This document shows, in pieces, positions 1 through 64,000 of a DNA stretch of 64,000 nt. How positions within the stretch are numbered: the stretch's first letter is position 1; each line of letters opens with the position of its first letter. The position numbers and the translations under genes are program-made. The notes below the pieces were generated by a model. The model did no database searches, had not been told where the DNA came from, and saw only the letters and a program-made list of their open reading frames with translations. This DNA comes from Alphaproteobacteria bacterium (GTDB taxonomy: Bacteria > Pseudomonadota > Alphaproteobacteria > CAAHEQ01 > UBA3637), in assembly GCA_017559525.1 (NCBI GenBank), contig JAFYRI010000009.1, positions 82,148 to 146,147 of the forward strand, read 5' to 3'.

Positions 1-1
1 G

Positions 2-133
2 ATTTTGAAAAACGTACCCGAGATTGCATTTGTGTCTTTTACTGATAAAGATGTTGTGCGTCATGGACTTGTTTCTAAAATTGTTAAGGCATATGAAAAG
101 GCTAATGCCGTGCAGGTGGAGATAGATAAATAA
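2..133 (+). CDS. phoH: PhoH-family protein, C-terminal fragment (gene starts before the window)
   Basis: Frame from base 2 reads [32 protein letters not shown]...*. DVVRHxLV is the PhoH C-terminal motif. Stop overlaps the ybeY ATG (TAATG). Confidence 0.88.
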
Positions 134-606
134 TGCTGCAAATTGATATACAAGTATCCGATAAGCGGTATTATCTTAAAAAGGTGTTTTTAAAAACATT
201 TTGTCGGCGCGTTATTGAAGCTGCTTGGGGGTATATGAAAGCTTATCGGCCGGCTGAGGTATCTCTTGTATTGACGAATGACGCCTTTATTACAGAATTG
301 AATCGTGATTATCGTGGTAAAAATAATCCAACAAATGTGCTATCATTTGAAACTGCGATGAAGCCTGTTAAAGGTCAGCCATTTATTGCTGGTGATATTA
401 TAGTTGCTTATGAAACAGTTGCGCGTGAAGCAGCTGAACAAGGTAAAAGTTTTGAGGCACATTTAGCTCATTTGTTGGTGCATGGTACTCTTCATTTATT
501 GGGCGAAGACCATTTAATGGATAAGCAAGCTGATAAAATGGAAGCTAAAGAAATTAAAATTATGAAACAATTGGGATACGAAAATCCGTATCAGGAGAAA
601 GTATGA
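133..606 (+). CDS. ybeY: rRNA maturation endoribonuclease YbeY
   Basis: LNRDYRGKNNPTNVLSF and HGTLHLLGEDH metal-binding motif; phoH-ybeY-corC synteny. Confidence 0.95.
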   Translation: MLQIDIQVSDKRYYLKKVFLKTFCRRVIEAAWGYMKAYRPAEVSLVLTNDAFITELNRDYRGKNNPTNVLSFETAMKPVKGQPFIAGDIIVAYETVAREAAEQGKSFEAHLAHLLVHGTLHLLGEDHLMDKQADKMEAKEIKIMKQLGYENPYQEKV

Positions 607-1502
607 GTTTTATTCACAGATTAAAATCGTTAATTGTTAAACATCCAGAAGAAGAGCAGGTTTTAGAAACTATTGAAGGGATTATGGATGCACGTGAAGA
701 ACGTGGCGATACGTTGTTAGTCAATCAAGATGAATTATTGCTTTTGAAAAATTTATTCAGACTGCGTGATGTGCGTGCGAATCAAATTATGATTCCTCGT
801 ATAGATATTGCAGGTATTGCTTTAACAGCAACATTAGATGAGCTTAAGCGATTGGTTATTCGTGATAAATTTACACGTATGCCTGTATACGACAAAACAT
901 TGGATAATATTGTTGGTATTGTGCATGTAAAAGATTTATTATGTGCCATATTTGATGGTAAAGAATTAAATATTGCAGAAATTATGAATTCAGCTGTATT
1001 ATTTGTGCCACCCGCTATTCGGGCTTTGGATTTGCTTAGAGAAATGCAAGCTAAACGTGCGCAAATGGCTGTAGTCATTGATGAATTTGGCGGAACGGAT
1101 GGCTTAATTACGTTGGAAGATTTATTGGAAGAAATTGTTGGTGAAATTGAAGATGAACATGATGCCTTAGATGAGGCATTACGTTTGAAACAAATCAACA
1201 GTGATTTAATTGAGGCAGATGCGCGTGTTTATATTGATGATTTAGAGGATATGACAGGGCCATTTTTAACTCAAGTTGATAAAGAAGCTGAAATAGATAC
1301 AGTTGGTGGTTTAGTTTTTCACCATGCAGGACGTTTGCCTCATCGGGGAGAAACAATTAAGCATCCATCTGGAATGAAATTTCAAGTTATTGATGTGGAT
1401 GATAGACACATCAAAAAAGTACGTATTTCTCATTTTAAATCTATGCACTTAAAAGAGCTGGTTGTTGAAACAAAGCAGAAAAAGAAAAACAAATGCAAAT
1501 AA
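603..1502 (+). CDS. corC: HlyC/CorC family CBS-domain protein
   Basis: IMIPR, tandem CBS domains, VIDEFGGTDGLITLEDLLEEIVGEIEDEHD, C-terminal CorC domain. Confidence 0.9.
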   Translation: MSFIHRLKSLIVKHPEEEQVLETIEGIMDAREERGDTLLVNQDELLLLKNLFRLRDVRANQIMIPRIDIAGIALTATLDELKRLVIRDKFTRMPVYDKTLDNIVGIVHVKDLLCAIFDGKELNIAEIMNSAVLFVPPAIRALDLLREMQAKRAQMAVVIDEFGGTDGLITLEDLLEEIVGEIEDEHDALDEALRLKQINSDLIEADARVYIDDLEDMTGPFLTQVDKEAEIDTVGGLVFHHAGRLPHRGETIKHPSGMKFQVIDVDDRHIKKVRISHFKSMHLKELVVETKQKKKNKCK

Positions 1503-2698
1503 TTACATTCGGATGTCGATTGAATATTTTTGAATCTGCTGCAATGGAAAAATTAGCTGGCGATGTTTTATCGGATGTTATTTTATTTAATACTTGTGCT
1601 GTTACAGCTGAGGCAGAACGTCAATTAAGACAAGCTATTCGTCGTGCAAAACGCGAAAATCCAATGTCTAAAATTTATGTGACAGGATGTGCAGCTCAAT
1701 TACATCCAGAAGTTTATGCGAAGATGCCAGAAGTTGATCGTGTTTTGGGTAATCGTGAAAAATTATCTAAATCAGCATTGCTGGGTACGGATAAAATTAT
1801 GTCGGTTCCATTTGAAAAAGATGAGCATATTGATGTTGATGTGCCAATTGTATCTGATTTCGATGGTAAAACAAAGGCTTTTTTGCAGATTCAACAAGGG
1901 TGTGACAATGCTTGTACCTTTTGTGTAGTATCCAAAATTCGTGGTAAAAACAAAGGATTAGAACCGGATACTATTGTTGCTCAAGCTAAAGAATTTGTGA
2001 AAAATGGGTATCAAGAATTAATTATAACGGGTGTTGATTTAATGGCATATCCATATGGCTTTTGTGATGTTATAAAACGATTGTTGCATGATGTAGATGG
2101 ATTAAAAAGACTTCGTTTTGGCTCATTGGATCCAGCTAGACTAGATGATGATTTTATAGCATTAATGGCTTCTGATAATCGTTTGATGCCTTATTTGCAT
2201 TTATCTGTTCAATCGGGGGATAACTTAATTTTAAAACGTATGGGGCGTCGTCATCGTCGTCAAGATGTAATTGAGTTTGCTCAAAAAATTCGTGCTGTTC
2301 GTCCAGATATGGTATTGGGGGCCGATTTTATCACAGGTTTTCCGACTGAAACAGAAACTCAATTTCAAAATACACTGGATTTAGTAGATGAAGCGGGAAT
2401 TACGCATTTACATGTTTTCCCTTATTCTGAGCGAGATGGAACACCAGCAGCAAAAATGCCTCAATTACCAAAGGAAATCCGTAAAGATCGGGCTAGACGT
2501 TTACGCGAACATGGACATAAAAAGTTTTCATCATTATTGGATGAACAGGTTGGAAAGATATTGTCTGTTTTGGTTGAAAATCAAAGTGAAGGAACAAGTT
2601 CAAATTATTTAAAAGTACATTTTGAAAATCTAGTTCAAGTTGGAAATATTATTGATGTAGAGATTAGAGGAAGGAATGAGCATGGGTTGGTTGGATAA
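1493..2698 (+). CDS. mtaB: tRNA methylthiotransferase, MtaB type (radical SAM)
   Basis: TFGCRLN, NTCAVT, VTGCAAQ (UPF0004 domain), CxxxCxxC (CDNACTFC), HVFPYS. Confidence 0.88.
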   Translation: MQIITFGCRLNIFESAAMEKLAGDVLSDVILFNTCAVTAEAERQLRQAIRRAKRENPMSKIYVTGCAAQLHPEVYAKMPEVDRVLGNREKLSKSALLGTDKIMSVPFEKDEHIDVDVPIVSDFDGKTKAFLQIQQGCDNACTFCVVSKIRGKNKGLEPDTIVAQAKEFVKNGYQELIITGVDLMAYPYGFCDVIKRLLHDVDGLKRLRFGSLDPARLDDDFIALMASDNRLMPYLHLSVQSGDNLILKRMGRRHRRQDVIEFAQKIRAVRPDMVLGADFITGFPTETETQFQNTLDLVDEAGITHLHVFPYSERDGTPAAKMPQLPKEIRKDRARRLREHGHKKFSSLLDEQVGKILSVLVENQSEGTSSNYLKVHFENLVQVGNIIDVEIRGRNEHGLVG

Positions 2699-3560
2699 TT
2701 TAAGAAATGGGATGAAAAAAACAGCTGCTGTTTTTAAATTAACAAAGGTTGATTGGGATTCTTTAGAAGAGTTAGAAGAGGCTCTATTACGTGCAGATAC
2801 AGGTTATACAACGACAGATGAAATTGTTGAAAGCTTAAAGAAAAAACGCCCTCAAAATATGGATGAATTAAAGGCTTTAATGCGTGAAGAAATTATTGCG
2901 CGTTTAACCCCTGTAGCAAAACCATTGCAAATCGATACCACGAAAAAGCCTTATGTTATTTTGATGACGGGTGTTAATGGCGCTGGTAAAACAACAACGA
3001 TTGGGAAACTGGGGCAATACTATAAATCATTAGGATTTAAAGTTTCTTTTGTTGCTGCAGATACATTTCGCGCTGGTGCAACAGAACAACTGCAAGAGTG
3101 GGGAAAGAAAATAGGGTGTCCTGTTTACAGTGCTCAAACGGGGGCTGATGCTGCTGGTTTAGTTTTTGATGCAATCAAACGTGCAACAGAGCAAAGAGAT
3201 GATATTTTATTAGTGGATACAGCTGGGCGTTTACATAATAAAACAGATCTAATGAATGAGTTAGCTAAAATTGTTCGTGTTATGAAGAAAGTAGATGAAT
3301 CAGCGCCACATTCTGCTGTTTTGGTATTAGATGCAACTGTTGGTCAAAATGCAATTGTTCAGGTGAAAGCTTTTAAAGAGTGTGCTTCATTGACGGGTTT
3401 GATTTTAACAAAGCTAGATGGTACAGCAAAAGGGGGAATATTATTGGCTTTAACAAAGGAATTTGGTTTGCCAATACACGCAATTGGTGTTGGTGAACGA
3501 GCCGAAGATTTGCATGATTTTACAGCAGAACAATATGTTATTTCACTTTTAGGAGACTAG
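2676..3560 (+). CDS. ftsY: Signal recognition particle receptor FtsY (NG domain only)
   Basis: GVNGAGKTTTIGK, DTFRAGA, DTAGRLH, TKLDGTAKGG. Confidence 0.95.
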   Translation: MSMGWLDNLRNGMKKTAAVFKLTKVDWDSLEELEEALLRADTGYTTTDEIVESLKKKRPQNMDELKALMREEIIARLTPVAKPLQIDTTKKPYVILMTGVNGAGKTTTIGKLGQYYKSLGFKVSFVAADTFRAGATEQLQEWGKKIGCPVYSAQTGADAAGLVFDAIKRATEQRDDILLVDTAGRLHNKTDLMNELAKIVRVMKKVDESAPHSAVLVLDATVGQNAIVQVKAFKECASLTGLILTKLDGTAKGGILLALTKEFGLPIHAIGVGERAEDLHDFTAEQYVISLLGD

Positions 3561-3571
3561 AGGATAACTAA

Positions 3572-6337
3572 ATGACTTCATTAAAATCATTGATTATAAA
3601 AGCGGTTAATATGCCAATCAAACAATTGTGTTTGTTGTTGTTCATTATGTTAACAGTTTTTATTAAATCTGTGGTAGTTTCCTTTTTAGATATTAGTATT
3701 GTAACCGATTATTTAACTGATTTTGGTGTTGTTCATTTGCCTTTTAGTTACATTTTTGGTTCATTTGTTTTAATGGCCGTTGGTTATTATTGTTTGCTGT
3801 TTGAACGTCGTCATGGTTATGGTAGTATTCCTGTTTGTATGGTTATATTGCTGATTTTTATAGGAATATCTGGTTGGATTCAAAGAGGCGATTTTTTTTG
3901 GATGAATTTTGCCTTTTGGTTTAATTTAGGACTCTTTGGATTGTTGGGGGCTGCTTTTTGGTCTGTTGCTAGTAGATTTGTTCCTTTGCAATTGGAATCT
4001 CGTAAGTTTATAGCTATTTTATGTACAGAGTTAATAGGCTTTGCTTTTGGAGGTAGTTTTATTTCTTTTCTACATTGGCAAACTTATGATGTTATAGTGG
4101 CCTCTTTAATTTTATTAACAGTATTTGTTGGTTTTTTAAAAATTTTAACATGTTTAGCGCCTGTTGAAAGTGAAACCTTTTTGCAAAAAACGGGTGGGGC
4201 TCAAGATAGTGCTGCATTTAAATTAATCTATTGTTTATTAGGATATTCATTCACATATATGTTGGCAAAAGGTGTTTTGTTTTATTCTTTTTATCAAACA
4301 TTAACACAACGAGGTTCTTTATTAGTTGATTTAGCCAATACATGGACTTTATTTGGTGCAGTTGGTTTGGGTATGGTTTTGGTTTTATATCAAACGCGCT
4401 TTTTATATATGATTGTTCCAGGGATTATGATTTTTTCAGGATCTTTTTTATTAGCTGGAACGGCAGTTATTACGCATTCATATGATTTGATGCTTACTGC
4501 TATCATTGTATTTATGGCCAGTGGTTATTTTTATTTGATGCCTTTTTTAACCATGTTGTTAAGACCATTAGCAGTTGGGCGAACAAAACGTATAAAATGG
4601 TTAAGAATGATTTATATTGAACCGCTCGGTTTTATGTTTGCGGGTGTGTTTTTATATTTTTGTGAAAATGATACATGCTTAGGAGTGACGCTGCAAATAA
4701 TTGGTTTGTTTTTGGCGTTTTTAACATTGGTTTTAGTTAAGTATTATTCTGATATTTTATTGGAATCTTTTAAGCGACGTCAGTGGCGAGGGGGGCCATT
4801 AATTTTATCTCAAAAAAATGTGCTAAATTATTTGTTGGATCTTTTGAAATCTGAAAATGCGAATGAAGTTATTTACAGTATGCGAATTTTGGGTATTTCT
4901 AAACATCCTGCTTTTGAAAAGAATTTAGTAAAGTTATTGAGACATCCTAATGATACTGTACGATTATTTTCTTTAAATCGTATTGAATTATATCAAATGG
5001 GATTGTTTTATAAAAGTATTGAAAATGTAATGAATAAGGATAAATCATCGACTGTTCGTCAATATGCTTTAAGCATGTTAATGCAATCAGATTATGAATA
5101 TCAAGGAAAAAGACCCGAAAAATATATGCGCTATTTATCGGATAGAAATTTACGTGCCGGCGTTTTGATCGGGTTATTAAAAGCCGGTGGTGATTATGCA
5201 TTAATGGCAATGGACACTCTTCAAAGATTAGCTTTTTCAAAGAAGAGTTTTGAAAATATTGAAGCATTGAAGATTATAGAGCATGTTCCACTATCTGGTT
5301 TAGTACGATTGGTTGAGCCTTTAATGAGACATTCTGATGAAGATGTTGTACATCAAGCTTTATTGACAGCAGGAGCTATGAAGCATCCTCAGTTATTAGG
5401 TGCTGTTTTTGAAGCTTTGGATGATGTGAATTTACAAGAGACAGCGCTGTTATCATTAGAAATGTATGGAAAAAAAGCATTCCCACCGCTTGAAAAAATG
5501 TTACATAGTTCTCAAGTATCAATGAGGCGTAAAAAGATATTGGTTTTATTTTTGGATAGATTGTCTAGCGGGGAGGGAAAACAAATTTTGCTTAGAGCAA
5601 TGTCTGCAGACAATCAAAAATTGCGTAAAAATGTGATGTATGCCTTAATAAATTCGGGTATCGTTTGGATACATAAAAGTAAAAAAGCATGGTTAACTAA
5701 GGCTTTACAAAAAGATTTAAAACGTATTCATTTTGAATTAGATTTTATTCAAAATTATACACAGGCTCCTACTCATGAAACTGAAGAAGCGTTGTTGTTT
5801 TTACGCAGAGCATTGGAAGAAGATATTAATAATACGCGAGAGTTAATTTTATTGCAATTACAATTGTTAAAACCACATCCGTTGTTTGCTAAGGCTATAG
5901 CTATTTTGTTAAGTGATAAAAAACAACAATATGAAACGGCATTGGGAGTTATTCAAGATTTTCTGCCCTATCGTTTGTATAAGCAAATTAAACCAATAGC
6001 TTTATTGTCATTAGATAGTAAGATGATGGTTGAAGAACGTATTATATCCGAAAAAATACTGTCAACAAAAATAGGTGAATTGTTGTTAACACCTCCGTTC
6101 GAATTACCATCATGGATTAAAGCGACTGGATTGTATTGTCTTCGTCGATTGGGATGTAATGAGGGTAAAATGGCTGTTGTTGCAGCATTAGAGGATAAAA
6201 ATCCAATTGTATTAGAGGCCGCAATTTGGGCGTTGGTTCGTTTAGAAAAAGATGAAGCCTTTTTGCATGATCTTTTATTGCGTGTGCCAACTAGTCGTTT
6301 AGCAGGTCAATCGTTGGAGCAGATTTTGGAAAGTTAG
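3572..6337 (+). CDS. Multi-pass membrane protein (MFS/NTT-like N-terminus) fused to HEAT/ARM-like repeats
   Basis: About 12 hydrophobic segments in the first ~390 aa, then helical repeats (LLRHPNDTVR, LMRHSDEDVV, ALEDKNPIVLEAAIWAL); followed by a cNMP-domain gene. Confidence 0.6.
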   Translation: MTSLKSLIIKAVNMPIKQLCLLLFIMLTVFIKSVVVSFLDISIVTDYLTDFGVVHLPFSYIFGSFVLMAVGYYCLLFERRHGYGSIPVCMVILLIFIGISGWIQRGDFFWMNFAFWFNLGLFGLLGAAFWSVASRFVPLQLESRKFIAILCTELIGFAFGGSFISFLHWQTYDVIVASLILLTVFVGFLKILTCLAPVESETFLQKTGGAQDSAAFKLIYCLLGYSFTYMLAKGVLFYSFYQTLTQRGSLLVDLANTWTLFGAVGLGMVLVLYQTRFLYMIVPGIMIFSGSFLLAGTAVITHSYDLMLTAIIVFMASGYFYLMPFLTMLLRPLAVGRTKRIKWLRMIYIEPLGFMFAGVFLYFCENDTCLGVTLQIIGLFLAFLTLVLVKYYSDILLESFKRRQWRGGPLILSQKNVLNYLLDLLKSENANEVIYSMRILGISKHPAFEKNLVKLLRHPNDTVRLFSLNRIELYQMGLFYKSIENVMNKDKSSTVRQYALSMLMQSDYEYQGKRPEKYMRYLSDRNLRAGVLIGLLKAGGDYALMAMDTLQRLAFSKKSFENIEALKIIEHVPLSGLVRLVEPLMRHSDEDVVHQALLTAGAMKHPQLLGAVFEALDDVNLQETALLSLEMYGKKAFPPLEKMLHSSQVSMRRKKILVLFLDRLSSGEGKQILLRAMSADNQKLRKNVMYALINSGIVWIHKSKKAWLTKALQKDLKRIHFELDFIQNYTQAPTHETEEALLFLRRALEEDINNTRELILLQLQLLKPHPLFAKAIAILLSDKKQQYETALGVIQDFLPYRLYKQIKPIALLSLDSKMMVEERIISEKILSTKIGELLLTPPFELPSWIKATGLYCLRRLGCNEGKMAVVAALEDKNPIVLEAAIWALVRLEKDEAFLHDLLLRVPTSRLAGQSLEQILES

Positions 6338-6346
6338 GAGTAAAGT

Positions 6347-6769
6347 ATGGCTATTACATTTGAAAAAGTTTTGGTGTTAAAAAATATTTCAATTTTTGAG
6401 GATGCATCTGAAATGGCTTTGGCTGATTTAGTTTCTGCTTGTGAAGAAAAAACGTATAAAGCAGGTGAAGTTATTGTAGATAATAAAACATCAAATCGGT
6501 ATTTGTATATTATTTTGTCTGGGTCGGTTAGAGTTATGGATGGAGAAACAGTTGTGCATGAATTAAGTGCGCGCCAGTTTTTTGGGGAAACAACCGTATT
6601 TAGCCCTGCTATTTTGCCATTTGAAAGTATTGCTCATGAAAAAACAACTGTTTTACGTATCGGGGGAAATCAGTTGTATCAAATGATGTCTTTACATCCA
6701 ACACTTGGGAAAGGTTTTATTGGAGAACTGTCTAGACGGTTGCGTCAAGAACAAATGAAAAATATTTAA
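6347..6769 (+). CDS. Stand-alone cyclic-nucleotide-binding domain protein
   Basis: EKVLVLKNISIF, LYIILSGSVRV, FFGE cNMP-fold motifs; no HTH. Confidence 0.8.
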   Translation: MAITFEKVLVLKNISIFEDASEMALADLVSACEEKTYKAGEVIVDNKTSNRYLYIILSGSVRVMDGETVVHELSARQFFGETTVFSPAILPFESIAHEKTTVLRIGGNQLYQMMSLHPTLGKGFIGELSRRLRQEQMKNI

Positions 6770-6836
6770 AAAACAGATTGATTTTTTTTAAAAGACGTTT
6801 TATAGTATTAATTAGATTTTTTAAAAGGAGTAAAAA

Positions 6837-7772
6837 ATGGTAAAAAAAATAAGAAAAGAAACAAATGTAACAGAAACTTCTGTTCAAATATCTAACAAGA
6901 AAACGTCAGTTGTTCGTATTTCGATAGCCAGCGTTTTATTTGTTGTTACAGCTTTTATTTGGTATCAAGTTGGTGTTGTTTTGTTCGGATTTACAGGTAT
7001 TAAAGCTCCTGTTATGAAGGCAATTAAAAAGACATATTCTGAAGAAACAGTGGTTGCCGAAATTAATGGTCATTTAATCAAGTTAAAAGATGTTCGTGCT
7101 TTTGTTCAAGATGTGCCACAATTATCCGAATTGCCATTTGAAATGATTTACCCGCAAGTTTTGGATAATATGATTAATACACGTGTATTGGTTAGTGGAG
7201 CCGAAGCAACAGGTGTTAGTAAAGAAGCTGATGTAAGAAAAGCATTGAAGATGGCTAGAGAACAAATTTTATCTCAAGCTTATTTAACAAAGCAATTAGA
7301 AAAAGAAATGACTCCTGAGGTGTTGCAAGCTTTATATTTAGAAGAAATGAAAAATTATGAACCACAAGAAGAAATTAAAGCTCGTCATATTTTAGTTGAT
7401 TCTCAAAAAGAAGCTGAAAATATTTTGTTCCAATTAAAAGCCGGTGCAAATTTTGCAACTTTGGCAAATGAAAAATCTACAGATAAAAATGCAAATGGCG
7501 GTGATTTGGGGGATTACTTCACTGCTAATATGATGATTCCAGAATTCAGTCGTCCTGTATTTGCATTGAAAAAAGGTGAATTATCTGCTCCAATTAAAAC
7601 ACCATATGGATGGCATATTGTATTAGTTGAAGATAAACGTTTGGCTGAAGCTCCTGCATTTGAAGTAATGCAAGATGCATTGAAACAATTATATGCAGAA
7701 CGCAATATGAAAAATGTATTGCAAGCTGAACGTGATAAAGCAAATGTAAAAGTATATCAACCAAATTTATAA
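6837..7772 (+). CDS. PpiC/parvulin-type peptidyl-prolyl isomerase, membrane anchored
   Basis: ARHILV, ANFATLANEKSTD, GGDLG, PIKTPYGWHIV; N-terminal TM. Confidence 0.9.
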   Translation: MVKKIRKETNVTETSVQISNKKTSVVRISIASVLFVVTAFIWYQVGVVLFGFTGIKAPVMKAIKKTYSEETVVAEINGHLIKLKDVRAFVQDVPQLSELPFEMIYPQVLDNMINTRVLVSGAEATGVSKEADVRKALKMAREQILSQAYLTKQLEKEMTPEVLQALYLEEMKNYEPQEEIKARHILVDSQKEAENILFQLKAGANFATLANEKSTDKNANGGDLGDYFTANMMIPEFSRPVFALKKGELSAPIKTPYGWHIVLVEDKRLAEAPAFEVMQDALKQLYAERNMKNVLQAERDKANVKVYQPNL

Positions 7773-7793
7773 TTGCTTGAATGCGTTAAATAT

Positions 7794-7828
7794 ATCCTCT
7801 GTCTTTTATCGGACAGAGGATTTTTTTT
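7794..7828 (+). terminator. Intrinsic terminator after PPIase
   Basis: ATCCTCTGTC / GACAGAGGAT stem followed by a T run. Confidence 0.8.
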
Positions 7829-7855
7829 GATGCATTAAAAATCTGTTGCAATTTT

Positions 7856-9394
7856 GTGATAAATAATATAAATACTCATAGTATGAGCATGAAACAAAAT
7901 AACCCCATATTTACTTATAACGTTTCTATTTTAAAGAAGCTATTGAAGTTGTACGCACACAGACACACGCCGTTAGTTTTTGACAGGTCAAAATCTGCAA
8001 TTGCGGAAATGGGGCGGAGTATGGTTGAAATCATTGGCATGTTGGCGGTGGCCGGCGTATTGTCCATTGGTGGAGTCATGGGATATCGATATGCGATTGA
8101 TAAAAGCAAAGCCAATAGATTAATGAAAGATGTAGAAACGGCTTATGTATCCGTTAATGCAATGGCTAACCGAGAGGCTGGAGTTTTGACAAAGGTTGAT
8201 TTTGAACCATCCAGTGGGTATTCGATGTGGACGGAATTAATTGGTGATGAAGAGTTTCGAACTGATATCATTTTGGCTAAAAATGTACCTGAAACTGTTT
8301 GCAATATGATTTTGGAAATGACCGAAAATACTCAATGGGTGATTTCTTCAATTGAAACTGATACGAATTATTTATACCCGTTAAAAGAATGCGCTAAAGA
8401 AAATGCACTAGTTTTTTCATTGGATGACGTGTCCAATTTTGTATACGTTTGCGAAAAAGATTGTCCCGCTAACATGATGTGCAACGTGAATGATGAATGT
8501 GTCTGTGAAGCCGGCTTTAATACAGATGAAAATGGTAACTGTATTGCAAAAGAATGTAATTTGACGCAAGGTCCTGAAGCCCAAACAGAACGTTTTTGTT
8601 GCGAAAGTTTAGGGGGATATTGGAATTATGATACAGACCCCGAGATGTGCGGTTGTCCTGAGGGATATTTCTTTAATGGGAAAGAATGTGCTGTTGATAA
8701 TTGGTGTAGCTATACATTAAGTGTGCCGGAAATTGTCCAAGCCTATGAATCCGATTGTGCTTATGATTTTACGATTCCAGAAATTGTCCAAGCCTATGAA
8801 TCCGATTGTACATATGACTATACGATTACAGAGACAGATGGTGTAATTACAACAACCATGACTCCGGGGGATAAGAAATGTGTAAGTGGTTATTGTATCT
8901 TGAATTGGTCTAATAACTCTTGTTCATCTTCTGTCAGTACATATGCCACGGGTACGACAACAACGTTGTATGGTCGATGTGCTCCATTTGATGAATATTA
9001 TAATGTTTGTCAGAATAAACCGAATGCTGAAGTAACAATGACACCAGTAGCAGGTAAAACGTGCAAAAATGGTTATTGTATTTTGAATTGGAGTAATGAA
9101 ACTTGTTCATCAAATGTTGGTACATATGGGGTTAACACAATAACTCGTATTTATGGTCGTTGCGCGCCATTTGATGAATACTATAACGTTTGTCAAAATA
9201 AAATAGGTGGAGAAGTATTAATGACTCCGAAAAGAGGATGTTATGAGGAAAATACTTATTGTTCTATTTTATGGGGCAGTAATATGTGTCAAGGTGTCGG
9301 AACATATGGGGCAAATACGACACAAGAATTATTTGGTGTATGCTTAAAATATGATGGTATTGGTGATATGGCTTGTCCATTTAAGACGAAGTAA
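7856..9394 (+). CDS. Type IV pilin/pseudopilin-like N-terminus with Cys-rich extracellular domains (start may be ATG 7883 or 7889)
   Basis: G-RSMVEIIGMLAVAGVLSIGG (class III signal-like, Glu at +5), then EGF-like Cys clusters and three internal repeats. Confidence 0.7.
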   Translation: MINNINTHSMSMKQNNPIFTYNVSILKKLLKLYAHRHTPLVFDRSKSAIAEMGRSMVEIIGMLAVAGVLSIGGVMGYRYAIDKSKANRLMKDVETAYVSVNAMANREAGVLTKVDFEPSSGYSMWTELIGDEEFRTDIILAKNVPETVCNMILEMTENTQWVISSIETDTNYLYPLKECAKENALVFSLDDVSNFVYVCEKDCPANMMCNVNDECVCEAGFNTDENGNCIAKECNLTQGPEAQTERFCCESLGGYWNYDTDPEMCGCPEGYFFNGKECAVDNWCSYTLSVPEIVQAYESDCAYDFTIPEIVQAYESDCTYDYTITETDGVITTTMTPGDKKCVSGYCILNWSNNSCSSSVSTYATGTTTTLYGRCAPFDEYYNVCQNKPNAEVTMTPVAGKTCKNGYCILNWSNETCSSNVGTYGVNTITRIYGRCAPFDEYYNVCQNKIGGEVLMTPKRGCYEENTYCSILWGSNMCQGVGTYGANTTQELFGVCLKYDGIGDMACPFKTK

Positions 9395-9453
9395 ATCGTT
9401 TTTATAATAGATAAAATAAACGAAAATGTATTTTAAATGTGAAGGGAAAAATA

Positions 9454-9870
9454 ATGAAGAAAATATTGATTTTGACATGTGGGATTTTAATGGTTTCTTT
9501 TGTTGCAAATGCATGTGAAGGGGTTGTTGTTAAGGGTAACTCTGGAGCGTCTTATTGTCTTAGTAAACATCAAATGAATTGGTATAGTGCTTATGCTTGG
9601 TGTAAAGATCAAGGAAAGGATTTGGTTGAATTGAAAAATGTGTGTGGCGTTGCAGTTCAAGGTTCAAGTTGTCCTGAATTTAAGTTATCTGATGCAGAGA
9701 AAAGCAATATTGAGGCAGCTGGCGCTAAGGCACAGAGTGCTTGGACACAAACTTCTTCTTCTCCTTCGGCCGTTTATTACATATATCTTGGTAATTCTAA
9801 TATTCATGGATGGGGTGATAATAATCATTCTGGGCGAAATAATGTGAATGCACGTGCACTTTGCCAATAA
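9454..9870 (+). CDS. Small secreted protein, probable C-type-lectin-like fold
   Basis: Sec signal (MKKILILTCG...ANA), YCLS..MNWYSAYAWC...L, W-TQTS, C-terminal ALC. Confidence 0.55.
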   Translation: MKKILILTCGILMVSFVANACEGVVVKGNSGASYCLSKHQMNWYSAYAWCKDQGKDLVELKNVCGVAVQGSSCPEFKLSDAEKSNIEAAGAKAQSAWTQTSSSPSAVYYIYLGNSNIHGWGDNNHSGRNNVNARALCQ

Positions 9871-9876
9871 TTGTTT

Positions 9877-10554
9877 CTATTCCCACGCCTGTAAATCTGT
9901 GCCATTTTTTCTCAGCCAGATTTCGGCATCGGCTCGTCGTACACCAAGTGTGCCGACAACCGCCCAAAATTTATCGCTGTGATTCATTTCTTTGAGATGA
10001 GAAACTTCATGCGCAATAATATAATCCAATACATAATCGGGGGCCATTGCCAATTTCCAACAAAAATTCAAATGCTTTGTGGATGAACAACTACCCCAAC
10101 GGGTCGAGGTATCTTTAAGTGTGATTCGCGTTGGTTTTTCACCTAATTGAGCCGCCATTTGGATGGCTTTTGTTTGAATATATGGGTATGCCAAACGTAT
10201 GATGAAATCTCGGACACGGCGATGGAGATGTTCTGTCTCCCCTGATACAAATAATTGTCCGTTTTGAATTTTACAAGCTCCTCTTTGATTTGGTGTATGA
10301 CAAATGGTAACGTATTGACCTAAAACAGGAATTTTTATGCCGTTTTTGAAGTGTTTGGTTGGTTTTATTTTATCTAATTGTTCGTTTATCCATTCAATGT
10401 TATCGGTAACAAATTTTATGCCAGTACTTTTTAATGTCCATTTTGGCATACTCAAATGGACGGTGCCAGTTTTGTCAACTCTAAGGCGCAAGTTTTTTGC
10501 TCGAGCTGATTTTGTTATTTTTAGTATAAAATTATCAAAAATTTCATTTTTCAT
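9877..10554 (-). CDS. YgjP/DUF45-like (M48-type) metal-dependent hydrolase
   Basis: TRWGSCSS, LNFCWKLAMAP, YIIAHEVSHLKEMNHS. Confidence 0.88.
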   Translation of the reverse strand: MKNEIFDNFILKITKSARAKNLRLRVDKTGTVHLSMPKWTLKSTGIKFVTDNIEWINEQLDKIKPTKHFKNGIKIPVLGQYVTICHTPNQRGACKIQNGQLFVSGETEHLHRRVRDFIIRLAYPYIQTKAIQMAAQLGEKPTRITLKDTSTRWGSCSSTKHLNFCWKLAMAPDYVLDYIIAHEVSHLKEMNHSDKFWAVVGTLGVRRADAEIWLRKNGTDLQAWE

Positions 10555-10618
10555 TGGACAAATTGTTTTTTTAAGGCTATCTTACTGTTAAAATAATTAT
10601 AAATGAAAGGGAATTAAA

Positions 10619-10930
10619 ATGCAAGGGTTTCTAAATATACTACGTGCTTTGTTGCGTTTGACATGGAGATTAGCTATTGTTTATGTCGTTTTTTTAATTT
10701 TAGCTTGGATGTTGTTGGGAATTCATCCGCGTGAGGGGGCTAGAACAACTTACAGCCGTATTGCATCAATTGGTCATTGGATTACTGGTTTTGCTGGAGA
10801 TGTAAAGGATGCTGGATCTGGAATCGCAAAAATGGGAGCGCGTCATTTGAAAGATGCTCAAGATCGCTATCATGGTATTGATCCATACGAAAAGGTTAAT
10901 GAACAGCTAAATCAAGATATGCATCCATAA
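10619..10930 (+). CDS. Hypothetical membrane protein
   Basis: AAGGGA RBS, one N-terminal TM segment, followed by a terminator. Confidence 0.6.
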   Translation: MQGFLNILRALLRLTWRLAIVYVVFLILAWMLLGIHPREGARTTYSRIASIGHWITGFAGDVKDAGSGIAKMGARHLKDAQDRYHGIDPYEKVNEQLNQDMHP

Positions 10931-10946
10931 CATAATGAACAATAAG

Positions 10947-10976
10947 AAATAAACCTCCTTTATGGAGGTTTATTTT
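10947..10976 (+). terminator. Intrinsic terminator
   Basis: AAATAAACCTCC / GGAGGTTTATTT inverted repeat. Confidence 0.75.
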
Positions 10977-11064
10977 GTGTGTTATTTGTTAAAAAATACT
11001 TGCGAAATAGGGCGTTTTATGGTAAAAACAAACATATTTTTTTGATTAAAGGGATGATAATAAA

Positions 11065-12882
11065 ATGTCTGATAAAAAAACAAATGAAAAATTGATAAAA
11101 CCTTTGATGATTGAGGTGGAAAGTGCTGTATCTCTGACCGATGAACAATTTTCGGGATTGCATGAACATTTAGTTGATGTGTTGGGGACGCAAAACTTTA
11201 TGGTGCAGTTAAAGGTTAATCCCGATTTGATAGGGGGATTGTCTTTGCGTGTAAATTCGTTGTTGATTGATGCTTCAGTTAAGGGGAGATTGAGTGCTTT
11301 TCAAAAAGAGGTTGAAAATGAATTTAGTGGTGATATGACACCCCAAAAGTTAACAGATTTTTTTATGCAAAAAATTGAAACATTTGATGATAAGCCGGTT
11401 GTTAAAGAGGTTGGTCAAGTTCAATCGGTCTCTGATGGGGTGGCAAAGGTAAGTGGACTTAAGGACATTGCTTCAGGTGAACGAGTGGTGTTTGAAGGTC
11501 ATCAGCATGGTCTTGTATTAAATCTTAATCCAGATTCGGTGGATGTCGTTATTTTTGATGATGCGGAAAATATTCGTGAAGGTCAAAAGGTGTTTCGTAC
11601 CAATGAAATGAATTCTGTGCCAGTTGGTATGGAATTGTTGGGGCGTGTGATTAATCCACTTGGTGAACCGATTGATGATCGTGAAAAATTGGATGGTTTG
11701 CCGAAAAAGCCAGTAAATGCACCGGCGCCTGGGATTGTGGATCGATATAAAGTATGTCGTCCAATTCAAACAGGGATTAAGGGGATTGATGCCTTGGTTC
11801 CAATTGGTCGTGGGCAACGCGAACTTATTATTGGAGATCGTCAAACAGGTAAAACGGCTATTATTTTGGATACGATTTTATCTCAAAAAGCCATTAATGA
11901 TGCAACGGAAAATCCTAAAGAAAAATTGTTCTGTATTTACGTTGCGATTGGTCAAAAACAATCCACTGTGCGTGATATTATGCGTGTGTTGCAAGAAAAA
12001 GGCGCGATGGAATATACAACGATCGTTTGTGCAACGGCGGCCGACAGTGCATCATTACAATATTTAGCGCCGTATGCAGGTTGTACGATTGGGGAATATT
12101 TCCGTGATAATGGTATGAATGCGATTGTATTCTATGATGATTTGTCAAAGCATGCGGTGGCTTATCGTGAAATGTCCTTGTTGTTGAAACGTCCAGCTGG
12201 TCGTGAAGCATATCCAGGGGATGTGTTCTATTTGCATTCTCGTTTATTGGAACGAGCTGCTCAGTTGAATGAAGAAAAAGGCGGAGGGTCTTTGACGGCA
12301 TTACCTGTGGTTGAAACGCAAGAAGGCGACGTGTCGGCTTATATTCCAACGAACGTGATTTCTATTACAGATGGTCAGATTTTCTTGGAAAGTTCTTTAT
12401 TCCACCAAGGTGTAAAACCTGCTATTAACGTTGGTTTATCTGTTTCACGTGTGGGATCATCTGCTCAAACAAAAGCGATGAAAAAGGTGGCGGGTACATT
12501 GAAGCTTGATTTAGCTCAATATCGTGAGGTCTTGTCCTTCTCACAATTTGCATCTGATTTGGATCCGGCAACACAAGCGTTGCTTAACCGTGGTGCTAGA
12601 TTAACGGAAATGATGAAACAAAAACAATATATGCCGCTGACAATGGCTCAAGAAGTTGTCTCTATTTTTGCCGGTGTAAATGGATATTTGGATCGTGTGG
12701 AAATTAAAGATATTGCCGATTATGAAGCAAAACTGCAAGAAAAAATCAAAATTGAAGGGGCTGATATCATTGGCGATATTGAAAAAACAAAAGACTTATC
12801 TGAAGATACAAAAGAACGGTTGCATGCTTTTGTTAAAAAAATCACTGATGATTTTGTCGGAGTTAAACCAGAGGAAGAATAA
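11065..12882 (+). CDS. atpA: F1 ATP synthase alpha subunit with N-terminally fused delta (OSCP) C-terminal domain
   Basis: Residues ~15-85 match the delta C-domain (VESAVSLTDEQ...VNPDLIGGLSLRVNSLLIDASVKGRL). The rest is alpha (GDRQTGKT, GREAYPGDVFYLHSRLLERA). Confidence 0.93.
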   Translation: MSDKKTNEKLIKPLMIEVESAVSLTDEQFSGLHEHLVDVLGTQNFMVQLKVNPDLIGGLSLRVNSLLIDASVKGRLSAFQKEVENEFSGDMTPQKLTDFFMQKIETFDDKPVVKEVGQVQSVSDGVAKVSGLKDIASGERVVFEGHQHGLVLNLNPDSVDVVIFDDAENIREGQKVFRTNEMNSVPVGMELLGRVINPLGEPIDDREKLDGLPKKPVNAPAPGIVDRYKVCRPIQTGIKGIDALVPIGRGQRELIIGDRQTGKTAIILDTILSQKAINDATENPKEKLFCIYVAIGQKQSTVRDIMRVLQEKGAMEYTTIVCATAADSASLQYLAPYAGCTIGEYFRDNGMNAIVFYDDLSKHAVAYREMSLLLKRPAGREAYPGDVFYLHSRLLERAAQLNEEKGGGSLTALPVVETQEGDVSAYIPTNVISITDGQIFLESSLFHQGVKPAINVGLSVSRVGSSAQTKAMKKVAGTLKLDLAQYREVLSFSQFASDLDPATQALLNRGARLTEMMKQKQYMPLTMAQEVVSIFAGVNGYLDRVEIKDIADYEAKLQEKIKIEGADIIGDIEKTKDLSEDTKERLHAFVKKITDDFVGVKPEEE

Positions 12883-13970
12883 TGAGTTCTTTAAAGAAAA
12901 TTTCCGATCGGATTAAGACGATTTCCTCAACACACCAAGTGACGGCCTCGATGAAGGTTGTAGCTGTGTCTCGCCTTAAAAAATTGCATGAAAACTTTTT
13001 GCAAACGGGTGCTTATACATTGGAAATTCGCCGAATGATTCGCCGTTTAATCCGTTCTATTTCCTATCGGCAAGAGGCCTTGACCGAAAAGGGTAGTTCC
13101 GAAATCATTCCAATTCCTGCCTTGTTAAAGGGAAATGGTAAAGATGAACGCTATGTGATTGTGGCCATTACATCTGATGACGGTTTAAGTGGTTCTTCCA
13201 ATATGCAAGTTGTGCAAAAAACAGAAGAGGTTATGCGTTATTTAGAAGAGCAAGGCAAAAAAATTACACTGATGTGTTTCGGAACACGTGGCGGTGATAT
13301 TTTACGCCGTTCTTATCCGAATATGCGTATTCAAGTGGCTCGACGTAAAATGCATACGAATGCTGGGCCTTATTTAGATGCCGAACGGATGGCGATGACA
13401 TTAATTAATGCCTTTGATAAAGATCAATTTGATGTGTGTTTGTTTGTGTATAATGAATTTAAATCGGTGGTGTCTCAAAAACCGACAATTGAACAAGTTA
13501 TTCCGAATAAGCTCTTTTCCGAAAATAATCCATGGCAATTTTTAATTGATACAAATGATGCCGATTATATTAGTCGGGACGCTATGGGACAAAAGAAAAT
13601 TAATTTGCATAAATCTGAATTCTTGACGGCTTTTGGTGGTGTGGGGATGTTGTCTCCGCTTGGTGCAATTGACAGAGATGAAATTTTATTGCCGCCGACC
13701 AGAACGCCTGATAAGTATGATTACGATCCATCGGATTTGGAAATTTTAGAACGTGTTTTGCCGCAATATATGGTGTCTTATATGTGCCGTGTGTTATTGG
13801 AAACAGAAGTGGCCGATAATGCTGCTAGATTAATGGCCATGGATAATGCAACACGCAATGCCGGTGAAATGCTTAAAGGATTACAAAAACAATATCGCAG
13901 AACCAGACAAAGTAAAATCACAACAGATTTGATTGAAATTGTATCTGGTGCGATGAGTGAACAGTCTTAA
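12882..13970 (+). CDS. atpG: F1 ATP synthase gamma subunit, with ~70-aa insertion
   Basis: RIKTISSTHQVTASMKVVA, ITSDDGLSG, AMDNATRNA, RQSKITTDLIEIVSGA. Confidence 0.92.
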   Translation: MSSLKKISDRIKTISSTHQVTASMKVVAVSRLKKLHENFLQTGAYTLEIRRMIRRLIRSISYRQEALTEKGSSEIIPIPALLKGNGKDERYVIVAITSDDGLSGSSNMQVVQKTEEVMRYLEEQGKKITLMCFGTRGGDILRRSYPNMRIQVARRKMHTNAGPYLDAERMAMTLINAFDKDQFDVCLFVYNEFKSVVSQKPTIEQVIPNKLFSENNPWQFLIDTNDADYISRDAMGQKKINLHKSEFLTAFGGVGMLSPLGAIDRDEILLPPTRTPDKYDYDPSDLEILERVLPQYMVSYMCRVLLETEVADNAARLMAMDNATRNAGEMLKGLQKQYRRTRQSKITTDLIEIVSGAMSEQS

Positions 13971-15978
<2,008 letters not shown>

Positions 15979-16031
15979 ACAGAAGCATAAAGATTATGCT
16001 TTAAATCAAAGGTTATTATATCAAAAAATTC

Positions 16032-16985
16032 TTAAAATTTTTCGGGATAAAAGCCATCTTTTTTTAAGTACAGATGGTATTTTTTACCTTCTGTTTCTAT
16101 TATTAAATTCGTATCTGTTTTTTCAATAATTTTAACTTTGGTATTTGTTTTATAAAAGTATCCGTTTTGATTATCCGATAAAATCAATTGATGCTTTGTA
16201 TTATTTATATAAACATGGATACTGATTTGTTTTAAAAATAATTTTGTAAAATATTGATAATAGTTTCTATTTTTATCAATTGTATCTGTTCCAGCATAAT
16301 GATGAATGGCGACATTTTCATTCCCTCCAAAATCGATCATGGCAATGTTAGTTGGTAATAATGAAAGAGTTTTTGATGTGTATCTCAAACCATTCAGCGG
16401 GGGCGTGAAATGTGTATTGTATAAGGTTGTTAAATGTGTCGGAACACCTAATCTACTAGGCCCTATTTTTTGATAATATTGAATTACTTTTTTGATAAAT
16501 GGAAGACCTTTTGCGGCGGCAATAAAAGAACCGGATAATTGTTTTTTTTCTTCATATGTCATAACCAACTGAGTGTGTCGAAATAAATGTGATGGATCTT
16601 GTGTTAATTCATGATCTGTATCTAAATATAATCCACCATATTTATATAGAGCATTAAAGCGGCACCAATCAGAAGCAAAAGACCATAAACCTTTTTTATA
16701 GGCCCATTTTACATAGTGATTGGCATCAATATCACAATTTTTTTCATCCCATCTCATAATTTGATAATCAGGGGCATTTTTTTTCCATGTTTTAATTATT
16801 TTATGAACCGAATCAGGTAAGGGGTGTTTTCCAAGCCATACATAGTGAATGATTTTTGGAATAGGGGAGTAGGTATAATACTTATATGTAAAACCGACTG
16901 AAAAAAATAGAATGAAAATAAATACCGATAATTTTTTCATGCTATTTTTTGGGGGCTTGTTGATTTTGTTTTTTGATATTTTCAT
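16032..16985 (-). CDS. DXD-motif glycosyltransferase (GT32/Och1-like); likely start ATG 16940
   Basis: IPKIIHYVWLG, FASDWCRFNALYKYGGLYLDTD; N-terminal TM. Confidence 0.85.
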   Translation of the reverse strand: MKISKNKINKPPKNSMKKLSVFIFILFFSVGFTYKYYTYSPIPKIIHYVWLGKHPLPDSVHKIIKTWKKNAPDYQIMRWDEKNCDIDANHYVKWAYKKGLWSFASDWCRFNALYKYGGLYLDTDHELTQDPSHLFRHTQLVMTYEEKKQLSGSFIAAAKGLPFIKKVIQYYQKIGPSRLGVPTHLTTLYNTHFTPPLNGLRYTSKTLSLLPTNIAMIDFGGNENVAIHHYAGTDTIDKNRNYYQYFTKLFLKQISIHVYINNTKHQLILSDNQNGYFYKTNTKVKIIEKTDTNLIIETEGKKYHLYLKKDGFYPEKF

Positions 16986-17472
16986 TGATTTCGGACAAGA
17001 TGGGTAACAACATGTTAACTACATTTCGTGCTATACGTTCTTCGGCTGATTTAGTTTTATAGGTCTTTATGAATTTAAAAATGACATAGATGCCAAGTAA
17101 TATAAACAAGACATACATAATCGCGCGCATTAATGAAGTTGTTATGTCGGAGGCAAAAGAAAGAGTTGCAGCTTTGGTTGATGCAGTCATGTGATTAATT
17201 TGGGCCGATACATATGAGGTGACACCAATGGGGAAAGACATTGCTCGTTCTGCAATTTGAACACGATTATTTGTAGCAATGGCTATTTTTTCGGCAGATG
17301 CTACATTAAAATAATGACTCACCCAATTTGGCATTTGTTTATTTATATACCAACTGCCACTACAGACAAGTCCCAATAACGGTAGATAGATGAGCGCTGT
17401 CCAAAGTAACCGTTTGACTTTATCTTTTATGGTATCTGTTTTGGGCGAAAAAACGGATTGAAGGTGAGTCAT
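16942..17472 (-). CDS. Hypothetical two-TM membrane protein
   Basis: AAAGGA RBS, two hydrophobic segments; directly after the lysis genes. Confidence 0.6.
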   Translation of the reverse strand: MTHLQSVFSPKTDTIKDKVKRLLWTALIYLPLLGLVCSGSWYINKQMPNWVSHYFNVASAEKIAIATNNRVQIAERAMSFPIGVTSYVSAQINHMTASTKAATLSFASDITTSLMRAIMYVLFILLGIYVIFKFIKTYKTKSAEERIARNVVNMLLPILSEINENIKKQNQQAPKK

Positions 17473-17481
17473 TTTTATCCT

Positions 17482-17661
17482 TTATACTTGTTTAGCATTC
17501 CCGACATTTAGTGCCAAAATATTCATCAATTTTTTAAATTGTGATAGAATATTATCGTCTTTCTGAGTTGGTGTCAAGGCTGTTATTGCACTGGCACCAG
17601 AAACAATAGATGAAATAACAATCCATAATTCATTTAAGTTATTAATGATAAAATTTAACAT
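17482..17661 (-). CDS. 59-aa holin-like small membrane protein (not in ORF track)
   Basis: GAAAGGAG RBS; MLNFIINNLNELWIVISSIVSGASAITALTPTQKDDNILSQFKKLMNILALNVGNAKQV*; TM plus ALTPTxKDD motif; near the cell-wall hydrolase gene. Confidence 0.65.
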   Translation of the reverse strand: MLNFIINNLNELWIVISSIVSGASAITALTPTQKDDNILSQFKKLMNILALNVGNAKQV

Positions 17662-17676
17662 AATTTTCTCCTTTCG

Positions 17677-17982
17677 TTATTTTAAAATTAAATTCATCAA
17701 AGCAACACAAATTGCTGTAACAGCAGTGGCTGCCATAATATTTAAGATATTGCGAATAGGGGCTAACTCTTGACGAGAAATAAAATCTTTTCCTATTTTG
17801 TCATATAAAATACGACAATTACCCTTCAATTGAACAGTTCCCATAAAATTAATTAACTCAGTGTGAACATCTACAATTTGTTTTTTTGTACTACATACTT
17901 CTTTTTTAATATCTGTTAATTGTTTTTGTAGAGTATCGACCTGAGCCATTAATTTACCAATTTCTAATGTATATTGGGTCAT
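17677..17982 (-). CDS. Coiled-coil protein with C-terminal TM (lysis-module accessory); start moved to ATG 17982
   Basis: AAAGGA RBS before MTQYTLEIG; heptad region; C-terminal ILNIMAATAVTAICVALMNLIL. Confidence 0.55.
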   Translation of the reverse strand: MTQYTLEIGKLMAQVDTLQKQLTDIKKEVCSTKKQIVDVHTELINFMGTVQLKGNCRILYDKIGKDFISRQELAPIRNILNIMAATAVTAICVALMNLILK

Positions 17983-17992
17983 TTTAATTCCT

Positions 17993-18397
17993 TTATATAT
18001 TGTCATAAAATAATAGATTGCTGATTTGAGTGCATGGAATACCAGCATAAGCCCATTGAGGATGTATGTTTATATCATGATAATGGGTTGCTCCATTTGT
18101 ATTATCCGATAATAATCCTTTGATTGCTCGTACAGAAATCCGGTGGCAAATTTGATAAATAGGATCTGTTTTTATTAATGTATTCCAATTTAGATTGATT
18201 GGATTATTCCAACATTGAAATTGTGCGGGTTTTAAACAGACCTCTTTTATAGTTTTTCCCCACCACTCATTAATACCGTTTTGTGCTAAACGAACTCGAT
18301 TTAAAACAACATTAGCTATGCCTTCCATAACACTGATATTTGCTGTTTGGGTTTCACCATAAATGGTTAATGCCAATGTATGAATATTTTGATCCAT
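17993..18397 (-). CDS. SleB/Hydrolase_2-family cell wall hydrolase (endolysin candidate)
   Basis: LALTIYGE, IANVVLNRV, VCLKPAQFQCWN, TNGATHYH, PQWA. Confidence 0.85.
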   Translation of the reverse strand: MDQNIHTLALTIYGETQTANISVMEGIANVVLNRVRLAQNGINEWWGKTIKEVCLKPAQFQCWNNPINLNWNTLIKTDPIYQICHRISVRAIKGLLSDNTNGATHYHDINIHPQWAYAGIPCTQISNLLFYDNI

Positions 18398-19813
18398 TTA
18401 AAATCTCCATTCTTTTTGTGCGTTAAAATATCTATATGTTTTTGATGGTAATCGTATAGATTCACTCAGTAAACACCCTGCAACAGCATCCAGTGAATCA
18501 TCTTTGCTTCGTCCAGCGGGGGACCATTCTTTCATTTGCTCTAAAAAGGGTGTTTGTTTAATGCGAGTATGTGCCTTTAATGATCTATTCATTAAGATAG
18601 CGTCAAAGGCCGATAAGATACGCGAGGATTTATTTTGATGTGATGTTTTTTCTAAAACTGCACACGGAATGTGTTTTTGGGCTAGCTCCTTTTTTAATAT
18701 AGCTGGTAAAAATTTACCAATGCCATTTGTTTCCAAATTAATACATGGAATAAAATTACGCTTGATAAAATCGGCAACACATTTACATTGGTAGGTTGCG
18801 GCATCTTCATGTGATGGTACTTGTAAGTATGTAATATCATGCAAATAATATAAGCCATTTTCATCTGTAAAAACGCAAGCCACAACACTGTCATCTCCTT
18901 TATCTTTTGCTCCGAATGCGGGATCCCACCAACATGAAACAGAAATTAAACGATTTTTCCCAATTGACAATTGTGCTGTTTCATTAGCTTCTTTATAAAA
19001 TAATTCATCATTATAGAATGATATCAAATCGGAATTTAATCTACTGTCATTAATTTGAACGGCTTCTAACATCATTTGACTTAAAAATTTATTTTGACCG
19101 CTATGTTTGCGAATAGAATCAATTTTATTATTCGAAAAGCGTTCAGGCCAATTAGATTGCCCATTTTTATTCAAAATAGGGATTCTTAATTGATGCCATC
19201 CGTTTAAAAAACCATCATCGTTTGTATTATAAATAGTATCCGCTGTATGAGGTGTACCAATATATACCATCATTCCTCCTGGTGTTAGAATGTAGTCTAA
19301 TTCAGATAATTTTGCTCTTAAATCTTTTCTTTTACTTGAGTTATCACATGTTTTAGGAACTTCTACATCATCGCAAATGATTAAATCAGCTCGAGATCCC
19401 GTAATATTTGCTTGTAATCCTCTAGCAAGGACGGATGGATCTCTTAAATCAGCTGTTCGGGTTATTGTAAATCTATCGGAAGCCCATTCTTCTTTTCTGG
19501 TTGGTTTTAAATTTTTTGTCATAGGATGTTTTTCAATAATACGCTTAATATTGCGTACCATTTTTTTTGCTAATTCATGGTCAGCAGATAAGATTAAAAT
19601 GCGTGTGTTAGGATTTTGCCACAATATATAGGAGCAAAACAAACCGATAATGGTTGATTTTCCAGAGTTTCTAAATGCCATTAATAAAGCATTTTTATCC
19701 GATTGAGCTGTATAAATATCCCATAAAAAAGCACACATTTTTTTGTGATGTTTGGGTACATTTAATCCTTGTATTTGCATCCAGATCCATACAAATTCAA
19801 TCAAAGTTAACAT
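18398..19813 (-). CDS. Phage terminase large subunit (T7 gp19-like)
   Basis: Walker A AFRNSGKST, Walker B LIICDDVE, YIGTPH, nuclease acidic residues WDPA..GDDS, LETNG, DDSLDA. Confidence 0.92.
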   Translation of the reverse strand: MLTLIEFVWIWMQIQGLNVPKHHKKMCAFLWDIYTAQSDKNALLMAFRNSGKSTIIGLFCSYILWQNPNTRILILSADHELAKKMVRNIKRIIEKHPMTKNLKPTRKEEWASDRFTITRTADLRDPSVLARGLQANITGSRADLIICDDVEVPKTCDNSSKRKDLRAKLSELDYILTPGGMMVYIGTPHTADTIYNTNDDGFLNGWHQLRIPILNKNGQSNWPERFSNNKIDSIRKHSGQNKFLSQMMLEAVQINDSRLNSDLISFYNDELFYKEANETAQLSIGKNRLISVSCWWDPAFGAKDKGDDSVVACVFTDENGLYYLHDITYLQVPSHEDAATYQCKCVADFIKRNFIPCINLETNGIGKFLPAILKKELAQKHIPCAVLEKTSHQNKSSRILSAFDAILMNRSLKAHTRIKQTPFLEQMKEWSPAGRSKDDSLDAVAGCLLSESIRLPSKTYRYFNAQKEWRF

Positions 19814-20078
19814 TTAAATCCTCCAATTCTGCAGATGCTTTTTTTGCTTTTTTTAACCATTCAGATAAATCAGTATCTATAGGTGTTGTATCGTTTCCTT
19901 GAGTTAATTTAACCAATAAAGAAATATGCCCTAAAACGGCTTTACATGCCGAATGATAGGCGTTGAATTCTTTTGCATCAGACCAATTTTCTTTGGCCAG
20001 AAATGTTTCATAACTGGCCAAAGCCTTATTCAGATAAGGGCGCAATACCTCTTTGAGCATGTTTTCTTCACAGCTCAT
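19797..20078 (-). CDS. Small helical protein overlapping TerL; candidate terminase small subunit
   Basis: AAGGAGG RBS; overlaps the terL start; size fits. Function is inferred from position only. Confidence 0.45.
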   Translation of the reverse strand: MSCEENMLKEVLRPYLNKALASYETFLAKENWSDAKEFNAYHSACKAVLGHISLLVKLTQGNDTTPIDTDLSEWLKKAKKASAELEDLNVNFD

Positions 20079-20090
20079 TTGAGGCCTCCT

Positions 20091-20564
20091 TTATTTTATT
20101 ATCATACGTCCTAAACCATTGGCGGAATCTCCAATATTTTTTAAATATCCTGATTTTGTTTCATTAGAGTGTTGAGTTAAGGACAATAAATTGCGAGTTC
20201 GTGTTTCATCAATACCATTCTGTAGGGCTTCCAATGAAATATTTGCTTTGTTTATTAAATATTTGTCTTCTATGTCATGTTCTTTTTGCATATTGTCTAA
20301 TATAGCTTGACCAGAACCAATTTGACTCAATCCTTCTGCACCTAATTTTGCTTTATATGCAGATTGTTGTTGGGCAAGTAAGCTTCTATTTTTACGTTGT
20401 TCTTCTTGTAATGTTAATCCAATTTGTTGTTTTTCTAATTCATATTCTTTTTCTGCGGCAACTGTTGCTGCATTAATTTGTTTTTTTTGAGCATCTGCTG
20501 CTTTTTTTGAATAAAATACGGATGCCGCTGTTGTCGCAACGGCTGTGATGGCTGCAACTTCCAT
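20091..20564 (-). CDS. Putative internal virion/ejection protein (T7 gp14-like)
   Basis: Ala-rich hydrophobic N-terminus, coiled coil, QQQSAYKAKLGAEG; position after tail tubular B. Confidence 0.55.
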   Translation of the reverse strand: MEVAAITAVATTAASVFYSKKAADAQKKQINAATVAAEKEYELEKQQIGLTLQEEQRKNRSLLAQQQSAYKAKLGAEGLSQIGSGQAILDNMQKEHDIEDKYLINKANISLEALQNGIDETRTRNLLSLTQHSNETKSGYLKNIGDSANGLGRMIIK

Positions 20565-20566
20565 TA

Positions 20567-22486
20567 TTAACCTCCTATTTTTAAATCTTGAGTTACGCTA
20601 ACAATTTTAAATGGTTTGGGTAAACTACCAATAATACGCCACGGGGGAGTTGTCGGGGAACGATTCCATCTCAATGATCGAATAACTATATCGGTTGTTT
20701 GTTTTTTTATTGAACTATTTAATGTATATGTGTTTAATGCATAAGGCATTTCTTGACGAATGCCAGATCCCGTATCGATTTCTAATGTATTTGTATCGAT
20801 TAATCTGAAGATAGCTTTTACTAAACGATAACAAGATACAGGAGCGGCAGTATTGCTTGCACTAATAGCTGGTGGTAACGGTGAAATAATGTGTGTATAT
20901 CCTATTCCCATTTCAATCGAATGGGCTGTTATGGGAAGTGAAATTGTATTTGTATGAGGTATTTCATCAGGTAACACAATATCATCTGCCATTATTTTAG
21001 TTGTTTGTCCAATTAAATGTTCTGGTACATTAAATGTATTTGAGGGTATTTCACTTGTTTGAATGATACTACAATCTGTATTTAATGTATTATCAAAACA
21101 TTCTAAATAATAAGAATTGTTTCTAAGTACAATTGTATATGCTTTTGTTCCCACCATGCAGATAGATAAAAAAGTACCATTTGTTATAAGTTCGGTCCAA
21201 CTTTGAATATCTTCTGAACGAAATGAACATAATACGCCAATATGACCATTTTGCATTACAATATACGTTTGTCGATTGTGTTTATCATAGGTGCTATCTA
21301 TAGGCTTATCAATCAGGTGAGATGCTAATAATGACAAGTCTGTAGCTTGATATGCTTGTTCAATATCTGAAAATAAAAACTCTCGAATTTCATACCCGTT
21401 TGCAGCAGCAAATATTGTAGCTCCATCAACGCCTAAAGGAGGGATATATCTATCAGATCTTGAACCAACTTGTGTTTGACGATTCAACTGAATATTAGAT
21501 GGGGTTAAAGGATTTCCCGATACCATCCATTCAGATGATGTGGTAAAGATTTGTAAATGACGCCCACTATACAATGCACAAATAGCATTTAATCCATCAG
21601 ACATAATAGTAAATTCTATCGCATGAGAATCATACCCATCCCCTAATTCAAAATTGGTGATATCAGCACTTTGACTAAACCATAATGTATTGGGTAATTT
21701 TCGACTGCCACCAAAGACCAATCGGGATTGATAAAAAGCAGTGCAAATTGGCCATCCATATGTATCATTAAATGCTGGTTCATAAAAAGAACGTGTAGGT
21801 TCTAAAGCTGATTTGTCATCAGCCTCTGTAACCAATTTTTTCTTGATATCAGCTTGAGCTTCTGTAGAGCTTGAAATAGATGTAATTTGTGCATATCCTT
21901 CTGCAATTTTTATTTGTTTTCCAATATGTCGTTCTTCAAAAAAGTTCGCAGAAGTAGTTAATGTGACTTTTCCACTAACTGCTGAACTTTTGATTGTGAT
22001 ATCTTCGTTGCAAAATTTATGATATGGTTCCAAAATACACCCATTTTCAGTCATAAATGTAAAATTATTTAATGCCCAGCCATCGGATGTTTTTTCCAAT
22101 TTTTTAGGTTGGATATCAGGATGTGTTAATAATAATTTATTTTCATATTGGCACCACCGTATATTATTTAAATGTTCGTTTGTATAAGGTGTTTCAATAC
22201 TGATAATCAATGTATCGTGATGATAAATTAAAAGACTTTTATGTTGTAAAATCACCAAATAAGATTCTGTTGTGCTGTATTCTAAACAAATGAGTTTTCC
22301 TGTACCATTTAGAGTATTAATATATCTTAATCCTGGTCTTCTTTTAATGCCTCCAGTTGGTTCGATAAAAACATTTTTTAGTTCCATCGCTCCGTTTGCA
22401 TATGCTCTTAAATCTACACGTCCTAATAAATTATGAGATAATTCACCAGCGGTAAAATTTGTTTTTGCGGTAAAAATATTTGTCAT
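20567..22486 (-). CDS. Tail tubular protein B / nozzle (T7 gp12-like)
   Basis: NFTAGELS..LLGRVDL..Y, GGIKRRPG, GWP...FYQSRLVFGG, LWFSQS, HLQIFT. Confidence 0.85.
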   Translation of the reverse strand: MTNIFTAKTNFTAGELSHNLLGRVDLRAYANGAMELKNVFIEPTGGIKRRPGLRYINTLNGTGKLICLEYSTTESYLVILQHKSLLIYHHDTLIISIETPYTNEHLNNIRWCQYENKLLLTHPDIQPKKLEKTSDGWALNNFTFMTENGCILEPYHKFCNEDITIKSSAVSGKVTLTTSANFFEERHIGKQIKIAEGYAQITSISSSTEAQADIKKKLVTEADDKSALEPTRSFYEPAFNDTYGWPICTAFYQSRLVFGGSRKLPNTLWFSQSADITNFELGDGYDSHAIEFTIMSDGLNAICALYSGRHLQIFTTSSEWMVSGNPLTPSNIQLNRQTQVGSRSDRYIPPLGVDGATIFAAANGYEIREFLFSDIEQAYQATDLSLLASHLIDKPIDSTYDKHNRQTYIVMQNGHIGVLCSFRSEDIQSWTELITNGTFLSICMVGTKAYTIVLRNNSYYLECFDNTLNTDCSIIQTSEIPSNTFNVPEHLIGQTTKIMADDIVLPDEIPHTNTISLPITAHSIEMGIGYTHIISPLPPAISASNTAAPVSCYRLVKAIFRLIDTNTLEIDTGSGIRQEMPYALNTYTLNSSIKKQTTDIVIRSLRWNRSPTTPPWRIIGSLPKPFKIVSVTQDLKIGG

Positions 22487-23052
22487 AAACGTACCTCAAT
22501 AAGGGAAAAATCTTGAAAGGCTGTTGGAATAGATTGTTGAGAATCGATGTTTTTAGCCATAGAAAAATCTTTATCAGCCATTTTCCTTAAATGTTCAGTT
22601 CTATTCGTACTTTCAGTTAAGGGTAAGCAAAATTCAGTTGCTAAAAATGAAATCACTAGTTGCGAAAAAAATGGTGGAAAATCTGTTTCGTTTGGTTTAA
22701 ACACATATGTTAGTAAAACAGTTTCACTATCTGTATGTAATTGATTTCCTTGAATGCGATAATCTAATCCTTTTCCAATGCCGATAGGGCCAGCTGAAAT
22801 AGCTCTCAAAAAATCATTAGGTAGTGCATAGGCATATTTATAATCACCATTTGGATTTTTTTGTAATCGTGCCAGTTCTTTTTGAGTTGTTGCAAATCGC
22901 CATGGATAAGCAGATAATAGGCCATCAACTGTGGATGTGTATAATTGTTCTGCAACACTAGCTTCAGCACTTTTTTCATTGAATGAAGCTATACTTTTTG
23001 TACCAATTTTAGTCAAGGCTCTGGAACATAAATCAATAGATGAAAAGGGCAT
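22483..23052 (-). CDS. Tail tubular protein A / adaptor (T7 gp11-like)
   Basis: IDLCSRALTKIG, YPWRFA, YAYALPNDFLR; position between capsid and nozzle genes. Confidence 0.85.
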   Translation of the reverse strand: MPFSSIDLCSRALTKIGTKSIASFNEKSAEASVAEQLYTSTVDGLLSAYPWRFATTQKELARLQKNPNGDYKYAYALPNDFLRAISAGPIGIGKGLDYRIQGNQLHTDSETVLLTYVFKPNETDFPPFFSQLVISFLATEFCLPLTESTNRTEHLRKMADKDFSMAKNIDSQQSIPTAFQDFSLIEVRL

Positions 23053-23080
23053 AGTATTCTCCTAAAAAACAATTAAAGTG

Positions 23081-23106
23081 AAAACTGGACGGGATTGCCC
23101 GTCCAG
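23081..23106 (-). terminator. Intrinsic terminator after major capsid gene
   Basis: Minus strand CTGGACGGG-CAAT-CCCGTCCAG-TTTT, 9-bp perfect stem. Confidence 0.75.
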
Positions 23107-23132
23107 CTGAAAACAATAGAGGTTAAAATGAT

Positions 23133-23951
23133 TTATTCTGTGATAGCAGATACATCTATTTTGATGACTCCTTTATCATCAATTAAACAAGCTCCTTGAC
23201 TCATCATATTGTTTACAAAATGTGCCGCATAATCACCATGCCATGTGATGTCTGTTTTGATATCTTGACCAGATGCATGACCAATCGCAGATTTATGATA
23301 AATAAAACAACTATGTCCATTGCCCGATTTTGGTAATCCCGTATGCATAATCCATACAATACCCATCCATTTTCGAGTTTCGCTACCTGTTAAAAATGGA
23401 TATGCTTCTCCAACATAATTAGCATTAGAAAATTCTTCAATACTCATGAGTTGATTCCATGCATCTGGAGAGAGTAAACCATATCTTTCACCATCATCTG
23501 GCACATCGTTTTTATTCAAAATGGTAAAGGCTTGCATGATACGTTCTTTTGTAAGAGCTCCTTCTCCAATTGATTGTGTTGCTCCGCTTAATGCATTGAT
23601 AATTAATTCATCTGTTTTTCGACCAAGTGCATAGGCGCCAGCTTGAGCCAATACCTTTCTTTCATCATGACCTAATTTTAATTCATCTAAAGAATCGACC
23701 CATTGGCCAGAATAGTAATCTGTTAACATACATTCAACAGGTACATGTGTGATATCATTTGAAGTAATTTGTGCATTACGTGTTTTTGTATTTGCTGTAG
23801 CTGTTCCAATAACTTGGAATGTTGTGCTAGCGCCTTTAATACCAGATTTTGAACGGACTGTTGATTGTAATTTTGACCCTTGTTGTTGATAGGCATTATG
23901 CACTTCAGCTTCAAAATGTTTGATAAAAGAGTTATCGATTGTTGTTGTCAT
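23133..23951 (-). CDS. Major capsid protein (podoviral HK97 fold)
   Basis: FIKHFEAEVHNAYQQQGSKL, AGAYALGRKTDELII, FIYHKSAIGHA, MSQGACLID; position after scaffold. Confidence 0.85.
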   Translation of the reverse strand: MTTTIDNSFIKHFEAEVHNAYQQQGSKLQSTVRSKSGIKGASTTFQVIGTATANTKTRNAQITSNDITHVPVECMLTDYYSGQWVDSLDELKLGHDERKVLAQAGAYALGRKTDELIINALSGATQSIGEGALTKERIMQAFTILNKNDVPDDGERYGLLSPDAWNQLMSIEEFSNANYVGEAYPFLTGSETRKWMGIVWIMHTGLPKSGNGHSCFIYHKSAIGHASGQDIKTDITWHGDYAAHFVNNMMSQGACLIDDKGVIKIDVSAITE

Positions 23952-24072
23952 AAAATATTCCTTTCATTTGTTTAACATAAAAAAAGGTTTATTTATGGTT
24001 GTAAGGAAAAACTCCTTGCCGTGATAAACCAAGGGGAGTTGGGGGCTTAAAAAATTAAGTTATCCTTAAAAA

Positions 24073-24762
24073 TTATTTATATAGGCGTTTAAAGCCATCT
24101 TCTACACGTTTTAAAAAAACGGGATCTTGTTCTTTCCAATATTTTGGATTGCGCATTAAAGCACGTAAAGATTCATTTGATATAGTTTCTTGTGTTTGTG
24201 AAGATTGAGGTAAAATACTTGGCTCTGTTTGTTCATTCATCATTTTGTAAATAGTCATAATGCCATCTTTGCTAGTGGATAGAGCATTAAAAATATCTGG
24301 TTTTAAATTTTTTTCACCCCAAGCAGAAATTTGACGAGCAACTGTATTAAATCCTTCTGCGCCACCGAATTCTCGTTCTAGTTCAGCCATTTCTTTATCG
24401 GCACGATAATCTGCTGATAAATTTTCTAATAGAGGAATAATTTTGTCTGCTGCTAAATCATACACAGCTTGTAATTGTTCATTGGTAAAACCAAGATTGA
24501 ATAATTTCTTATTCATTTCTTCGTCTATAACCAATTTTGGATTTTTCATAACGATTTTATACTCTTCTGGACTACTTGGCATATTTCCTTGAGTTTTCAT
24601 TGGCAATAATGTTTGACGACTACTAAGTTTTTTTTCTAGTGCCAAATATGATTTTAGTAATTCATCTACTTTGATTTCACCTGTTGTTGAATTTTTAAAT
24701 TTATTTGGTACTTTTAATGTATCTGTTGTTTGTTCGTTTTGATTTTCTTTTTGTTCAACCAT
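24073..24762 (-). CDS. Capsid assembly scaffolding protein
   Basis: VPNKF..LLKSYLALEKKL, PSSPEEY, LMRNPKYW..DP; position between portal and capsid. Confidence 0.75.
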   Translation of the reverse strand: MVEQKENQNEQTTDTLKVPNKFKNSTTGEIKVDELLKSYLALEKKLSSRQTLLPMKTQGNMPSSPEEYKIVMKNPKLVIDEEMNKKLFNLGFTNEQLQAVYDLAADKIIPLLENLSADYRADKEMAELEREFGGAEGFNTVARQISAWGEKNLKPDIFNALSTSKDGIMTIYKMMNEQTEPSILPQSSQTQETISNESLRALMRNPKYWKEQDPVFLKRVEDGFKRLYK

Positions 24763-24772
24763 ATTTTTCTCC

Positions 24773-24979
24773 TTATGTTTGTGGTTCTTTTTTCCCCTGG
24801 CAAATCAAAGTTTCTATTTGATGAACCAAGAAACGCTCTCCTTCTAAAAAGCGTAATTCATTATCTGATGCAGATGCGGGTAATACGCGTTCTTTTGTTA
24901 GATGCTTCAGATAAGATAAGACCTCTTTTCCATCATGCGATGTAAATAATCGGGCAAATTGATGTATTGGAGGAATCAT
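24773..24979 (-). CDS. Small conserved phage protein downstream of portal (Bbp19-like)
   Basis: FARLF..DGKEVL.YL...LRFLEGERFLV motif typical of this slot in podoviral head modules. Confidence 0.65.
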   Translation of the reverse strand: MIPPIHQFARLFTSHDGKEVLSYLKHLTKERVLPASASDNELRFLEGERFLVHQIETLICQGKKEPQT

Positions 24980-26493
24980 GATTTTGTCCCGATATAATTT
25001 GATAAATCAATAATATTGTTTGATGAGTTATCATCGTTTTTATAAGATATTTGTAATATATCTGATGGCACGTTTAATTTGTCTCCTAGCCATTTTACAA
25101 ACAATGGGATATTGATATTTTGTAATGCAATATCTCCCATTTTTGTAATTGTATTAAACCAAGTCAGTGCGTTTTCTGCATCAATTTGAGCTTGTTCATT
25201 TGCTCGAGTGGATTTGTAAGCAACTTTTAACAAGTGATTGTCTACATAAATATCGGGTATTTCTCCACGACGCCGTAATAATGCTGCGGCTCGATCAACT
25301 AGAGGCATTAATAATTCCGTTTGTAAACGCCCGTATGTTGCACCCAAAATACGCATCATCTGAGCAGACCGTTCTCGGACTTCGGTGGCAGTCATACGTT
25401 CTTGGTCCAATTGTCCCAATTTATCTCCTAGTAAAGCATGACGAATATGTGAACGTAAATCTTCAATTACTAATTGTGATACGTCAAATTTACCGGGGGC
25501 TTCTAAAGGGGTTAATCCTTTTGAACCAACGGCTTTAGGAATAATCGCACCAGGGGTTAGTTTAATGTTAGCGGGATTAAGCACTCCATCATCTTCAGCT
25601 AACCAAATACCAGTTACAGCAATAGATGCGTTTTTTAAAATAAGTTCTACGACCTTATTAGCTGTTTTAATATCGGGTAAGGCCTTCATAACAGGTGATC
25701 GTCCATAAACTTCCCCTGGTGCTTTGACCCAGCGAAAGGAAATAAAAGGTGATGTTGAAAAGACACTTTCCTTTAATAAGGAGTTAACACCTTTTAGGGA
25801 ATCGTGCTGGTTGTCTGGTTCCAGAAAAACACTGTATGTATATCCACCACCGATACGCGGTAAGACCGATTCTATAATAGATATTTTTGCTTCATCTTCA
25901 GTTAATGCGCGTACAGCTTTATCGTTTAGTTCAAAATTTGGAAAACGATTTTTTAATGTTAAATAATCCATTTGTGATTTACGGAAGGTGCAATCTAAAC
26001 GACCCGATGGTCCTTCATCTAAACAAATTTCAGATAAAGGAACACATAAGAAGCGAAAAGCAGAAGTATATCCAAGTGGAGCTTCTTCAAACAATAAACA
26101 AGCAGTTCCAGTTGTAATTAAATCCAAATAACATTGGTGTATTTCTAATGCAAAATTAGAACGATCAAAGTGTGCTTGAATGGTATCAGAAATTTTCTCT
26201 AATGTTGGGCTGATAGAAGAGGCATCTTCTTGAGATAAGTCTGTTCCTGCTGTTAATTTAAACCATTTCCCCCAAGGTGGTGTCATTTCAGATAGCATTA
26301 AAGCAGCTAATTGATCTACACAATCTGGTGCAGTGCCATCAAATAATTGATTGATTTTTGACGAACTCTGAGCAAATGCGCTTTCACGTTGAGGAAGGGC
26401 AAATTCATAGCATTCTTCCCAAGTACTATCCCACGCTGAGCGTTTATTTAATGCTTTTTTATATTTGGCGTAAATGTGTTGTACGTCAGACAT
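24976..26493 (-). CDS. Portal / head-tail connector protein (T7 gp8-like)
   Basis: WEECYEFALP, LFDGTA, GEVYGRSPVMKALPDIKTAN, MTATEVRER, LGATYGRLQTE. Confidence 0.92.
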   Translation of the reverse strand: MSDVQHIYAKYKKALNKRSAWDSTWEECYEFALPQRESAFAQSSSKINQLFDGTAPDCVDQLAALMLSEMTPPWGKWFKLTAGTDLSQEDASSISPTLEKISDTIQAHFDRSNFALEIHQCYLDLITTGTACLLFEEAPLGYTSAFRFLCVPLSEICLDEGPSGRLDCTFRKSQMDYLTLKNRFPNFELNDKAVRALTEDEAKISIIESVLPRIGGGYTYSVFLEPDNQHDSLKGVNSLLKESVFSTSPFISFRWVKAPGEVYGRSPVMKALPDIKTANKVVELILKNASIAVTGIWLAEDDGVLNPANIKLTPGAIIPKAVGSKGLTPLEAPGKFDVSQLVIEDLRSHIRHALLGDKLGQLDQERMTATEVRERSAQMMRILGATYGRLQTELLMPLVDRAAALLRRRGEIPDIYVDNHLLKVAYKSTRANEQAQIDAENALTWFNTITKMGDIALQNINIPLFVKWLGDKLNVPSDILQISYKNDDNSSNNIIDLSNYIGTKS

Positions 26494-26539
26494 TATTTTC
26501 TCCTGTAAATAAGTGATAGGTTAATATTTAGCCCCAACC

Positions 26540-26573
26540 AACAAAAACACCCTTGAGTCATAGCCCAAGGGTG
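26540..26573 (-). terminator. Intrinsic terminator in the 5' leader of the portal operon
   Basis: Minus strand CACCCTTGGG-CTATGA-CTCAAGGGTG-TTTTTGTT (10-bp stem with one G-U), between the promoter and the portal ATG. Confidence 0.75.
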
Positions 26574-26608
26574 AAAAATGGATACACTGGTGGTTGTTAA
26601 CTGAACTC

Positions 26609-26637
26609 AATATAGCACATTTTTATTCCGTTGTCAA
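26609..26637 (-). promoter_or_regulatory. Sigma70-type promoter for the virion operon
   Basis: Minus strand TTGACA-17 nt-TATATT with extended -10 TG. Confidence 0.75.
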
Positions 26638-26651
26638 GGATTATTTTCCTT
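26636..26651. promoter_or_regulatory. Palindromic operator overlapping the -35 of the virion promoter
   Basis: AAGGA-TTATTT-TCCTT; a related site lies at 27468-27483. Confidence 0.5.
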
Positions 26652-27030
26652 TTTTCTTTGATAAAAATTTAAAAAGCTGATAAGGCGTTAAAATAAAACG
26701 TTTTTTTATTCCTAAAAATCTTTTGACTGTTTCAACACATGTAAAGGGCATTAAAACAGCGCGTGAGACATTTGGAATAACTGGAGTTGTTCGAATTAAT
26801 TGATAGCCTTGATTGGTTAATGCCTTTTTAATATCCACATTTTTCAACACAATAATGTCCGTAAAATGAGATAGAGTATCAATTAAAATCCATTCATATC
26901 CATTTCCAAGAATAATAAAACAATGATAAAAATTTTTTTTTAAAAAATGCATCCACCAAAATCTGGGTTCTCCACCAAATCCAACATAGGCAAAAGGGTA
27001 TCTGTATCCACATAATGATTCGTTTTTCAT
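26641..27030 (-). CDS. Hypothetical protein, possible permuted papain-like (NlpC/P60-superfamily) fold
   Basis: FYHCF then PFTCVETVKRFLG..ILTPYQLF: His before Cys, with a C-terminal TP motif. Confidence 0.45.
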   Translation of the reverse strand: MKNESLCGYRYPFAYVGFGGEPRFWWMHFLKKNFYHCFIILGNGYEWILIDTLSHFTDIIVLKNVDIKKALTNQGYQLIRTTPVIPNVSRAVLMPFTCVETVKRFLGIKKRFILTPYQLFKFLSKKKGK

Positions 27031-27380
27031 GCAACAATTCCTTTTTGTTTTAATATGTTGTTTAAAAAATCTAATGCTTCATCCCATAATTTACATATGC
27101 GTGGGCTATCACCTAAATTAGGGTGAGGAGGGATTTGTTGCATGCCATATTTAGATAAAATTTTGGCATGTTCTTGCGAAATAATGCCACTTTTAAGTAA
27201 TCGTTTAACCGCAATAATAATATCTGACGATTCGCATGGTCTGATGATAGATTTGTGTCCCCCTCTACTACGTGTACAACCAAGTGATTCGCATAGACAA
27301 CACCAAAACCATGCTTCTTCTGAGTTATCAAAAGGTGTTGTTTTTGGATCGTAATGTGTGATTGGATTATAATGTTTCAT
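27027..27380 (-). CDS. Hypothetical protein, first gene of the cluster; candidate activator/antiterminator
   Basis: GGGAGG RBS; PFxxxEEAWFW, RPCExxDI, LWxEA..L..KGIV; preceded by an SOS box. Confidence 0.6.
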   Translation of the reverse strand: MKHYNPITHYDPKTTPFDNSEEAWFWCCLCESLGCTRSRGGHKSIIRPCESSDIIIAVKRLLKSGIISQEHAKILSKYGMQQIPPHPNLGDSPRICKLWDEALDFLNNILKQKGIVA

Positions 27381-27407
27381 ATCAATTTCCTCCCTTTTTT
27401 ATGATAA

Positions 27408-27422
27408 GAACAAAATGAGAAC
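27408..27422. promoter_or_regulatory. Alphaproteobacterial LexA (SOS) box
   Basis: GAAC-AAAATGA-GAAC is an exact GAAC-N7-GAAC direct repeat, 28 bp upstream of ATG 27380 and just downstream of its promoter. Confidence 0.8.
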
Positions 27423-27429
27423 AAAATAT

Positions 27430-27458
27430 CTAATAGTTCAAAAGTATGGTCTTGTCAA
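27430..27458 (-). promoter_or_regulatory. Promoter of the 117-aa gene
   Basis: Minus strand TTGACA-17 nt-TATTAG. Confidence 0.55.
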
Positions 27459-27467
27459 GTGGCTAAA

Positions 27468-27512
27468 TAAGATAATTTTCCTATTGACAAGGAATAAAAA
27501 TAATGTTATCTT
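27468..27512 (+). promoter_or_regulatory. Operator-like palindrome plus sigma70 promoter of the repressor gene
   Basis: TAAGATAATTTTCCTA immediately followed by TTGACA-17 nt-TATCTT (extended -10 TG). Confidence 0.6.
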
Positions 27513-27536
27513 ATATTATCATAATGTTAGGAGGCC

Positions 27537-28178
27537 TTGATGCAATTAAGTTATTCTGAAATTTGGGCGGGTATTGAAAATTTGGCGGCCCAAAATGGTT
27601 TGTCGTTATCCGCTATGGCGACAAAGGCCGGATTGGATCCGACCAGTTTTAATAAATCTAAACGAGTCGGACCGGATGGACGTAAACGCTGGCCATCAAC
27701 GGAGAGTATGAACAAGTTATTGCAAGCCATGAATGTGACTATTTTTGAATTTGTGGAATTAGCTGGCGAATCACCAGTGCCTCCCCACAATCAAACAATA
27801 CCCTTGTTAGGATTGGCAAAAGCCGGTCGGGAAGGGTACTTTGATTCTGATGGTTATCCACTTAGTGTTGATGAGTGGGATGGCATAGAATTTCCGTTGG
27901 TTTTGGATAAAAATGTGTATGCGTTAGAGGTTTCCGGTGACAGTATGGAACCAACGTATCGTGACGGTGATAAATTAATCGTCTCTCCCGAAGCCGAAGT
28001 ACGTCGTGGTGACCGAGTCGTTGTAAAACTGATGACGGGTGAAGTGATGGTCAAGGAACTTATCCGCGAATCTGCTAGACAAGTGGAGTTAAAATCACTA
28101 AATCCTGCGTATAAAGACATTATCGTGCCAGCCTTAGACGTTTTATGGATGAAACGTGTCTTGTGGGTTAGTCAGTAG
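27537..28178 (+). CDS. HTH transcriptional repressor with S24 (LexA/CI-type) peptidase domain
   Basis: N-terminal HTH (GLSLSAMATKAGLDPTSFNKSKR...WPSTES), Ala-Gly site (AKAG), catalytic Ser (GDSMEP) and Lys (VMVKEL). Confidence 0.9.
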   Translation: MMQLSYSEIWAGIENLAAQNGLSLSAMATKAGLDPTSFNKSKRVGPDGRKRWPSTESMNKLLQAMNVTIFEFVELAGESPVPPHNQTIPLLGLAKAGREGYFDSDGYPLSVDEWDGIEFPLVLDKNVYALEVSGDSMEPTYRDGDKLIVSPEAEVRRGDRVVVKLMTGEVMVKELIRESARQVELKSLNPAYKDIIVPALDVLWMKRVLWVSQ

Positions 28179-28321
28179 GGACTTTATTTGCAAGCAGGAA
28201 ATTCATGCATGTTTATTTTTGTTTTTAGTGAAGAATATATCGCTAGATAATTGAATAACTTTTTTATTCATAATAAAAATCCTTTTTTTCAAAAAAAGAG
28301 GGGGGATGCTTTTGGGATAAC

Positions 28322-28355
28322 AAAAAAAGCCGCCGTAAAGGCGGGCAGCTTTTTG
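28322..28355 (-). terminator. Terminator downstream of rpmJ
   Basis: GC-rich hairpin around CGCCGTAAAGGCG, flanked by A and T tracts. Confidence 0.65.
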
Positions 28356-28367
28356 ATAAATCCGGTA

Positions 28368-28493
28368 TTAACCTTGACGAGCCTTTAATTTTGGCTTTTT
28401 CTTGTTAATAACGTACACGCGACCTTTTCTGCGTACGATTTTGCAGTCTTTATCACGAGCTTTAGCGGATTTTAAAGAACAACGAACTTTCAT
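28368..28493 (-). CDS. rpmJ: 50S ribosomal protein L36, type B (not in ORF track)
   Basis: [41 protein letters not shown]; AAAGGG RBS. Confidence 0.95.
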
Positions 28494-28556
28494 TTTATGA
28501 CCCTTTCTACTTTAAACTGAGGCGATGATACATGATTTTATTTCACTTGTCAAGTA

Positions 28557-30053
28557 TTATTTTCTTCTTTTTATGCAAAAAACAATGATAATTAATGACA
28601 ATAATAAAATAGGATAAGGTCCCGTTTTTGCATAAACGGTAGCGGGTAAGGCTTTTGGTAGAGGTCCATCGACAACGCCCGTTTCCCCTAAATCTAAAGA
28701 GGCAACAATACGTCCATACCCATCGATAATTGCTGAAATGCCATTATTGGCGGCTCGCACCATAGGCAATCCTTCTTCAATCGCGCGTAATCTGGCCATA
28801 TCAAAATGTTGATATGGGCCAGCTGATAATCCATACCATGCATCGTTGGAAACGTTAATCATCCATGATGGGCGTTTATCGCGACGTATAACTTGACTGG
28901 AAAAAATGGCTTCATAACACACCAAAGGACTGGCAGGAGGAGCTTTGGGAATATACATTGTTTTTAATCCGTTGCCCTTTTGCAAATCTCCACCAATAGG
29001 AACTATTTTATCTAATGGAATAATGTCCCTAAAAGGTATATATTCACCAAATGGAACTAAATGAGATTTATCGTAGTATCCTTTAATATCGGCTAAATCA
29101 TCTAATACAAAAATGCTATTGGCTAGTTGACGTCTTTGTGGGTTAGCTCCTCTTAATCCACCAGTGATTAAAGTTCCACCTTGCCTGACGGCACCCATCA
29201 TACGTAATCGTTCGCTTTCGTCTTGGTCAATTAAAAAGTGAACAGCCGCTTCTGGCCAAATAACATGTGTGATTTTTTCATTGTTTTCACGAGATAAACG
29301 CAATATTTTTGAATAATTTTCATCCGCGGCATTAGGGTCCCATTTTAATGTTTGGGCAATGTTTGGTTGAACAAGGCGTAAACTAATTCCCCAAACTTTA
29401 TCATCTGTAGCGTCATATAAACGCCATGCGCCAAATAATGTAATAACAATGATTGAGCATCCTGCAATTAGTATCGGTTTCCATTTTGGTAAAAAAGCAC
29501 CGCTGCTGCATACCAAAATAGTGATAAAAGATAATCCGTAAATACCAATTATACTGGTCGTCTGTAAAATAGGTAGAATATTTCCCCAACATGAGCCGAT
29601 TAAATTCCATGGAAAGCCAGTAAAAATCCAACTGCGAATCCATTCAAAAACAACGAACCAAGCCGCAAAAGCTAAAAATCTACGCCACCCCGTTACATAT
29701 AAAGATGCAAGTAAAGTTGGTAGTGCATAAAAAATGCTAAATAATAATCCCATACCAAGTAAGCAAAATGGTATAGCCCAAGCAACTGAACCATTGTCAA
29801 TCATTAGGGCATTTCCAAGCCACGCCATGGAGGTGGTTCCGAAACCAAATCCAAATGCAGCGGCATATAATCCAGCACGCCAACATTTAGTAGCGTGATT
29901 TATTTGATGAAACAGTACAGATAGCCCTACGCATAAAAAAGGCACAATATAATAAGGTGCCATAGCAAAGGCTGATAATATACCTAAAGCACATAGCATG
30001 GCGATTTTTTGCTTTTCCGTTTTGAATGCAATCAGATGGATATATTTTTTCAT
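28557..30053 (-). CDS. lnt: Apolipoprotein N-acyltransferase
   Basis: FTGFPWN, VQPNI, WPEAA, YDKSHLVPFGEY, VCYEAIF, NDAWYG, RAANNGIS. Start taken at MKKYIH. Confidence 0.95.
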   Translation of the reverse strand: MKKYIHLIAFKTEKQKIAMLCALGILSAFAMAPYYIVPFLCVGLSVLFHQINHATKCWRAGLYAAAFGFGFGTTSMAWLGNALMIDNGSVAWAIPFCLLGMGLLFSIFYALPTLLASLYVTGWRRFLAFAAWFVVFEWIRSWIFTGFPWNLIGSCWGNILPILQTTSIIGIYGLSFITILVCSSGAFLPKWKPILIAGCSIIVITLFGAWRLYDATDDKVWGISLRLVQPNIAQTLKWDPNAADENYSKILRLSRENNEKITHVIWPEAAVHFLIDQDESERLRMMGAVRQGGTLITGGLRGANPQRRQLANSIFVLDDLADIKGYYDKSHLVPFGEYIPFRDIIPLDKIVPIGGDLQKGNGLKTMYIPKAPPASPLVCYEAIFSSQVIRRDKRPSWMINVSNDAWYGLSAGPYQHFDMARLRAIEEGLPMVRAANNGISAIIDGYGRIVASLDLGETGVVDGPLPKALPATVYAKTGPYPILLLSLIIIVFCIKRRK

Positions 30054-30171
30054 GAAGTTTCCTTTCGGTCGGTACTTTACCACAAATAATGGGTGAATTC
30101 AACCTTGCAAGAATAAAAAAAATCGGGTATTATACGTTTATTGATTGATGTTTAAAAAAGGAGAATTCCTC

Positions 30172-31245
30172 ATGAAAAAAATATTATCTGCATTGTTGAT
30201 GTTTACGGCATTTAGTGCCAGTGCCGAATATGTGATTAATGATGGTGAACGTGTTCGTTTAGGGGTAGGGGGCTATGTACGCTCTTTTACCGGTCAAATG
30301 GAACATTTTCAATATAATAATGCGATGAAGTCAGAAGGGTATATTAAACCTTATTTTGATGTAAATGATGATATTACTTTGACGGGTAAAATTGCTGGAC
30401 GTTGGATTTTGGATGACAGATTTCCGGATCAAAATAAATTTAAAATGTATGATGTCTATGGGACTATTAAATCCAAAACATTTGGTACATTGGATTTTGG
30501 GGATTTAAGAAATGTTGCTTACTTAATGCATCAAGGTCCGGTGGATGTTGGGTTGTTTGATATTGATGATTCTGATATTTCATATTTTTATGAACGTCCC
30601 AGTGGATTTTTTGCACCAACATTAAGTTATTTGTATACAGATGGTCGTGATTTAAAGGTGAATTATATGACGCCTTCTTTCGGTGGCTTTAAATGGGGTA
30701 TCACTGCCGTTCAATCTGATGATAATAAACCCGATACAATCGCAAATAACAGTGTTAAAATTGATCATGGTAAAGGTGTGATTACTTCGGTACAATATAA
30801 ACAAGATTTTGAATGGGTAAATGTGGGGGCTTCGGCTGGTTTTGCGTATTACCATAATGATAAATATTTCTTTAAAAATAAAGAAGATAATGGTAATCAC
30901 AATGAATATAGTTTGGGGTTACGTTTAGAAAAAAATGATTTTTCTGTGGGAGCCTCTTATCGTCAAATGATGTTTCAAAAGAATTTAGGTATCGATGATA
31001 CACATACTTGGGTGATTGGTACAGCCTATGACGGTGAAAAATATGGTATCAGTTTGAATTACTTGCATTCAGATGGTGATTTTAATGAGAAAAATACCTA
31101 TACACACTTAATGTTGTCAGGTCGTTATACCATTAACAAATATTTAAAAGCAACTTTATCAACGGGTCGTTTAACGTGGGATAAGGAAACGTCTGCAAAA
31201 ACTGATAGCTGGTTCGGTCTTGCTGGATTAGAATTTGAAATTTAA
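30172..31245 (+). CDS. Outer-membrane porin
   Basis: Signal peptide ending ASA, FGTLDFG, KVNYMTPSFGGF, amphipathic beta strands, terminal GLEFEI; AAAAGGAG RBS. Confidence 0.8.
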   Translation: MKKILSALLMFTAFSASAEYVINDGERVRLGVGGYVRSFTGQMEHFQYNNAMKSEGYIKPYFDVNDDITLTGKIAGRWILDDRFPDQNKFKMYDVYGTIKSKTFGTLDFGDLRNVAYLMHQGPVDVGLFDIDDSDISYFYERPSGFFAPTLSYLYTDGRDLKVNYMTPSFGGFKWGITAVQSDDNKPDTIANNSVKIDHGKGVITSVQYKQDFEWVNVGASAGFAYYHNDKYFFKNKEDNGNHNEYSLGLRLEKNDFSVGASYRQMMFQKNLGIDDTHTWVIGTAYDGEKYGISLNYLHSDGDFNEKNTYTHLMLSGRYTINKYLKATLSTGRLTWDKETSAKTDSWFGLAGLEFEI

Positions 31246-31280
31246 TTAGATAGTCTTTTTTTCTTATTTAGATTGACTGT

Positions 31281-31608
31281 ATAAAAAATCCCCTCTCGGG
31301 AGAGAGGGGGGAGGCGTCAGCCTTAATAATTTTCAGCACGGATTTGGAAGTATGATTTTGGATGGTCGCATACTGGGCAAATTTTAAGGTCTTTCTTGCC
31401 AATAACGATATGACAACAGTTGGCACATTGCAAAATTGTGTCGCCTTCACGAGAAAATGCGATGACTTCTTTGATATCTGATTAAATTGTTCGTTATAAG
31501 GGATTTCTATATCAAATAACTGATGACATTCATCACAATGAAAGTGATAATGTTTGTGTATTTGATAATCAAAATGGTTAGCTCCATTTGGTACGCGAAT
31601 GCGTAAAA
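31281..31608 (-). pseudogene. Decayed duplicate of fur (internal part) joined to rubrerythrin 3' end and terminator
   Basis: 31281-31477 resembles 35113-35316 and 31481-31608 resembles 35812-35939; the two parts are joined out of frame and lack a start. Confidence 0.85.
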
Positions 31609-31692
31609 AATACCAGATTCTTCAAAGTGGCTAATGTGGCAAGATATTTAAGAAATTAAATAAATGCACAATCTATTATCCAATAATTAATT

Positions 31693-31726
31693 AATAAAAA
31701 ACTCTCTAAACAGAGAGTTTTTTATT
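31693..31726. terminator. Bidirectional-type intrinsic terminator
   Basis: AATAAAAAACTCTCT / AGAGAGTTTTTTATT. Confidence 0.75.
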
Positions 31727-31743
31727 TGTTGTACATAACTAAC

Positions 31744-32928
31744 TTAATTCCAGAAAAGATCTGCATTTTCATCACACCACGCATCGCACGGATTTGTGGT
31801 TGTTTCTGTTGTTTCTGTTGTTTGCTCTGGAGATGTTGTTTCTATCGTTGTCGATATCGTTGTTGTTTCTGTCGTTGTCGTCATCTCTGTTGACGTTGAG
31901 CTTGGTGTCGTTGTTATCGTTATAGGAGAAGTTGTGTGCGTTGAGGTAATCGTTGTATCTGTCATTGTCGACATCATCGTTGTATCTGTCGTTGTCAACA
32001 TCGTTGTTGTATCTGTTGTTGTTGACATCGGAGAAGTTGTGTGCATTGAGGTAGTCGTTGTATCTGTCATTGTTGACATCGTCGTTGTATCTGTCGTTGT
32101 CGACATCGGAGATGTTGTATGCGTTGAGGTAGTCGTTGTATCTGTCGTTGTCGACATCGGAGTAGTTGTGTGCGTTGAGGTAGTCGTTGTATCTGTCGTT
32201 GTTGACATCGGAGATGTTGTATGCGTTGAGGTAGTCGTTGTATCTGTCGTTGTTGACATCGGAGATGTTGTATGCGTTGAGGTAGTCGTTGTATCTGTCG
32301 TTGTCGACATAGGAGTAGTTGTGTGCGTTGAGGTAGTCGTTGTATCTGTCGTTGTTGACATCGGAGATGTTGTATGCGTTGAGGTAGTCGTTGTATCTGT
32401 CGTTGTCGACATCGGAGTAGTTGTGTGCGTTGAGGTAGTCGTTGTATCTGTCGTTGTCGACATCGGAGAAGTTGTGTGCGTTGAGGTAGTCGTCGTATGC
32501 GTTGTCGTCATCGGAGTTGTTGTTGCTGTTTCCATAACTGTACCTGGGATCATCGTATATGTTACCGCTGCTTTTCGTGTTGTTGTTACCATAGACCTAG
32601 CTTTTCCCTGTTCATTATTTTCTACTATGTCTTCAACAAACCTTGAAGGACAATTACTTGCACTAGCTGAATTTGTACCAGATCTGGTATATAACTTACA
32701 TCCAGTGGATGTAAAAACAACACATTGCGAATAAGAACAGTTTTTAACTCCTGATGAGCTTGAACTAGATGATATTGCTGGATTGTATTCACATTCTACA
32801 TAATCTCTACAATATTTAGCCGCCATTAAAGGATGAGATAAAAACATCACACTCAAAAATGTACCTATCACTTTTAATGTCACTGTATGTGCACAATATT
32901 GGTTCGCATTCGCTTTCAATTTATTCAT
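31744..32928 (-). CDS. Secreted protein with small Cys-rich head and mucin-like Thr-rich stalk
   Basis: Signal-like FLSVMFLSHPLMA, 6-Cys N-domain, long Thr/Ser repeat, C-terminal CxxWC. Confidence 0.7.
   Translation of the reverse strand: MNKLKANANQYCAHTVTLKVIGTFLSVMFLSHPLMAAKYCRDYVECEYNPAISSSSSSSGVKNCSYSQCVVFTSTGCKLYTRSGTNSASASNCPSRFVEDIVENNEQGKARSMVTTTRKAAVTYTMIPGTVMETATTTPMTTTHTTTTSTHTTSPMSTTTDTTTTSTHTTTPMSTTTDTTTTSTHTTSPMSTTTDTTTTSTHTTTPMSTTTDTTTTSTHTTSPMSTTTDTTTTSTHTTSPMSTTTDTTTTSTHTTTPMSTTTDTTTTSTHTTSPMSTTTDTTTMSTMTDTTTTSMHTTSPMSTTTDTTTMLTTTDTTMMSTMTDTTITSTHTTSPITITTTPSSTSTEMTTTTETTTISTTIETTSPEQTTETTETTTNPCDAWCDENADLFWN
31920..32520. repeat. 51-bp coding tandem repeat (STHTTSPMSTTTDTTTT)
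   Basis: GACATCGGA-type unit recurs at 32102, 32153, 32204 ... 32459 (about 8 copies) plus degenerate copies. Confidence 0.9.
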
Positions 32929-32986
32929 ATGTATTTTCCTTCTAAAAAATGAATAACTATCCTTATATAAGTATTACTATCTATTC

Positions 32987-34969
32987 TTAACGCCTTTTGC
33001 AATAATTATAACATTCATGATTTACCCGAGGATCTAAAGTCGTCGTTTCCGGCGTTGTCGTTTCTGGCGTTGTCGTTTCTGATCCTTGTGGAGATGTTGT
33101 CTCACTACCTTCAGGAGATGTTGTTTCACTACCTTCAGGAGATGTTGTCTCACTACCTTCAGGAGATGTTGTCTCACTACCTTCAGGAGACGTTGTCTCA
33201 CTACCTTCAGGAGACGTTGTCTCTGTGCCATATGGTGTTATTGTTTCTGGAGTACTTGTTTCAAGAGGCAACGTAGTCATCCCCACGCATGCAGGATGGT
33301 CGTCTCCAGGTTGACAACAAATTTGACCATCCGACCCCAAATCAACAACATTTGATTCTGAACAACAAACGGGCACACCATCTGCATTAGGACAAGCTAA
33401 ATCACAACATTGCCCCTGTTTAGACGGATAGTTTTTATAGCAGTTTCCTGGCTGAGGGTTCTCCTCATCAAACGGATTACCAACACCACTACATCCATTA
33501 GGAGCATTGGATGAGTTATCACAACAAGTATGAGCCATTGGATACGCATTTCCACAATTATCTATATAAAGTGGATTTGCTTCACAAGTTCCACAATCAT
33601 ACCAAGCATTTCCTGTTGTACAACACCCACCATTACGCATTGGTACACCACCATCAGGACAAGGGAGTTCTGGAACACATTCCAAGACTTCTTTGGGTTT
33701 AGAAGATATAGCACCACCATTAGTGCCGGAGATAGGATTATCACTACTGTCACGGCTAAATTGTTTTAAGATATCTACTCCATCTGTTTTCGTATCAATT
33801 TCAACAAGTTCGCTACCCAAACAAACTTGGGTATATGGATCATAAAAATCTTCGCCATAGTATCCCGGGAAACAAGATGGACATTTTTGTTGCCACTTTG
33901 TATTAGGTATATTCATTGGTTCATCATCGCAATAAGAAACTAGAGCGCAACGTTCTAAAATTTCCAAAGCACAATACGGATACTTTCCTTCTTTTTCCCC
34001 CGTCATAGGAATTTCTCTATCTCGACTAGGAGAAGTATTATCTGTATCCAATAAATTGGTTGTTGGATCTTGCATTAATTCAGCACTTGTACATGCCCAT
34101 TCAATACATTTTGTTCCCCAAATGCATATTTTTTGTGTTGTGCCAGAAGCTAAGGATATAGTTGTACATTGGTAAGCAACCGCCTCGTCTTGAGCGCAAT
34201 ACAGTTTTTGACCACTAGGGCAAACGTGTGTTGTTTCCGGTTCTGTCATTACAATATCTGTTTTTATAACATCAGATGTAACATTTGTTGAAACGATATC
34301 TGACATTAATATAGTATTGGATGTATAAAGAACTTCGGTATTTTCAACACAACACCCCATAATACACATTTCACCATGAAAACAATCGTCATCTATTCTA
34401 CAGCGGTTTATTTCGGGACAAGCAGGAGAGGTCGTTTCGGCTTCTGGTTGTATTGCGTTGTTTTCCCATGAATCATCAATATAGAAAATCATTGTATTGA
34501 TAGTTTCATTTTGGCAGACATCTGAGGCGTTGGTATCTTTTTTTTCATATGAAACATTATTAACATCAATGTCAAACAAGCCGATATTGTTATCAAATGT
34601 CATTTGACATACACGTTTTACAACATTGTCAACTTGAATACCGACAGTTGTTTTGCCATCTTCATTCGTTGTTGGTGTACTAGGTGCCAATCCAATCGGA
34701 TAGCCAATTAAGCTTCTGTTTTTAAATTTAGTTAAATTTATATCTCTTTTACGACGATCTAGTTGGTTTTTAATATCCACAGCCCGTTGCAATAACTCAC
34801 GACTTAATGTATTGGAACGATATTTATCTATTGCCCAACTGTATCCGTTTAAAGCACCCATAGATAAAATACCAATCAAAATTAATATACCGAGCATTTC
34901 TGTTATACTGCGACCAGATTGGTTCATTTTTGTTTTTTGAAATGAGTTATTTAACCAACTGAATTCCAT
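32987..34969 (-). CDS. Pilin-like N-terminus, Cys-rich extracellular protein with ETTSPEGS repeats
   Basis: NQSG-RSITEMLGILILIGILSMGA; many Cys/CC motifs; start set at MEFSW (AAGGGA RBS). Confidence 0.7.
   Translation of the reverse strand: MEFSWLNNSFQKTKMNQSGRSITEMLGILILIGILSMGALNGYSWAIDKYRSNTLSRELLQRAVDIKNQLDRRKRDINLTKFKNRSLIGYPIGLAPSTPTTNEDGKTTVGIQVDNVVKRVCQMTFDNNIGLFDIDVNNVSYEKKDTNASDVCQNETINTMIFYIDDSWENNAIQPEAETTSPACPEINRCRIDDDCFHGEMCIMGCCVENTEVLYTSNTILMSDIVSTNVTSDVIKTDIVMTEPETTHVCPSGQKLYCAQDEAVAYQCTTISLASGTTQKICIWGTKCIEWACTSAELMQDPTTNLLDTDNTSPSRDREIPMTGEKEGKYPYCALEILERCALVSYCDDEPMNIPNTKWQQKCPSCFPGYYGEDFYDPYTQVCLGSELVEIDTKTDGVDILKQFSRDSSDNPISGTNGGAISSKPKEVLECVPELPCPDGGVPMRNGGCCTTGNAWYDCGTCEANPLYIDNCGNAYPMAHTCCDNSSNAPNGCSGVGNPFDEENPQPGNCYKNYPSKQGQCCDLACPNADGVPVCCSESNVVDLGSDGQICCQPGDDHPACVGMTTLPLETSTPETITPYGTETTSPEGSETTSPEGSETTSPEGSETTSPEGSETTSPEGSETTSPQGSETTTPETTTPETTTLDPRVNHECYNYCKRR
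33039..33224. repeat. 24-bp (ETTSPEGS) and 15-bp (ETTTP) coding tandem repeats
   Basis: GGAGATGTTGTCTCACTACCTTCA-type unit at 33090, 33114, 33138, 33162, 33186, partial at 33210. Confidence 0.9.
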
Positions 34970-35112
34970 CCTATTTCCCTTTCTTTTGGGTTGTTGTGAA
35001 AAAAACAATAGTTTATTAGCGTATCAAGTCTCAAAAACATGATTTTTTTATAATATGCCATATATTTTTTTTTAAATCAACCATAAATCAGAGAATAATT
35101 TTGTTTTTTTAC

Positions 35113-35142
35113 ATAAAAAATCCCCTCTCGGGAGAGAGGGGG
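35113..35142 (-). terminator. Terminator after rubrerythrin (copy at 31281-31310)
   Basis: Minus strand CCCCTCTC-TCCC-GAGAGGGG-ATTTTTT. Confidence 0.75.
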
Positions 35143-35161
35143 GTGGGTTTTACCGTCAGCC

Positions 35162-35710
35162 TTAATAATTTTCGGCACGGATTTGGAAGTATGATTTTGG
35201 ATGGTCGCATACTGGGCAAATTTCAGGGGCTTTCTTGCCAATAACGATATGACCACAGTTGCCACATTGCCAAATTGTATCGCCTTCACGAGAAAATACG
35301 ATGCCTTCTTTGATATTAGCAACTAATCTGCGATATCTTTCCTCGTGTTCTTTTTCGATTTTGCCAACCATTTCAAAGAGCTTAGCGATTTTTGTGAAGC
35401 CTTCTTCACGAGCTGTTTTGGCAAAACCATCATACATATCTGTCCATTCATAGTTTTCACCAGCAGCGGCATCTTCTAAGTTGGTGATTGTATCTGGGAT
35501 GCCACCATCATGTAATAATTTAAACCAAATTTTTGCATGTTCTTTTTCGTTGTTGGCAGTTTCTTCAAACAAGTTAGCGATTTGAACATAGCCATCTTTT
35601 TTTGCTTTGGAGGCATAATATGTATATTTGTTTCTGGCTTGAGATTCACCAGCGAATGCTGCCCAGAGGTTAGCTTCAGTTTTAGATCCTTTTAATGGTT
35701 TGTCTGTCAT
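35162..35710 (-). CDS. rbr: Rubrerythrin
   Basis: [30 protein letters not shown]-terminal CxxC...CPVC rubredoxin domain. Confidence 0.95.
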
Positions 35711-36102
35711 TTTTTCTTTCCTTTGTTGTTAGAGGGGTGGCACTTATCGCAAATGCCATTGAAAGTCAGTGAATGGTTGTTAATTATAAAACCATCGACT
35801 GGGTTAATCTTATTAAAATGTTCGTTATAAGGAATTTCTATATCAAATAACTGGTGACATTCATCACAATGAAAGTGATAATGTTTATGTATTTGATAAT
35901 CAAAATGGTCAGCTCCATTTGGTACACGAATGCGTAAAATATGACCGTCATCAGCTAATTTTGCTAAATTGCGATAAACGGTGGCTTTACTGATAGATGG
36001 ATGAGATTTTGATACATAAGCATACACATCATCGGCGCAAGGATGATTGAGGTAATGTATTGCCTCGGTAATCAATGTCCTTTGAAATGTATTGCGTTTC
36101 AT
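35707..36102 (-). CDS. Fur/PerR family transcriptional repressor
   Basis: [32 protein letters not shown]; co-transcribed with rbr. Confidence 0.9.
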
Positions 36103-36115
36103 AAAAACTCCTTAT

Positions 36116-36165
36116 TGATAATAATTATCATTTAGGATGATATCTTATTATTAAAAATACGTCAA
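36116..36165 (-). promoter_or_regulatory. Perfect Fur box plus sigma70 promoter of fur-rbr
   Basis: TGATAAT-A-ATTATCA (7-1-7) at 36116-36130; minus-strand TTGACG-17 nt-TATCAT at 36165-36137. Confidence 0.85.
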
Positions 36166-36281
36166 GTACTTTTTTTGTTTTTTTGAAAAAAAATATTATA
36201 TTATTAAAATATCAAGAAAATTTTAAATTTTTGTTGCATTTTTTTGTGAAAATAAATATAATTTGCACTTAAAAAAAAGGT

Positions 36282-37670
36282 GTGATTATGATTAAAGATA
36301 TGAGATCGGGTAGTCCGATAAAATTAATTTTGTGGTTTTCTTTGCCGGTATTGTTGGGGAATTTATTTCAACAACTGTATTTAATGAGCGACTTATTACT
36401 GGTGGGACGCTTTTTGGGAATGCATTCGTTGGCTGCTGTCGGAACAATTATGCCTTTTTATGGTGTCTTGATTATGATGAGTTTTGGTTTTACCAGTGGT
36501 CTAAGTATTATTGTTGCGCAGCGTTTAGGAGCAGAAGATTATAAAGGAATTGCTCGTTCATTTGCTGCTGGTATTATTTTGTCTTTTTTATTTTGTTTGT
36601 TTTTAATGATGGTTTTGCCATTTGTTCCGTTGATGCTGGATTTAATGAATGTGCCAGTTGAAATTTTTTCCGATGCTGTTATTTTTATTAACACATTGTT
36701 GTATGGTTGTGTTGCAATGGTGTTTTATAACTATTTGGCAAACGTTTTACGTGCTTTGGGGGATAGTAAAACGCCGCTTTATTTTTTGATTTTTTCTTGC
36801 GTCTTCAATGTGTTGTTGAATGTGTGGTTTATTGTCGGTATGGGAATGGGTGTGCGCGGTTCGGCTTTGGGTAGTGTGATTTCTCAAATTACATCTGTTA
36901 TTTTATGTTCGGGATTGATTTATTGGAAGTTTCCTATTTTGAAATTAACTAAACAAGATTTTTGTATTGCTTGGGATTGGTTGTATGCTCATTTGAGATT
37001 GGCTATCCCAATGACGGTTCAATTTTCGGTTATTGGTTTGGGTGGTGTTATCATTCAAAGTGTTTGTAATACATTTGGAACTTCTGCGATTGCGGCTATG
37101 GCAGCGAGTATTCGGATTGAACAGTTTATTGCTTTGCCTTTGTTTAGTGTTGGTGCAGCAATTGTAACCTTTTCAGCACAAAACTATGGTGCTAAAAAAA
37201 TTAATCGTATTCGTCAAGGTGTTTTTCAAACCTCTGTTTTTTCTTTGGTTCTCAGCTTTATTTTGCCGGTAGTTGTTTATATTTGGGGGGGAGAAATGGT
37301 TCAATTGTTTTTAGAGGAGGCTAATCAAGAAGTGATAGATTTGGCTCATAAATATTTAAAAATTACAACGATATTTTATTGTTTTTTGGGACAAATTTTT
37401 ATTTTTCGTCAAACCTTACAAGGAATGGGTCACTCTATATTGCCAATGTTTTCTGGCTTTGTTGAGTTGTTTATGCGTGGTTTTACAGGCGTTGTTTTGG
37501 CATCGTCATATGGCTATTTAGGATTGTGTTTTGCTAGCCCAGCCGCGTGGGTAGGAGGGTGTGTTATCTTAATTGGTGGATATGTATATGTTTTGCGTCA
37601 CCAACATTATCACAAAACAAAAAAAGAATGTTTAACGTGGTGGCCTAAAAGTTTACTTGTGCGTAAATAA
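36282..37670 (+). CDS. MATE family efflux transporter
   Basis: FSLPVLLGNLFQQLY, LRALGDSKTPLYFL, FSAQNYGAKK; about 12 TM. Confidence 0.92.
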   Translation: MIMIKDMRSGSPIKLILWFSLPVLLGNLFQQLYLMSDLLLVGRFLGMHSLAAVGTIMPFYGVLIMMSFGFTSGLSIIVAQRLGAEDYKGIARSFAAGIILSFLFCLFLMMVLPFVPLMLDLMNVPVEIFSDAVIFINTLLYGCVAMVFYNYLANVLRALGDSKTPLYFLIFSCVFNVLLNVWFIVGMGMGVRGSALGSVISQITSVILCSGLIYWKFPILKLTKQDFCIAWDWLYAHLRLAIPMTVQFSVIGLGGVIIQSVCNTFGTSAIAAMAASIRIEQFIALPLFSVGAAIVTFSAQNYGAKKINRIRQGVFQTSVFSLVLSFILPVVVYIWGGEMVQLFLEEANQEVIDLAHKYLKITTIFYCFLGQIFIFRQTLQGMGHSILPMFSGFVELFMRGFTGVVLASSYGYLGLCFASPAAWVGGCVILIGGYVYVLRHQHYHKTKKECLTWWPKSLLVRK

Positions 37671-37673
37671 TCT

Positions 37674-38024
37674 TTAATCTATTCGTTGGTTAACTCGTTG
37701 AAATTGATGCGAAAATTCACGCCATTTTTTGAGAGGCATTTGTGTGATTGTGCGTTGTTCGTTATTAAACAATTGAGCGCTCATTTGAACTTCGGATCTG
37801 CATCCTGTTTGATTTGTGGCAACATATTCGGCTGTTTTGCGATAGCCGTCTGTATCAATAAAGTAAATCATACCATTTGGTATTTCGGCAGTTGCAATTA
37901 AATGACCAGTTTTATCACCCTCGTTAAACCATAAAATATCTTTATCTTTGAATTGGTTGTTAATATAAAACGCAGCACTGCTAATAATAGAAAAACACAT
38001 TAATTTATGTAAAATATTGTCCAT
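37674..38024 (-). CDS. Hypothetical exported protein (paralog of next gene)
   Basis: N-terminal hydrophobic stretch; YFIDTDxxxKTAEYV...QMPLxxWR shared with 38042-38416. Confidence 0.6.
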   Translation of the reverse strand: MDNILHKLMCFSIISSAAFYINNQFKDKDILWFNEGDKTGHLIATAEIPNGMIYFIDTDGYRKTAEYVATNQTGCRSEVQMSAQLFNNEQRTITQMPLKKWREFSHQFQRVNQRID

Positions 38025-38041
38025 TTGAATTCCTTTATATA

Positions 38042-38416
38042 TTAATCATGAACGCGTTCAAATAAGATTGAATGTGAACGCCATCCGGCAAGAGGCATTT
38101 GAAAAGATGTTTTGTCTGTGTGATTTAAAATTTTAGCCTTTAATTGGATGTCTGATGTTTCACCAATTTCGGTTGTTAAAACATATTCGGCCGTTTTTAA
38201 ATTTTTATCTGTATCAATAAAATAGTATGTTTTATCGTTTTCTGTTGTTGATTTGATTAATGTTCCGATGGTGCCTCTATTTTTTAACGAAAGACTTTCA
38301 CGTTTGTCGCAACATTGAATTGTGATGCCGACAAGAGCACCTAAAAAAGCCAATGTACATAGACATCCAGTTGATTTTGAATCCATAATATTCTCCTTAG
38401 TTTTTGTTTGGCGCAT
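38042..38416 (-). CDS. Hypothetical exported protein, possible lipoprotein (paralog of previous gene)
   Basis: LAFLGALVGITIQCC; YFIDTDKNLKTAEYV; likely start MDSK after AAGGAG. Confidence 0.6.
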   Translation of the reverse strand: MRQTKTKENIMDSKSTGCLCTLAFLGALVGITIQCCDKRESLSLKNRGTIGTLIKSTTENDKTYYFIDTDKNLKTAEYVLTTEIGETSDIQLKAKILNHTDKTSFQMPLAGWRSHSILFERVHD

Positions 38417-38505
38417 TATAGTAAAAAAAACTGTTTATTGTCAAGTTTTTTTATAAAAAATATCTTGCAATTTGATTGGATGGTGTGTATAATGTTTCTT
38501 AATTG

Positions 38506-38581
<76 letters not shown>

Positions 38582-38586
38582 TTTAT

Positions 38587-38617
38587 AAAAAGAGGATGTT
38601 TCTATCCTCTTTTTTTT
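38587..38617 (+). terminator. Terminator after tRNA-Lys
   Basis: AAAAAGAGGAT / ATCCTCTTTTTTTT. Confidence 0.75.
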
Positions 38618-38930
38618 GTGCCTTGATGAGGCCTCAAAAGCCCAGTGTTTGCGGGGTTTGTGAGATTCGGTATTTCATTTATGATGTGAGCACATAAACC
38701 ACCGCCAAGAGATTTTTTATTAAAATCACGAAAAATAGATACTTTTGGATTGACCTCGTCCAAAACAAAAAACGCCTATTTTAGGTGCTTTTCTTACCAC
38801 CCAACCTCGCACCCTATATCCATCACCAGACTACAGTTGCGAACCACAGGCCACTTGGGGTAATGACATCTTGTATCAAAAATCTGATAGTTTGAATTTT
38901 ACGTTGTTTTATTTGGTATACTTCTTTAAA

Positions 38931-39572
38931 TTATTTTAAGCAATTAATCTCATTTTGAAGGTTTTCCAAAAATTGACCTGCATGAGCGCCATCCATTTGA
39001 GTATGATGAAATTGAAAAAATATAGGAAGATAGTATCTAAATAGTTTTTTACGATATTTTCCCCAAATGATAAACGGATTATTGAAAATCCCGCTATTCA
39101 TTCCGACAGCTCCATCAATCTCTGTGTTAATAATGGCAGATGTGCCTATAACCATACTATTTTCTGATAAATCTCTATCTTGGCAAGTTTCAGCAACTTC
39201 TTTTGTAGATTTCAAATATTCTTGATTAAATGCATCCAGATTATCTGCATATAATATATCGCAAGAACTAACTTCATTTTCTTTATTTTTAACAATAGTG
39301 TTAATAGCAATAGTATCATATTGCATAAGCTGATTGCCAACAGGAAGTATATAAAATTCCTTTATACTAACAGCTGCTTTACCGATACAATAATCTAATA
39401 ACATATTAAATTTTAGCTTTTTCTTCTTTGAAGTTTTAACAAGATTGGAAACATTCAATGTCTTGAAGAATGTTACCATCGGATTTGGGGCTTTCATCCA
39501 AAGTTCAAAAGCTTTTGCTCGACTTGTTTCTTTATAATTAACTTCTCTTGCCATTGTTTTTGCTTCTTCCAT
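38931..39572 (-). CDS. Chloramphenicol acetyltransferase (CatA)-like O-acetyltransferase
   Basis: About 210 aa, RAKAFE...NPMVTFFKTLNVS, PFIIWGKY, QFHHTQMDGAH (variant of the CAT HHxxxDGxH motif). Confidence 0.75.
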   Translation of the reverse strand: MEEAKTMAREVNYKETSRAKAFELWMKAPNPMVTFFKTLNVSNLVKTSKKKKLKFNMLLDYCIGKAAVSIKEFYILPVGNQLMQYDTIAINTIVKNKENEVSSCDILYADNLDAFNQEYLKSTKEVAETCQDRDLSENSMVIGTSAIINTEIDGAVGMNSGIFNNPFIIWGKYRKKLFRYYLPIFFQFHHTQMDGAHAGQFLENLQNEINCLK

Positions 39573-39743
39573 ATTAAGTTAATGCTCAATTTATAATCTT
39601 AACAGCATTAATTTTATATTATTTTGCGGTAGTTTATCCGAAAGTTTTATAAATTACAAGGTTCTAGCACTATTTTTTCTTAAATCTACTGGACTTCCTC
39701 TTTTTTCCAAGCATTCATTGTCTTGAAACGAAAGGAGTTCATT

Positions 39744-40058
39744 ATGGAAACAGTTAAAGTTTATATGGTGCGAAAGTCTTCGGATTTTGAGGAAGTAAAA
39801 ACCTTATGCAAAAAATATGCGCATGAAGCCGAAGAAGTCTTAATTGAAGAAACAATCAATCTTCCTCTGGTTTGGTATAACGCACTTTGACAACGTCCAC
39901 TGGATAATTACATTTTCTTATCTGGCAAAGGCGGTTATGATGATACAGGTCACCGCAAAGTAGTTGCTATAAAATGTCCTAACAGGCCAACGCTTTATGT
40001 AGATCCATCCGGTTCAAGCTATTGCCGATACATGGGAGTGGGAAATGAAGACTTATGA
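39744..40058 (+). pseudogene. Mobile-element-type small gene (DUF6329-like) with one in-frame TGA
   Basis: GAAAGGAG RBS; METVKVYMVRK...YNAL*QRPLDNYIFLSGKGG...TLYVDPSGSSYCRYMG; TGA at 39888-39890. Confidence 0.6.
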
Positions 40059-40186
40059 TGAGATAATGCCTAACCGCAAAATCAGTATATCGATGTTTTA
40101 ATGTTTATAAAATTAAGTAATATTAAAAAATCTATTTTAATCTATTGATATTATATTTTAATTGTGAAATACTAATTATATAGAAT

Positions 40187-41182
40187 ATGAGGTTAGAAAT
40201 GAATAAAATCGAAAATTATTATAATTTAGACTTTTTGAAAATTATTTTTACAATCATTATTCTTTTATACCATTTTATCCGGAAAATGGGGTTTTGGTGT
40301 GAAGGTGCTTATGCTATTGATTTATTTTTTATTATTTCTGGTTTTTTATGTATTGTAACGTTTAATAAAACTCTGACTGTTATTGATTTTATAAAAAAAA
40401 GATATTATTCATTTGTTCCTTTTTTAATATGGGGTATTTTAACACTTCTTTTCTTTAAAGAATTTTCAATTGAAAAGATTTTAAATAATATTATTTTAAC
40501 GCCAGTATGGAACTATGATTTATTTGTTTCGGTTGCATGGTATTTGAATGTTTTGTTTTGGTTGTCTTTATGTTTATTTTATTTAAACAAGATAATGAAA
40601 AAGGAATATATTACTTGGATTGTTTCTTTATCTGTTTTTATTTCAATGAGTTTAATGATAGCACATGATCAATGGTTAGTATGGCCCAAAATAGGCTTTT
40701 TGAATGGTGGTTGGTTTTTGGGAATTATGGGAATGGGTGTGGGATATTTATTCTCATTAATCCCTCAACAACATAATAATCAAAGTAGTTATAGATATTT
40801 GTTGTATACAGTTCTTGAGGCCTTCTTTTTGTGTTATACGGTGGGGTGTATGTTTATTAAATCTTGGTATATATCACCTTATTTTATTTTTATATCATCT
40901 TGTATTTTATTTTTTCTTTTCTTGCAAAAAAAGGGAGGTATATCTCAACTTACGGACATTCCATTTTTTATGAAATTAAGAAAGTTTATTTTGCCTACAT
41001 ATTTATTGCAACAAGTTCCTATAGAGCTTTTTTATATTTTATTAAATAAGAATCGATCATTATTTATGAGCTACCCTTATTTAACCATTATCGTGACAAC
41101 AATTGCTATTATAGGATGGGGAGTGTGTAGTTATTATATAATTAAGTTCGCAAAATTCTTATTCTTTAAGATGCAAAGATAA
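40187..41182 (+). CDS. Acyltransferase_3 (OafA-like) membrane O-acyltransferase
   Basis: LDFLK...LLYH, AIDLFFIISGF, AWYLNVL; about 10 TM; very AT-rich. Confidence 0.8.
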   Translation: MRLEMNKIENYYNLDFLKIIFTIIILLYHFIRKMGFWCEGAYAIDLFFIISGFLCIVTFNKTLTVIDFIKKRYYSFVPFLIWGILTLLFFKEFSIEKILNNIILTPVWNYDLFVSVAWYLNVLFWLSLCLFYLNKIMKKEYITWIVSLSVFISMSLMIAHDQWLVWPKIGFLNGGWFLGIMGMGVGYLFSLIPQQHNNQSSYRYLLYTVLEAFFLCYTVGCMFIKSWYISPYFIFISSCILFFLFLQKKGGISQLTDIPFFMKLRKFILPTYLLQQVPIELFYILLNKNRSLFMSYPYLTIIVTTIAIIGWGVCSYYIIKFAKFLFFKMQR

Positions 41183-41269
41183 TATGGTTATTAATTGCCC
41201 ATTCAAATAATTTAAAGATATTTTTGCAAAATATGGATTGGAACTTTTCTCAATAGCTAGTTTCGCAAC

Positions 41270-41689
41270 CTATCTCGACAATAATGACAAAGTGAGATTA
41301 TCTTGTTCGCCATTATAAAAGACATTTAATACTGTATTAAAGATATCATTTGGCGAAACAATATCAAATAAGGTCATAGAAGATTTTAGTTTTAAGGCAT
41401 CGATACCACCTAAAATATCTTCAATCGATTTATCTGAATGTTCCAATAAAGTTGTTAATATTTCTTTTAACCTTGCGCCCAATACAGGATGAAACAAATA
41501 CTCTTTTGCTTCTTCCAAACAATGAATCCCATAAAATTTGGAGTTATAACTATAACCTAAATCTTCATGTTGAGGAAAAATATACCATATCCAATGAGAT
41601 TGCTTATAACCATCTTTTATTTCATTTAAGGCTGTTTTATACATATTTTGTTGTGCTTCGATAAAGCGATTTAAGTTATAATTATCCAT
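41270..41689 (-). CDS. DUF1810 family protein
   Basis: LNRFIEAQ, KQSHWIWYIFPQ, HPVLGARL, DALKLKSSMTLF. Confidence 0.88.
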   Translation of the reverse strand: MDNYNLNRFIEAQQNMYKTALNEIKDGYKQSHWIWYIFPQHEDLGYSYNSKFYGIHCLEEAKEYLFHPVLGARLKEILTTLLEHSDKSIEDILGGIDALKLKSSMTLFDIVSPNDIFNTVLNVFYNGEQDNLTLSLLSR

Positions 41690-42155
41690 TTTCGCTCTTA
41701 TCTTTCAAATACTTCAAAAATGCATCACAGCCTTCAACAATATCCCAGTAAGTCTCATCAAAGTTGCCAGTGTACCAAGGGTCTTTGATATTGCGGGGCT
41801 TATTTGCAAAATCTAGTAAGCGGTAGATTTTATTGTCTGTATCCTCGCCAACGATAGATTTGATGTCTTCTATATTGCTATCGTCCATCGCTAAGATATA
41901 ATCATAATACGCATAATCGCTAGGCCTAATACGACGAGAATAATGCTCTTCAAACGGCACATGCATAGCGGTTAGTATTTCCCTTGTGCCATAGTGAATA
42001 CCGGCATGATACATCTCATTATAACCTTCCGTGGTGGCAGAATCAATTTCAAACTTATCGGTTAGACCTCTTTCTTCTATCATTTGCTTAAATACAAACT
42101 GAGCCATCGGCGACCGACAAATATTTCCCAAACATACGAATAAAACTTTAATCAT
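41682..42155 (-). CDS. Low-molecular-weight protein tyrosine phosphatase
   Basis: VLFVCLGNICRSPMA, DPWYTGNF. Confidence 0.93.
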   Translation of the reverse strand: MIKVLFVCLGNICRSPMAQFVFKQMIEERGLTDKFEIDSATTEGYNEMYHAGIHYGTREILTAMHVPFEEHYSRRIRPSDYAYYDYILAMDDSNIEDIKSIVGEDTDNKIYRLLDFANKPRNIKDPWYTGNFDETYWDIVEGCDAFLKYLKDKSENG

Positions 42156-42203
42156 TTTTCTTTAATAAATCCTTTGTTCATTAATATTTAGAATCAATAT
42201 ATT

Positions 42204-43139
42204 TTAATCCTTTTCATACCACTGCATAAAGATTTTGGCAAAAATATCTTTAAAATTTTCCGGATGTATTTTGATTTGTTCTACAAGTTCATCAATGGTG
42301 AATTCTTTGATTTCAGCTACTTCTTTTGTATCAAAAACGATGGGATCATCTGATACAACCTTAAAGACATGATGAAACGCTCTGGGTTTGCCTTCTCTTA
42401 GTGTATAATCACTGCCAACAAATTCACTATGAGAGGCGACGACTCCCATTTCTTCGGCTAGTTCTCGCAAAGCCGCTTGTTCATAATTTTCCCCCGCATC
42501 AACATGACCGGCGGCAGAATAACTCCATTTGCCCGCATCAACTTTTTTGGTAAATGCAACTTTTTGCAAAATAATGTTGCCCTTGGAGTTAAATAAAAAT
42601 ACACCGCTAATCATTGGATATCGGTTTAGGGGACGGGCTTCTTTGCGTATACAAACATCCATTGGATAATCCTGTTCATTGGCTAAACAAATAACCTCTT
42701 TACCACAGCCGATTAATACAAACGGCGTTGCATTTTTGCAAGACAAAGTATCAATGTTTACCCATTCTGCTCCATTGGAATCCAATCCATCGCCTTGAGG
42801 CGTTGGTTCACCCGATACTTCAATATTAAATAAAACACCAGTGTGTTGCAAGCAGCCTTTCTCACCACTGGCTTTGGTAAAGGCAGAAAAGAAAATCGTT
42901 TTTTTGCCGATCAATGTATGGGAAATAACATCACAATTCGTTTCTTCTTTAATTTCACGAATAACGGTTTGTTCGGGTGTTTCTCCTGCTTCTGGAGAGC
43001 CACCTGGTAAGTCATATAATCCGGTATAAGGACCTCGGGCTTTGCGAATGACTAATATCTGATTATTATAGCGAATAATGCCGTAAATACCGAAATGCGA
43101 ACGAGTTACGAATGGATGTAAAAAAGAAGTGTGAGTCAT
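42204..43139 (-). CDS. Tandem double NUDIX hydrolase
   Basis: LPGGSPEAGETPEQTVIREIKEET and AAGHVDAGENYEQAALRELAEEMG. Confidence 0.85.
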   Translation of the reverse strand: MTHTSFLHPFVTRSHFGIYGIIRYNNQILVIRKARGPYTGLYDLPGGSPEAGETPEQTVIREIKEETNCDVISHTLIGKKTIFFSAFTKASGEKGCLQHTGVLFNIEVSGEPTPQGDGLDSNGAEWVNIDTLSCKNATPFVLIGCGKEVICLANEQDYPMDVCIRKEARPLNRYPMISGVFLFNSKGNIILQKVAFTKKVDAGKWSYSAAGHVDAGENYEQAALRELAEEMGVVASHSEFVGSDYTLREGKPRAFHHVFKVVSDDPIVFDTKEVAEIKEFTIDELVEQIKIHPENFKDIFAKIFMQWYEKD

Positions 43140-43296
43140 TGTGTCCTCTATGTGATTAAGTATTTTAAGTGGATTTTATAATATAACTTATTAAAAATCA
43201 ATGTTTTTTGTTGTTTTTTATAAATGATAATCCCTGTATTGAAAAAAATAACAGAATATGCTATGAAATATTAAAACAAAAAAATGGAGTATAAAA

Positions 43297-43548
43297 ATGA
43301 ATTTTTCTTATAAAACGCAAGGTGTTTGTACAAAACTTATTAATTTTGATATTACAGACGGAAAAATATATAATGTTCAATTTATGGGCGGTTGCATGGG
43401 CAATTTGTGTGCAATTTCTAAACTAATTGAAGGAAAAGATGCCAAAACGGTAGCCGATATTTTACGCGGTAATGATTGTGGTGGAAAGGGAACGTCTTGT
43501 GCAGATCAATTAGCACGTGCAATTGATTTAGCCTTGGAGGCAAAATAA
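43297..43548 (+). CDS. TIGR03905-family TSCPD domain protein
   Basis: YKTQGVC, FMGGCMGNL, CGGKGTSCADQLA. Confidence 0.85.
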   Translation: MNFSYKTQGVCTKLINFDITDGKIYNVQFMGGCMGNLCAISKLIEGKDAKTVADILRGNDCGGKGTSCADQLARAIDLALEAK

Positions 43549-43590
43549 AACCCCATCAACTATGATGAGGTTGGCTGAGGTATCCATTCT

Positions 43591-44079
43591 TTATTCTAAA
43601 TGAGATTCCATAAACCAAACGTATTTATCTAAATCTTCTATGGCAGCAGTTAAAATATCAATTGTTGCAGCATCTGCTAGGTTTGCATCAATGTCAGCTC
43701 TGATATTGTTAGCTGTTATAGCATATCGTTTAATTAGCTCACTTAAATGTTCGTTGACTTGAAAAATGTCTGTTGGATAAGTATCAAAAGATGTTTCATC
43801 AACGATAATTTCCGGTGTGCCTAAGGCTGTTCCACCCATTTGTACAACTCGTTCAGCAAATGTATCTGCATATTCTAATAGTTTATCATTAAATGGATCT
43901 AGCATTTCATGAACGGCAATAAAATTGGTGCCACGCATATTCCAATGAGCTTGTTTAGTAATTAATGCTAAATTTAAAAAATCAGCCAGATATCTATTTA
44001 AAATACGAATGCTTTCTTCTTGAACGATTATATCAAATTTTAAAGCTGTTTGTCTTGATAGTATATTTTTTGTTTTCAT
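43591..44079 (-). CDS. dps: Dps DNA-protecting ferritin-like protein
   Basis: KQAHWNMRGTNFIAVHEMLD, DTFAERVVQMGG, LDKYVWFMES. Confidence 0.93.
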   Translation of the reverse strand: MKTKNILSRQTALKFDIIVQEESIRILNRYLADFLNLALITKQAHWNMRGTNFIAVHEMLDPFNDKLLEYADTFAERVVQMGGTALGTPEIIVDETSFDTYPTDIFQVNEHLSELIKRYAITANNIRADIDANLADAATIDILTAAIEDLDKYVWFMESHLE

Positions 44080-44212
44080 GCTTATCCTCCTGTATGAATG
44101 CTTAATTTATATAAGTTGATGAGGAGGGTGAATAAATAGGGCAAAAGTCTGTTTTTTTATTGCTATACAAGGAAAAAGAGAGTATAAGCATTCAATAAAA
44201 TAGGAGAATACA

Positions 44213-45409
44213 ATGAAAATATCAAATGTATTAGGTCTTTTAAACTTATCTGTTTTTTTGAAAAACCATATATTTTTATTGCCTGTTTTATATTTGTTTT
44301 ATACCTCTTGTGGATTAAGTTTAGGTGATTTCTTTTTATTGCAGGGGATAGGAGCAATTTGTTGTTTGCTATTGGATGTGCCAATGGGGTGGATTGCCGA
44401 TAGAACAAGTAAGAAAAAAATGCTTATTTTTTCCGGTCTTGTTCTCGTTTTACGATTTATTTTATTATATTTTTATCCAACAAAAGAAATTATCTTTTTG
44501 GGTGAGTTTTTATATGCATTGGTTATTGTGTCATATGTCGGAACAGCAGATTCATATATTTATGAATTGTTAAAACAAGAAAATAAATCAACTAAGATGT
44601 TAAAACGTTATGGTCGTCTTTATTTTTGGGTGTCTTGTGGTGTATCTATTTCATCTTTGATTGGTTCTTGGATTTATGATTGGTTTGATGTAAAAGCTGT
44701 TATCGGTTTAACCATTTTATATACATCTATTTCAACAATTTTATTATTCTTTATTCCGGATATTTGTTTAGCCGAATCATCTAAAAAGACATTGTCTGCG
44801 GCTTATTTGAATTTATTGGCTTCTGTTAAAACGGCATTAAAGTCAAAAGAGTTTCGCTATTTAGTCATTTATTCCGCCTTTTTAACATCGACTTATCAAA
44901 TTTTTATGTGGAGTATGCAACCGATGATGAAGGCTGCCGCTGTTCCTGTTGGTTTATTTGGTATGGTATTTTTTATGAATCATATTGCACGTGCCGGAGG
45001 ATCTTATTATGCTCATAAAATTTTATCTCATATCTCATTGAATAAATTAGGATGGATAACATATATGGGTTTTGTGTTTAGCTTTATTGCTGCCATTGGT
45101 GTTATTTATTCCACTCATTTAGTGCTAACATTAGTTTTTTTGGGATTTATTTGTTTAATGATTGGATTCCAAGTATCTTATTTAATCAGTGCTATTGCTC
45201 GTATTCATGAAATTTCCTCTTCGGCAGTGCGCGCAACGGCTGCCTCCATTAATTCTATGGCTGGTCGGTTACTGACAGCACTTTGTTTGATTTTATCTAA
45301 ATTTATTTTGGATGGTACTTCGCTTGGGTGGAATTTGATAATCTTTATGACGTTATTTTTACCCAGTGCATTTGTATTGTATAAATTTAATCGAATTCAA
45401 ACCAAATAG
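44213..45409 (+). CDS. MFS transporter
   Basis: DVPMGWIADRTSKK (motif A-like), GTADSYIYE, RATAASINS; about 12 TM. Confidence 0.85.
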   Translation: MKISNVLGLLNLSVFLKNHIFLLPVLYLFYTSCGLSLGDFFLLQGIGAICCLLLDVPMGWIADRTSKKKMLIFSGLVLVLRFILLYFYPTKEIIFLGEFLYALVIVSYVGTADSYIYELLKQENKSTKMLKRYGRLYFWVSCGVSISSLIGSWIYDWFDVKAVIGLTILYTSISTILLFFIPDICLAESSKKTLSAAYLNLLASVKTALKSKEFRYLVIYSAFLTSTYQIFMWSMQPMMKAAAVPVGLFGMVFFMNHIARAGGSYYAHKILSHISLNKLGWITYMGFVFSFIAAIGVIYSTHLVLTLVFLGFICLMIGFQVSYLISAIARIHEISSSAVRATAASINSMAGRLLTALCLILSKFILDGTSLGWNLIIFMTLFLPSAFVLYKFNRIQTK

Positions 45410-46178
45410 GGGCGTGATCTGAGGTTTTGTTCCATCCTCGTACCTCTTTATATACACCACCATCTGTTAGACCTTTGGCAATATTGTAGCTTACAAAAAA
45501 GTAATCCAATAACATACCTAGATTGCGAGGATAAGCTCCACCCATAAAATCCCAAAAGGAATAATAATGTTCTTCTGGATGAAAATGCCTAATGACATTT
45601 GTTAAGGGGAGGGCGGATAATTCATTAAATTTTTCACGCACCGCTGGAACCATTAGGGCATTATTGCGATATAGATTAGGACTATACACATCGCTATCTT
45701 TAACAATTACATTAAAGTCACCGCCCAAAATAATGGATTTATTATCTTTTAATAAAGATTGAATGTAGCTATTTAATGCCTCCATCCAACGTAATTTATA
45801 ATCTAGTCGTGATGTATCTGATGGATTGTTTGCCGGAGGATTCCCATTTGGCACATACACACAGATAAGATGCGTATCATCGGATAAAACAGCTTCAATA
45901 AAACGGGCTTGTTGTGGTTCAGGTTCATCAAAATTAGGCAAAGTTGTTTGTGTTTTCTTAATTGGTTCTTTTGATAAAATAGCAACTCCATTATACGATT
46001 TTTGACCGCAAATAATACTGTGATAACCTGCCGTTTTAAAATCAAAAAAAGGAAAGGTCTCATCCGTAGCTTTAATTTCTTGTAGTAAAACAATATCAGG
46101 TTCATATTCCAATAAAAAACGATTAAGAGTATCTATTCTAGCCCGAACTGAGGCAACATTCCATGAAATAACTTTCAT
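45387..46178 (-). CDS. xth: Exodeoxyribonuclease III
   Basis: SWNVASVRAR, LQEIK, YNGVAILS, YVPNG, GDFNV, SDHAP. Confidence 0.93.
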   Translation of the reverse strand: MKVISWNVASVRARIDTLNRFLLEYEPDIVLLQEIKATDETFPFFDFKTAGYHSIICGQKSYNGVAILSKEPIKKTQTTLPNFDEPEPQQARFIEAVLSDDTHLICVYVPNGNPPANNPSDTSRLDYKLRWMEALNSYIQSLLKDNKSIILGGDFNVIVKDSDVYSPNLYRNNALMVPAVREKFNELSALPLTNVIRHFHPEEHYYSFWDFMGGAYPRNLGMLLDYFFVSYNIAKGLTDGGVYKEVRGWNKTSDHAPIWFEFD

Positions 46179-46188
46179 ATTATCTCCA

Positions 46189-46227
46189 TAAAAAACAGCT
46201 CTGATAATTATATCAGAGCTGTTTTAT
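46189..46227. terminator. Intrinsic terminator after the 2030-aa gene
   Basis: AAAACAGCTCTGATA / TATCAGAGCTGTTTT. Confidence 0.8.
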
Positions 46228-46240
46228 TCAATCAAGCATT

Positions 46241-49200
46241 TTAATTGTTGTGTCCTTTTTTTGTGAACAAAGGTTTATAAAATGCTTGTTTGTCTTTAGT
46301 ATCTTTTGGAGTATTAATTGGTTGTTTCGTGTCTGATTTTTTCAAGAAAGATAATCGACTACCGGCTAATCCCAATAAAGCACCACAGATATTTTTTGAT
46401 GTATTCTTTGGATTTTCTAAAGCTTGAAGCATGTCTTTTTTAATTTCAGCTTCAATTCCGTTTGAAACATTTGAAGTATTAACAATTGAATCAACAGCTT
46501 GTTTTTCTTGCTCTGTTAAAGGTGTTTGTTCAGATTTTGTTTGTTCTTCTGTTTCTTCTGGAAGAGGTTCAATTTGTTCAGGTACAATAGGTGCACGAAT
46601 TTCGTTGGCCTCTTCTTGCAAAGGATTTTCTTGAGCAATATCAGGTGCTAGTTCTGATGTTATAGCTACATTTTCAACTTGAGTATTTTCTTCTTTAATA
46701 TCTGTTTGATCTGTTAAAGAAATGCCTCTATCTTCCATTTGTTGTTTTAATTGTTCAAGAGCCATTGTTAATTTTTGGTACTCTTCTCTCAATTCTTTAT
46801 CAGAAGCTAATTTCTCTTCTTTTTGATTTGTTATTTGTTCTGTTTTTTCAACAGGTTTTGACATATCAAAATTAAATACATTATCGGTTGTATATGGTGT
46901 TGAAGAACTATTATGTGTTACAACAGGTGTTTCTTTTGTATTCGTAAAGGCAAAAGAAACATGTTCTTCTGGTGTTACGAGTGATACTTTTTCCTCAGTT
47001 TTTTCTATCGGAGTATCTAGATCTTTAACACTTGTATTGTTTGATAGTTGTTTTTCTGATTTTTCATATGGTACAAATGGTACATATGGGTGAGATTCGC
47101 TTTGATTTTCAACTGCTTGTTCAGGCACTGGTGCAGGAGCTGGTTCTTCCACCACCGGAGTCGGTTGTTCAGCCACTGGTGCAGGAGCTGGTTCTTCCAC
47201 CGCTGGAGTCGGTTGTTCAGCCACTGGTGCAGGAGCTGGTTCTTCCACCACCGGAGTCGGTTGTTCAGCCTCTGGTGCAGGAACTGGTTCTTCCACCACC
47301 GGAGTCGGTTGTTCAGCCACTGGTGCAGGAGCTGGTTCTTCCACCACCGGAGTCGGTTGTTCAGCTACTGGTGCAGGAGCTGGTTCTTCCACCGCCGGAG
47401 TCGGTTGTTCAGCCACTGGTGCAGGAGCTGGTTCTTCCACCGCTGGAGTCGGTTGTTCAGCCACTGGTGCAGGAGCTGGTTCTTCCACCACCGGAGTCGG
47501 TTGTTCAGCCACTGGTGCAGGAGCCGGTTCTTCCACCGCTGGAGTCGGTTGTTCAGCTACTGGTGCAGGAGCTGGTTCTTCCACCACCGGAGTCGGTTGT
47601 TCAGCCACTGGTGCAGGAGCTGGTTCAGTTACTTTTGGAACTACCGTTTCAATTTTAAATCCTGCATCAGCACCTGGTCTATAAGACATATATCTTGCTT
47701 CATTTAATCCTGCAATATCATGTATAAAGTGGCCAGATGTATCCACAGCTGTTTCTATTTTTCCAAGCATTTGTACTATTTGATCCGATGTAATGGGTGG
47801 TTGGCCAAGAAATAAATCGGCTCTTAAATCTGTAGGTGTATATATTCTACCGTCTGCTAATATTATACCAAATGCTTCAGCGACAGTTGTTCGGTTCCCA
47901 TCAATTATTAAATCTGTATCTGATGCAACCAATTTATCAAACTGATTTAGTTTATACATCAAAATATCGGCATTGGACGTGCCATTTGCTCCCGTTAATT
48001 CAGAGTGTGTTCCTTCTAATGAACGGATTTGTTTTAAGGCATTATCCAATTGTCCTGTTGTATAATCTGGTTCAGTTAGACGACCTTGAGCATCATAAAC
48101 ACCTTCTCCATTCAAACGTGCTTGAGCTAATTTATGAGCAAAATCATCATAAGTATGGGCTACTTGAGGATTTTCAAAAGTTGTTGCTTGTACCTGAATG
48201 TCGTATGTAACTGTTGGATTATTAGATGTCTCAGACATTGGAACAGCTTCTTCATAATTACCATTTTCCGTATTAGGGTTAAGTTCCATTGAGTTTGTTG
48301 TTATTTCATTGCCGCTAGCATAGTTAGGTGCTTGCATTTCTAAATAAACGGCTCCTGTATCTGAATCTACCTCCATAATGGTACCATTTGTGGCAATGGT
48401 GGATGGATCTTGAATATTTTCATAACCATAATTATCTGGAAACAATGGATTAGCACCATTTTCTGCGTTATGTTGTGCGAGCAATTCAGGATTTTGTTTT
48501 AATTTAGATGTAAGCCATTCTTGATACTCAAAACTGGGGAGACCATTTGCATCTACAGGAGATGGGACTCTTTCACCACCTGCAATTGCATCAGATACAA
48601 TCATTTCTTCAACACTTAATTCTTCAGCATAATCATCATTAATCAAGGCCTCTTGTTGTTTTGGTGTTAAGTCTGGAGCAGTTACATTAGGATTCTCATG
48701 ATTTGCTTCAAGTGCATGTTGAATCATTTCTGAAGTTGCTGTTATTGGCTCAGCTGTATTCAAGTTTACAGGATTGATATCAACGGGTTGATTTTGTAAA
48801 GTAATCGATCCTTCAGGATTGATATCAACGGGTTGATTTTGTAAAGTAATCGATCCTTCAGGATTCGGATTAAAATATATTGCTTCGGATTGTTGTGCAA
48901 TATCCTCTAATGTTAATTGAATTTTATCAGCATTTATAGGTTCTGGTTGAGGTTGTACGGTACCCGATCCTGTATCGCCACTATCTGTGCTAGTTCCGGC
49001 ATCTGTGCTGGTGTCCGTAGGTGTGTCGGTAACTGGAGTGCTTTCAGATATTTCTTGTCCCGTTTCTGTAGCAGTTTGTTGTGTTGATGTTTCCGACGCT
49101 ATAGTATTGCTCATGCTTGAACCAATAGTGGCATATAATAATCCACCTGTTGATGCAGAGCCTATAAAAGCAGAAACAGATTCTGGTAAAGAACGGGCAG

Positions 49201-52200
49201 TAGAAGCTGCTGTACTGTATCCTTCATCTTTGTTGCGCTTAAAGATTGATTTAAAGTTTATTCCAGCAGATATAGCACCAATACCTAATGCTACAGCTGG
49301 TAATCCCATGGCGATAGCTCCGATGGATGCACTGCTTAATAAAATTTGTGTCGTATTTCTTTTAAAGAAACTTTTTAATGGTTGAGGTTCTTTGCCGTCT
49401 TCTTTTGCTTTTTCAACTTCTTTTTTGCGTTGCCACCACATTAAACCACCGACATAAGCTGCAACGGCACCAGCAATAACGGGCATTACTGGTAAAGCAA
49501 GTGCAACAGCTCCTAATCCAGCGCCAGAAACCCAGGCTCCCCCCATAGATCCAAGACCAAATTTTGTTAGGCATGCTTTTCCTAAATTTGTTTGCTTTTG
49601 TCCTTCTAAATTTTTAACAGCTTTGCTTACTTTATTAACAATATCGGCCTTGTTACCAAAGTTCGTTGCTAAACGCTTTGCTAATCCAGTTTGTTTATTT
49701 ACAGTAACAGTTGTAAATCCAACCAAAGCCTTTCGAGGCATTTCATATGTTTGTTCTTTTTTTAAACTATCAACAATATCAGTGGCTTGTTTTGGATCTT
49801 TTCCTTGGAATTTTAAATCTGAAGCAATTAATGCAGTTGTATTAATTTCAAGCAATTCATTTGCTCTTGTATTGATGCTTTCAGGTGTTAATTCATCTTT
49901 TGATAGAGTTGTTTCTATTAATAAAACTGTTTTAACAATATTTTTTAATAATTGAATACTTTTTTCTGCAGTATCGTTATTAACAACATTACCTTCATCA
50001 TTCGTAAATTTAATCTTTTTATAGTATGGTGCAAATTTAACGTCTTTTAATAAAGCTTGAACTTGATCAAAACGTTGAGATAATTGATCATCTTTAGCAG
50101 AAATACTGCTTAGATTGTTATTTTTATCATATAATGCAATTTCTTGATTTAAACGAATACGAGCAATCGAAGCATTTCTATCTGTACCTTTATACAAATT
50201 CAACATTTGTATCATATCATCATATACATCAGCAATATTGTCTTGATCAATAATGGTGTTGCCTGTGATATAATCGGCAATTATTGTATCCATTTGTTGT
50301 GTAACAACATCTTTTTTCCAATCTACTTCAGGATCTTGTTTTTTACCTTCTAACTCGGTATACATTTTTACTAGTTGAGCCGTTGAAATAATGGGCATTG
50401 TTACTTGAGCCGCATTATTTAATGCATCTTGAACTCGATCTGTTTTTTCATCTGGTACTGTATCTAAAATATCATCTAAGATTTTCTTTGCATTTGCTTT
50501 CTTTAACGTATTGAAGCTAATATTTTTAGGTAAATTACCAGAATTTTTTAAAGCATTATATTTTATAAAATTAAAAATATCTTCAGTTGAGGCTTTATCG
50601 TGATTTTTTACAAAATTTGCAACATCCTCATCTAAAGTGCTATCAGATGAATAAGTATCATCATCGATATTGAGTTCTGTATTATTACTTGGCATTGGCT
50701 GAGAGGGTTCATTTAAATCCACCAACAATGTCGGATCAATATTATGTTCTACAATTGTGCCATTAATATTTGTAATAGATGGTTCTTCATCATCATTTTC
50801 AGTATTAGCTTGTTTGGCTATTTGTTCATTAAATATCTTTAAAACAGCTTCTAAATTATTACCTATTTCAGGAGATTTATTTAAAATTTCACGGGTTGAT
50901 TTTGCAGCCACAATCATTGGCAACATAATATCCATTTCTTCTGGATTGATTGGTTCTAATCCAATAATTCGACCATTTTCAACAATTTCTTTTGTTTCTA
51001 ATATCGGAGCTGCATGCTGTTTTATTGTTTCAATTTGATCTTGTAAAACCCAAGGTTGAGCTTGTAATTTTCCTCCAGTAATAATAAAGTTTTTCTCTAA
51101 TTCTGCAGCAATTTTTATAGCTTGATTCCATGCTTTTTCTTCTGTAGTTAATGGTGTTGTTTCAATTTTTGTATCAATTGATGTTGTAATATTATCACTG
51201 GTTTCTGGTTGAATTACACTTTCACCTTTAAATTCTGGTGTTGTTACTTCATTAGTATGAGAAACAGGATCAGCTACTTGCTCTTGATTTAATGTTGTTT
51301 GATTTTCTTGTGCCGTTGTTTTTACTTCTTCAGCAATTTCTGCAAAAACATTTTTAGCATCTTCTCCTAAGGCACGGAACATTTTAGGGCTATTTATTCC
51401 ACCCATTGAGATAATGGTATTGTCACTAGACAATCTTTTATCTTTCATTTTTGTTTCGGTTAATTGTCTTAATGCATTTTCTCCAGCCATTAATTCTTCA
51501 GCTGTAGCTCCATCTTTAGGTCGGAAATATGTTCCTTCTCGTTCTGTAACAGAAATATCATAAGCTGTTGAAATGGCTTTTATTTGCTTGTCATATTGAA
51601 TTTTTTGTGCTGCTTGAAATTCTTCATAAGCACGATCCAATTGAGCAGACATTTCAGGAGAAATGCCAAGAAATTGAGTTTCGTTTTGATGTACAACTTG
51701 TGGAGTTTGATTTTGTACTACATTTACCTTATTAATATTTTTATTGAGTTGATTTGCAGGTTTTGTTAGTTCTATCATTTTTACAGCTTTTTCTATATGT
51801 TGTGTTGGTACACTGAAAAATGATGGTATTATGTTTTTTTCTTGATTAGAGTTTGTTTTATCACCAAAATAATATTTTAACAAATGAATGGCTTGTTCTG
51901 CATTGTTATTGTTTATCTTGTGTTCACTTAGTTTATAAAATGCGACATTATTATCATTAACCAAAGGTGTGTACACACTAAATATAATGCCCATATCTTC
52001 TTTATATTTTTCTTCTCGCATAGTATTTGCAATATTTTTAATGATATTTTTAGCAGCTAAATCTTTTCCGCGATACATTTCAGGTTGTCCCATTCTATTA
52101 AGTGTTTCAACAGCAAATGTATCACCAGTATATATGCTTCCAGAAGGATCTAACTCTTTTGTAACAAGCTTTTTAAAGGCGATTGTTGCATTTTCAATTT

Positions 52201-52333
52201 GCTCTGTTGTTGCATTTGGCTTTTGTACCATATATATTTCTCGTTCCCCATCTTCATTCAAGCGTATTTCAGGTGTTAATCCTGTCATAATATTTTTTAT
52301 AATGCTTGTATCAAAAGTATTTGCATCTGTCAT
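46241..52333 (-). CDS. Very large hypothetical protein, central hydrophobic helices and Pro-rich repeats
   Basis: 2030-aa uninterrupted ORF, AGGAGG RBS, no signal peptide, Gly/Ala-rich TM segments near aa 930-1070. Confidence 0.75.
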   Translation of the reverse strand: MTDANTFDTSIIKNIMTGLTPEIRLNEDGEREIYMVQKPNATTEQIENATIAFKKLVTKELDPSGSIYTGDTFAVETLNRMGQPEMYRGKDLAAKNIIKNIANTMREEKYKEDMGIIFSVYTPLVNDNNVAFYKLSEHKINNNNAEQAIHLLKYYFGDKTNSNQEKNIIPSFFSVPTQHIEKAVKMIELTKPANQLNKNINKVNVVQNQTPQVVHQNETQFLGISPEMSAQLDRAYEEFQAAQKIQYDKQIKAISTAYDISVTEREGTYFRPKDGATAEELMAGENALRQLTETKMKDKRLSSDNTIISMGGINSPKMFRALGEDAKNVFAEIAEEVKTTAQENQTTLNQEQVADPVSHTNEVTTPEFKGESVIQPETSDNITTSIDTKIETTPLTTEEKAWNQAIKIAAELEKNFIITGGKLQAQPWVLQDQIETIKQHAAPILETKEIVENGRIIGLEPINPEEMDIMLPMIVAAKSTREILNKSPEIGNNLEAVLKIFNEQIAKQANTENDDEEPSITNINGTIVEHNIDPTLLVDLNEPSQPMPSNNTELNIDDDTYSSDSTLDEDVANFVKNHDKASTEDIFNFIKYNALKNSGNLPKNISFNTLKKANAKKILDDILDTVPDEKTDRVQDALNNAAQVTMPIISTAQLVKMYTELEGKKQDPEVDWKKDVVTQQMDTIIADYITGNTIIDQDNIADVYDDMIQMLNLYKGTDRNASIARIRLNQEIALYDKNNNLSSISAKDDQLSQRFDQVQALLKDVKFAPYYKKIKFTNDEGNVVNNDTAEKSIQLLKNIVKTVLLIETTLSKDELTPESINTRANELLEINTTALIASDLKFQGKDPKQATDIVDSLKKEQTYEMPRKALVGFTTVTVNKQTGLAKRLATNFGNKADIVNKVSKAVKNLEGQKQTNLGKACLTKFGLGSMGGAWVSGAGLGAVALALPVMPVIAGAVAAYVGGLMWWQRKKEVEKAKEDGKEPQPLKSFFKRNTTQILLSSASIGAIAMGLPAVALGIGAISAGINFKSIFKRNKDEGYSTAASTARSLPESVSAFIGSASTGGLLYATIGSSMSNTIASETSTQQTATETGQEISESTPVTDTPTDTSTDAGTSTDSGDTGSGTVQPQPEPINADKIQLTLEDIAQQSEAIYFNPNPEGSITLQNQPVDINPEGSITLQNQPVDINPVNLNTAEPITATSEMIQHALEANHENPNVTAPDLTPKQQEALINDDYAEELSVEEMIVSDAIAGGERVPSPVDANGLPSFEYQEWLTSKLKQNPELLAQHNAENGANPLFPDNYGYENIQDPSTIATNGTIMEVDSDTGAVYLEMQAPNYASGNEITTNSMELNPNTENGNYEEAVPMSETSNNPTVTYDIQVQATTFENPQVAHTYDDFAHKLAQARLNGEGVYDAQGRLTEPDYTTGQLDNALKQIRSLEGTHSELTGANGTSNADILMYKLNQFDKLVASDTDLIIDGNRTTVAEAFGIILADGRIYTPTDLRADLFLGQPPITSDQIVQMLGKIETAVDTSGHFIHDIAGLNEARYMSYRPGADAGFKIETVVPKVTEPAPAPVAEQPTPVVEEPAPAPVAEQPTPAVEEPAPAPVAEQPTPVVEEPAPAPVAEQPTPAVEEPAPAPVAEQPTPAVEEPAPAPVAEQPTPVVEEPAPAPVAEQPTPVVEEPVPAPEAEQPTPVVEEPAPAPVAEQPTPAVEEPAPAPVAEQPTPVVEEPAPAPVPEQAVENQSESHPYVPFVPYEKSEKQLSNNTSVKDLDTPIEKTEEKVSLVTPEEHVSFAFTNTKETPVVTHNSSSTPYTTDNVFNFDMSKPVEKTEQITNQKEEKLASDKELREEYQKLTMALEQLKQQMEDRGISLTDQTDIKEENTQVENVAITSELAPDIAQENPLQEEANEIRAPIVPEQIEPLPEETEEQTKSEQTPLTEQEKQAVDSIVNTSNVSNGIEAEIKKDMLQALENPKNTSKNICGALLGLAGSRLSFLKKSDTKQPINTPKDTKDKQAFYKPLFTKKGHNN
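47118..47627. repeat. 48-bp coding tandem repeat (PAPAPVAEQPTPVVEE), about 10.5 copies
   Basis: Visible in both DNA and translation. Confidence 0.92.
48769..48865. repeat. 45-bp exact duplication (NPEGSITLQNQPVDI x2)
   Basis: CAGGATTGATATCAACGGGTTGATTTTGTAAAGTAATCGATCCTT occurs twice in tandem. Confidence 0.9.
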
Positions 52334-52450
52334 AGAGGCCTCCTAAAAGTAAATGACTATATACTTTAATTATATCATGACAATTAAATATCGTCAAATA
52401 TATTTCATTTTTTTGTTTTTAACATATTGTTTTTATTTGTAAAAAATAAT

Positions 52451-52481
52451 AAAAAAACACCGAAAAAACGGTGTTTTTTTT
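52451..52481. terminator. Intrinsic terminator
   Basis: AAAAAAACACCG / CGGTGTTTTTTT. Confidence 0.7.
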
Positions 52482-52499
52482 AGAAAAAGACTTTTAAAT

Positions 52500-52742
52500 T
52501 TAAGCCGATTTTTTTTGATAGCAATTACAGTGACAATGGCCTGTTTCTTCTACATCTTTACGGCATTGTTCGGAAATGCAAAATCTGTTGGGATTTTGAC
52601 CATCGCATGGGCAACGGTGCCAATCGCTGTCTTTGAACATTTTTGCTTTTGCGTTTGCAATTTTATCAATGAATTTTGTCGGTTCATATCCGGCTTCTTC
52701 ACATAAAATCATCATTTCTTTTAAAATTTCTTCTTTTTCCAT
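52500..52742 (-). CDS. Ferredoxin-thioredoxin reductase catalytic-domain-like protein (80 aa)
   Basis: RCPC...FCISEQC..DVEETGHCHCNCY; AAGGAG RBS before MEKEE. Confidence 0.65.
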   Translation of the reverse strand: MEKEEILKEMMILCEEAGYEPTKFIDKIANAKAKMFKDSDWHRCPCDGQNPNRFCISEQCRKDVEETGHCHCNCYQKKSA

Positions 52743-52759
52743 TTTACTCTCCTTATCTT

Positions 52760-53230
52760 TTAAAATATTAACCAATTTGTTATTGCCAATAAAACCCCTG
52801 CATATAATCCAGCACATACATCATCTGTCATGACACCAAAAGCCGAGTGTACTTTTTTATCAAAATAACTAACAGGCCATGGTTTGAGTATATCAAAAAA
52901 CCTAAAAAATGCAAATCCTAAAATATAAAAATAAATATTAATTGGTAAATGAGCGATAAAAACGAAAGTTAAAACTTGTCCTGCAGTTTCATCAATAACA
53001 ACAAAACCGGGGTCCGTTCCATTGGATTTATCTTTTAACACAATATGTGTTGTCCACCACCCAATAAAAAAGACAATTGCGCTGCCGAATATAATGCCCC
53101 ATGTGCCACCAAAATAAATTAATATCCATGCTAAAGGAAGAGAACACAGCGAGCCAACAGTTCCTGGTGCTTTGGGGAATAGACCCGATTTAAACCAAGT
53201 AGCAATAAAATAGGCAATTGATTTAGACAT
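52760..53230 (-). CDS. pgpA: Phosphatidylglycerophosphatase A
   Basis: APGTVGS, DPGFVVIDETAGQ, FRFFDILKPWP, GVMTDD. Confidence 0.93.
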   Translation of the reverse strand: MSKSIAYFIATWFKSGLFPKAPGTVGSLCSLPLAWILIYFGGTWGIIFGSAIVFFIGWWTTHIVLKDKSNGTDPGFVVIDETAGQVLTFVFIAHLPINIYFYILGFAFFRFFDILKPWPVSYFDKKVHSAFGVMTDDVCAGLYAGVLLAITNWLIF

Positions 53231-54227
53231 TTTTTTCTCCTGATGTAATAGGTAATTCATCGTTTGTTATGTTAGGTTCTGCTTGTTTGGGTAAAACTCT
53301 ATCCAAAAACGATTCAATAGTTTCTAATGTATTGGGTTTTCCTTCATTAAAGCGGGTTAATACAATCCCTTTTTCATTTAATGATGAAGAAACCTCATCG
53401 CAATTTTTTATTTCCCCACTAGCTAGAACAATTATGGGTATAATTTGAGCATTGTCTTCCATCGCTTTGAGTTTGTTTGTTGCTTGTATAATGGTTTGAG
53501 CTGGGGAGGGGATAGGACCTAAAGTGCTAAACCAATCTGCTTCAATATCATTAATATCAACGGATAAAAAGCTATTTTTTTCATTAATAATAGTGATTAA
53601 AAGAGCTGTTTCATCCTCTGTAGATATAGCTATTGGAACTATAATACCGTCAAGATTAATATTAAGAAAACCTTCGGTTTGATATTGTTGAGCATATTCT
53701 AAGATTTGTTGTGCAATTTGTTCGATATCATTATCATTTTTTTCAACAGTGTTAACCACAGAATTGATATTTTCATGTGTATTTTGTGTTTTTTGAAGAG
53801 TTGGTTCTGTTGTTTGTGAAATGTTTAATGCCGATAATCCAGACGGTTGCGCTTTTAATTTAATAGGCATTTTTAATCTAGAACCATTACTGTTTTGTTT
53901 GTTTATAGCTAATTTATTTTGAAATTTTTTTTCAAGAGTTTTTGTATTTTTGGGTAAGGACCAATTAATCTTATATAAAACAATTGAGCCTATAATCCAA
54001 ATGGGTATAAATAAAATAACAGCTAGTAAAAATAATATTGTATCAGTTGGAGCCATAGACCACTGACCACTTATAAAGCCGTTGTATTTATATTGTAAGT
54101 CAGCGGGTGATAGTAGATTTATGCCAAAATTATGATAAACATAATATATAATTGTTGCGAAATATATAATTGTCCACCATATGGTTGATAAGATAGCCTT
54201 TTTTTTATTTAATTTCTTTTTCGACAT
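53223..54227 (-). CDS. Hypothetical protein, two N-terminal TMs and a soluble alpha/beta domain
   Basis: GGAG RBS; overlaps the pgpA start; WFS...PSP...IIPIIVL faintly NERD-like. Confidence 0.6.
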   Translation of the reverse strand: MSKKKLNKKKAILSTIWWTIIYFATIIYYVYHNFGINLLSPADLQYKYNGFISGQWSMAPTDTILFLLAVILFIPIWIIGSIVLYKINWSLPKNTKTLEKKFQNKLAINKQNSNGSRLKMPIKLKAQPSGLSALNISQTTEPTLQKTQNTHENINSVVNTVEKNDNDIEQIAQQILEYAQQYQTEGFLNINLDGIIVPIAISTEDETALLITIINEKNSFLSVDINDIEADWFSTLGPIPSPAQTIIQATNKLKAMEDNAQIIPIIVLASGEIKNCDEVSSSLNEKGIVLTRFNEGKPNTLETIESFLDRVLPKQAEPNITNDELPITSGEKNV

Positions 54228-54299
54228 ACTGTTATTCTCCTGTTTTTTTACAGTTATACAGTATTTTTTTTGAAAAATCTATATTATTTTAGTCAGAAC

Positions 54300-54329
54300 A
54301 AAAAAAAGCCCTGTTCAACAGGGCTTTTT
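54300..54329. terminator. Intrinsic terminator
   Basis: AAAAAGCCCTGTT / AACAGGGCTTTTT. Confidence 0.75.
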
Positions 54330-54332
54330 CTT

Positions 54333-56108
54333 TTATGCAGCATTACTTCTACTTTGATGCGAGGCATATTCATATCCCGTTTGTTTGTAGGCAGAATTGT
54401 TTCCTCGAGCATATTGATCAATAAGATCTCTATTGGCATAAATTACTTGAGCCTCTTTTCTTGTAGTATTCAACTCTTGTATACTACGGGTAGCAGAAGC
54501 ATAAAGAGGTTTGTAATCTGGAACCTGATATTTTTTAAGAGGACCAGATGCACTTTGTCCGGTTACTTTTGGCCGAAGGACATCTAAACCTTTTTTTCTA
54601 GTTTTAGGTTTTTGAGGTGCCGGTCCTTGAGGCGGCGTTGGCCCTTGAGGTGCCGGTCCTTGAGGTGCCGGTCCTTGAGGCGGCGTTGGCCCTTGAGGTG
54701 TCGGTCCTTGAGGCGGCGTTGGCCCTTGAGGTGCAGGTCCTTGTGGTGGTGTTGGCCCTTGAGGTGTCGGTCCTTGTGGTGGGATAATTGGTCCTTGAGG
54801 TGTAGGTCCTTGTGGTGGAGTTGCTCTTTCTACAATAGGTTTTCCATTGCGTAAAGGAACTTTTGGCTGCCCCTTCAAGTGATGAATGGCGTAAGATAAA
54901 CCGATCGCCTCACGATTAATTTCATCTTGTGCAAATTCACGATGAGTGAAGTTTTCAATCATATTTTTATAATATGGATCTTCCTTGATGAATTTTTCAC
55001 CATATTCACGGATTAATTGTTTTTGGTTATCTTTACAATCATTGATATTAACATACCCATATTGATCTGTTGGTAAGTCCTTTATGTTATCTTTGAGGTA
55101 TTTATGTAATTCTTCAGATGCAAAGACCCAATCACATTTGTGTTTGTGGAATTCAGCTTGAGATAAACCTTTCATCAACAATAATTGTTTATCATAGTCT
55201 TCTTTATCGTTTTGTGCAGCTTTTTTACGATTAATTTCTTCGTCTTTTTGGTGGAGCATACCTGCAATTGCCATTTCAGGAGCTAATTTCAAAAGTCCCC
55301 AGAATAATTCTTCAACCATTTCAGCGGGATCTTTTGCTTCATTAAAGCCACTCATACATTTGCGCCATGCATTTTTAAAGCGATCACTTAAATAAAAAGG
55401 TTGTGTTACATATCTAGCTCTGAACATTTCTTCAGTAGCATAGATGCCTTCCATTTCATCGTTATCTTGTTGAGTATGGGTTGGTTGAGGAGCTTGCTCC
55501 CCTGCATTTTGTGCTGCATTTATGCCATTGTTGTTTCCCCCGTTTCCACCATTATTTATCGTTGGATTTTGATTTGGAGATAACGATGCTTGAGGAATCA
55601 TATTATCCAATCCTCTCGAGTTGATTTCACTTGCAGGAATAGTGGAGCTAATATCGTTATTTGCTGAAAAAGGACTATTGGGATCCATATTGTAATTCAT
55701 GGTTTGACCAGGCATTTCGGCAATACCAGAAGTTGTTTGCGATGGTGTGCCAATATTATTCCCTTGAAAATCTCCAGAAAATGCACGGAATGAATCATTT
55801 GGATTTGAATTGTAAAAGTCAAAATTCTGAGAGCTTGCCTCTTCATTCATGTTGGCACTCGCTTCTGTCATTTCGTTGGCTGGTTGTTGATATTGGGCAG
55901 CCATTTGTCTTTTGTAAGCTTCTTGTTGTGCTTCTTGTTTTTGTTGTTCTTCTAATTCACGATTGCTGACTTCATCTCCATCGCTTCCTCTTCTTAATAT
56001 TTCTTCATAAAGTTCGCGATTTTTTCTGTCAGTTTCTTGCTGAACACGGGCAATGTTTTCACGTGTTTCTTGTTCTGCCTGAGCTTGCTTGAATTCTTCT
56101 TCATTCAT
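54333..56108 (-). CDS. Hypothetical low-complexity protein (Q/E coil, Asn-rich, PQGP repeats)
   Basis: AAGGAG RBS; 591-aa open frame. Confidence 0.7.
   Translation of the reverse strand: MNEEEFKQAQAEQETRENIARVQQETDRKNRELYEEILRRGSDGDEVSNRELEEQQKQEAQQEAYKRQMAAQYQQPANEMTEASANMNEEASSQNFDFYNSNPNDSFRAFSGDFQGNNIGTPSQTTSGIAEMPGQTMNYNMDPNSPFSANNDISSTIPASEINSRGLDNMIPQASLSPNQNPTINNGGNGGNNNGINAAQNAGEQAPQPTHTQQDNDEMEGIYATEEMFRARYVTQPFYLSDRFKNAWRKCMSGFNEAKDPAEMVEELFWGLLKLAPEMAIAGMLHQKDEEINRKKAAQNDKEDYDKQLLLMKGLSQAEFHKHKCDWVFASEELHKYLKDNIKDLPTDQYGYVNINDCKDNQKQLIREYGEKFIKEDPYYKNMIENFTHREFAQDEINREAIGLSYAIHHLKGQPKVPLRNGKPIVERATPPQGPTPQGPIIPPQGPTPQGPTPPQGPAPQGPTPPQGPTPQGPTPPQGPAPQGPAPQGPTPPQGPAPQKPKTRKKGLDVLRPKVTGQSASGPLKKYQVPDYKPLYASATRSIQELNTTRKEAQVIYANRDLIDQYARGNNSAYKQTGYEYASHQSRSNAA
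54612..54818. repeat. PQGP(T/A) coding repeats
   Basis: About 12 PQGP units visible in the translation. Confidence 0.85.
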
Positions 56109-56171
56109 GTGACACTCCTTTTTTCGTCAATATTTCTTATATTTTACTTTAAAAATGTACAAATGTCAAGA

Positions 56172-56807
56172 CTAGATAGATAATCTTTTTAAGAAATTTC
56201 CAATTTTTTGATTTTCTTCAATCGCTTGTTTTGGAGTTAAAATTGTGTCTCCATTTTTGTTTGTTGTAATAATCGGGGAAAACCATCCAGGATTTGAAAT
56301 TAAAATTTCCCACGCTTTTTTAGGGTCTTTTCGACACATATTAAGGTAGTTTCTTATTAATTGTTCACCATCGATAGCAAAATTATTCTCTTTTAATGGT
56401 TTTGCATATGCTTGAATTGTTGCTTTTTCGTTAGCTTCTTGTTGCTGTATTTGAAATAAAATTTCTTCAGCGTTTTGTCTGGCTTTTTCTGCGCGTTCGA
56501 ATAAATTTTCTGCTTCCTCTTCGTTGGCAAAAGATAAGTATTCTAAAATTAAATTTTTCCAAAAAGGTTGGGTTGAATAATTTTTTTCAATTATTCCTAA
56601 CGCATTTTTTACTTCGATTTTATCGATATTTCTGATGCCCATTAAATATGAGATAACAGCGGATGTCTCGGAACGTACCTTGTTATAATCCATTGTATTT
56701 GCGGATAGAGTTGTGATGTCTATGGTCAAAGAAGGTGCTTCGGTTAAGACAGTGCGTTGCGCATAAAGTTTTTGATATATTGTGAATAATTTTTCTTTTG
56801 CACTCAT
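56172..56807 (-). CDS. Hypothetical helical protein
   Basis: AAAGGAG RBS; 211-aa open frame. Confidence 0.65.
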   Translation of the reverse strand: MSAKEKLFTIYQKLYAQRTVLTEAPSLTIDITTLSANTMDYNKVRSETSAVISYLMGIRNIDKIEVKNALGIIEKNYSTQPFWKNLILEYLSFANEEEAENLFERAEKARQNAEEILFQIQQQEANEKATIQAYAKPLKENNFAIDGEQLIRNYLNMCRKDPKKAWEILISNPGWFSPIITTNKNGDTILTPKQAIEENQKIGNFLKRLSI

Positions 56808-56939
56808 ATTTTACTCCTTTTTTTTAAAAAACTGGAAGTAGTGTAGCATATTTTTTTTAATAAATTAACAAAAAAATATTTTTTTTTGAAAAAAGTATGG
56901 TATAATAAAATAAAAACATGTTTTTTAATGAGGTGTCCC

Positions 56940-59579
56940 ATGAAGAAAGTATCAATAATTTCTTTAGTTTTGATGTTGTGCACGGTATTTTCATTCGAGG
57001 CAATGGCTGATGCGCCTAGTTTTTATGATACAATTCAAGATCTTGGAGCGGAATTTTGTTGGTTTTGTCCTATATTTGGTAGTTTGTTTGATGCAATGAA
57101 TACAATTGCAACTACAATAACAACAGAAATGGCAGACACTTTTATCGCACTGATGGGGGTTGCATTATTATTTTCTATTGGTTTTAAGGTGGCAAAAATG
57201 CTAACATCTTTACAAGCTGTAGACTTGATGCAATTTTTAACGGATATGTTCCGTCATTTGGGGCGGGCAATTATTGCGTTTTGTCTTTTGTACTTTTCAT
57301 TGTCTATATTCACTTATCTCGTTTCTCCAGTTTTAACAATGTCTCTGTCTTTATCTACAACGATTTTGGAAACTGGAGGGTTTGTTGCTATAGAAACAAA
57401 GGCAACGCAAGAAGGTGGTATTCAAGTAAGTAATGTATGTGATGATGCGGATGCAAATGCTCAGCCTTTACTAGAACAAGAAGCTGAAGCTCTTAATCGT
57501 GGGGAACAACCTCAACAGGCTTTTGCGCCAAGTGTTAAGGCTGCATTAATATGTATGTTTAGAACGATTGCTGCTTCATTGATTACAGGGATGGCAATTG
57601 GTGCGATGCTTTGGGTTTGTGGATGGTTTGATCTTACGTGGGGTTTTATTCCAAACTTTTTGGCTATTTTGGCGGGGGGTGCGATTTTATTTGGGCACTT
57701 ACTGATTTTTATAGCTGCGCCATTTAAATTTATTGATGGTATGATACGTATGGCATTTGTTTGTGCTTTAATGCCATTGTGGATTATTTTATGGGTATTC
57801 CCAGCAACAGTTGCTTATACAAAAAAAGCATGGGATATGTTCCTCAGTACATGTGCTATTTTTATGTGTATGTCTGTTGTATTAATTTTAGTTATCCATT
57901 TAATTAATGCCGCCTTACCTAGAGAAGTGGTTGATGACGTAGTGGAATATTTGGTTGATGGGGAGTTCCTAAAAGCCTTAGAGGTTTTAAAATTGGATGG
58001 CAAAAAATTGTTGGTTACACTCATTATGTGCGGTACTGGTTATAAAATGTTGGGAACTGCTACAACATTGGCATCCAGCTTTATTGGTTCTATTCCTAAT
58101 TTGGGTGTTGGGGATCAAATGGCAAAAACCAGTGCTTCTCTTGCTCATCAAGCAAAAGGGGCGGGTGCTGCAGGGGCTATGATGCTTGGAAATGTCGGCA
58201 AAAATACATTGAATGCAATTAAGCCGGGATTGGGTGATAAGGTTGCCTCTGGTGTTAAGAACGCAGCGCCTCGTGTTGGAGCAGCTGTTTTAACTATGGG
58301 ATATAGTGAAGCAGTCAGAATGGGGGCTAAGCTTGGTGGTGCCGCGGGTAAAAATCTTTTATCTCTTGGAAAAAGTGCTGTTAATTCTTATAAAAATAGA
58401 TACGCGAATGCTCAAAGTCCGACAATGGGGGCTTCGGGTACCAATATGGGCGTTGATACAGCCGCAATGGGCTTTGTAGGCGATCAAACTCGTAGCGTGA
58501 CCGAGAATAATCGTTCAGTTACGCGTACAGATAAAAATTATCGTGATGCAGAAGGTAATAAACTAAGACAAACTTATGATGATAAGGGAAATTTAGTTGG
58601 AGAATCTTTGACGCGTAAAGACGGTAGCACAATGACGAAAATCTATGGTAAGGATGGTAAAGTTCAGTTAGAAAGTGCAACGAATAAAAATGATAGTGTT
58701 GCATGGCAAAAAACATATGATAAGAATGGAACTGCAACTCTTTATCAAAATGATGAAAATGGAAAACGCGTTTCTGTAACTCGTCAAAAATTGGATGACA
58801 AAGGAAGAGTTCAATCTGAAGTTATAACAGATGTGGCGGGCAACAAAACAACGCGTACATTTGATGAGAAAGGTCATGTACGTTCCGAACAAATTAAGGG
58901 TGTTGATGGTCAAACCATATCGAAAACATATAATGAAAAAGAACAACTTACGAATGAAGTTCGTCGTGATAAAGACGGTCAAGGTCATAATGCAACCCAT
59001 CGTTATGATGCCGACGGTAAATTTTATGGGACAGACTTTAAATTTACTAACGGTGATGAACAGGCTGTATTGTATAATGATAAAGGTCAGGTTACCGGAG
59101 TTACTCATATGAAAAAGGATGGTTCCGGTTGGGAAGCCGAATACCAAAATGGTGAGGTCGTTAAAACAGTTAATTACGATAAGGAAGGTAGAGTTGAAAC
59201 TACAACTATTCGTGATGAAAAAGAAACACATCGAGAAAGTGTAGAACGTGAAGTTGTACATGAAAAAGAAAATTCTGGTACAGATACTGCTTCAAGAACA
59301 ACAGTAGAAACATCTGTATCAAGCGCTTCTTCACATGCTGCAGAAACACCAGCATCCAGTTCTTCCGCATCATCATCATCTTCTTCTTCCGCAGGATCAT
59401 CTGCAGGAAAAGCTTCTGAAGCGAAAAAAGATGATTCTAAGCTTGAAAGTCAAATAAAAGAGGCTAAGAGTCTCGCAGAGAGTGCAAAACAAGAGGCAGA
59501 AAATGCTAAGTTAGCAGCTCAACTTGCTGCATCTCAGGCACATCAAAAAACAAAAGATGAAAAAGATAAAAATAAATAG
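56940..59579 (+). CDS. VirB6/TrbL-like polytopic membrane protein with CWxC motif and YD-like repeat tail
   Basis: Signal peptide, CWFC, TM core LMPLWIILWVFPATVAYTKKAW, Gly/Ala-rich region, (Y/F)DxxG repeats. Start at ATG 56940 (GAGGTG RBS). Confidence 0.6.
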   Translation: MKKVSIISLVLMLCTVFSFEAMADAPSFYDTIQDLGAEFCWFCPIFGSLFDAMNTIATTITTEMADTFIALMGVALLFSIGFKVAKMLTSLQAVDLMQFLTDMFRHLGRAIIAFCLLYFSLSIFTYLVSPVLTMSLSLSTTILETGGFVAIETKATQEGGIQVSNVCDDADANAQPLLEQEAEALNRGEQPQQAFAPSVKAALICMFRTIAASLITGMAIGAMLWVCGWFDLTWGFIPNFLAILAGGAILFGHLLIFIAAPFKFIDGMIRMAFVCALMPLWIILWVFPATVAYTKKAWDMFLSTCAIFMCMSVVLILVIHLINAALPREVVDDVVEYLVDGEFLKALEVLKLDGKKLLVTLIMCGTGYKMLGTATTLASSFIGSIPNLGVGDQMAKTSASLAHQAKGAGAAGAMMLGNVGKNTLNAIKPGLGDKVASGVKNAAPRVGAAVLTMGYSEAVRMGAKLGGAAGKNLLSLGKSAVNSYKNRYANAQSPTMGASGTNMGVDTAAMGFVGDQTRSVTENNRSVTRTDKNYRDAEGNKLRQTYDDKGNLVGESLTRKDGSTMTKIYGKDGKVQLESATNKNDSVAWQKTYDKNGTATLYQNDENGKRVSVTRQKLDDKGRVQSEVITDVAGNKTTRTFDEKGHVRSEQIKGVDGQTISKTYNEKEQLTNEVRRDKDGQGHNATHRYDADGKFYGTDFKFTNGDEQAVLYNDKGQVTGVTHMKKDGSGWEAEYQNGEVVKTVNYDKEGRVETTTIRDEKETHRESVEREVVHEKENSGTDTASRTTVETSVSSASSHAAETPASSSSASSSSSSSAGSSAGKASEAKKDDSKLESQIKEAKSLAESAKQEAENAKLAAQLAASQAHQKTKDEKDKNK

Positions 59580-59603
59580 TAATCTTAATAAGGAGATTGT
59601 CTG

Positions 59604-61073
59604 ATGATTATGTGGTTCAAACAACATAACAAGCTAATATCTAGCATACTAAGGATAGGTATGCTGGTAGTTTTGTTGTTTGTATTGACTGGATGTTCAG
59701 AGGAAGGGACAGAACCTGAGGATATGAGAGCCACAGTTGAAAATTGTTGGCCGTGTACGATGTATAAGGTTATTTTTGAAACAATTAATCAATTGGTTTT
59801 GCAACTTTATAATGATCTTGTTCCAAAAGCGATGGGATTATTGGGGATTGGTGTATTGTTCTGGTTGGCATTCAGAACTGGTAAGATGGTGGTTTCTTTG
59901 TATGAACCGGATTTGAATGAGTATGTTCAATCAGTTAAAACAATATTGTTTAAAGCGATATTAGTATCGGCTGTATTGTTGGTTGGAGACAATTTTATTT
60001 GTTTCATTTCTATGGTTTTGGAACCACCAATGTTGACTATTTCATATTTCTCATCTGCGTTGTTACAAACTTCTATTGATAGTTTGGCTGTTACTTTGCC
60101 TCAGGAATTTATTAATATACCTGCAGCACAATGTCAAGTGTTTACAGAGGAGGTAGCATTATATTTACAACGTATGGTATATCAAATTTATGCTTCATTG
60201 AATGCGGGGATCAGTTTTGGGTGGAGTCTGGTTCGAACAACTAATTTTGTTTGTATGATTATGGGATTGTTTGTGGTCATACCGACCTTTTTCTTATTGT
60301 CATTAATATTTCCATTGATGTTTGCTGATAGTTTTGTGCGCTTGGGAGCATCAATAGTCCTTTCTCCATTTTTATTTGTCGCTTGGGTATTCCCTGCAAC
60401 AAAAAATATGTTAAAATCATTATGGGATGTGGCTTTCGGTTCCATGATTACTATGATGATAGGGTGTATTTATATCACATTAGCAATTAATGTTATGCAA
60501 GTTTTTCAGGAAAGTTCTGAAAGTTTAAAAGGAATTTTTTCGGAGGCTCGTCAATTAGCTGATCCAAATTTGTCTTTAGCTGTTCGACGTATGTCAACCG
60601 AAGCCGTCAGTTTTATGGTTTTAATTTTTATTATATTGAAATTCCATAAATCTGTAACAGAAGTTGCGGGTTATTTGGGTGGAGATAGCACTAAATCTTC
60701 CGTTGTTGCTGTTCTCGGTGGAATTAAACAATTAGCTATTAGTGCTGCCATGATTGCAGTTGGTGCAGTTATGGCATATTGTGGTATTCCTGGTGGTACT
60801 AAATTGATGAAAGCAGGTGCACAGCGTATTAAAGATCAAATGGCCGAAGGTGCAAAGAATATTGCTTCTGATTCCGGTGGATCTGGAGATGCAACTGGCG
60901 GAGGTGGTGTGATATCTGCTGTCAAAGGCGCCTACAGTGGTGGTGATGATAAAGACAGTGGTAAAGGTGATGATAAAAGTGGTGACGATAAAGGTAGTAG
61001 TAAAGGAGATGCTGGAACAGCTGATAAGGGTGGAGGTTCTGGTGAGAATAAAGGTAGTGAAGATAAAAAGTAA
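59604..61073 (+). CDS. VirB6/TrbL-like membrane protein with lipobox
   Basis: LLFVLTG-C, CWPC, LSPFLFVAWVFPATKNMLKSLW, Gly/Asp/Lys tail. Confidence 0.6.
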   Translation: MIMWFKQHNKLISSILRIGMLVVLLFVLTGCSEEGTEPEDMRATVENCWPCTMYKVIFETINQLVLQLYNDLVPKAMGLLGIGVLFWLAFRTGKMVVSLYEPDLNEYVQSVKTILFKAILVSAVLLVGDNFICFISMVLEPPMLTISYFSSALLQTSIDSLAVTLPQEFINIPAAQCQVFTEEVALYLQRMVYQIYASLNAGISFGWSLVRTTNFVCMIMGLFVVIPTFFLLSLIFPLMFADSFVRLGASIVLSPFLFVAWVFPATKNMLKSLWDVAFGSMITMMIGCIYITLAINVMQVFQESSESLKGIFSEARQLADPNLSLAVRRMSTEAVSFMVLIFIILKFHKSVTEVAGYLGGDSTKSSVVAVLGGIKQLAISAAMIAVGAVMAYCGIPGGTKLMKAGAQRIKDQMAEGAKNIASDSGGSGDATGGGGVISAVKGAYSGGDDKDSGKGDDKSGDDKGSSKGDAGTADKGGGSGENKGSEDKK

Positions 61074-61128
61074 AGTGAGTGCATCATTGATATAGATGGT
61101 GTTGGGATTAACAAAAAAAGGGTAAAGT

Positions 61129-63816
61129 ATGATGAAAATATTGCGTCATTTTATGGAATTAGTCGTTATGGCCCTTATGATATCTATTTTGTATTATGTC
61201 GAGATAGATAGTGTTTTGCCATATATTTTACCTGTTACAATTATTGGTGTTGTAAGTATTTTACTTTTTGCCTTTATTTTATTCAAAAATCGAGGTTGGA
61301 TGAGCGTCATTATTTTGTTAATTTCAATGGTATTTATGACAAATCCGACTTTTGCAGCTTATCAAAAACTAGAATGTGGTGGGCAACATAATGGTAAAAG
61401 TAGTGCCGAAATGATTTTAAGTGGCTCTGCAGGGGGAGTTCTTTCTGGGGGATTACAAGCAGCGCAAGATGAATTGACCAATGGTAACTTGTTCACAGAT
61501 GAATTTGACAATGATAATATTAAAGCTTGTGTATTAATTAATATTATTGCCATTGGTGATGAATTATGTGGTCAACCTAAAGATTGTGAAGGAGAATATG
61601 ATCCACAAATGCGTCAAAATGCCGTGTATGCAAAAGAAAATTATTTGCGTATGAGTTCTGATACAGTTGGTGATGATGTGGATAATCATGATTGGATAGA
61701 AGATGGCGCGGCATCTTATGGCGAAGAATCTCGAGTTAATAAAGAATATCAGAGATTGAGGGCCGATGGAAAAGATGCAGATGATGTATTTCATTGTATT
61801 GATGACTATATTGAACATTGTGCTTGTGTTGATAAGAAAAAAGAGGCAAATTGTCGTACGATTGCTCAAACAGTTGCAAAAAATTCGCAAGAATGTTGGG
61901 TTTGTTCTATTGTGGATGCCGTTTTATTAGCTTCTCAAAAAATTGCGCTAAGTGCCTATGTGTTGTTGAAAGATTTTGCAATCGGATTGTTGGGGGTAAT
62001 GTTCTTATTCTGGTTGGCTGTAAAGGTTCTGCAACTTCTTGGTACTTTTGGATATGGTGATCACAATAGTTTCTTTACTGAGTTATTGTTCCGCAGTATT
62101 ACGGTTATGATTGCGGCAGCTATTTTGTATGCGCCAATGACTGAGCTATATCGTATTGTTGTTTCTCCATTTATTATGGCTACGGCTGGTTTTACGGAGG
62201 AAATAAGTAATGCTGTTTTGTCTGATTATGAAACAGATGAAAATGGAGAGGTGAAGGCTACTTTTTATGATAAGGTAAAAGAAGCGGCTGGCATTGTTGT
62301 TACATCAACAGATCCAAAGCAAAATTGTATGCAACATTGTACGAATATGTTGGATGAAAATTTCACTTACACAGAAGAGCAACGGCGTCTTATGAGGGGA
62401 AAATTTGCCAGTGATAAGGTGCCTAATCCTGAAACAATTGATGCTCAATCTTACAGTGCATTATTGTGTTTAACGTGTCGTGTTTATAATCAACTGGTTC
62501 CGTTTACAGCAATTGGTGAAAGAATGACATGTTATGCTTATGCAACGGCATTTGATGCGTGGTATTTACCATGGCCAATTCCGAATTTTGCTTACTTGTT
62601 GTTGGGATTTGCTTTTATTGTTATATTTACAATATTAACAATGTTTATCGCGTTTTACATTATAGATATTGTATTAAAATTATCGTTTATTATTGTTTTA
62701 ACACCATTATTTGTTGTAGCATGGGCTTTCCCAATTTCTAGAGAATATACAACAAAAGCATGGAACTTAATCTTATATTCTTTATGGGAGTTTATAGGTG
62801 TTGCCGTAACGGTAGCCATTATCATGGTTTTGGTAGTGCATGCCTTGAGTTCTTTACCTGGTGATGGAGATATCATGGGAAAGGTTGTCAGAGCTATGAC
62901 AGAGGATAATGTTGTTGCTTTGTTCGGACTAATGGGGGGAAGTGGACCTTGGACATTTTTGAAATTAGTTGTTATTATGCTAATGGGAATAAAAATGATT
63001 ACCAGTTCTGGTGCCGTTGTGTCTACTTTATCTGGTATTTCTCCAGGAATTACAGGTGTTGCAATGAGTACGTTGCAAGGTGTTGTGCAAGGAGCTATAT
63101 CTGTGGCTGGTGTCTCAGTTGCTGCAGCTGGTAAAGCCGGGGGTAAGGCTGCTAATAAGTTAAAAGGGAAAGTTGCTGGTAAATTAGCTGATATTTCAAA
63201 ATCTCGTAATTCTACAAAAGGGCGTTTTGGTGGTAATAAAACAACAAATACACGTCAAGCGGCTTCAAAAGGAATTAACGATTTCTCTGCAAAAAGTCGT
63301 CAGGCTGGAACATCTGTTTCTGGAGCTGGTGAACGCATGAAGGAACGTGGCAAACAAATGTCGAATGCGGGACGTGAAATGGCTTCAAAAGGTGGCTTTA
63401 AGCGTACAGTTAAAGGTAATTTGATGCGAGCAAGTGGCGCTATTCAAAGTATGGCGGGATCTATGGTTAATCCGATTGCTAAAGGTGTTGGCAGTATGAT
63501 GAATAAAGCGGGTAATGCGGTGGCAAATGTTGTTGATAAATCAGGTGCTGCAAAAGCATTGCAAAAGAGTGGTGATGCAGCTCAACACAGAAAAGAAGCC
63601 GCCTTGCGTGCAGATCCAGCAGCTGCAGCTCAACGAGAAGCTGGTTATAAAAATCTCTCTGCTGGATTTAGTATGATTGCTCAAGGGAAGGGTAATCCTG
63701 TTGAGGCATTAGCAAAAATTTGTAAAGGTGGTGCAAGTGTTATTGCTTCCAAAGCAAGACGTGGTATGAATCAGGTAATGCGTAACAGTAAACGAAATGG
63801 TAATCGTAAAAGTTAA
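61129..63816 (+). CDS. VirB6/TrbL-like membrane protein with Cys-rich periplasmic domains
   Basis: CWVC, LTPLFVVAWAFPISREYTTKAW, basic Gly/Ala-rich C-tail. Confidence 0.6.
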   Translation: MMKILRHFMELVVMALMISILYYVEIDSVLPYILPVTIIGVVSILLFAFILFKNRGWMSVIILLISMVFMTNPTFAAYQKLECGGQHNGKSSAEMILSGSAGGVLSGGLQAAQDELTNGNLFTDEFDNDNIKACVLINIIAIGDELCGQPKDCEGEYDPQMRQNAVYAKENYLRMSSDTVGDDVDNHDWIEDGAASYGEESRVNKEYQRLRADGKDADDVFHCIDDYIEHCACVDKKKEANCRTIAQTVAKNSQECWVCSIVDAVLLASQKIALSAYVLLKDFAIGLLGVMFLFWLAVKVLQLLGTFGYGDHNSFFTELLFRSITVMIAAAILYAPMTELYRIVVSPFIMATAGFTEEISNAVLSDYETDENGEVKATFYDKVKEAAGIVVTSTDPKQNCMQHCTNMLDENFTYTEEQRRLMRGKFASDKVPNPETIDAQSYSALLCLTCRVYNQLVPFTAIGERMTCYAYATAFDAWYLPWPIPNFAYLLLGFAFIVIFTILTMFIAFYIIDIVLKLSFIIVLTPLFVVAWAFPISREYTTKAWNLILYSLWEFIGVAVTVAIIMVLVVHALSSLPGDGDIMGKVVRAMTEDNVVALFGLMGGSGPWTFLKLVVIMLMGIKMITSSGAVVSTLSGISPGITGVAMSTLQGVVQGAISVAGVSVAAAGKAGGKAANKLKGKVAGKLADISKSRNSTKGRFGGNKTTNTRQAASKGINDFSAKSRQAGTSVSGAGERMKERGKQMSNAGREMASKGGFKRTVKGNLMRASGAIQSMAGSMVNPIAKGVGSMMNKAGNAVANVVDKSGAAKALQKSGDAAQHRKEAALRADPAAAAQREAGYKNLSAGFSMIAQGKGNPVEALAKICKGGASVIASKARRGMNQVMRNSKRNGNRKS

Positions 63817-63840
63817 TTTTTGATTATATTTTGTTGGTAT

Positions 63841-63880
63841 TTACCCCTCTCATTTATTTTATTATGTGAGAGGGGTAATT
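63841..63880 (+). terminator. Hairpin ending the VirB6-like operon
   Basis: TTACCCCTCTCAT / GTGAGAGGGGTAA. Confidence 0.65.
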
Positions 63881-64000
63881 ATTACAACAGATGATTTTTT
63901 CCATATAATATTATTATTTATTATCTATAAAATCTTATAAAAATAAAAAAAGTACAAAAAAAATCATTTTTTTTCATTTTGTCTATTTTCTTAAAAAGTT

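Follow-up and report, generated by a model that had tools for sequence, protein, structure and literature searches.

Organization of the gene cluster

The window analysed here, a stretch of 64,000 nucleotides, contains a T7-like gene cluster of about 10.5 kb whose genes span about 17677-27380 (Table 1). Read leftward from 27380, the gene order is p117, p129, portal, Bbp19-like protein, scaffold, major capsid, tail tubular A, tail tubular B, p157, p93, large terminase, endolysin and p123; the portal, scaffold, capsid and both tail tubular genes stand in T7 order. The p93 protein matches phrog_31793, a family of unknown function, and its designation as a small terminase would be a guess from position alone, while p157 and p123 have no match in Pfam, PHROG or NCBIfam. 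Neither an integrase nor a replication gene was detected with Pfam and PHROG in or next to the cluster (16032-31245), and the ORFs of the cluster themselves, compared with Pfam and the PHROGs, do not include a phage RNA polymerase, DNA polymerase, internal core or tail fibre gene. The cluster is flanked by host genes, with Lnt and a porin gene on its right side, and no tRNA was found within 10-36 kb.

Table 1. Genes and regulatory features of the T7-like cluster, listed from right to left (positions refer to the window)
Feature	Position	Strand	Evidence and remarks
cI-like repressor gene with Peptidase_S24 domain	27540-28178	+	PF00717, E 1.3e-24; phrog_4
Divergent promoter, TTGACA-17-TATCTT	27484-27512	+	
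P_early, putative early promoter	27430-27458	-	TTGACA 27458-27453, 17-nt spacer, TATTAG 27435-27430
LexA operator (SOS box), predicted	27408-27422	-	Motif match and conservation; minus strand reads GTTCTCATTTTGTTC
p117, first gene	27027-27380	-	117 aa; small four-helix protein (model)
p129, second gene	26641-27030	-	His36 and Cys98 invariant
Palindrome AGGAAAATAATCCT, candidate operator	26637-26650	-	Abuts the -35 element of P_late
P_late, predicted: TTGACA-17-TATATT, extended TG	26609-26637	-	11 of 12 consensus positions
Conserved leader element CAGTTAACAACCACCAGTGTATC	26581-26603	-	Between P_late and terminator; 30-locus alignment
Intrinsic terminator	26543-26573	-	10-bp GC-rich stem and T-tract; downstream of P_late, upstream of portal
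Portal (T7-type head-tail connector)	24976-26493	-	PF12236, E 1.5e-122
Bbp19-like small protein	24773-24979	-	PF25181
Scaffold protein	24073-24762	-	PF05396, T7 capsid assembly protein
Major capsid protein	23133-23951	-	PF19821, E 4.5e-67; phrog_3437
Tail tubular protein A	22483-23052	-	phrog_394
Tail tubular protein B (nozzle)	20567-22486	-	phrog_376, E 5e-113
p157 and p93, conserved proteins	19797-20564	-	Syntenic in most relatives
Terminase large subunit	18398-19813	-	phrog_38, E 1.8e-85
Endolysin (Hydrolase_2) and p123, last conserved genes	17677-18397	-	PF07486 (endolysin)

Of the 80 genomes assigned to the same GTDB family, 53 have an orthologue of the portal gene, which is single-copy and 53-90% identical. 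Another two portal matches are weak (26-27% identity), and one of them is the single match in genus g15, whose 21 genomes harbor no portal orthologue. The closest relatives of the window are Alphaproteobacteria MAGs from gut or rumen. The order of genes from the divergent S24 gene and p117 to p123 is identical in all ten relatives compared (ten genomes from eight genera), synteny stops at p123 in each of them, and the neighbors of the cluster are partly common among the ten. The identity of the portal proteins ranges from 75-90% within and 53-72% between genera, the corresponding values for LexA are 78-90% and 53-67%, and an in-frame stop codon is present in only one of the 53 portal genes (G005). 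The single copy, the fixed gene order and an identity that tracks the genus argue that the cluster is inherited with the host lineage and is under selection.

The predicted SOS box and the putative early promoter

The sequence GAACAAAATGAGAAC is present on the plus strand at 27408-27422 and represents an exact GAAC-N7-GAAC direct repeat (equivalent to GTTC-N7-GTTC). The first-pass annotation had described it as an SOS box immediately downstream of a TTGACA-17-TATTAG promoter and near the expected start of transcription, and its coordinates were confirmed: the box follows the -10 element of P_early after a gap of 7 nt and spans about +1 to +16. The start of p117 is preceded by the ribosome-binding site GGGAGGAA. 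P_early itself is absent from the output of a consensus promoter scanner for the window, because its weak -10 element TATTAG lacks a T at position 6. The promoter is inferred from the conservation of its core, since TTGAC and the TA of the -10 element are invariant across 41 aligned relatives.

The number of boxes is at chance level. The window contains one exact box versus an expectation of 1.16, with at least one box in 76 of 100 shuffled sequences, and the 29 exact boxes in the 1.35 Mb of the genome agree with the estimate of about 29 from base composition. The context, in turn, is far from chance. The genome (1.346 Mb in 20 contigs, 35.5% GC) encodes a single lexA with LexA_DNA_bind and Peptidase_S24 domains as well as a single recA, and the promoters of both genes, TTGACA-17-TAAATT-a-GAACAAAACAAGAACA for lexA and TTGCAC-17-TATACT-aaaa-GAACAAAACAAGAACA for recA, carry the same box just after the -10 element. 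The absence of lexA or the use of another motif, either of which would have spoken against the first-pass annotation, is thereby excluded. The site of the cluster (GAACAAAATGAGAACA) is identical to the box of lexA and recA in 14 of 16 positions and is likewise located just after a -10 element. Judged from crude gene calls, only four exact boxes of the whole genome are intergenic, namely those of lexA, recA and the cluster and one before rpsP, the last of which (GAACCATCGCCGAAC) is unlike the other three. Boxes with one mismatch precede ruvA, by 38 nt, and a gene for a tatD-type DNase, by 24 nt.

The LexA protein of Caulobacter binds GTTCN7GTTC, which is tabulated as its SOS box (PMC9578287). 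The likeness to the LexA regulon of Caulobacter crescentus comprises the direct repeat, its spacing, its position at the -10/+1 region of the promoter, and the occurrence of the box at lexA and recA in the same genome. There are two differences: the target is a phage-derived cluster for particles and lysis rather than a repair gene, and relative to transcription the box of the cluster has the opposite orientation to those at lexA and recA. The predicted motif is very probably a real LexA binding site, and we hold it to be likely, with good confidence from sequence comparison, that positions 27408-27422 represent an operator of the host LexA placed over the start of the early promoter of the T7-like cluster.

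Conservation of the box in the family and beyond

The upstream regions of all 53 orthologous clusters were examined, and 41 of them contain an exact box at the same place, between the conserved TTGACA and the ribosome-binding site of p117. These loci belong to genus g1 (6/6 loci), g4 (1/1), g6 (4/4), g7 (1/1), g9 (9/10) and g16 (20/21). In an alignment of the 41 box-bearing regions with MAFFT, all of which are distinct, GTTC and TTTGTTC are invariant or nearly so and TTGAC is invariant in all 41; the promoter spacer and the leader vary. The distance of 7 nt between the -10 element and the box applies to the window, and the box abuts the -10 element in most genera.

Control by LexA is not universal, since the exact box is missing in 12 of the 53 loci of the family. 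It is absent in all genomes of g2 (5), g8 (3), g12 (1) and g14 (1). In G061 the contig ends before the site, and in G024 the box is decayed (CTTCTATTTTTGTGT) and an insertion of 1.6 kb of GC-rich DNA lies between the S24 gene and its promoter; this last genome still has lexA, whose own box is intact.

Among 30 genomes of the family, every lexA promoter exhibits a box just after the -10 element; 13 of these boxes are exact, and 17 deviate at one position of the second half-site when read by eye. The exact box is found at recA in 20 of the 30 genomes examined and at none of the other ten recA genes. A lexA gene was found in 67 of the 80 genomes; no lexA match was obtained in seven box-bearing genomes, which are MAGs of 59-96% completeness, and none in the box-less genomes G030 and G032.

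A profile search with p117 in species-representative genomes retrieved 117 relatives among 168 candidate stretches, and 80 loci were kept. Beyond the family, relatives of p117 occur in Micavibrio, in MAGs of Hyphomicrobiales and in several isolates of Rhodospirillales, namely Azospirillum cavernae, Skermanella stibiiresistens, Niveispirillum fermenti, Rhodospira trueperi and Siccirubricoccus soli. Of the 80 loci, 61 have an exact box, in either orientation, in the 300 nt before the p117 homologue, compared with four boxes in all other sequence of these loci (448,489 nt; 0.0027 per 300 nt). Such locus counts are not independent events, since the genomes are related MAGs. Even of the 50 most distant loci, 36 contain the box, and a divergent S24 gene is encoded no more than 1 kb away in 45. 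The recurrence of the motif at lexA and recA and its conservation upstream of orthologous genes, both of which the first-pass annotation had named as checks, were thus found in the genome itself, in the family and in the wider set of loci. In Skermanella, where the region was read by tblastn, the gene order is the same, and an insert of about 11.4 kb divides the capsid gene.

The divergent S24 repressor

The gene on the opposite strand next to the early promoter encodes a cI-like repressor, and it is adjacent and divergent in ten of ten relatives from the family. The possibility that this protein is LexA itself was ruled out by the missing LexA_DNA_bind domain and by a score of 40.1 bits for TIGR00498, which is below the cut-off of 110.95. 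Its closest solved relative is the C-terminal domain of lambda cI. The protein is apparently self-cleaving, as its sequence contains an Ala-Gly site, the Ser and the Lys (LAKAG, GDSMEP and VMVKEL). These residues are kept in 16 of 18 aligned S24 homologues and lost in G016 (g8) and G030 (g12), and the N-terminal domain is highly conserved among the aligned homologues. We considered the idea that all box-less genera are SOS-inducible via cleavage of the S24 protein; it holds for g2 and fails for g8 and g12, where the Ala-Gly site, Ser and Lys have been lost.

The early genes p117 and p129

The two genes behind P_early encode proteins without a match in Pfam, PHROG or NCBIfam, and p117 has no match in 50,697 phage records either. 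Both AF2 models (pLDDT 82.8 for p117 and 83.2 for p129) lack a Foldseek match at E<=0.001 against the PDB. The best match of p117 in VIA is Q21 with a Z-score of 7.1 (93 aligned residues, rmsd 4.5), AlpA follows with 6.1, both below the reliability line of the tool in a comparison of helical proteins, and sigma region 4 domains rank next. The similarity to Q21 and AlpA is thus a weak structural one and is not accompanied by sequence similarity. On the basis of these models, p117 is possibly a Q/AlpA-like or sigma-region-4-like regulator. For p129, the weak VIA matches TseH (Z 7.1), YiiX (5.6) and the Cys peptidase 3kw0 (5.3) make a permuted NlpC/P60 cysteine hydrolase of the YiiX/TseH type possible.

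A predicted promoter-terminator cassette before the portal gene

Between the stop codon of p129 and the start of the portal gene lies a cassette that consists of a palindrome, the predicted promoter P_late, a leader element and an intrinsic terminator (Table 1). Its composition is conserved in the gut family. The palindrome AGGA-N6-TCCT abuts TTGAC in 30 of 30 loci, P_late is conserved in the alignment of the same 30 loci, and a hairpin with a T-tract is found in 29 by the criteria applied, while RNAfold gives a hairpin in all 30. The sequences of the terminator stems differ between loci. The claim for this cassette is limited to the gut family: of 30 loci outside it, none matched a simple promoter pattern ahead of the portal gene, and 17 showed a hairpin resembling a terminator, in several cases a weak one.

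The palindrome is unique in the genome as a 16-mer. In g2 (4/5) and g8 (3/3), two genera without the LexA box, it is located between the -35 and -10 elements of P_early. Outside the family it precedes the portal gene in only two of 49 loci, both from gut MAGs, and occurs in the early region of eight of 49; these counts do not support a pairing of the palindrome with the S24 protein outside the family. Candidates for its binding partner are the S24 protein and p117.

The first-pass annotation had stated that the host LexA gates the cluster, and only part of this claim stands. The match to lexA and recA and the conservation of the site strongly support a LexA operator in the promoter of the first gene. 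Direct control by LexA probably comprises only the two genes of the early operon, p117 and p129; the structural genes are probably reached via a further step, since a promoter followed by a terminator precedes the portal gene in 29 to 30 of the 30 loci. Antitermination at P_late in the style of Q or AlpA, a proposal made by analogy, has about an even chance of being correct.

Alternative explanations

Three other explanations of the box deserve attention, and they can be judged on the same observations. A chance match in AT-rich intergenic DNA without a regulatory role would agree with the single match in the window and with a genome count of 29 that equals the composition estimate, yet it would account neither for the extension of the match beyond the core to 14 of 16 positions shared with lexA and recA, nor for a box that is invariant in 41 distinct aligned sequences while its flanks vary, nor for a frequency of 61 in 80 upstream regions when the rest of the loci has 0.0027 boxes per 300 nt; coincidence is therefore extremely improbable. 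Binding of the direct repeat by the neighboring S24 cI-like protein instead of LexA could be expected from the constant adjacency of its divergent gene (10/10 relatives, 45/50 distant loci) and from its highly conserved N-terminal domain. However, lexA and recA, located on another contig, carry the same type of box (GAACAAAACAAGAACA) in their promoters, and it recurs before lexA across the whole family, also in g15, a genus without an orthologous cluster; moreover, the S24 protein has no LexA DNA-binding domain (40 bits versus 110.95), and GTTCN7GTTC is the published site of the Caulobacter LexA (PMC9578287). We regard this assignment as very unlikely, and the same holds for the proposal that LexA mainly regulates the divergent S24 gene and not the cluster. 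The orientation of the box would fit the latter, as it reads GAAC...GAAC on the strand of the S24 gene as it does at lexA and recA, but it ends 61 nt upstream of the -35 element of the S24 promoter (27484), which is too far for occlusion, and wherever a genus has the box, it lies over the -10/+1 region of the leftward promoter. An operator of LexA over the early promoter is hence the reading that we retain.

The nature of the cluster itself invites a different objection, namely that it is an ordinary temperate or defective prophage in which the S24 protein is the real switch, the LexA box is an accessory of the GIL01 type, and its conservation is due to a widespread phage lineage that infects these hosts again and again. 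The divergent cI-like S24 repressor is a classic prophage arrangement, the structural genes are T7-like with related portals in isolated podophages (the best one from a Pelagibacter podophage with 34% identity), the split capsid gene of Skermanella is a sign of decay, the terminase match is located away from p117 in Azospirillum cavernae and Rhodospira trueperi, and a faecal record of 5,084 bp named 'Bacteriophage sp.' contains a portal with 55% identity. Against a prophage stand the flanking host genes and the lack of a tRNA and of integrase, replication and RNA or DNA polymerase genes in or beside the cluster, its single copy in 53 of 80 genomes with an identical order in ten of ten relatives and partly conserved neighbors, a portal divergence that tracks the genus and is close to that of LexA, a size of about 10.5 kb that is far below the 34-36 kb of related isolated podophages, and the absence of a p117 homologue from the 50,697 phage records. 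A prophage is accordingly an unlikely explanation. The box alone does not decide this question. The first-pass annotation had taken it as a sign of domestication, which is insufficient, since true temperate phages such as GIL01 also use the host LexA; domestication is supported by the other evidence, i.e. the missing integrase and replication genes, the single copy, the fixed order and the LexA-like divergence. We read the cluster as a putative GTA-like element, T7-like and reduced, that has become fixed in the chromosome.

Proposed mechanism and known systems

In the mechanism that we propose, LexA would sit on the box of the undamaged cell and block the transcription of p117 and p129. Upon DNA damage, the self-cleavage of LexA stimulated by RecA would free P_early, and both early genes would be expressed. 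For the 11 structural and lysis genes, direct transcription from P_early is improbable, as they lie behind P_late and its terminator. Since the strong P_late runs directly into an intrinsic terminator, read-through by RNA polymerase is most likely enabled by an early product, for which p117 is the prime candidate. The cI-like S24 repressor would represent a second damage-sensitive lock, and in part of the cells the SOS response would end in podovirus-like particles and lysis.

Each of these elements has a counterpart elsewhere. At lambda PR'-tR' a promoter runs straight into a terminator ahead of the regulated genes. AlpA bypasses terminators just downstream of its target promoters (PMC7969949), and both Alp and lambda Q are described as systems in which a small regulator allows RNA polymerase to bypass an intrinsic terminator (PMC7969949, PMC9371919). 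The promoter-plus-terminator cassette, here before the portal gene, resembles the targets of AlpA and lambda PR'-tR', and the AlpR/AlpA/alpBCDE system of Pseudomonas aeruginosa shares a damage-sensitive repressor of the LexA/cI type over a small regulator. The cluster differs from AlpR/AlpA and lambda Q in that the host LexA itself is predicted on the promoter of the regulator. A comparable logic is reported for the R- and F-pyocins, in which the self-cleaving LexA-like repressor PrtR gates the small positive regulator PrtN (PMC9578287). The likeness lies in what the regulator activates, a domesticated structure of phage origin along with genes for lysis; the pyocins are tails without capsid or terminase, whereas the cluster encodes portal, capsid and terminase.

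Direct use of the host LexA is documented for GIL01 of Bacillus thuringiensis, where it represses the early promoters of the phage, the late promoter being the target of a LexA-like protein that the phage itself encodes (PMC6182141). Unlike the cluster, which has no replication genes and appears to be fixed in the chromosome, GIL01 replicates as a temperate phage; its host is Gram-positive and its virion is of another type.

The GTAs of Rhodobacter (RcGTA), Caulobacter, Bartonella and Faecalibacterium (FpGTA) share several traits with the cluster, itself a candidate GTA: the genes serve structure, packaging and lysis, those for replication and integration are missing, the set is too small for a phage genome, and it is inherited with the host lineage. 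RcGTA is based on an HK97-like siphovirus module, in contrast to the T7-like podovirus architecture of the cluster. LexA is linked to RcGTA via CckA, whereas here the operator is predicted on the cluster's own promoter. FpGTA is a gut element that is probably podovirus-like (PMC12946183). A published description of the cluster was not found in the literature searched, which includes few papers from subscription journals.

Taken jointly, these results allow a tentative reading, to which we assign a somewhat less than even probability. The cluster may be the type example of an undescribed and ancient family of T7-like GTAs or SOS-triggered altruistic systems for particles and lysis, whose members would range within Alphaproteobacteria from lineages of rumen and gut as far as Micavibrio and Rhodospirillales. 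Three tiers would connect it to the SOS response, namely the LexA operator, the self-cleaving cI-like repressor and a Q-like antiterminator at the promoter-terminator cassette, and its early operator would have been exchanged between LexA (six genera) and an own palindrome (g2, g8).

Biological significance

Few lineages are known to contain GTAs or other domesticated phage structures, which for the most part are tied to the regulation of the host only indirectly. In the present case, the master regulator of the host appears directly on the switch of a compact cluster of the podovirus type. The conservation of this cluster extends across a whole family of uncultured Alphaproteobacteria from the gut, and relatives of it can be recognized in cultured Rhodospirillales. 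The family offers a natural experiment in rewiring, as its genera exhibit the LexA box, an own palindrome or the loss of the cleavage residues. If the LexA site is real, the cell itself seems to decide when virus-like particles are made, and if these particles carry host DNA, then DNA damage in gut or rumen, caused for example by antibiotics or diet, would lead directly to gene exchange and lysis.

LexA-box-like sites and cluster occurrence in the family

Two look-alikes of the LexA box (GAAC-N7-GAAC), each with one mismatch, were found elsewhere in the genome of the window (G000), GAACAAAACAAAAAC 5' of ruvA and GAACAAAATAAGAAT 5' of a gene for a tatD-type DNase. Both genes may also belong to the SOS regulon, which is very small. 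The exact LexA box is absent from the recA upstream regions L069, L072, L076 and L077 (genera g2 and g8 of the same GTDB family), which carry the variant GAACAAAAC[A/G]TGTAC or a remnant thereof about 110 nt upstream. In three genomes of genus g9 (G021, G023 and G024) no box whatsoever is located upstream of recA. At the cluster locus of G024 the LexA box is decayed; lexA is present in this genome and its own box is intact. In the same locus, about 1.6 kb of inserted DNA, GC-rich, full of repeats and containing a small ORF, separates the gene of the divergent S24 repressor from its conserved promoter.

A true orthologue of the phage-derived cluster is missing from the 21 genomes of genus g15, the sole match being weak (27% identity). 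The lexA gene is retained in 20 of these genomes, and all 11 lexA promoters examined contain a GAAC-N7-GAAT/GAAA box. The absence of the cluster from this genus could represent a clean loss or an element that was never gained.

Structure of the cluster and its surroundings

The coordinates of individual features are compiled in the table. Terminator-like hairpins are common 3' of highly expressed capsid genes, and a strong one was detected downstream of the capsid gene in the window. The two genes directly past the conserved end of the cluster look like variable cargo: in tblastn comparisons with ten relatives, the membrane-like protein was present in a single one and the glycosyltransferase in none. 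An intergenic copy of the late-promoter palindrome (AGGA-N6-TCCT) with two mismatches, TAGGAAAATATTCCTT, is located outside the window. The gene order of the cluster recurs in Skermanella stibiiresistens, where about 11.4 kb of inserted DNA interrupts the major capsid gene. The gene for tail tubular protein B is separated there from the homologue of p93 by a gap of about 2.7 kb.

Coordinates of features within and outside the window
Feature	Location	Strand	Position
Terminator-like hairpin, 11 pairs	window 23083-23108	minus	between capsid and tail tubular A genes
Genes for 176-aa membrane-like protein and 317-aa DXD-type glycosyltransferase	window 16032-17472		past cluster end
ORF, 2,030 aa	window 46241-52333	minus	
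LexA-box look-alike, ruvA	G000:C8:82782		outside window, 38 nt 5' of gene
LexA-box look-alike, tatD-type DNase	G000:C6:22701		outside window, 24 nt 5' of gene
Palindrome copy	G000:C16:40413		intergenic
Insertion in G024	L048:1133-2760		
S. stibiiresistens cluster	G081:C26:79000-116000 (L209+L210)		

A related portal in a phage record

The search of phage records retrieved MT838907.1, an unannotated 'Bacteriophage sp.' record of 5,084 bp from human faecal samples. Because it encodes a portal with 54.9% identity to that of the window, virus-like-particle preparations may contain DNA of such a cluster.
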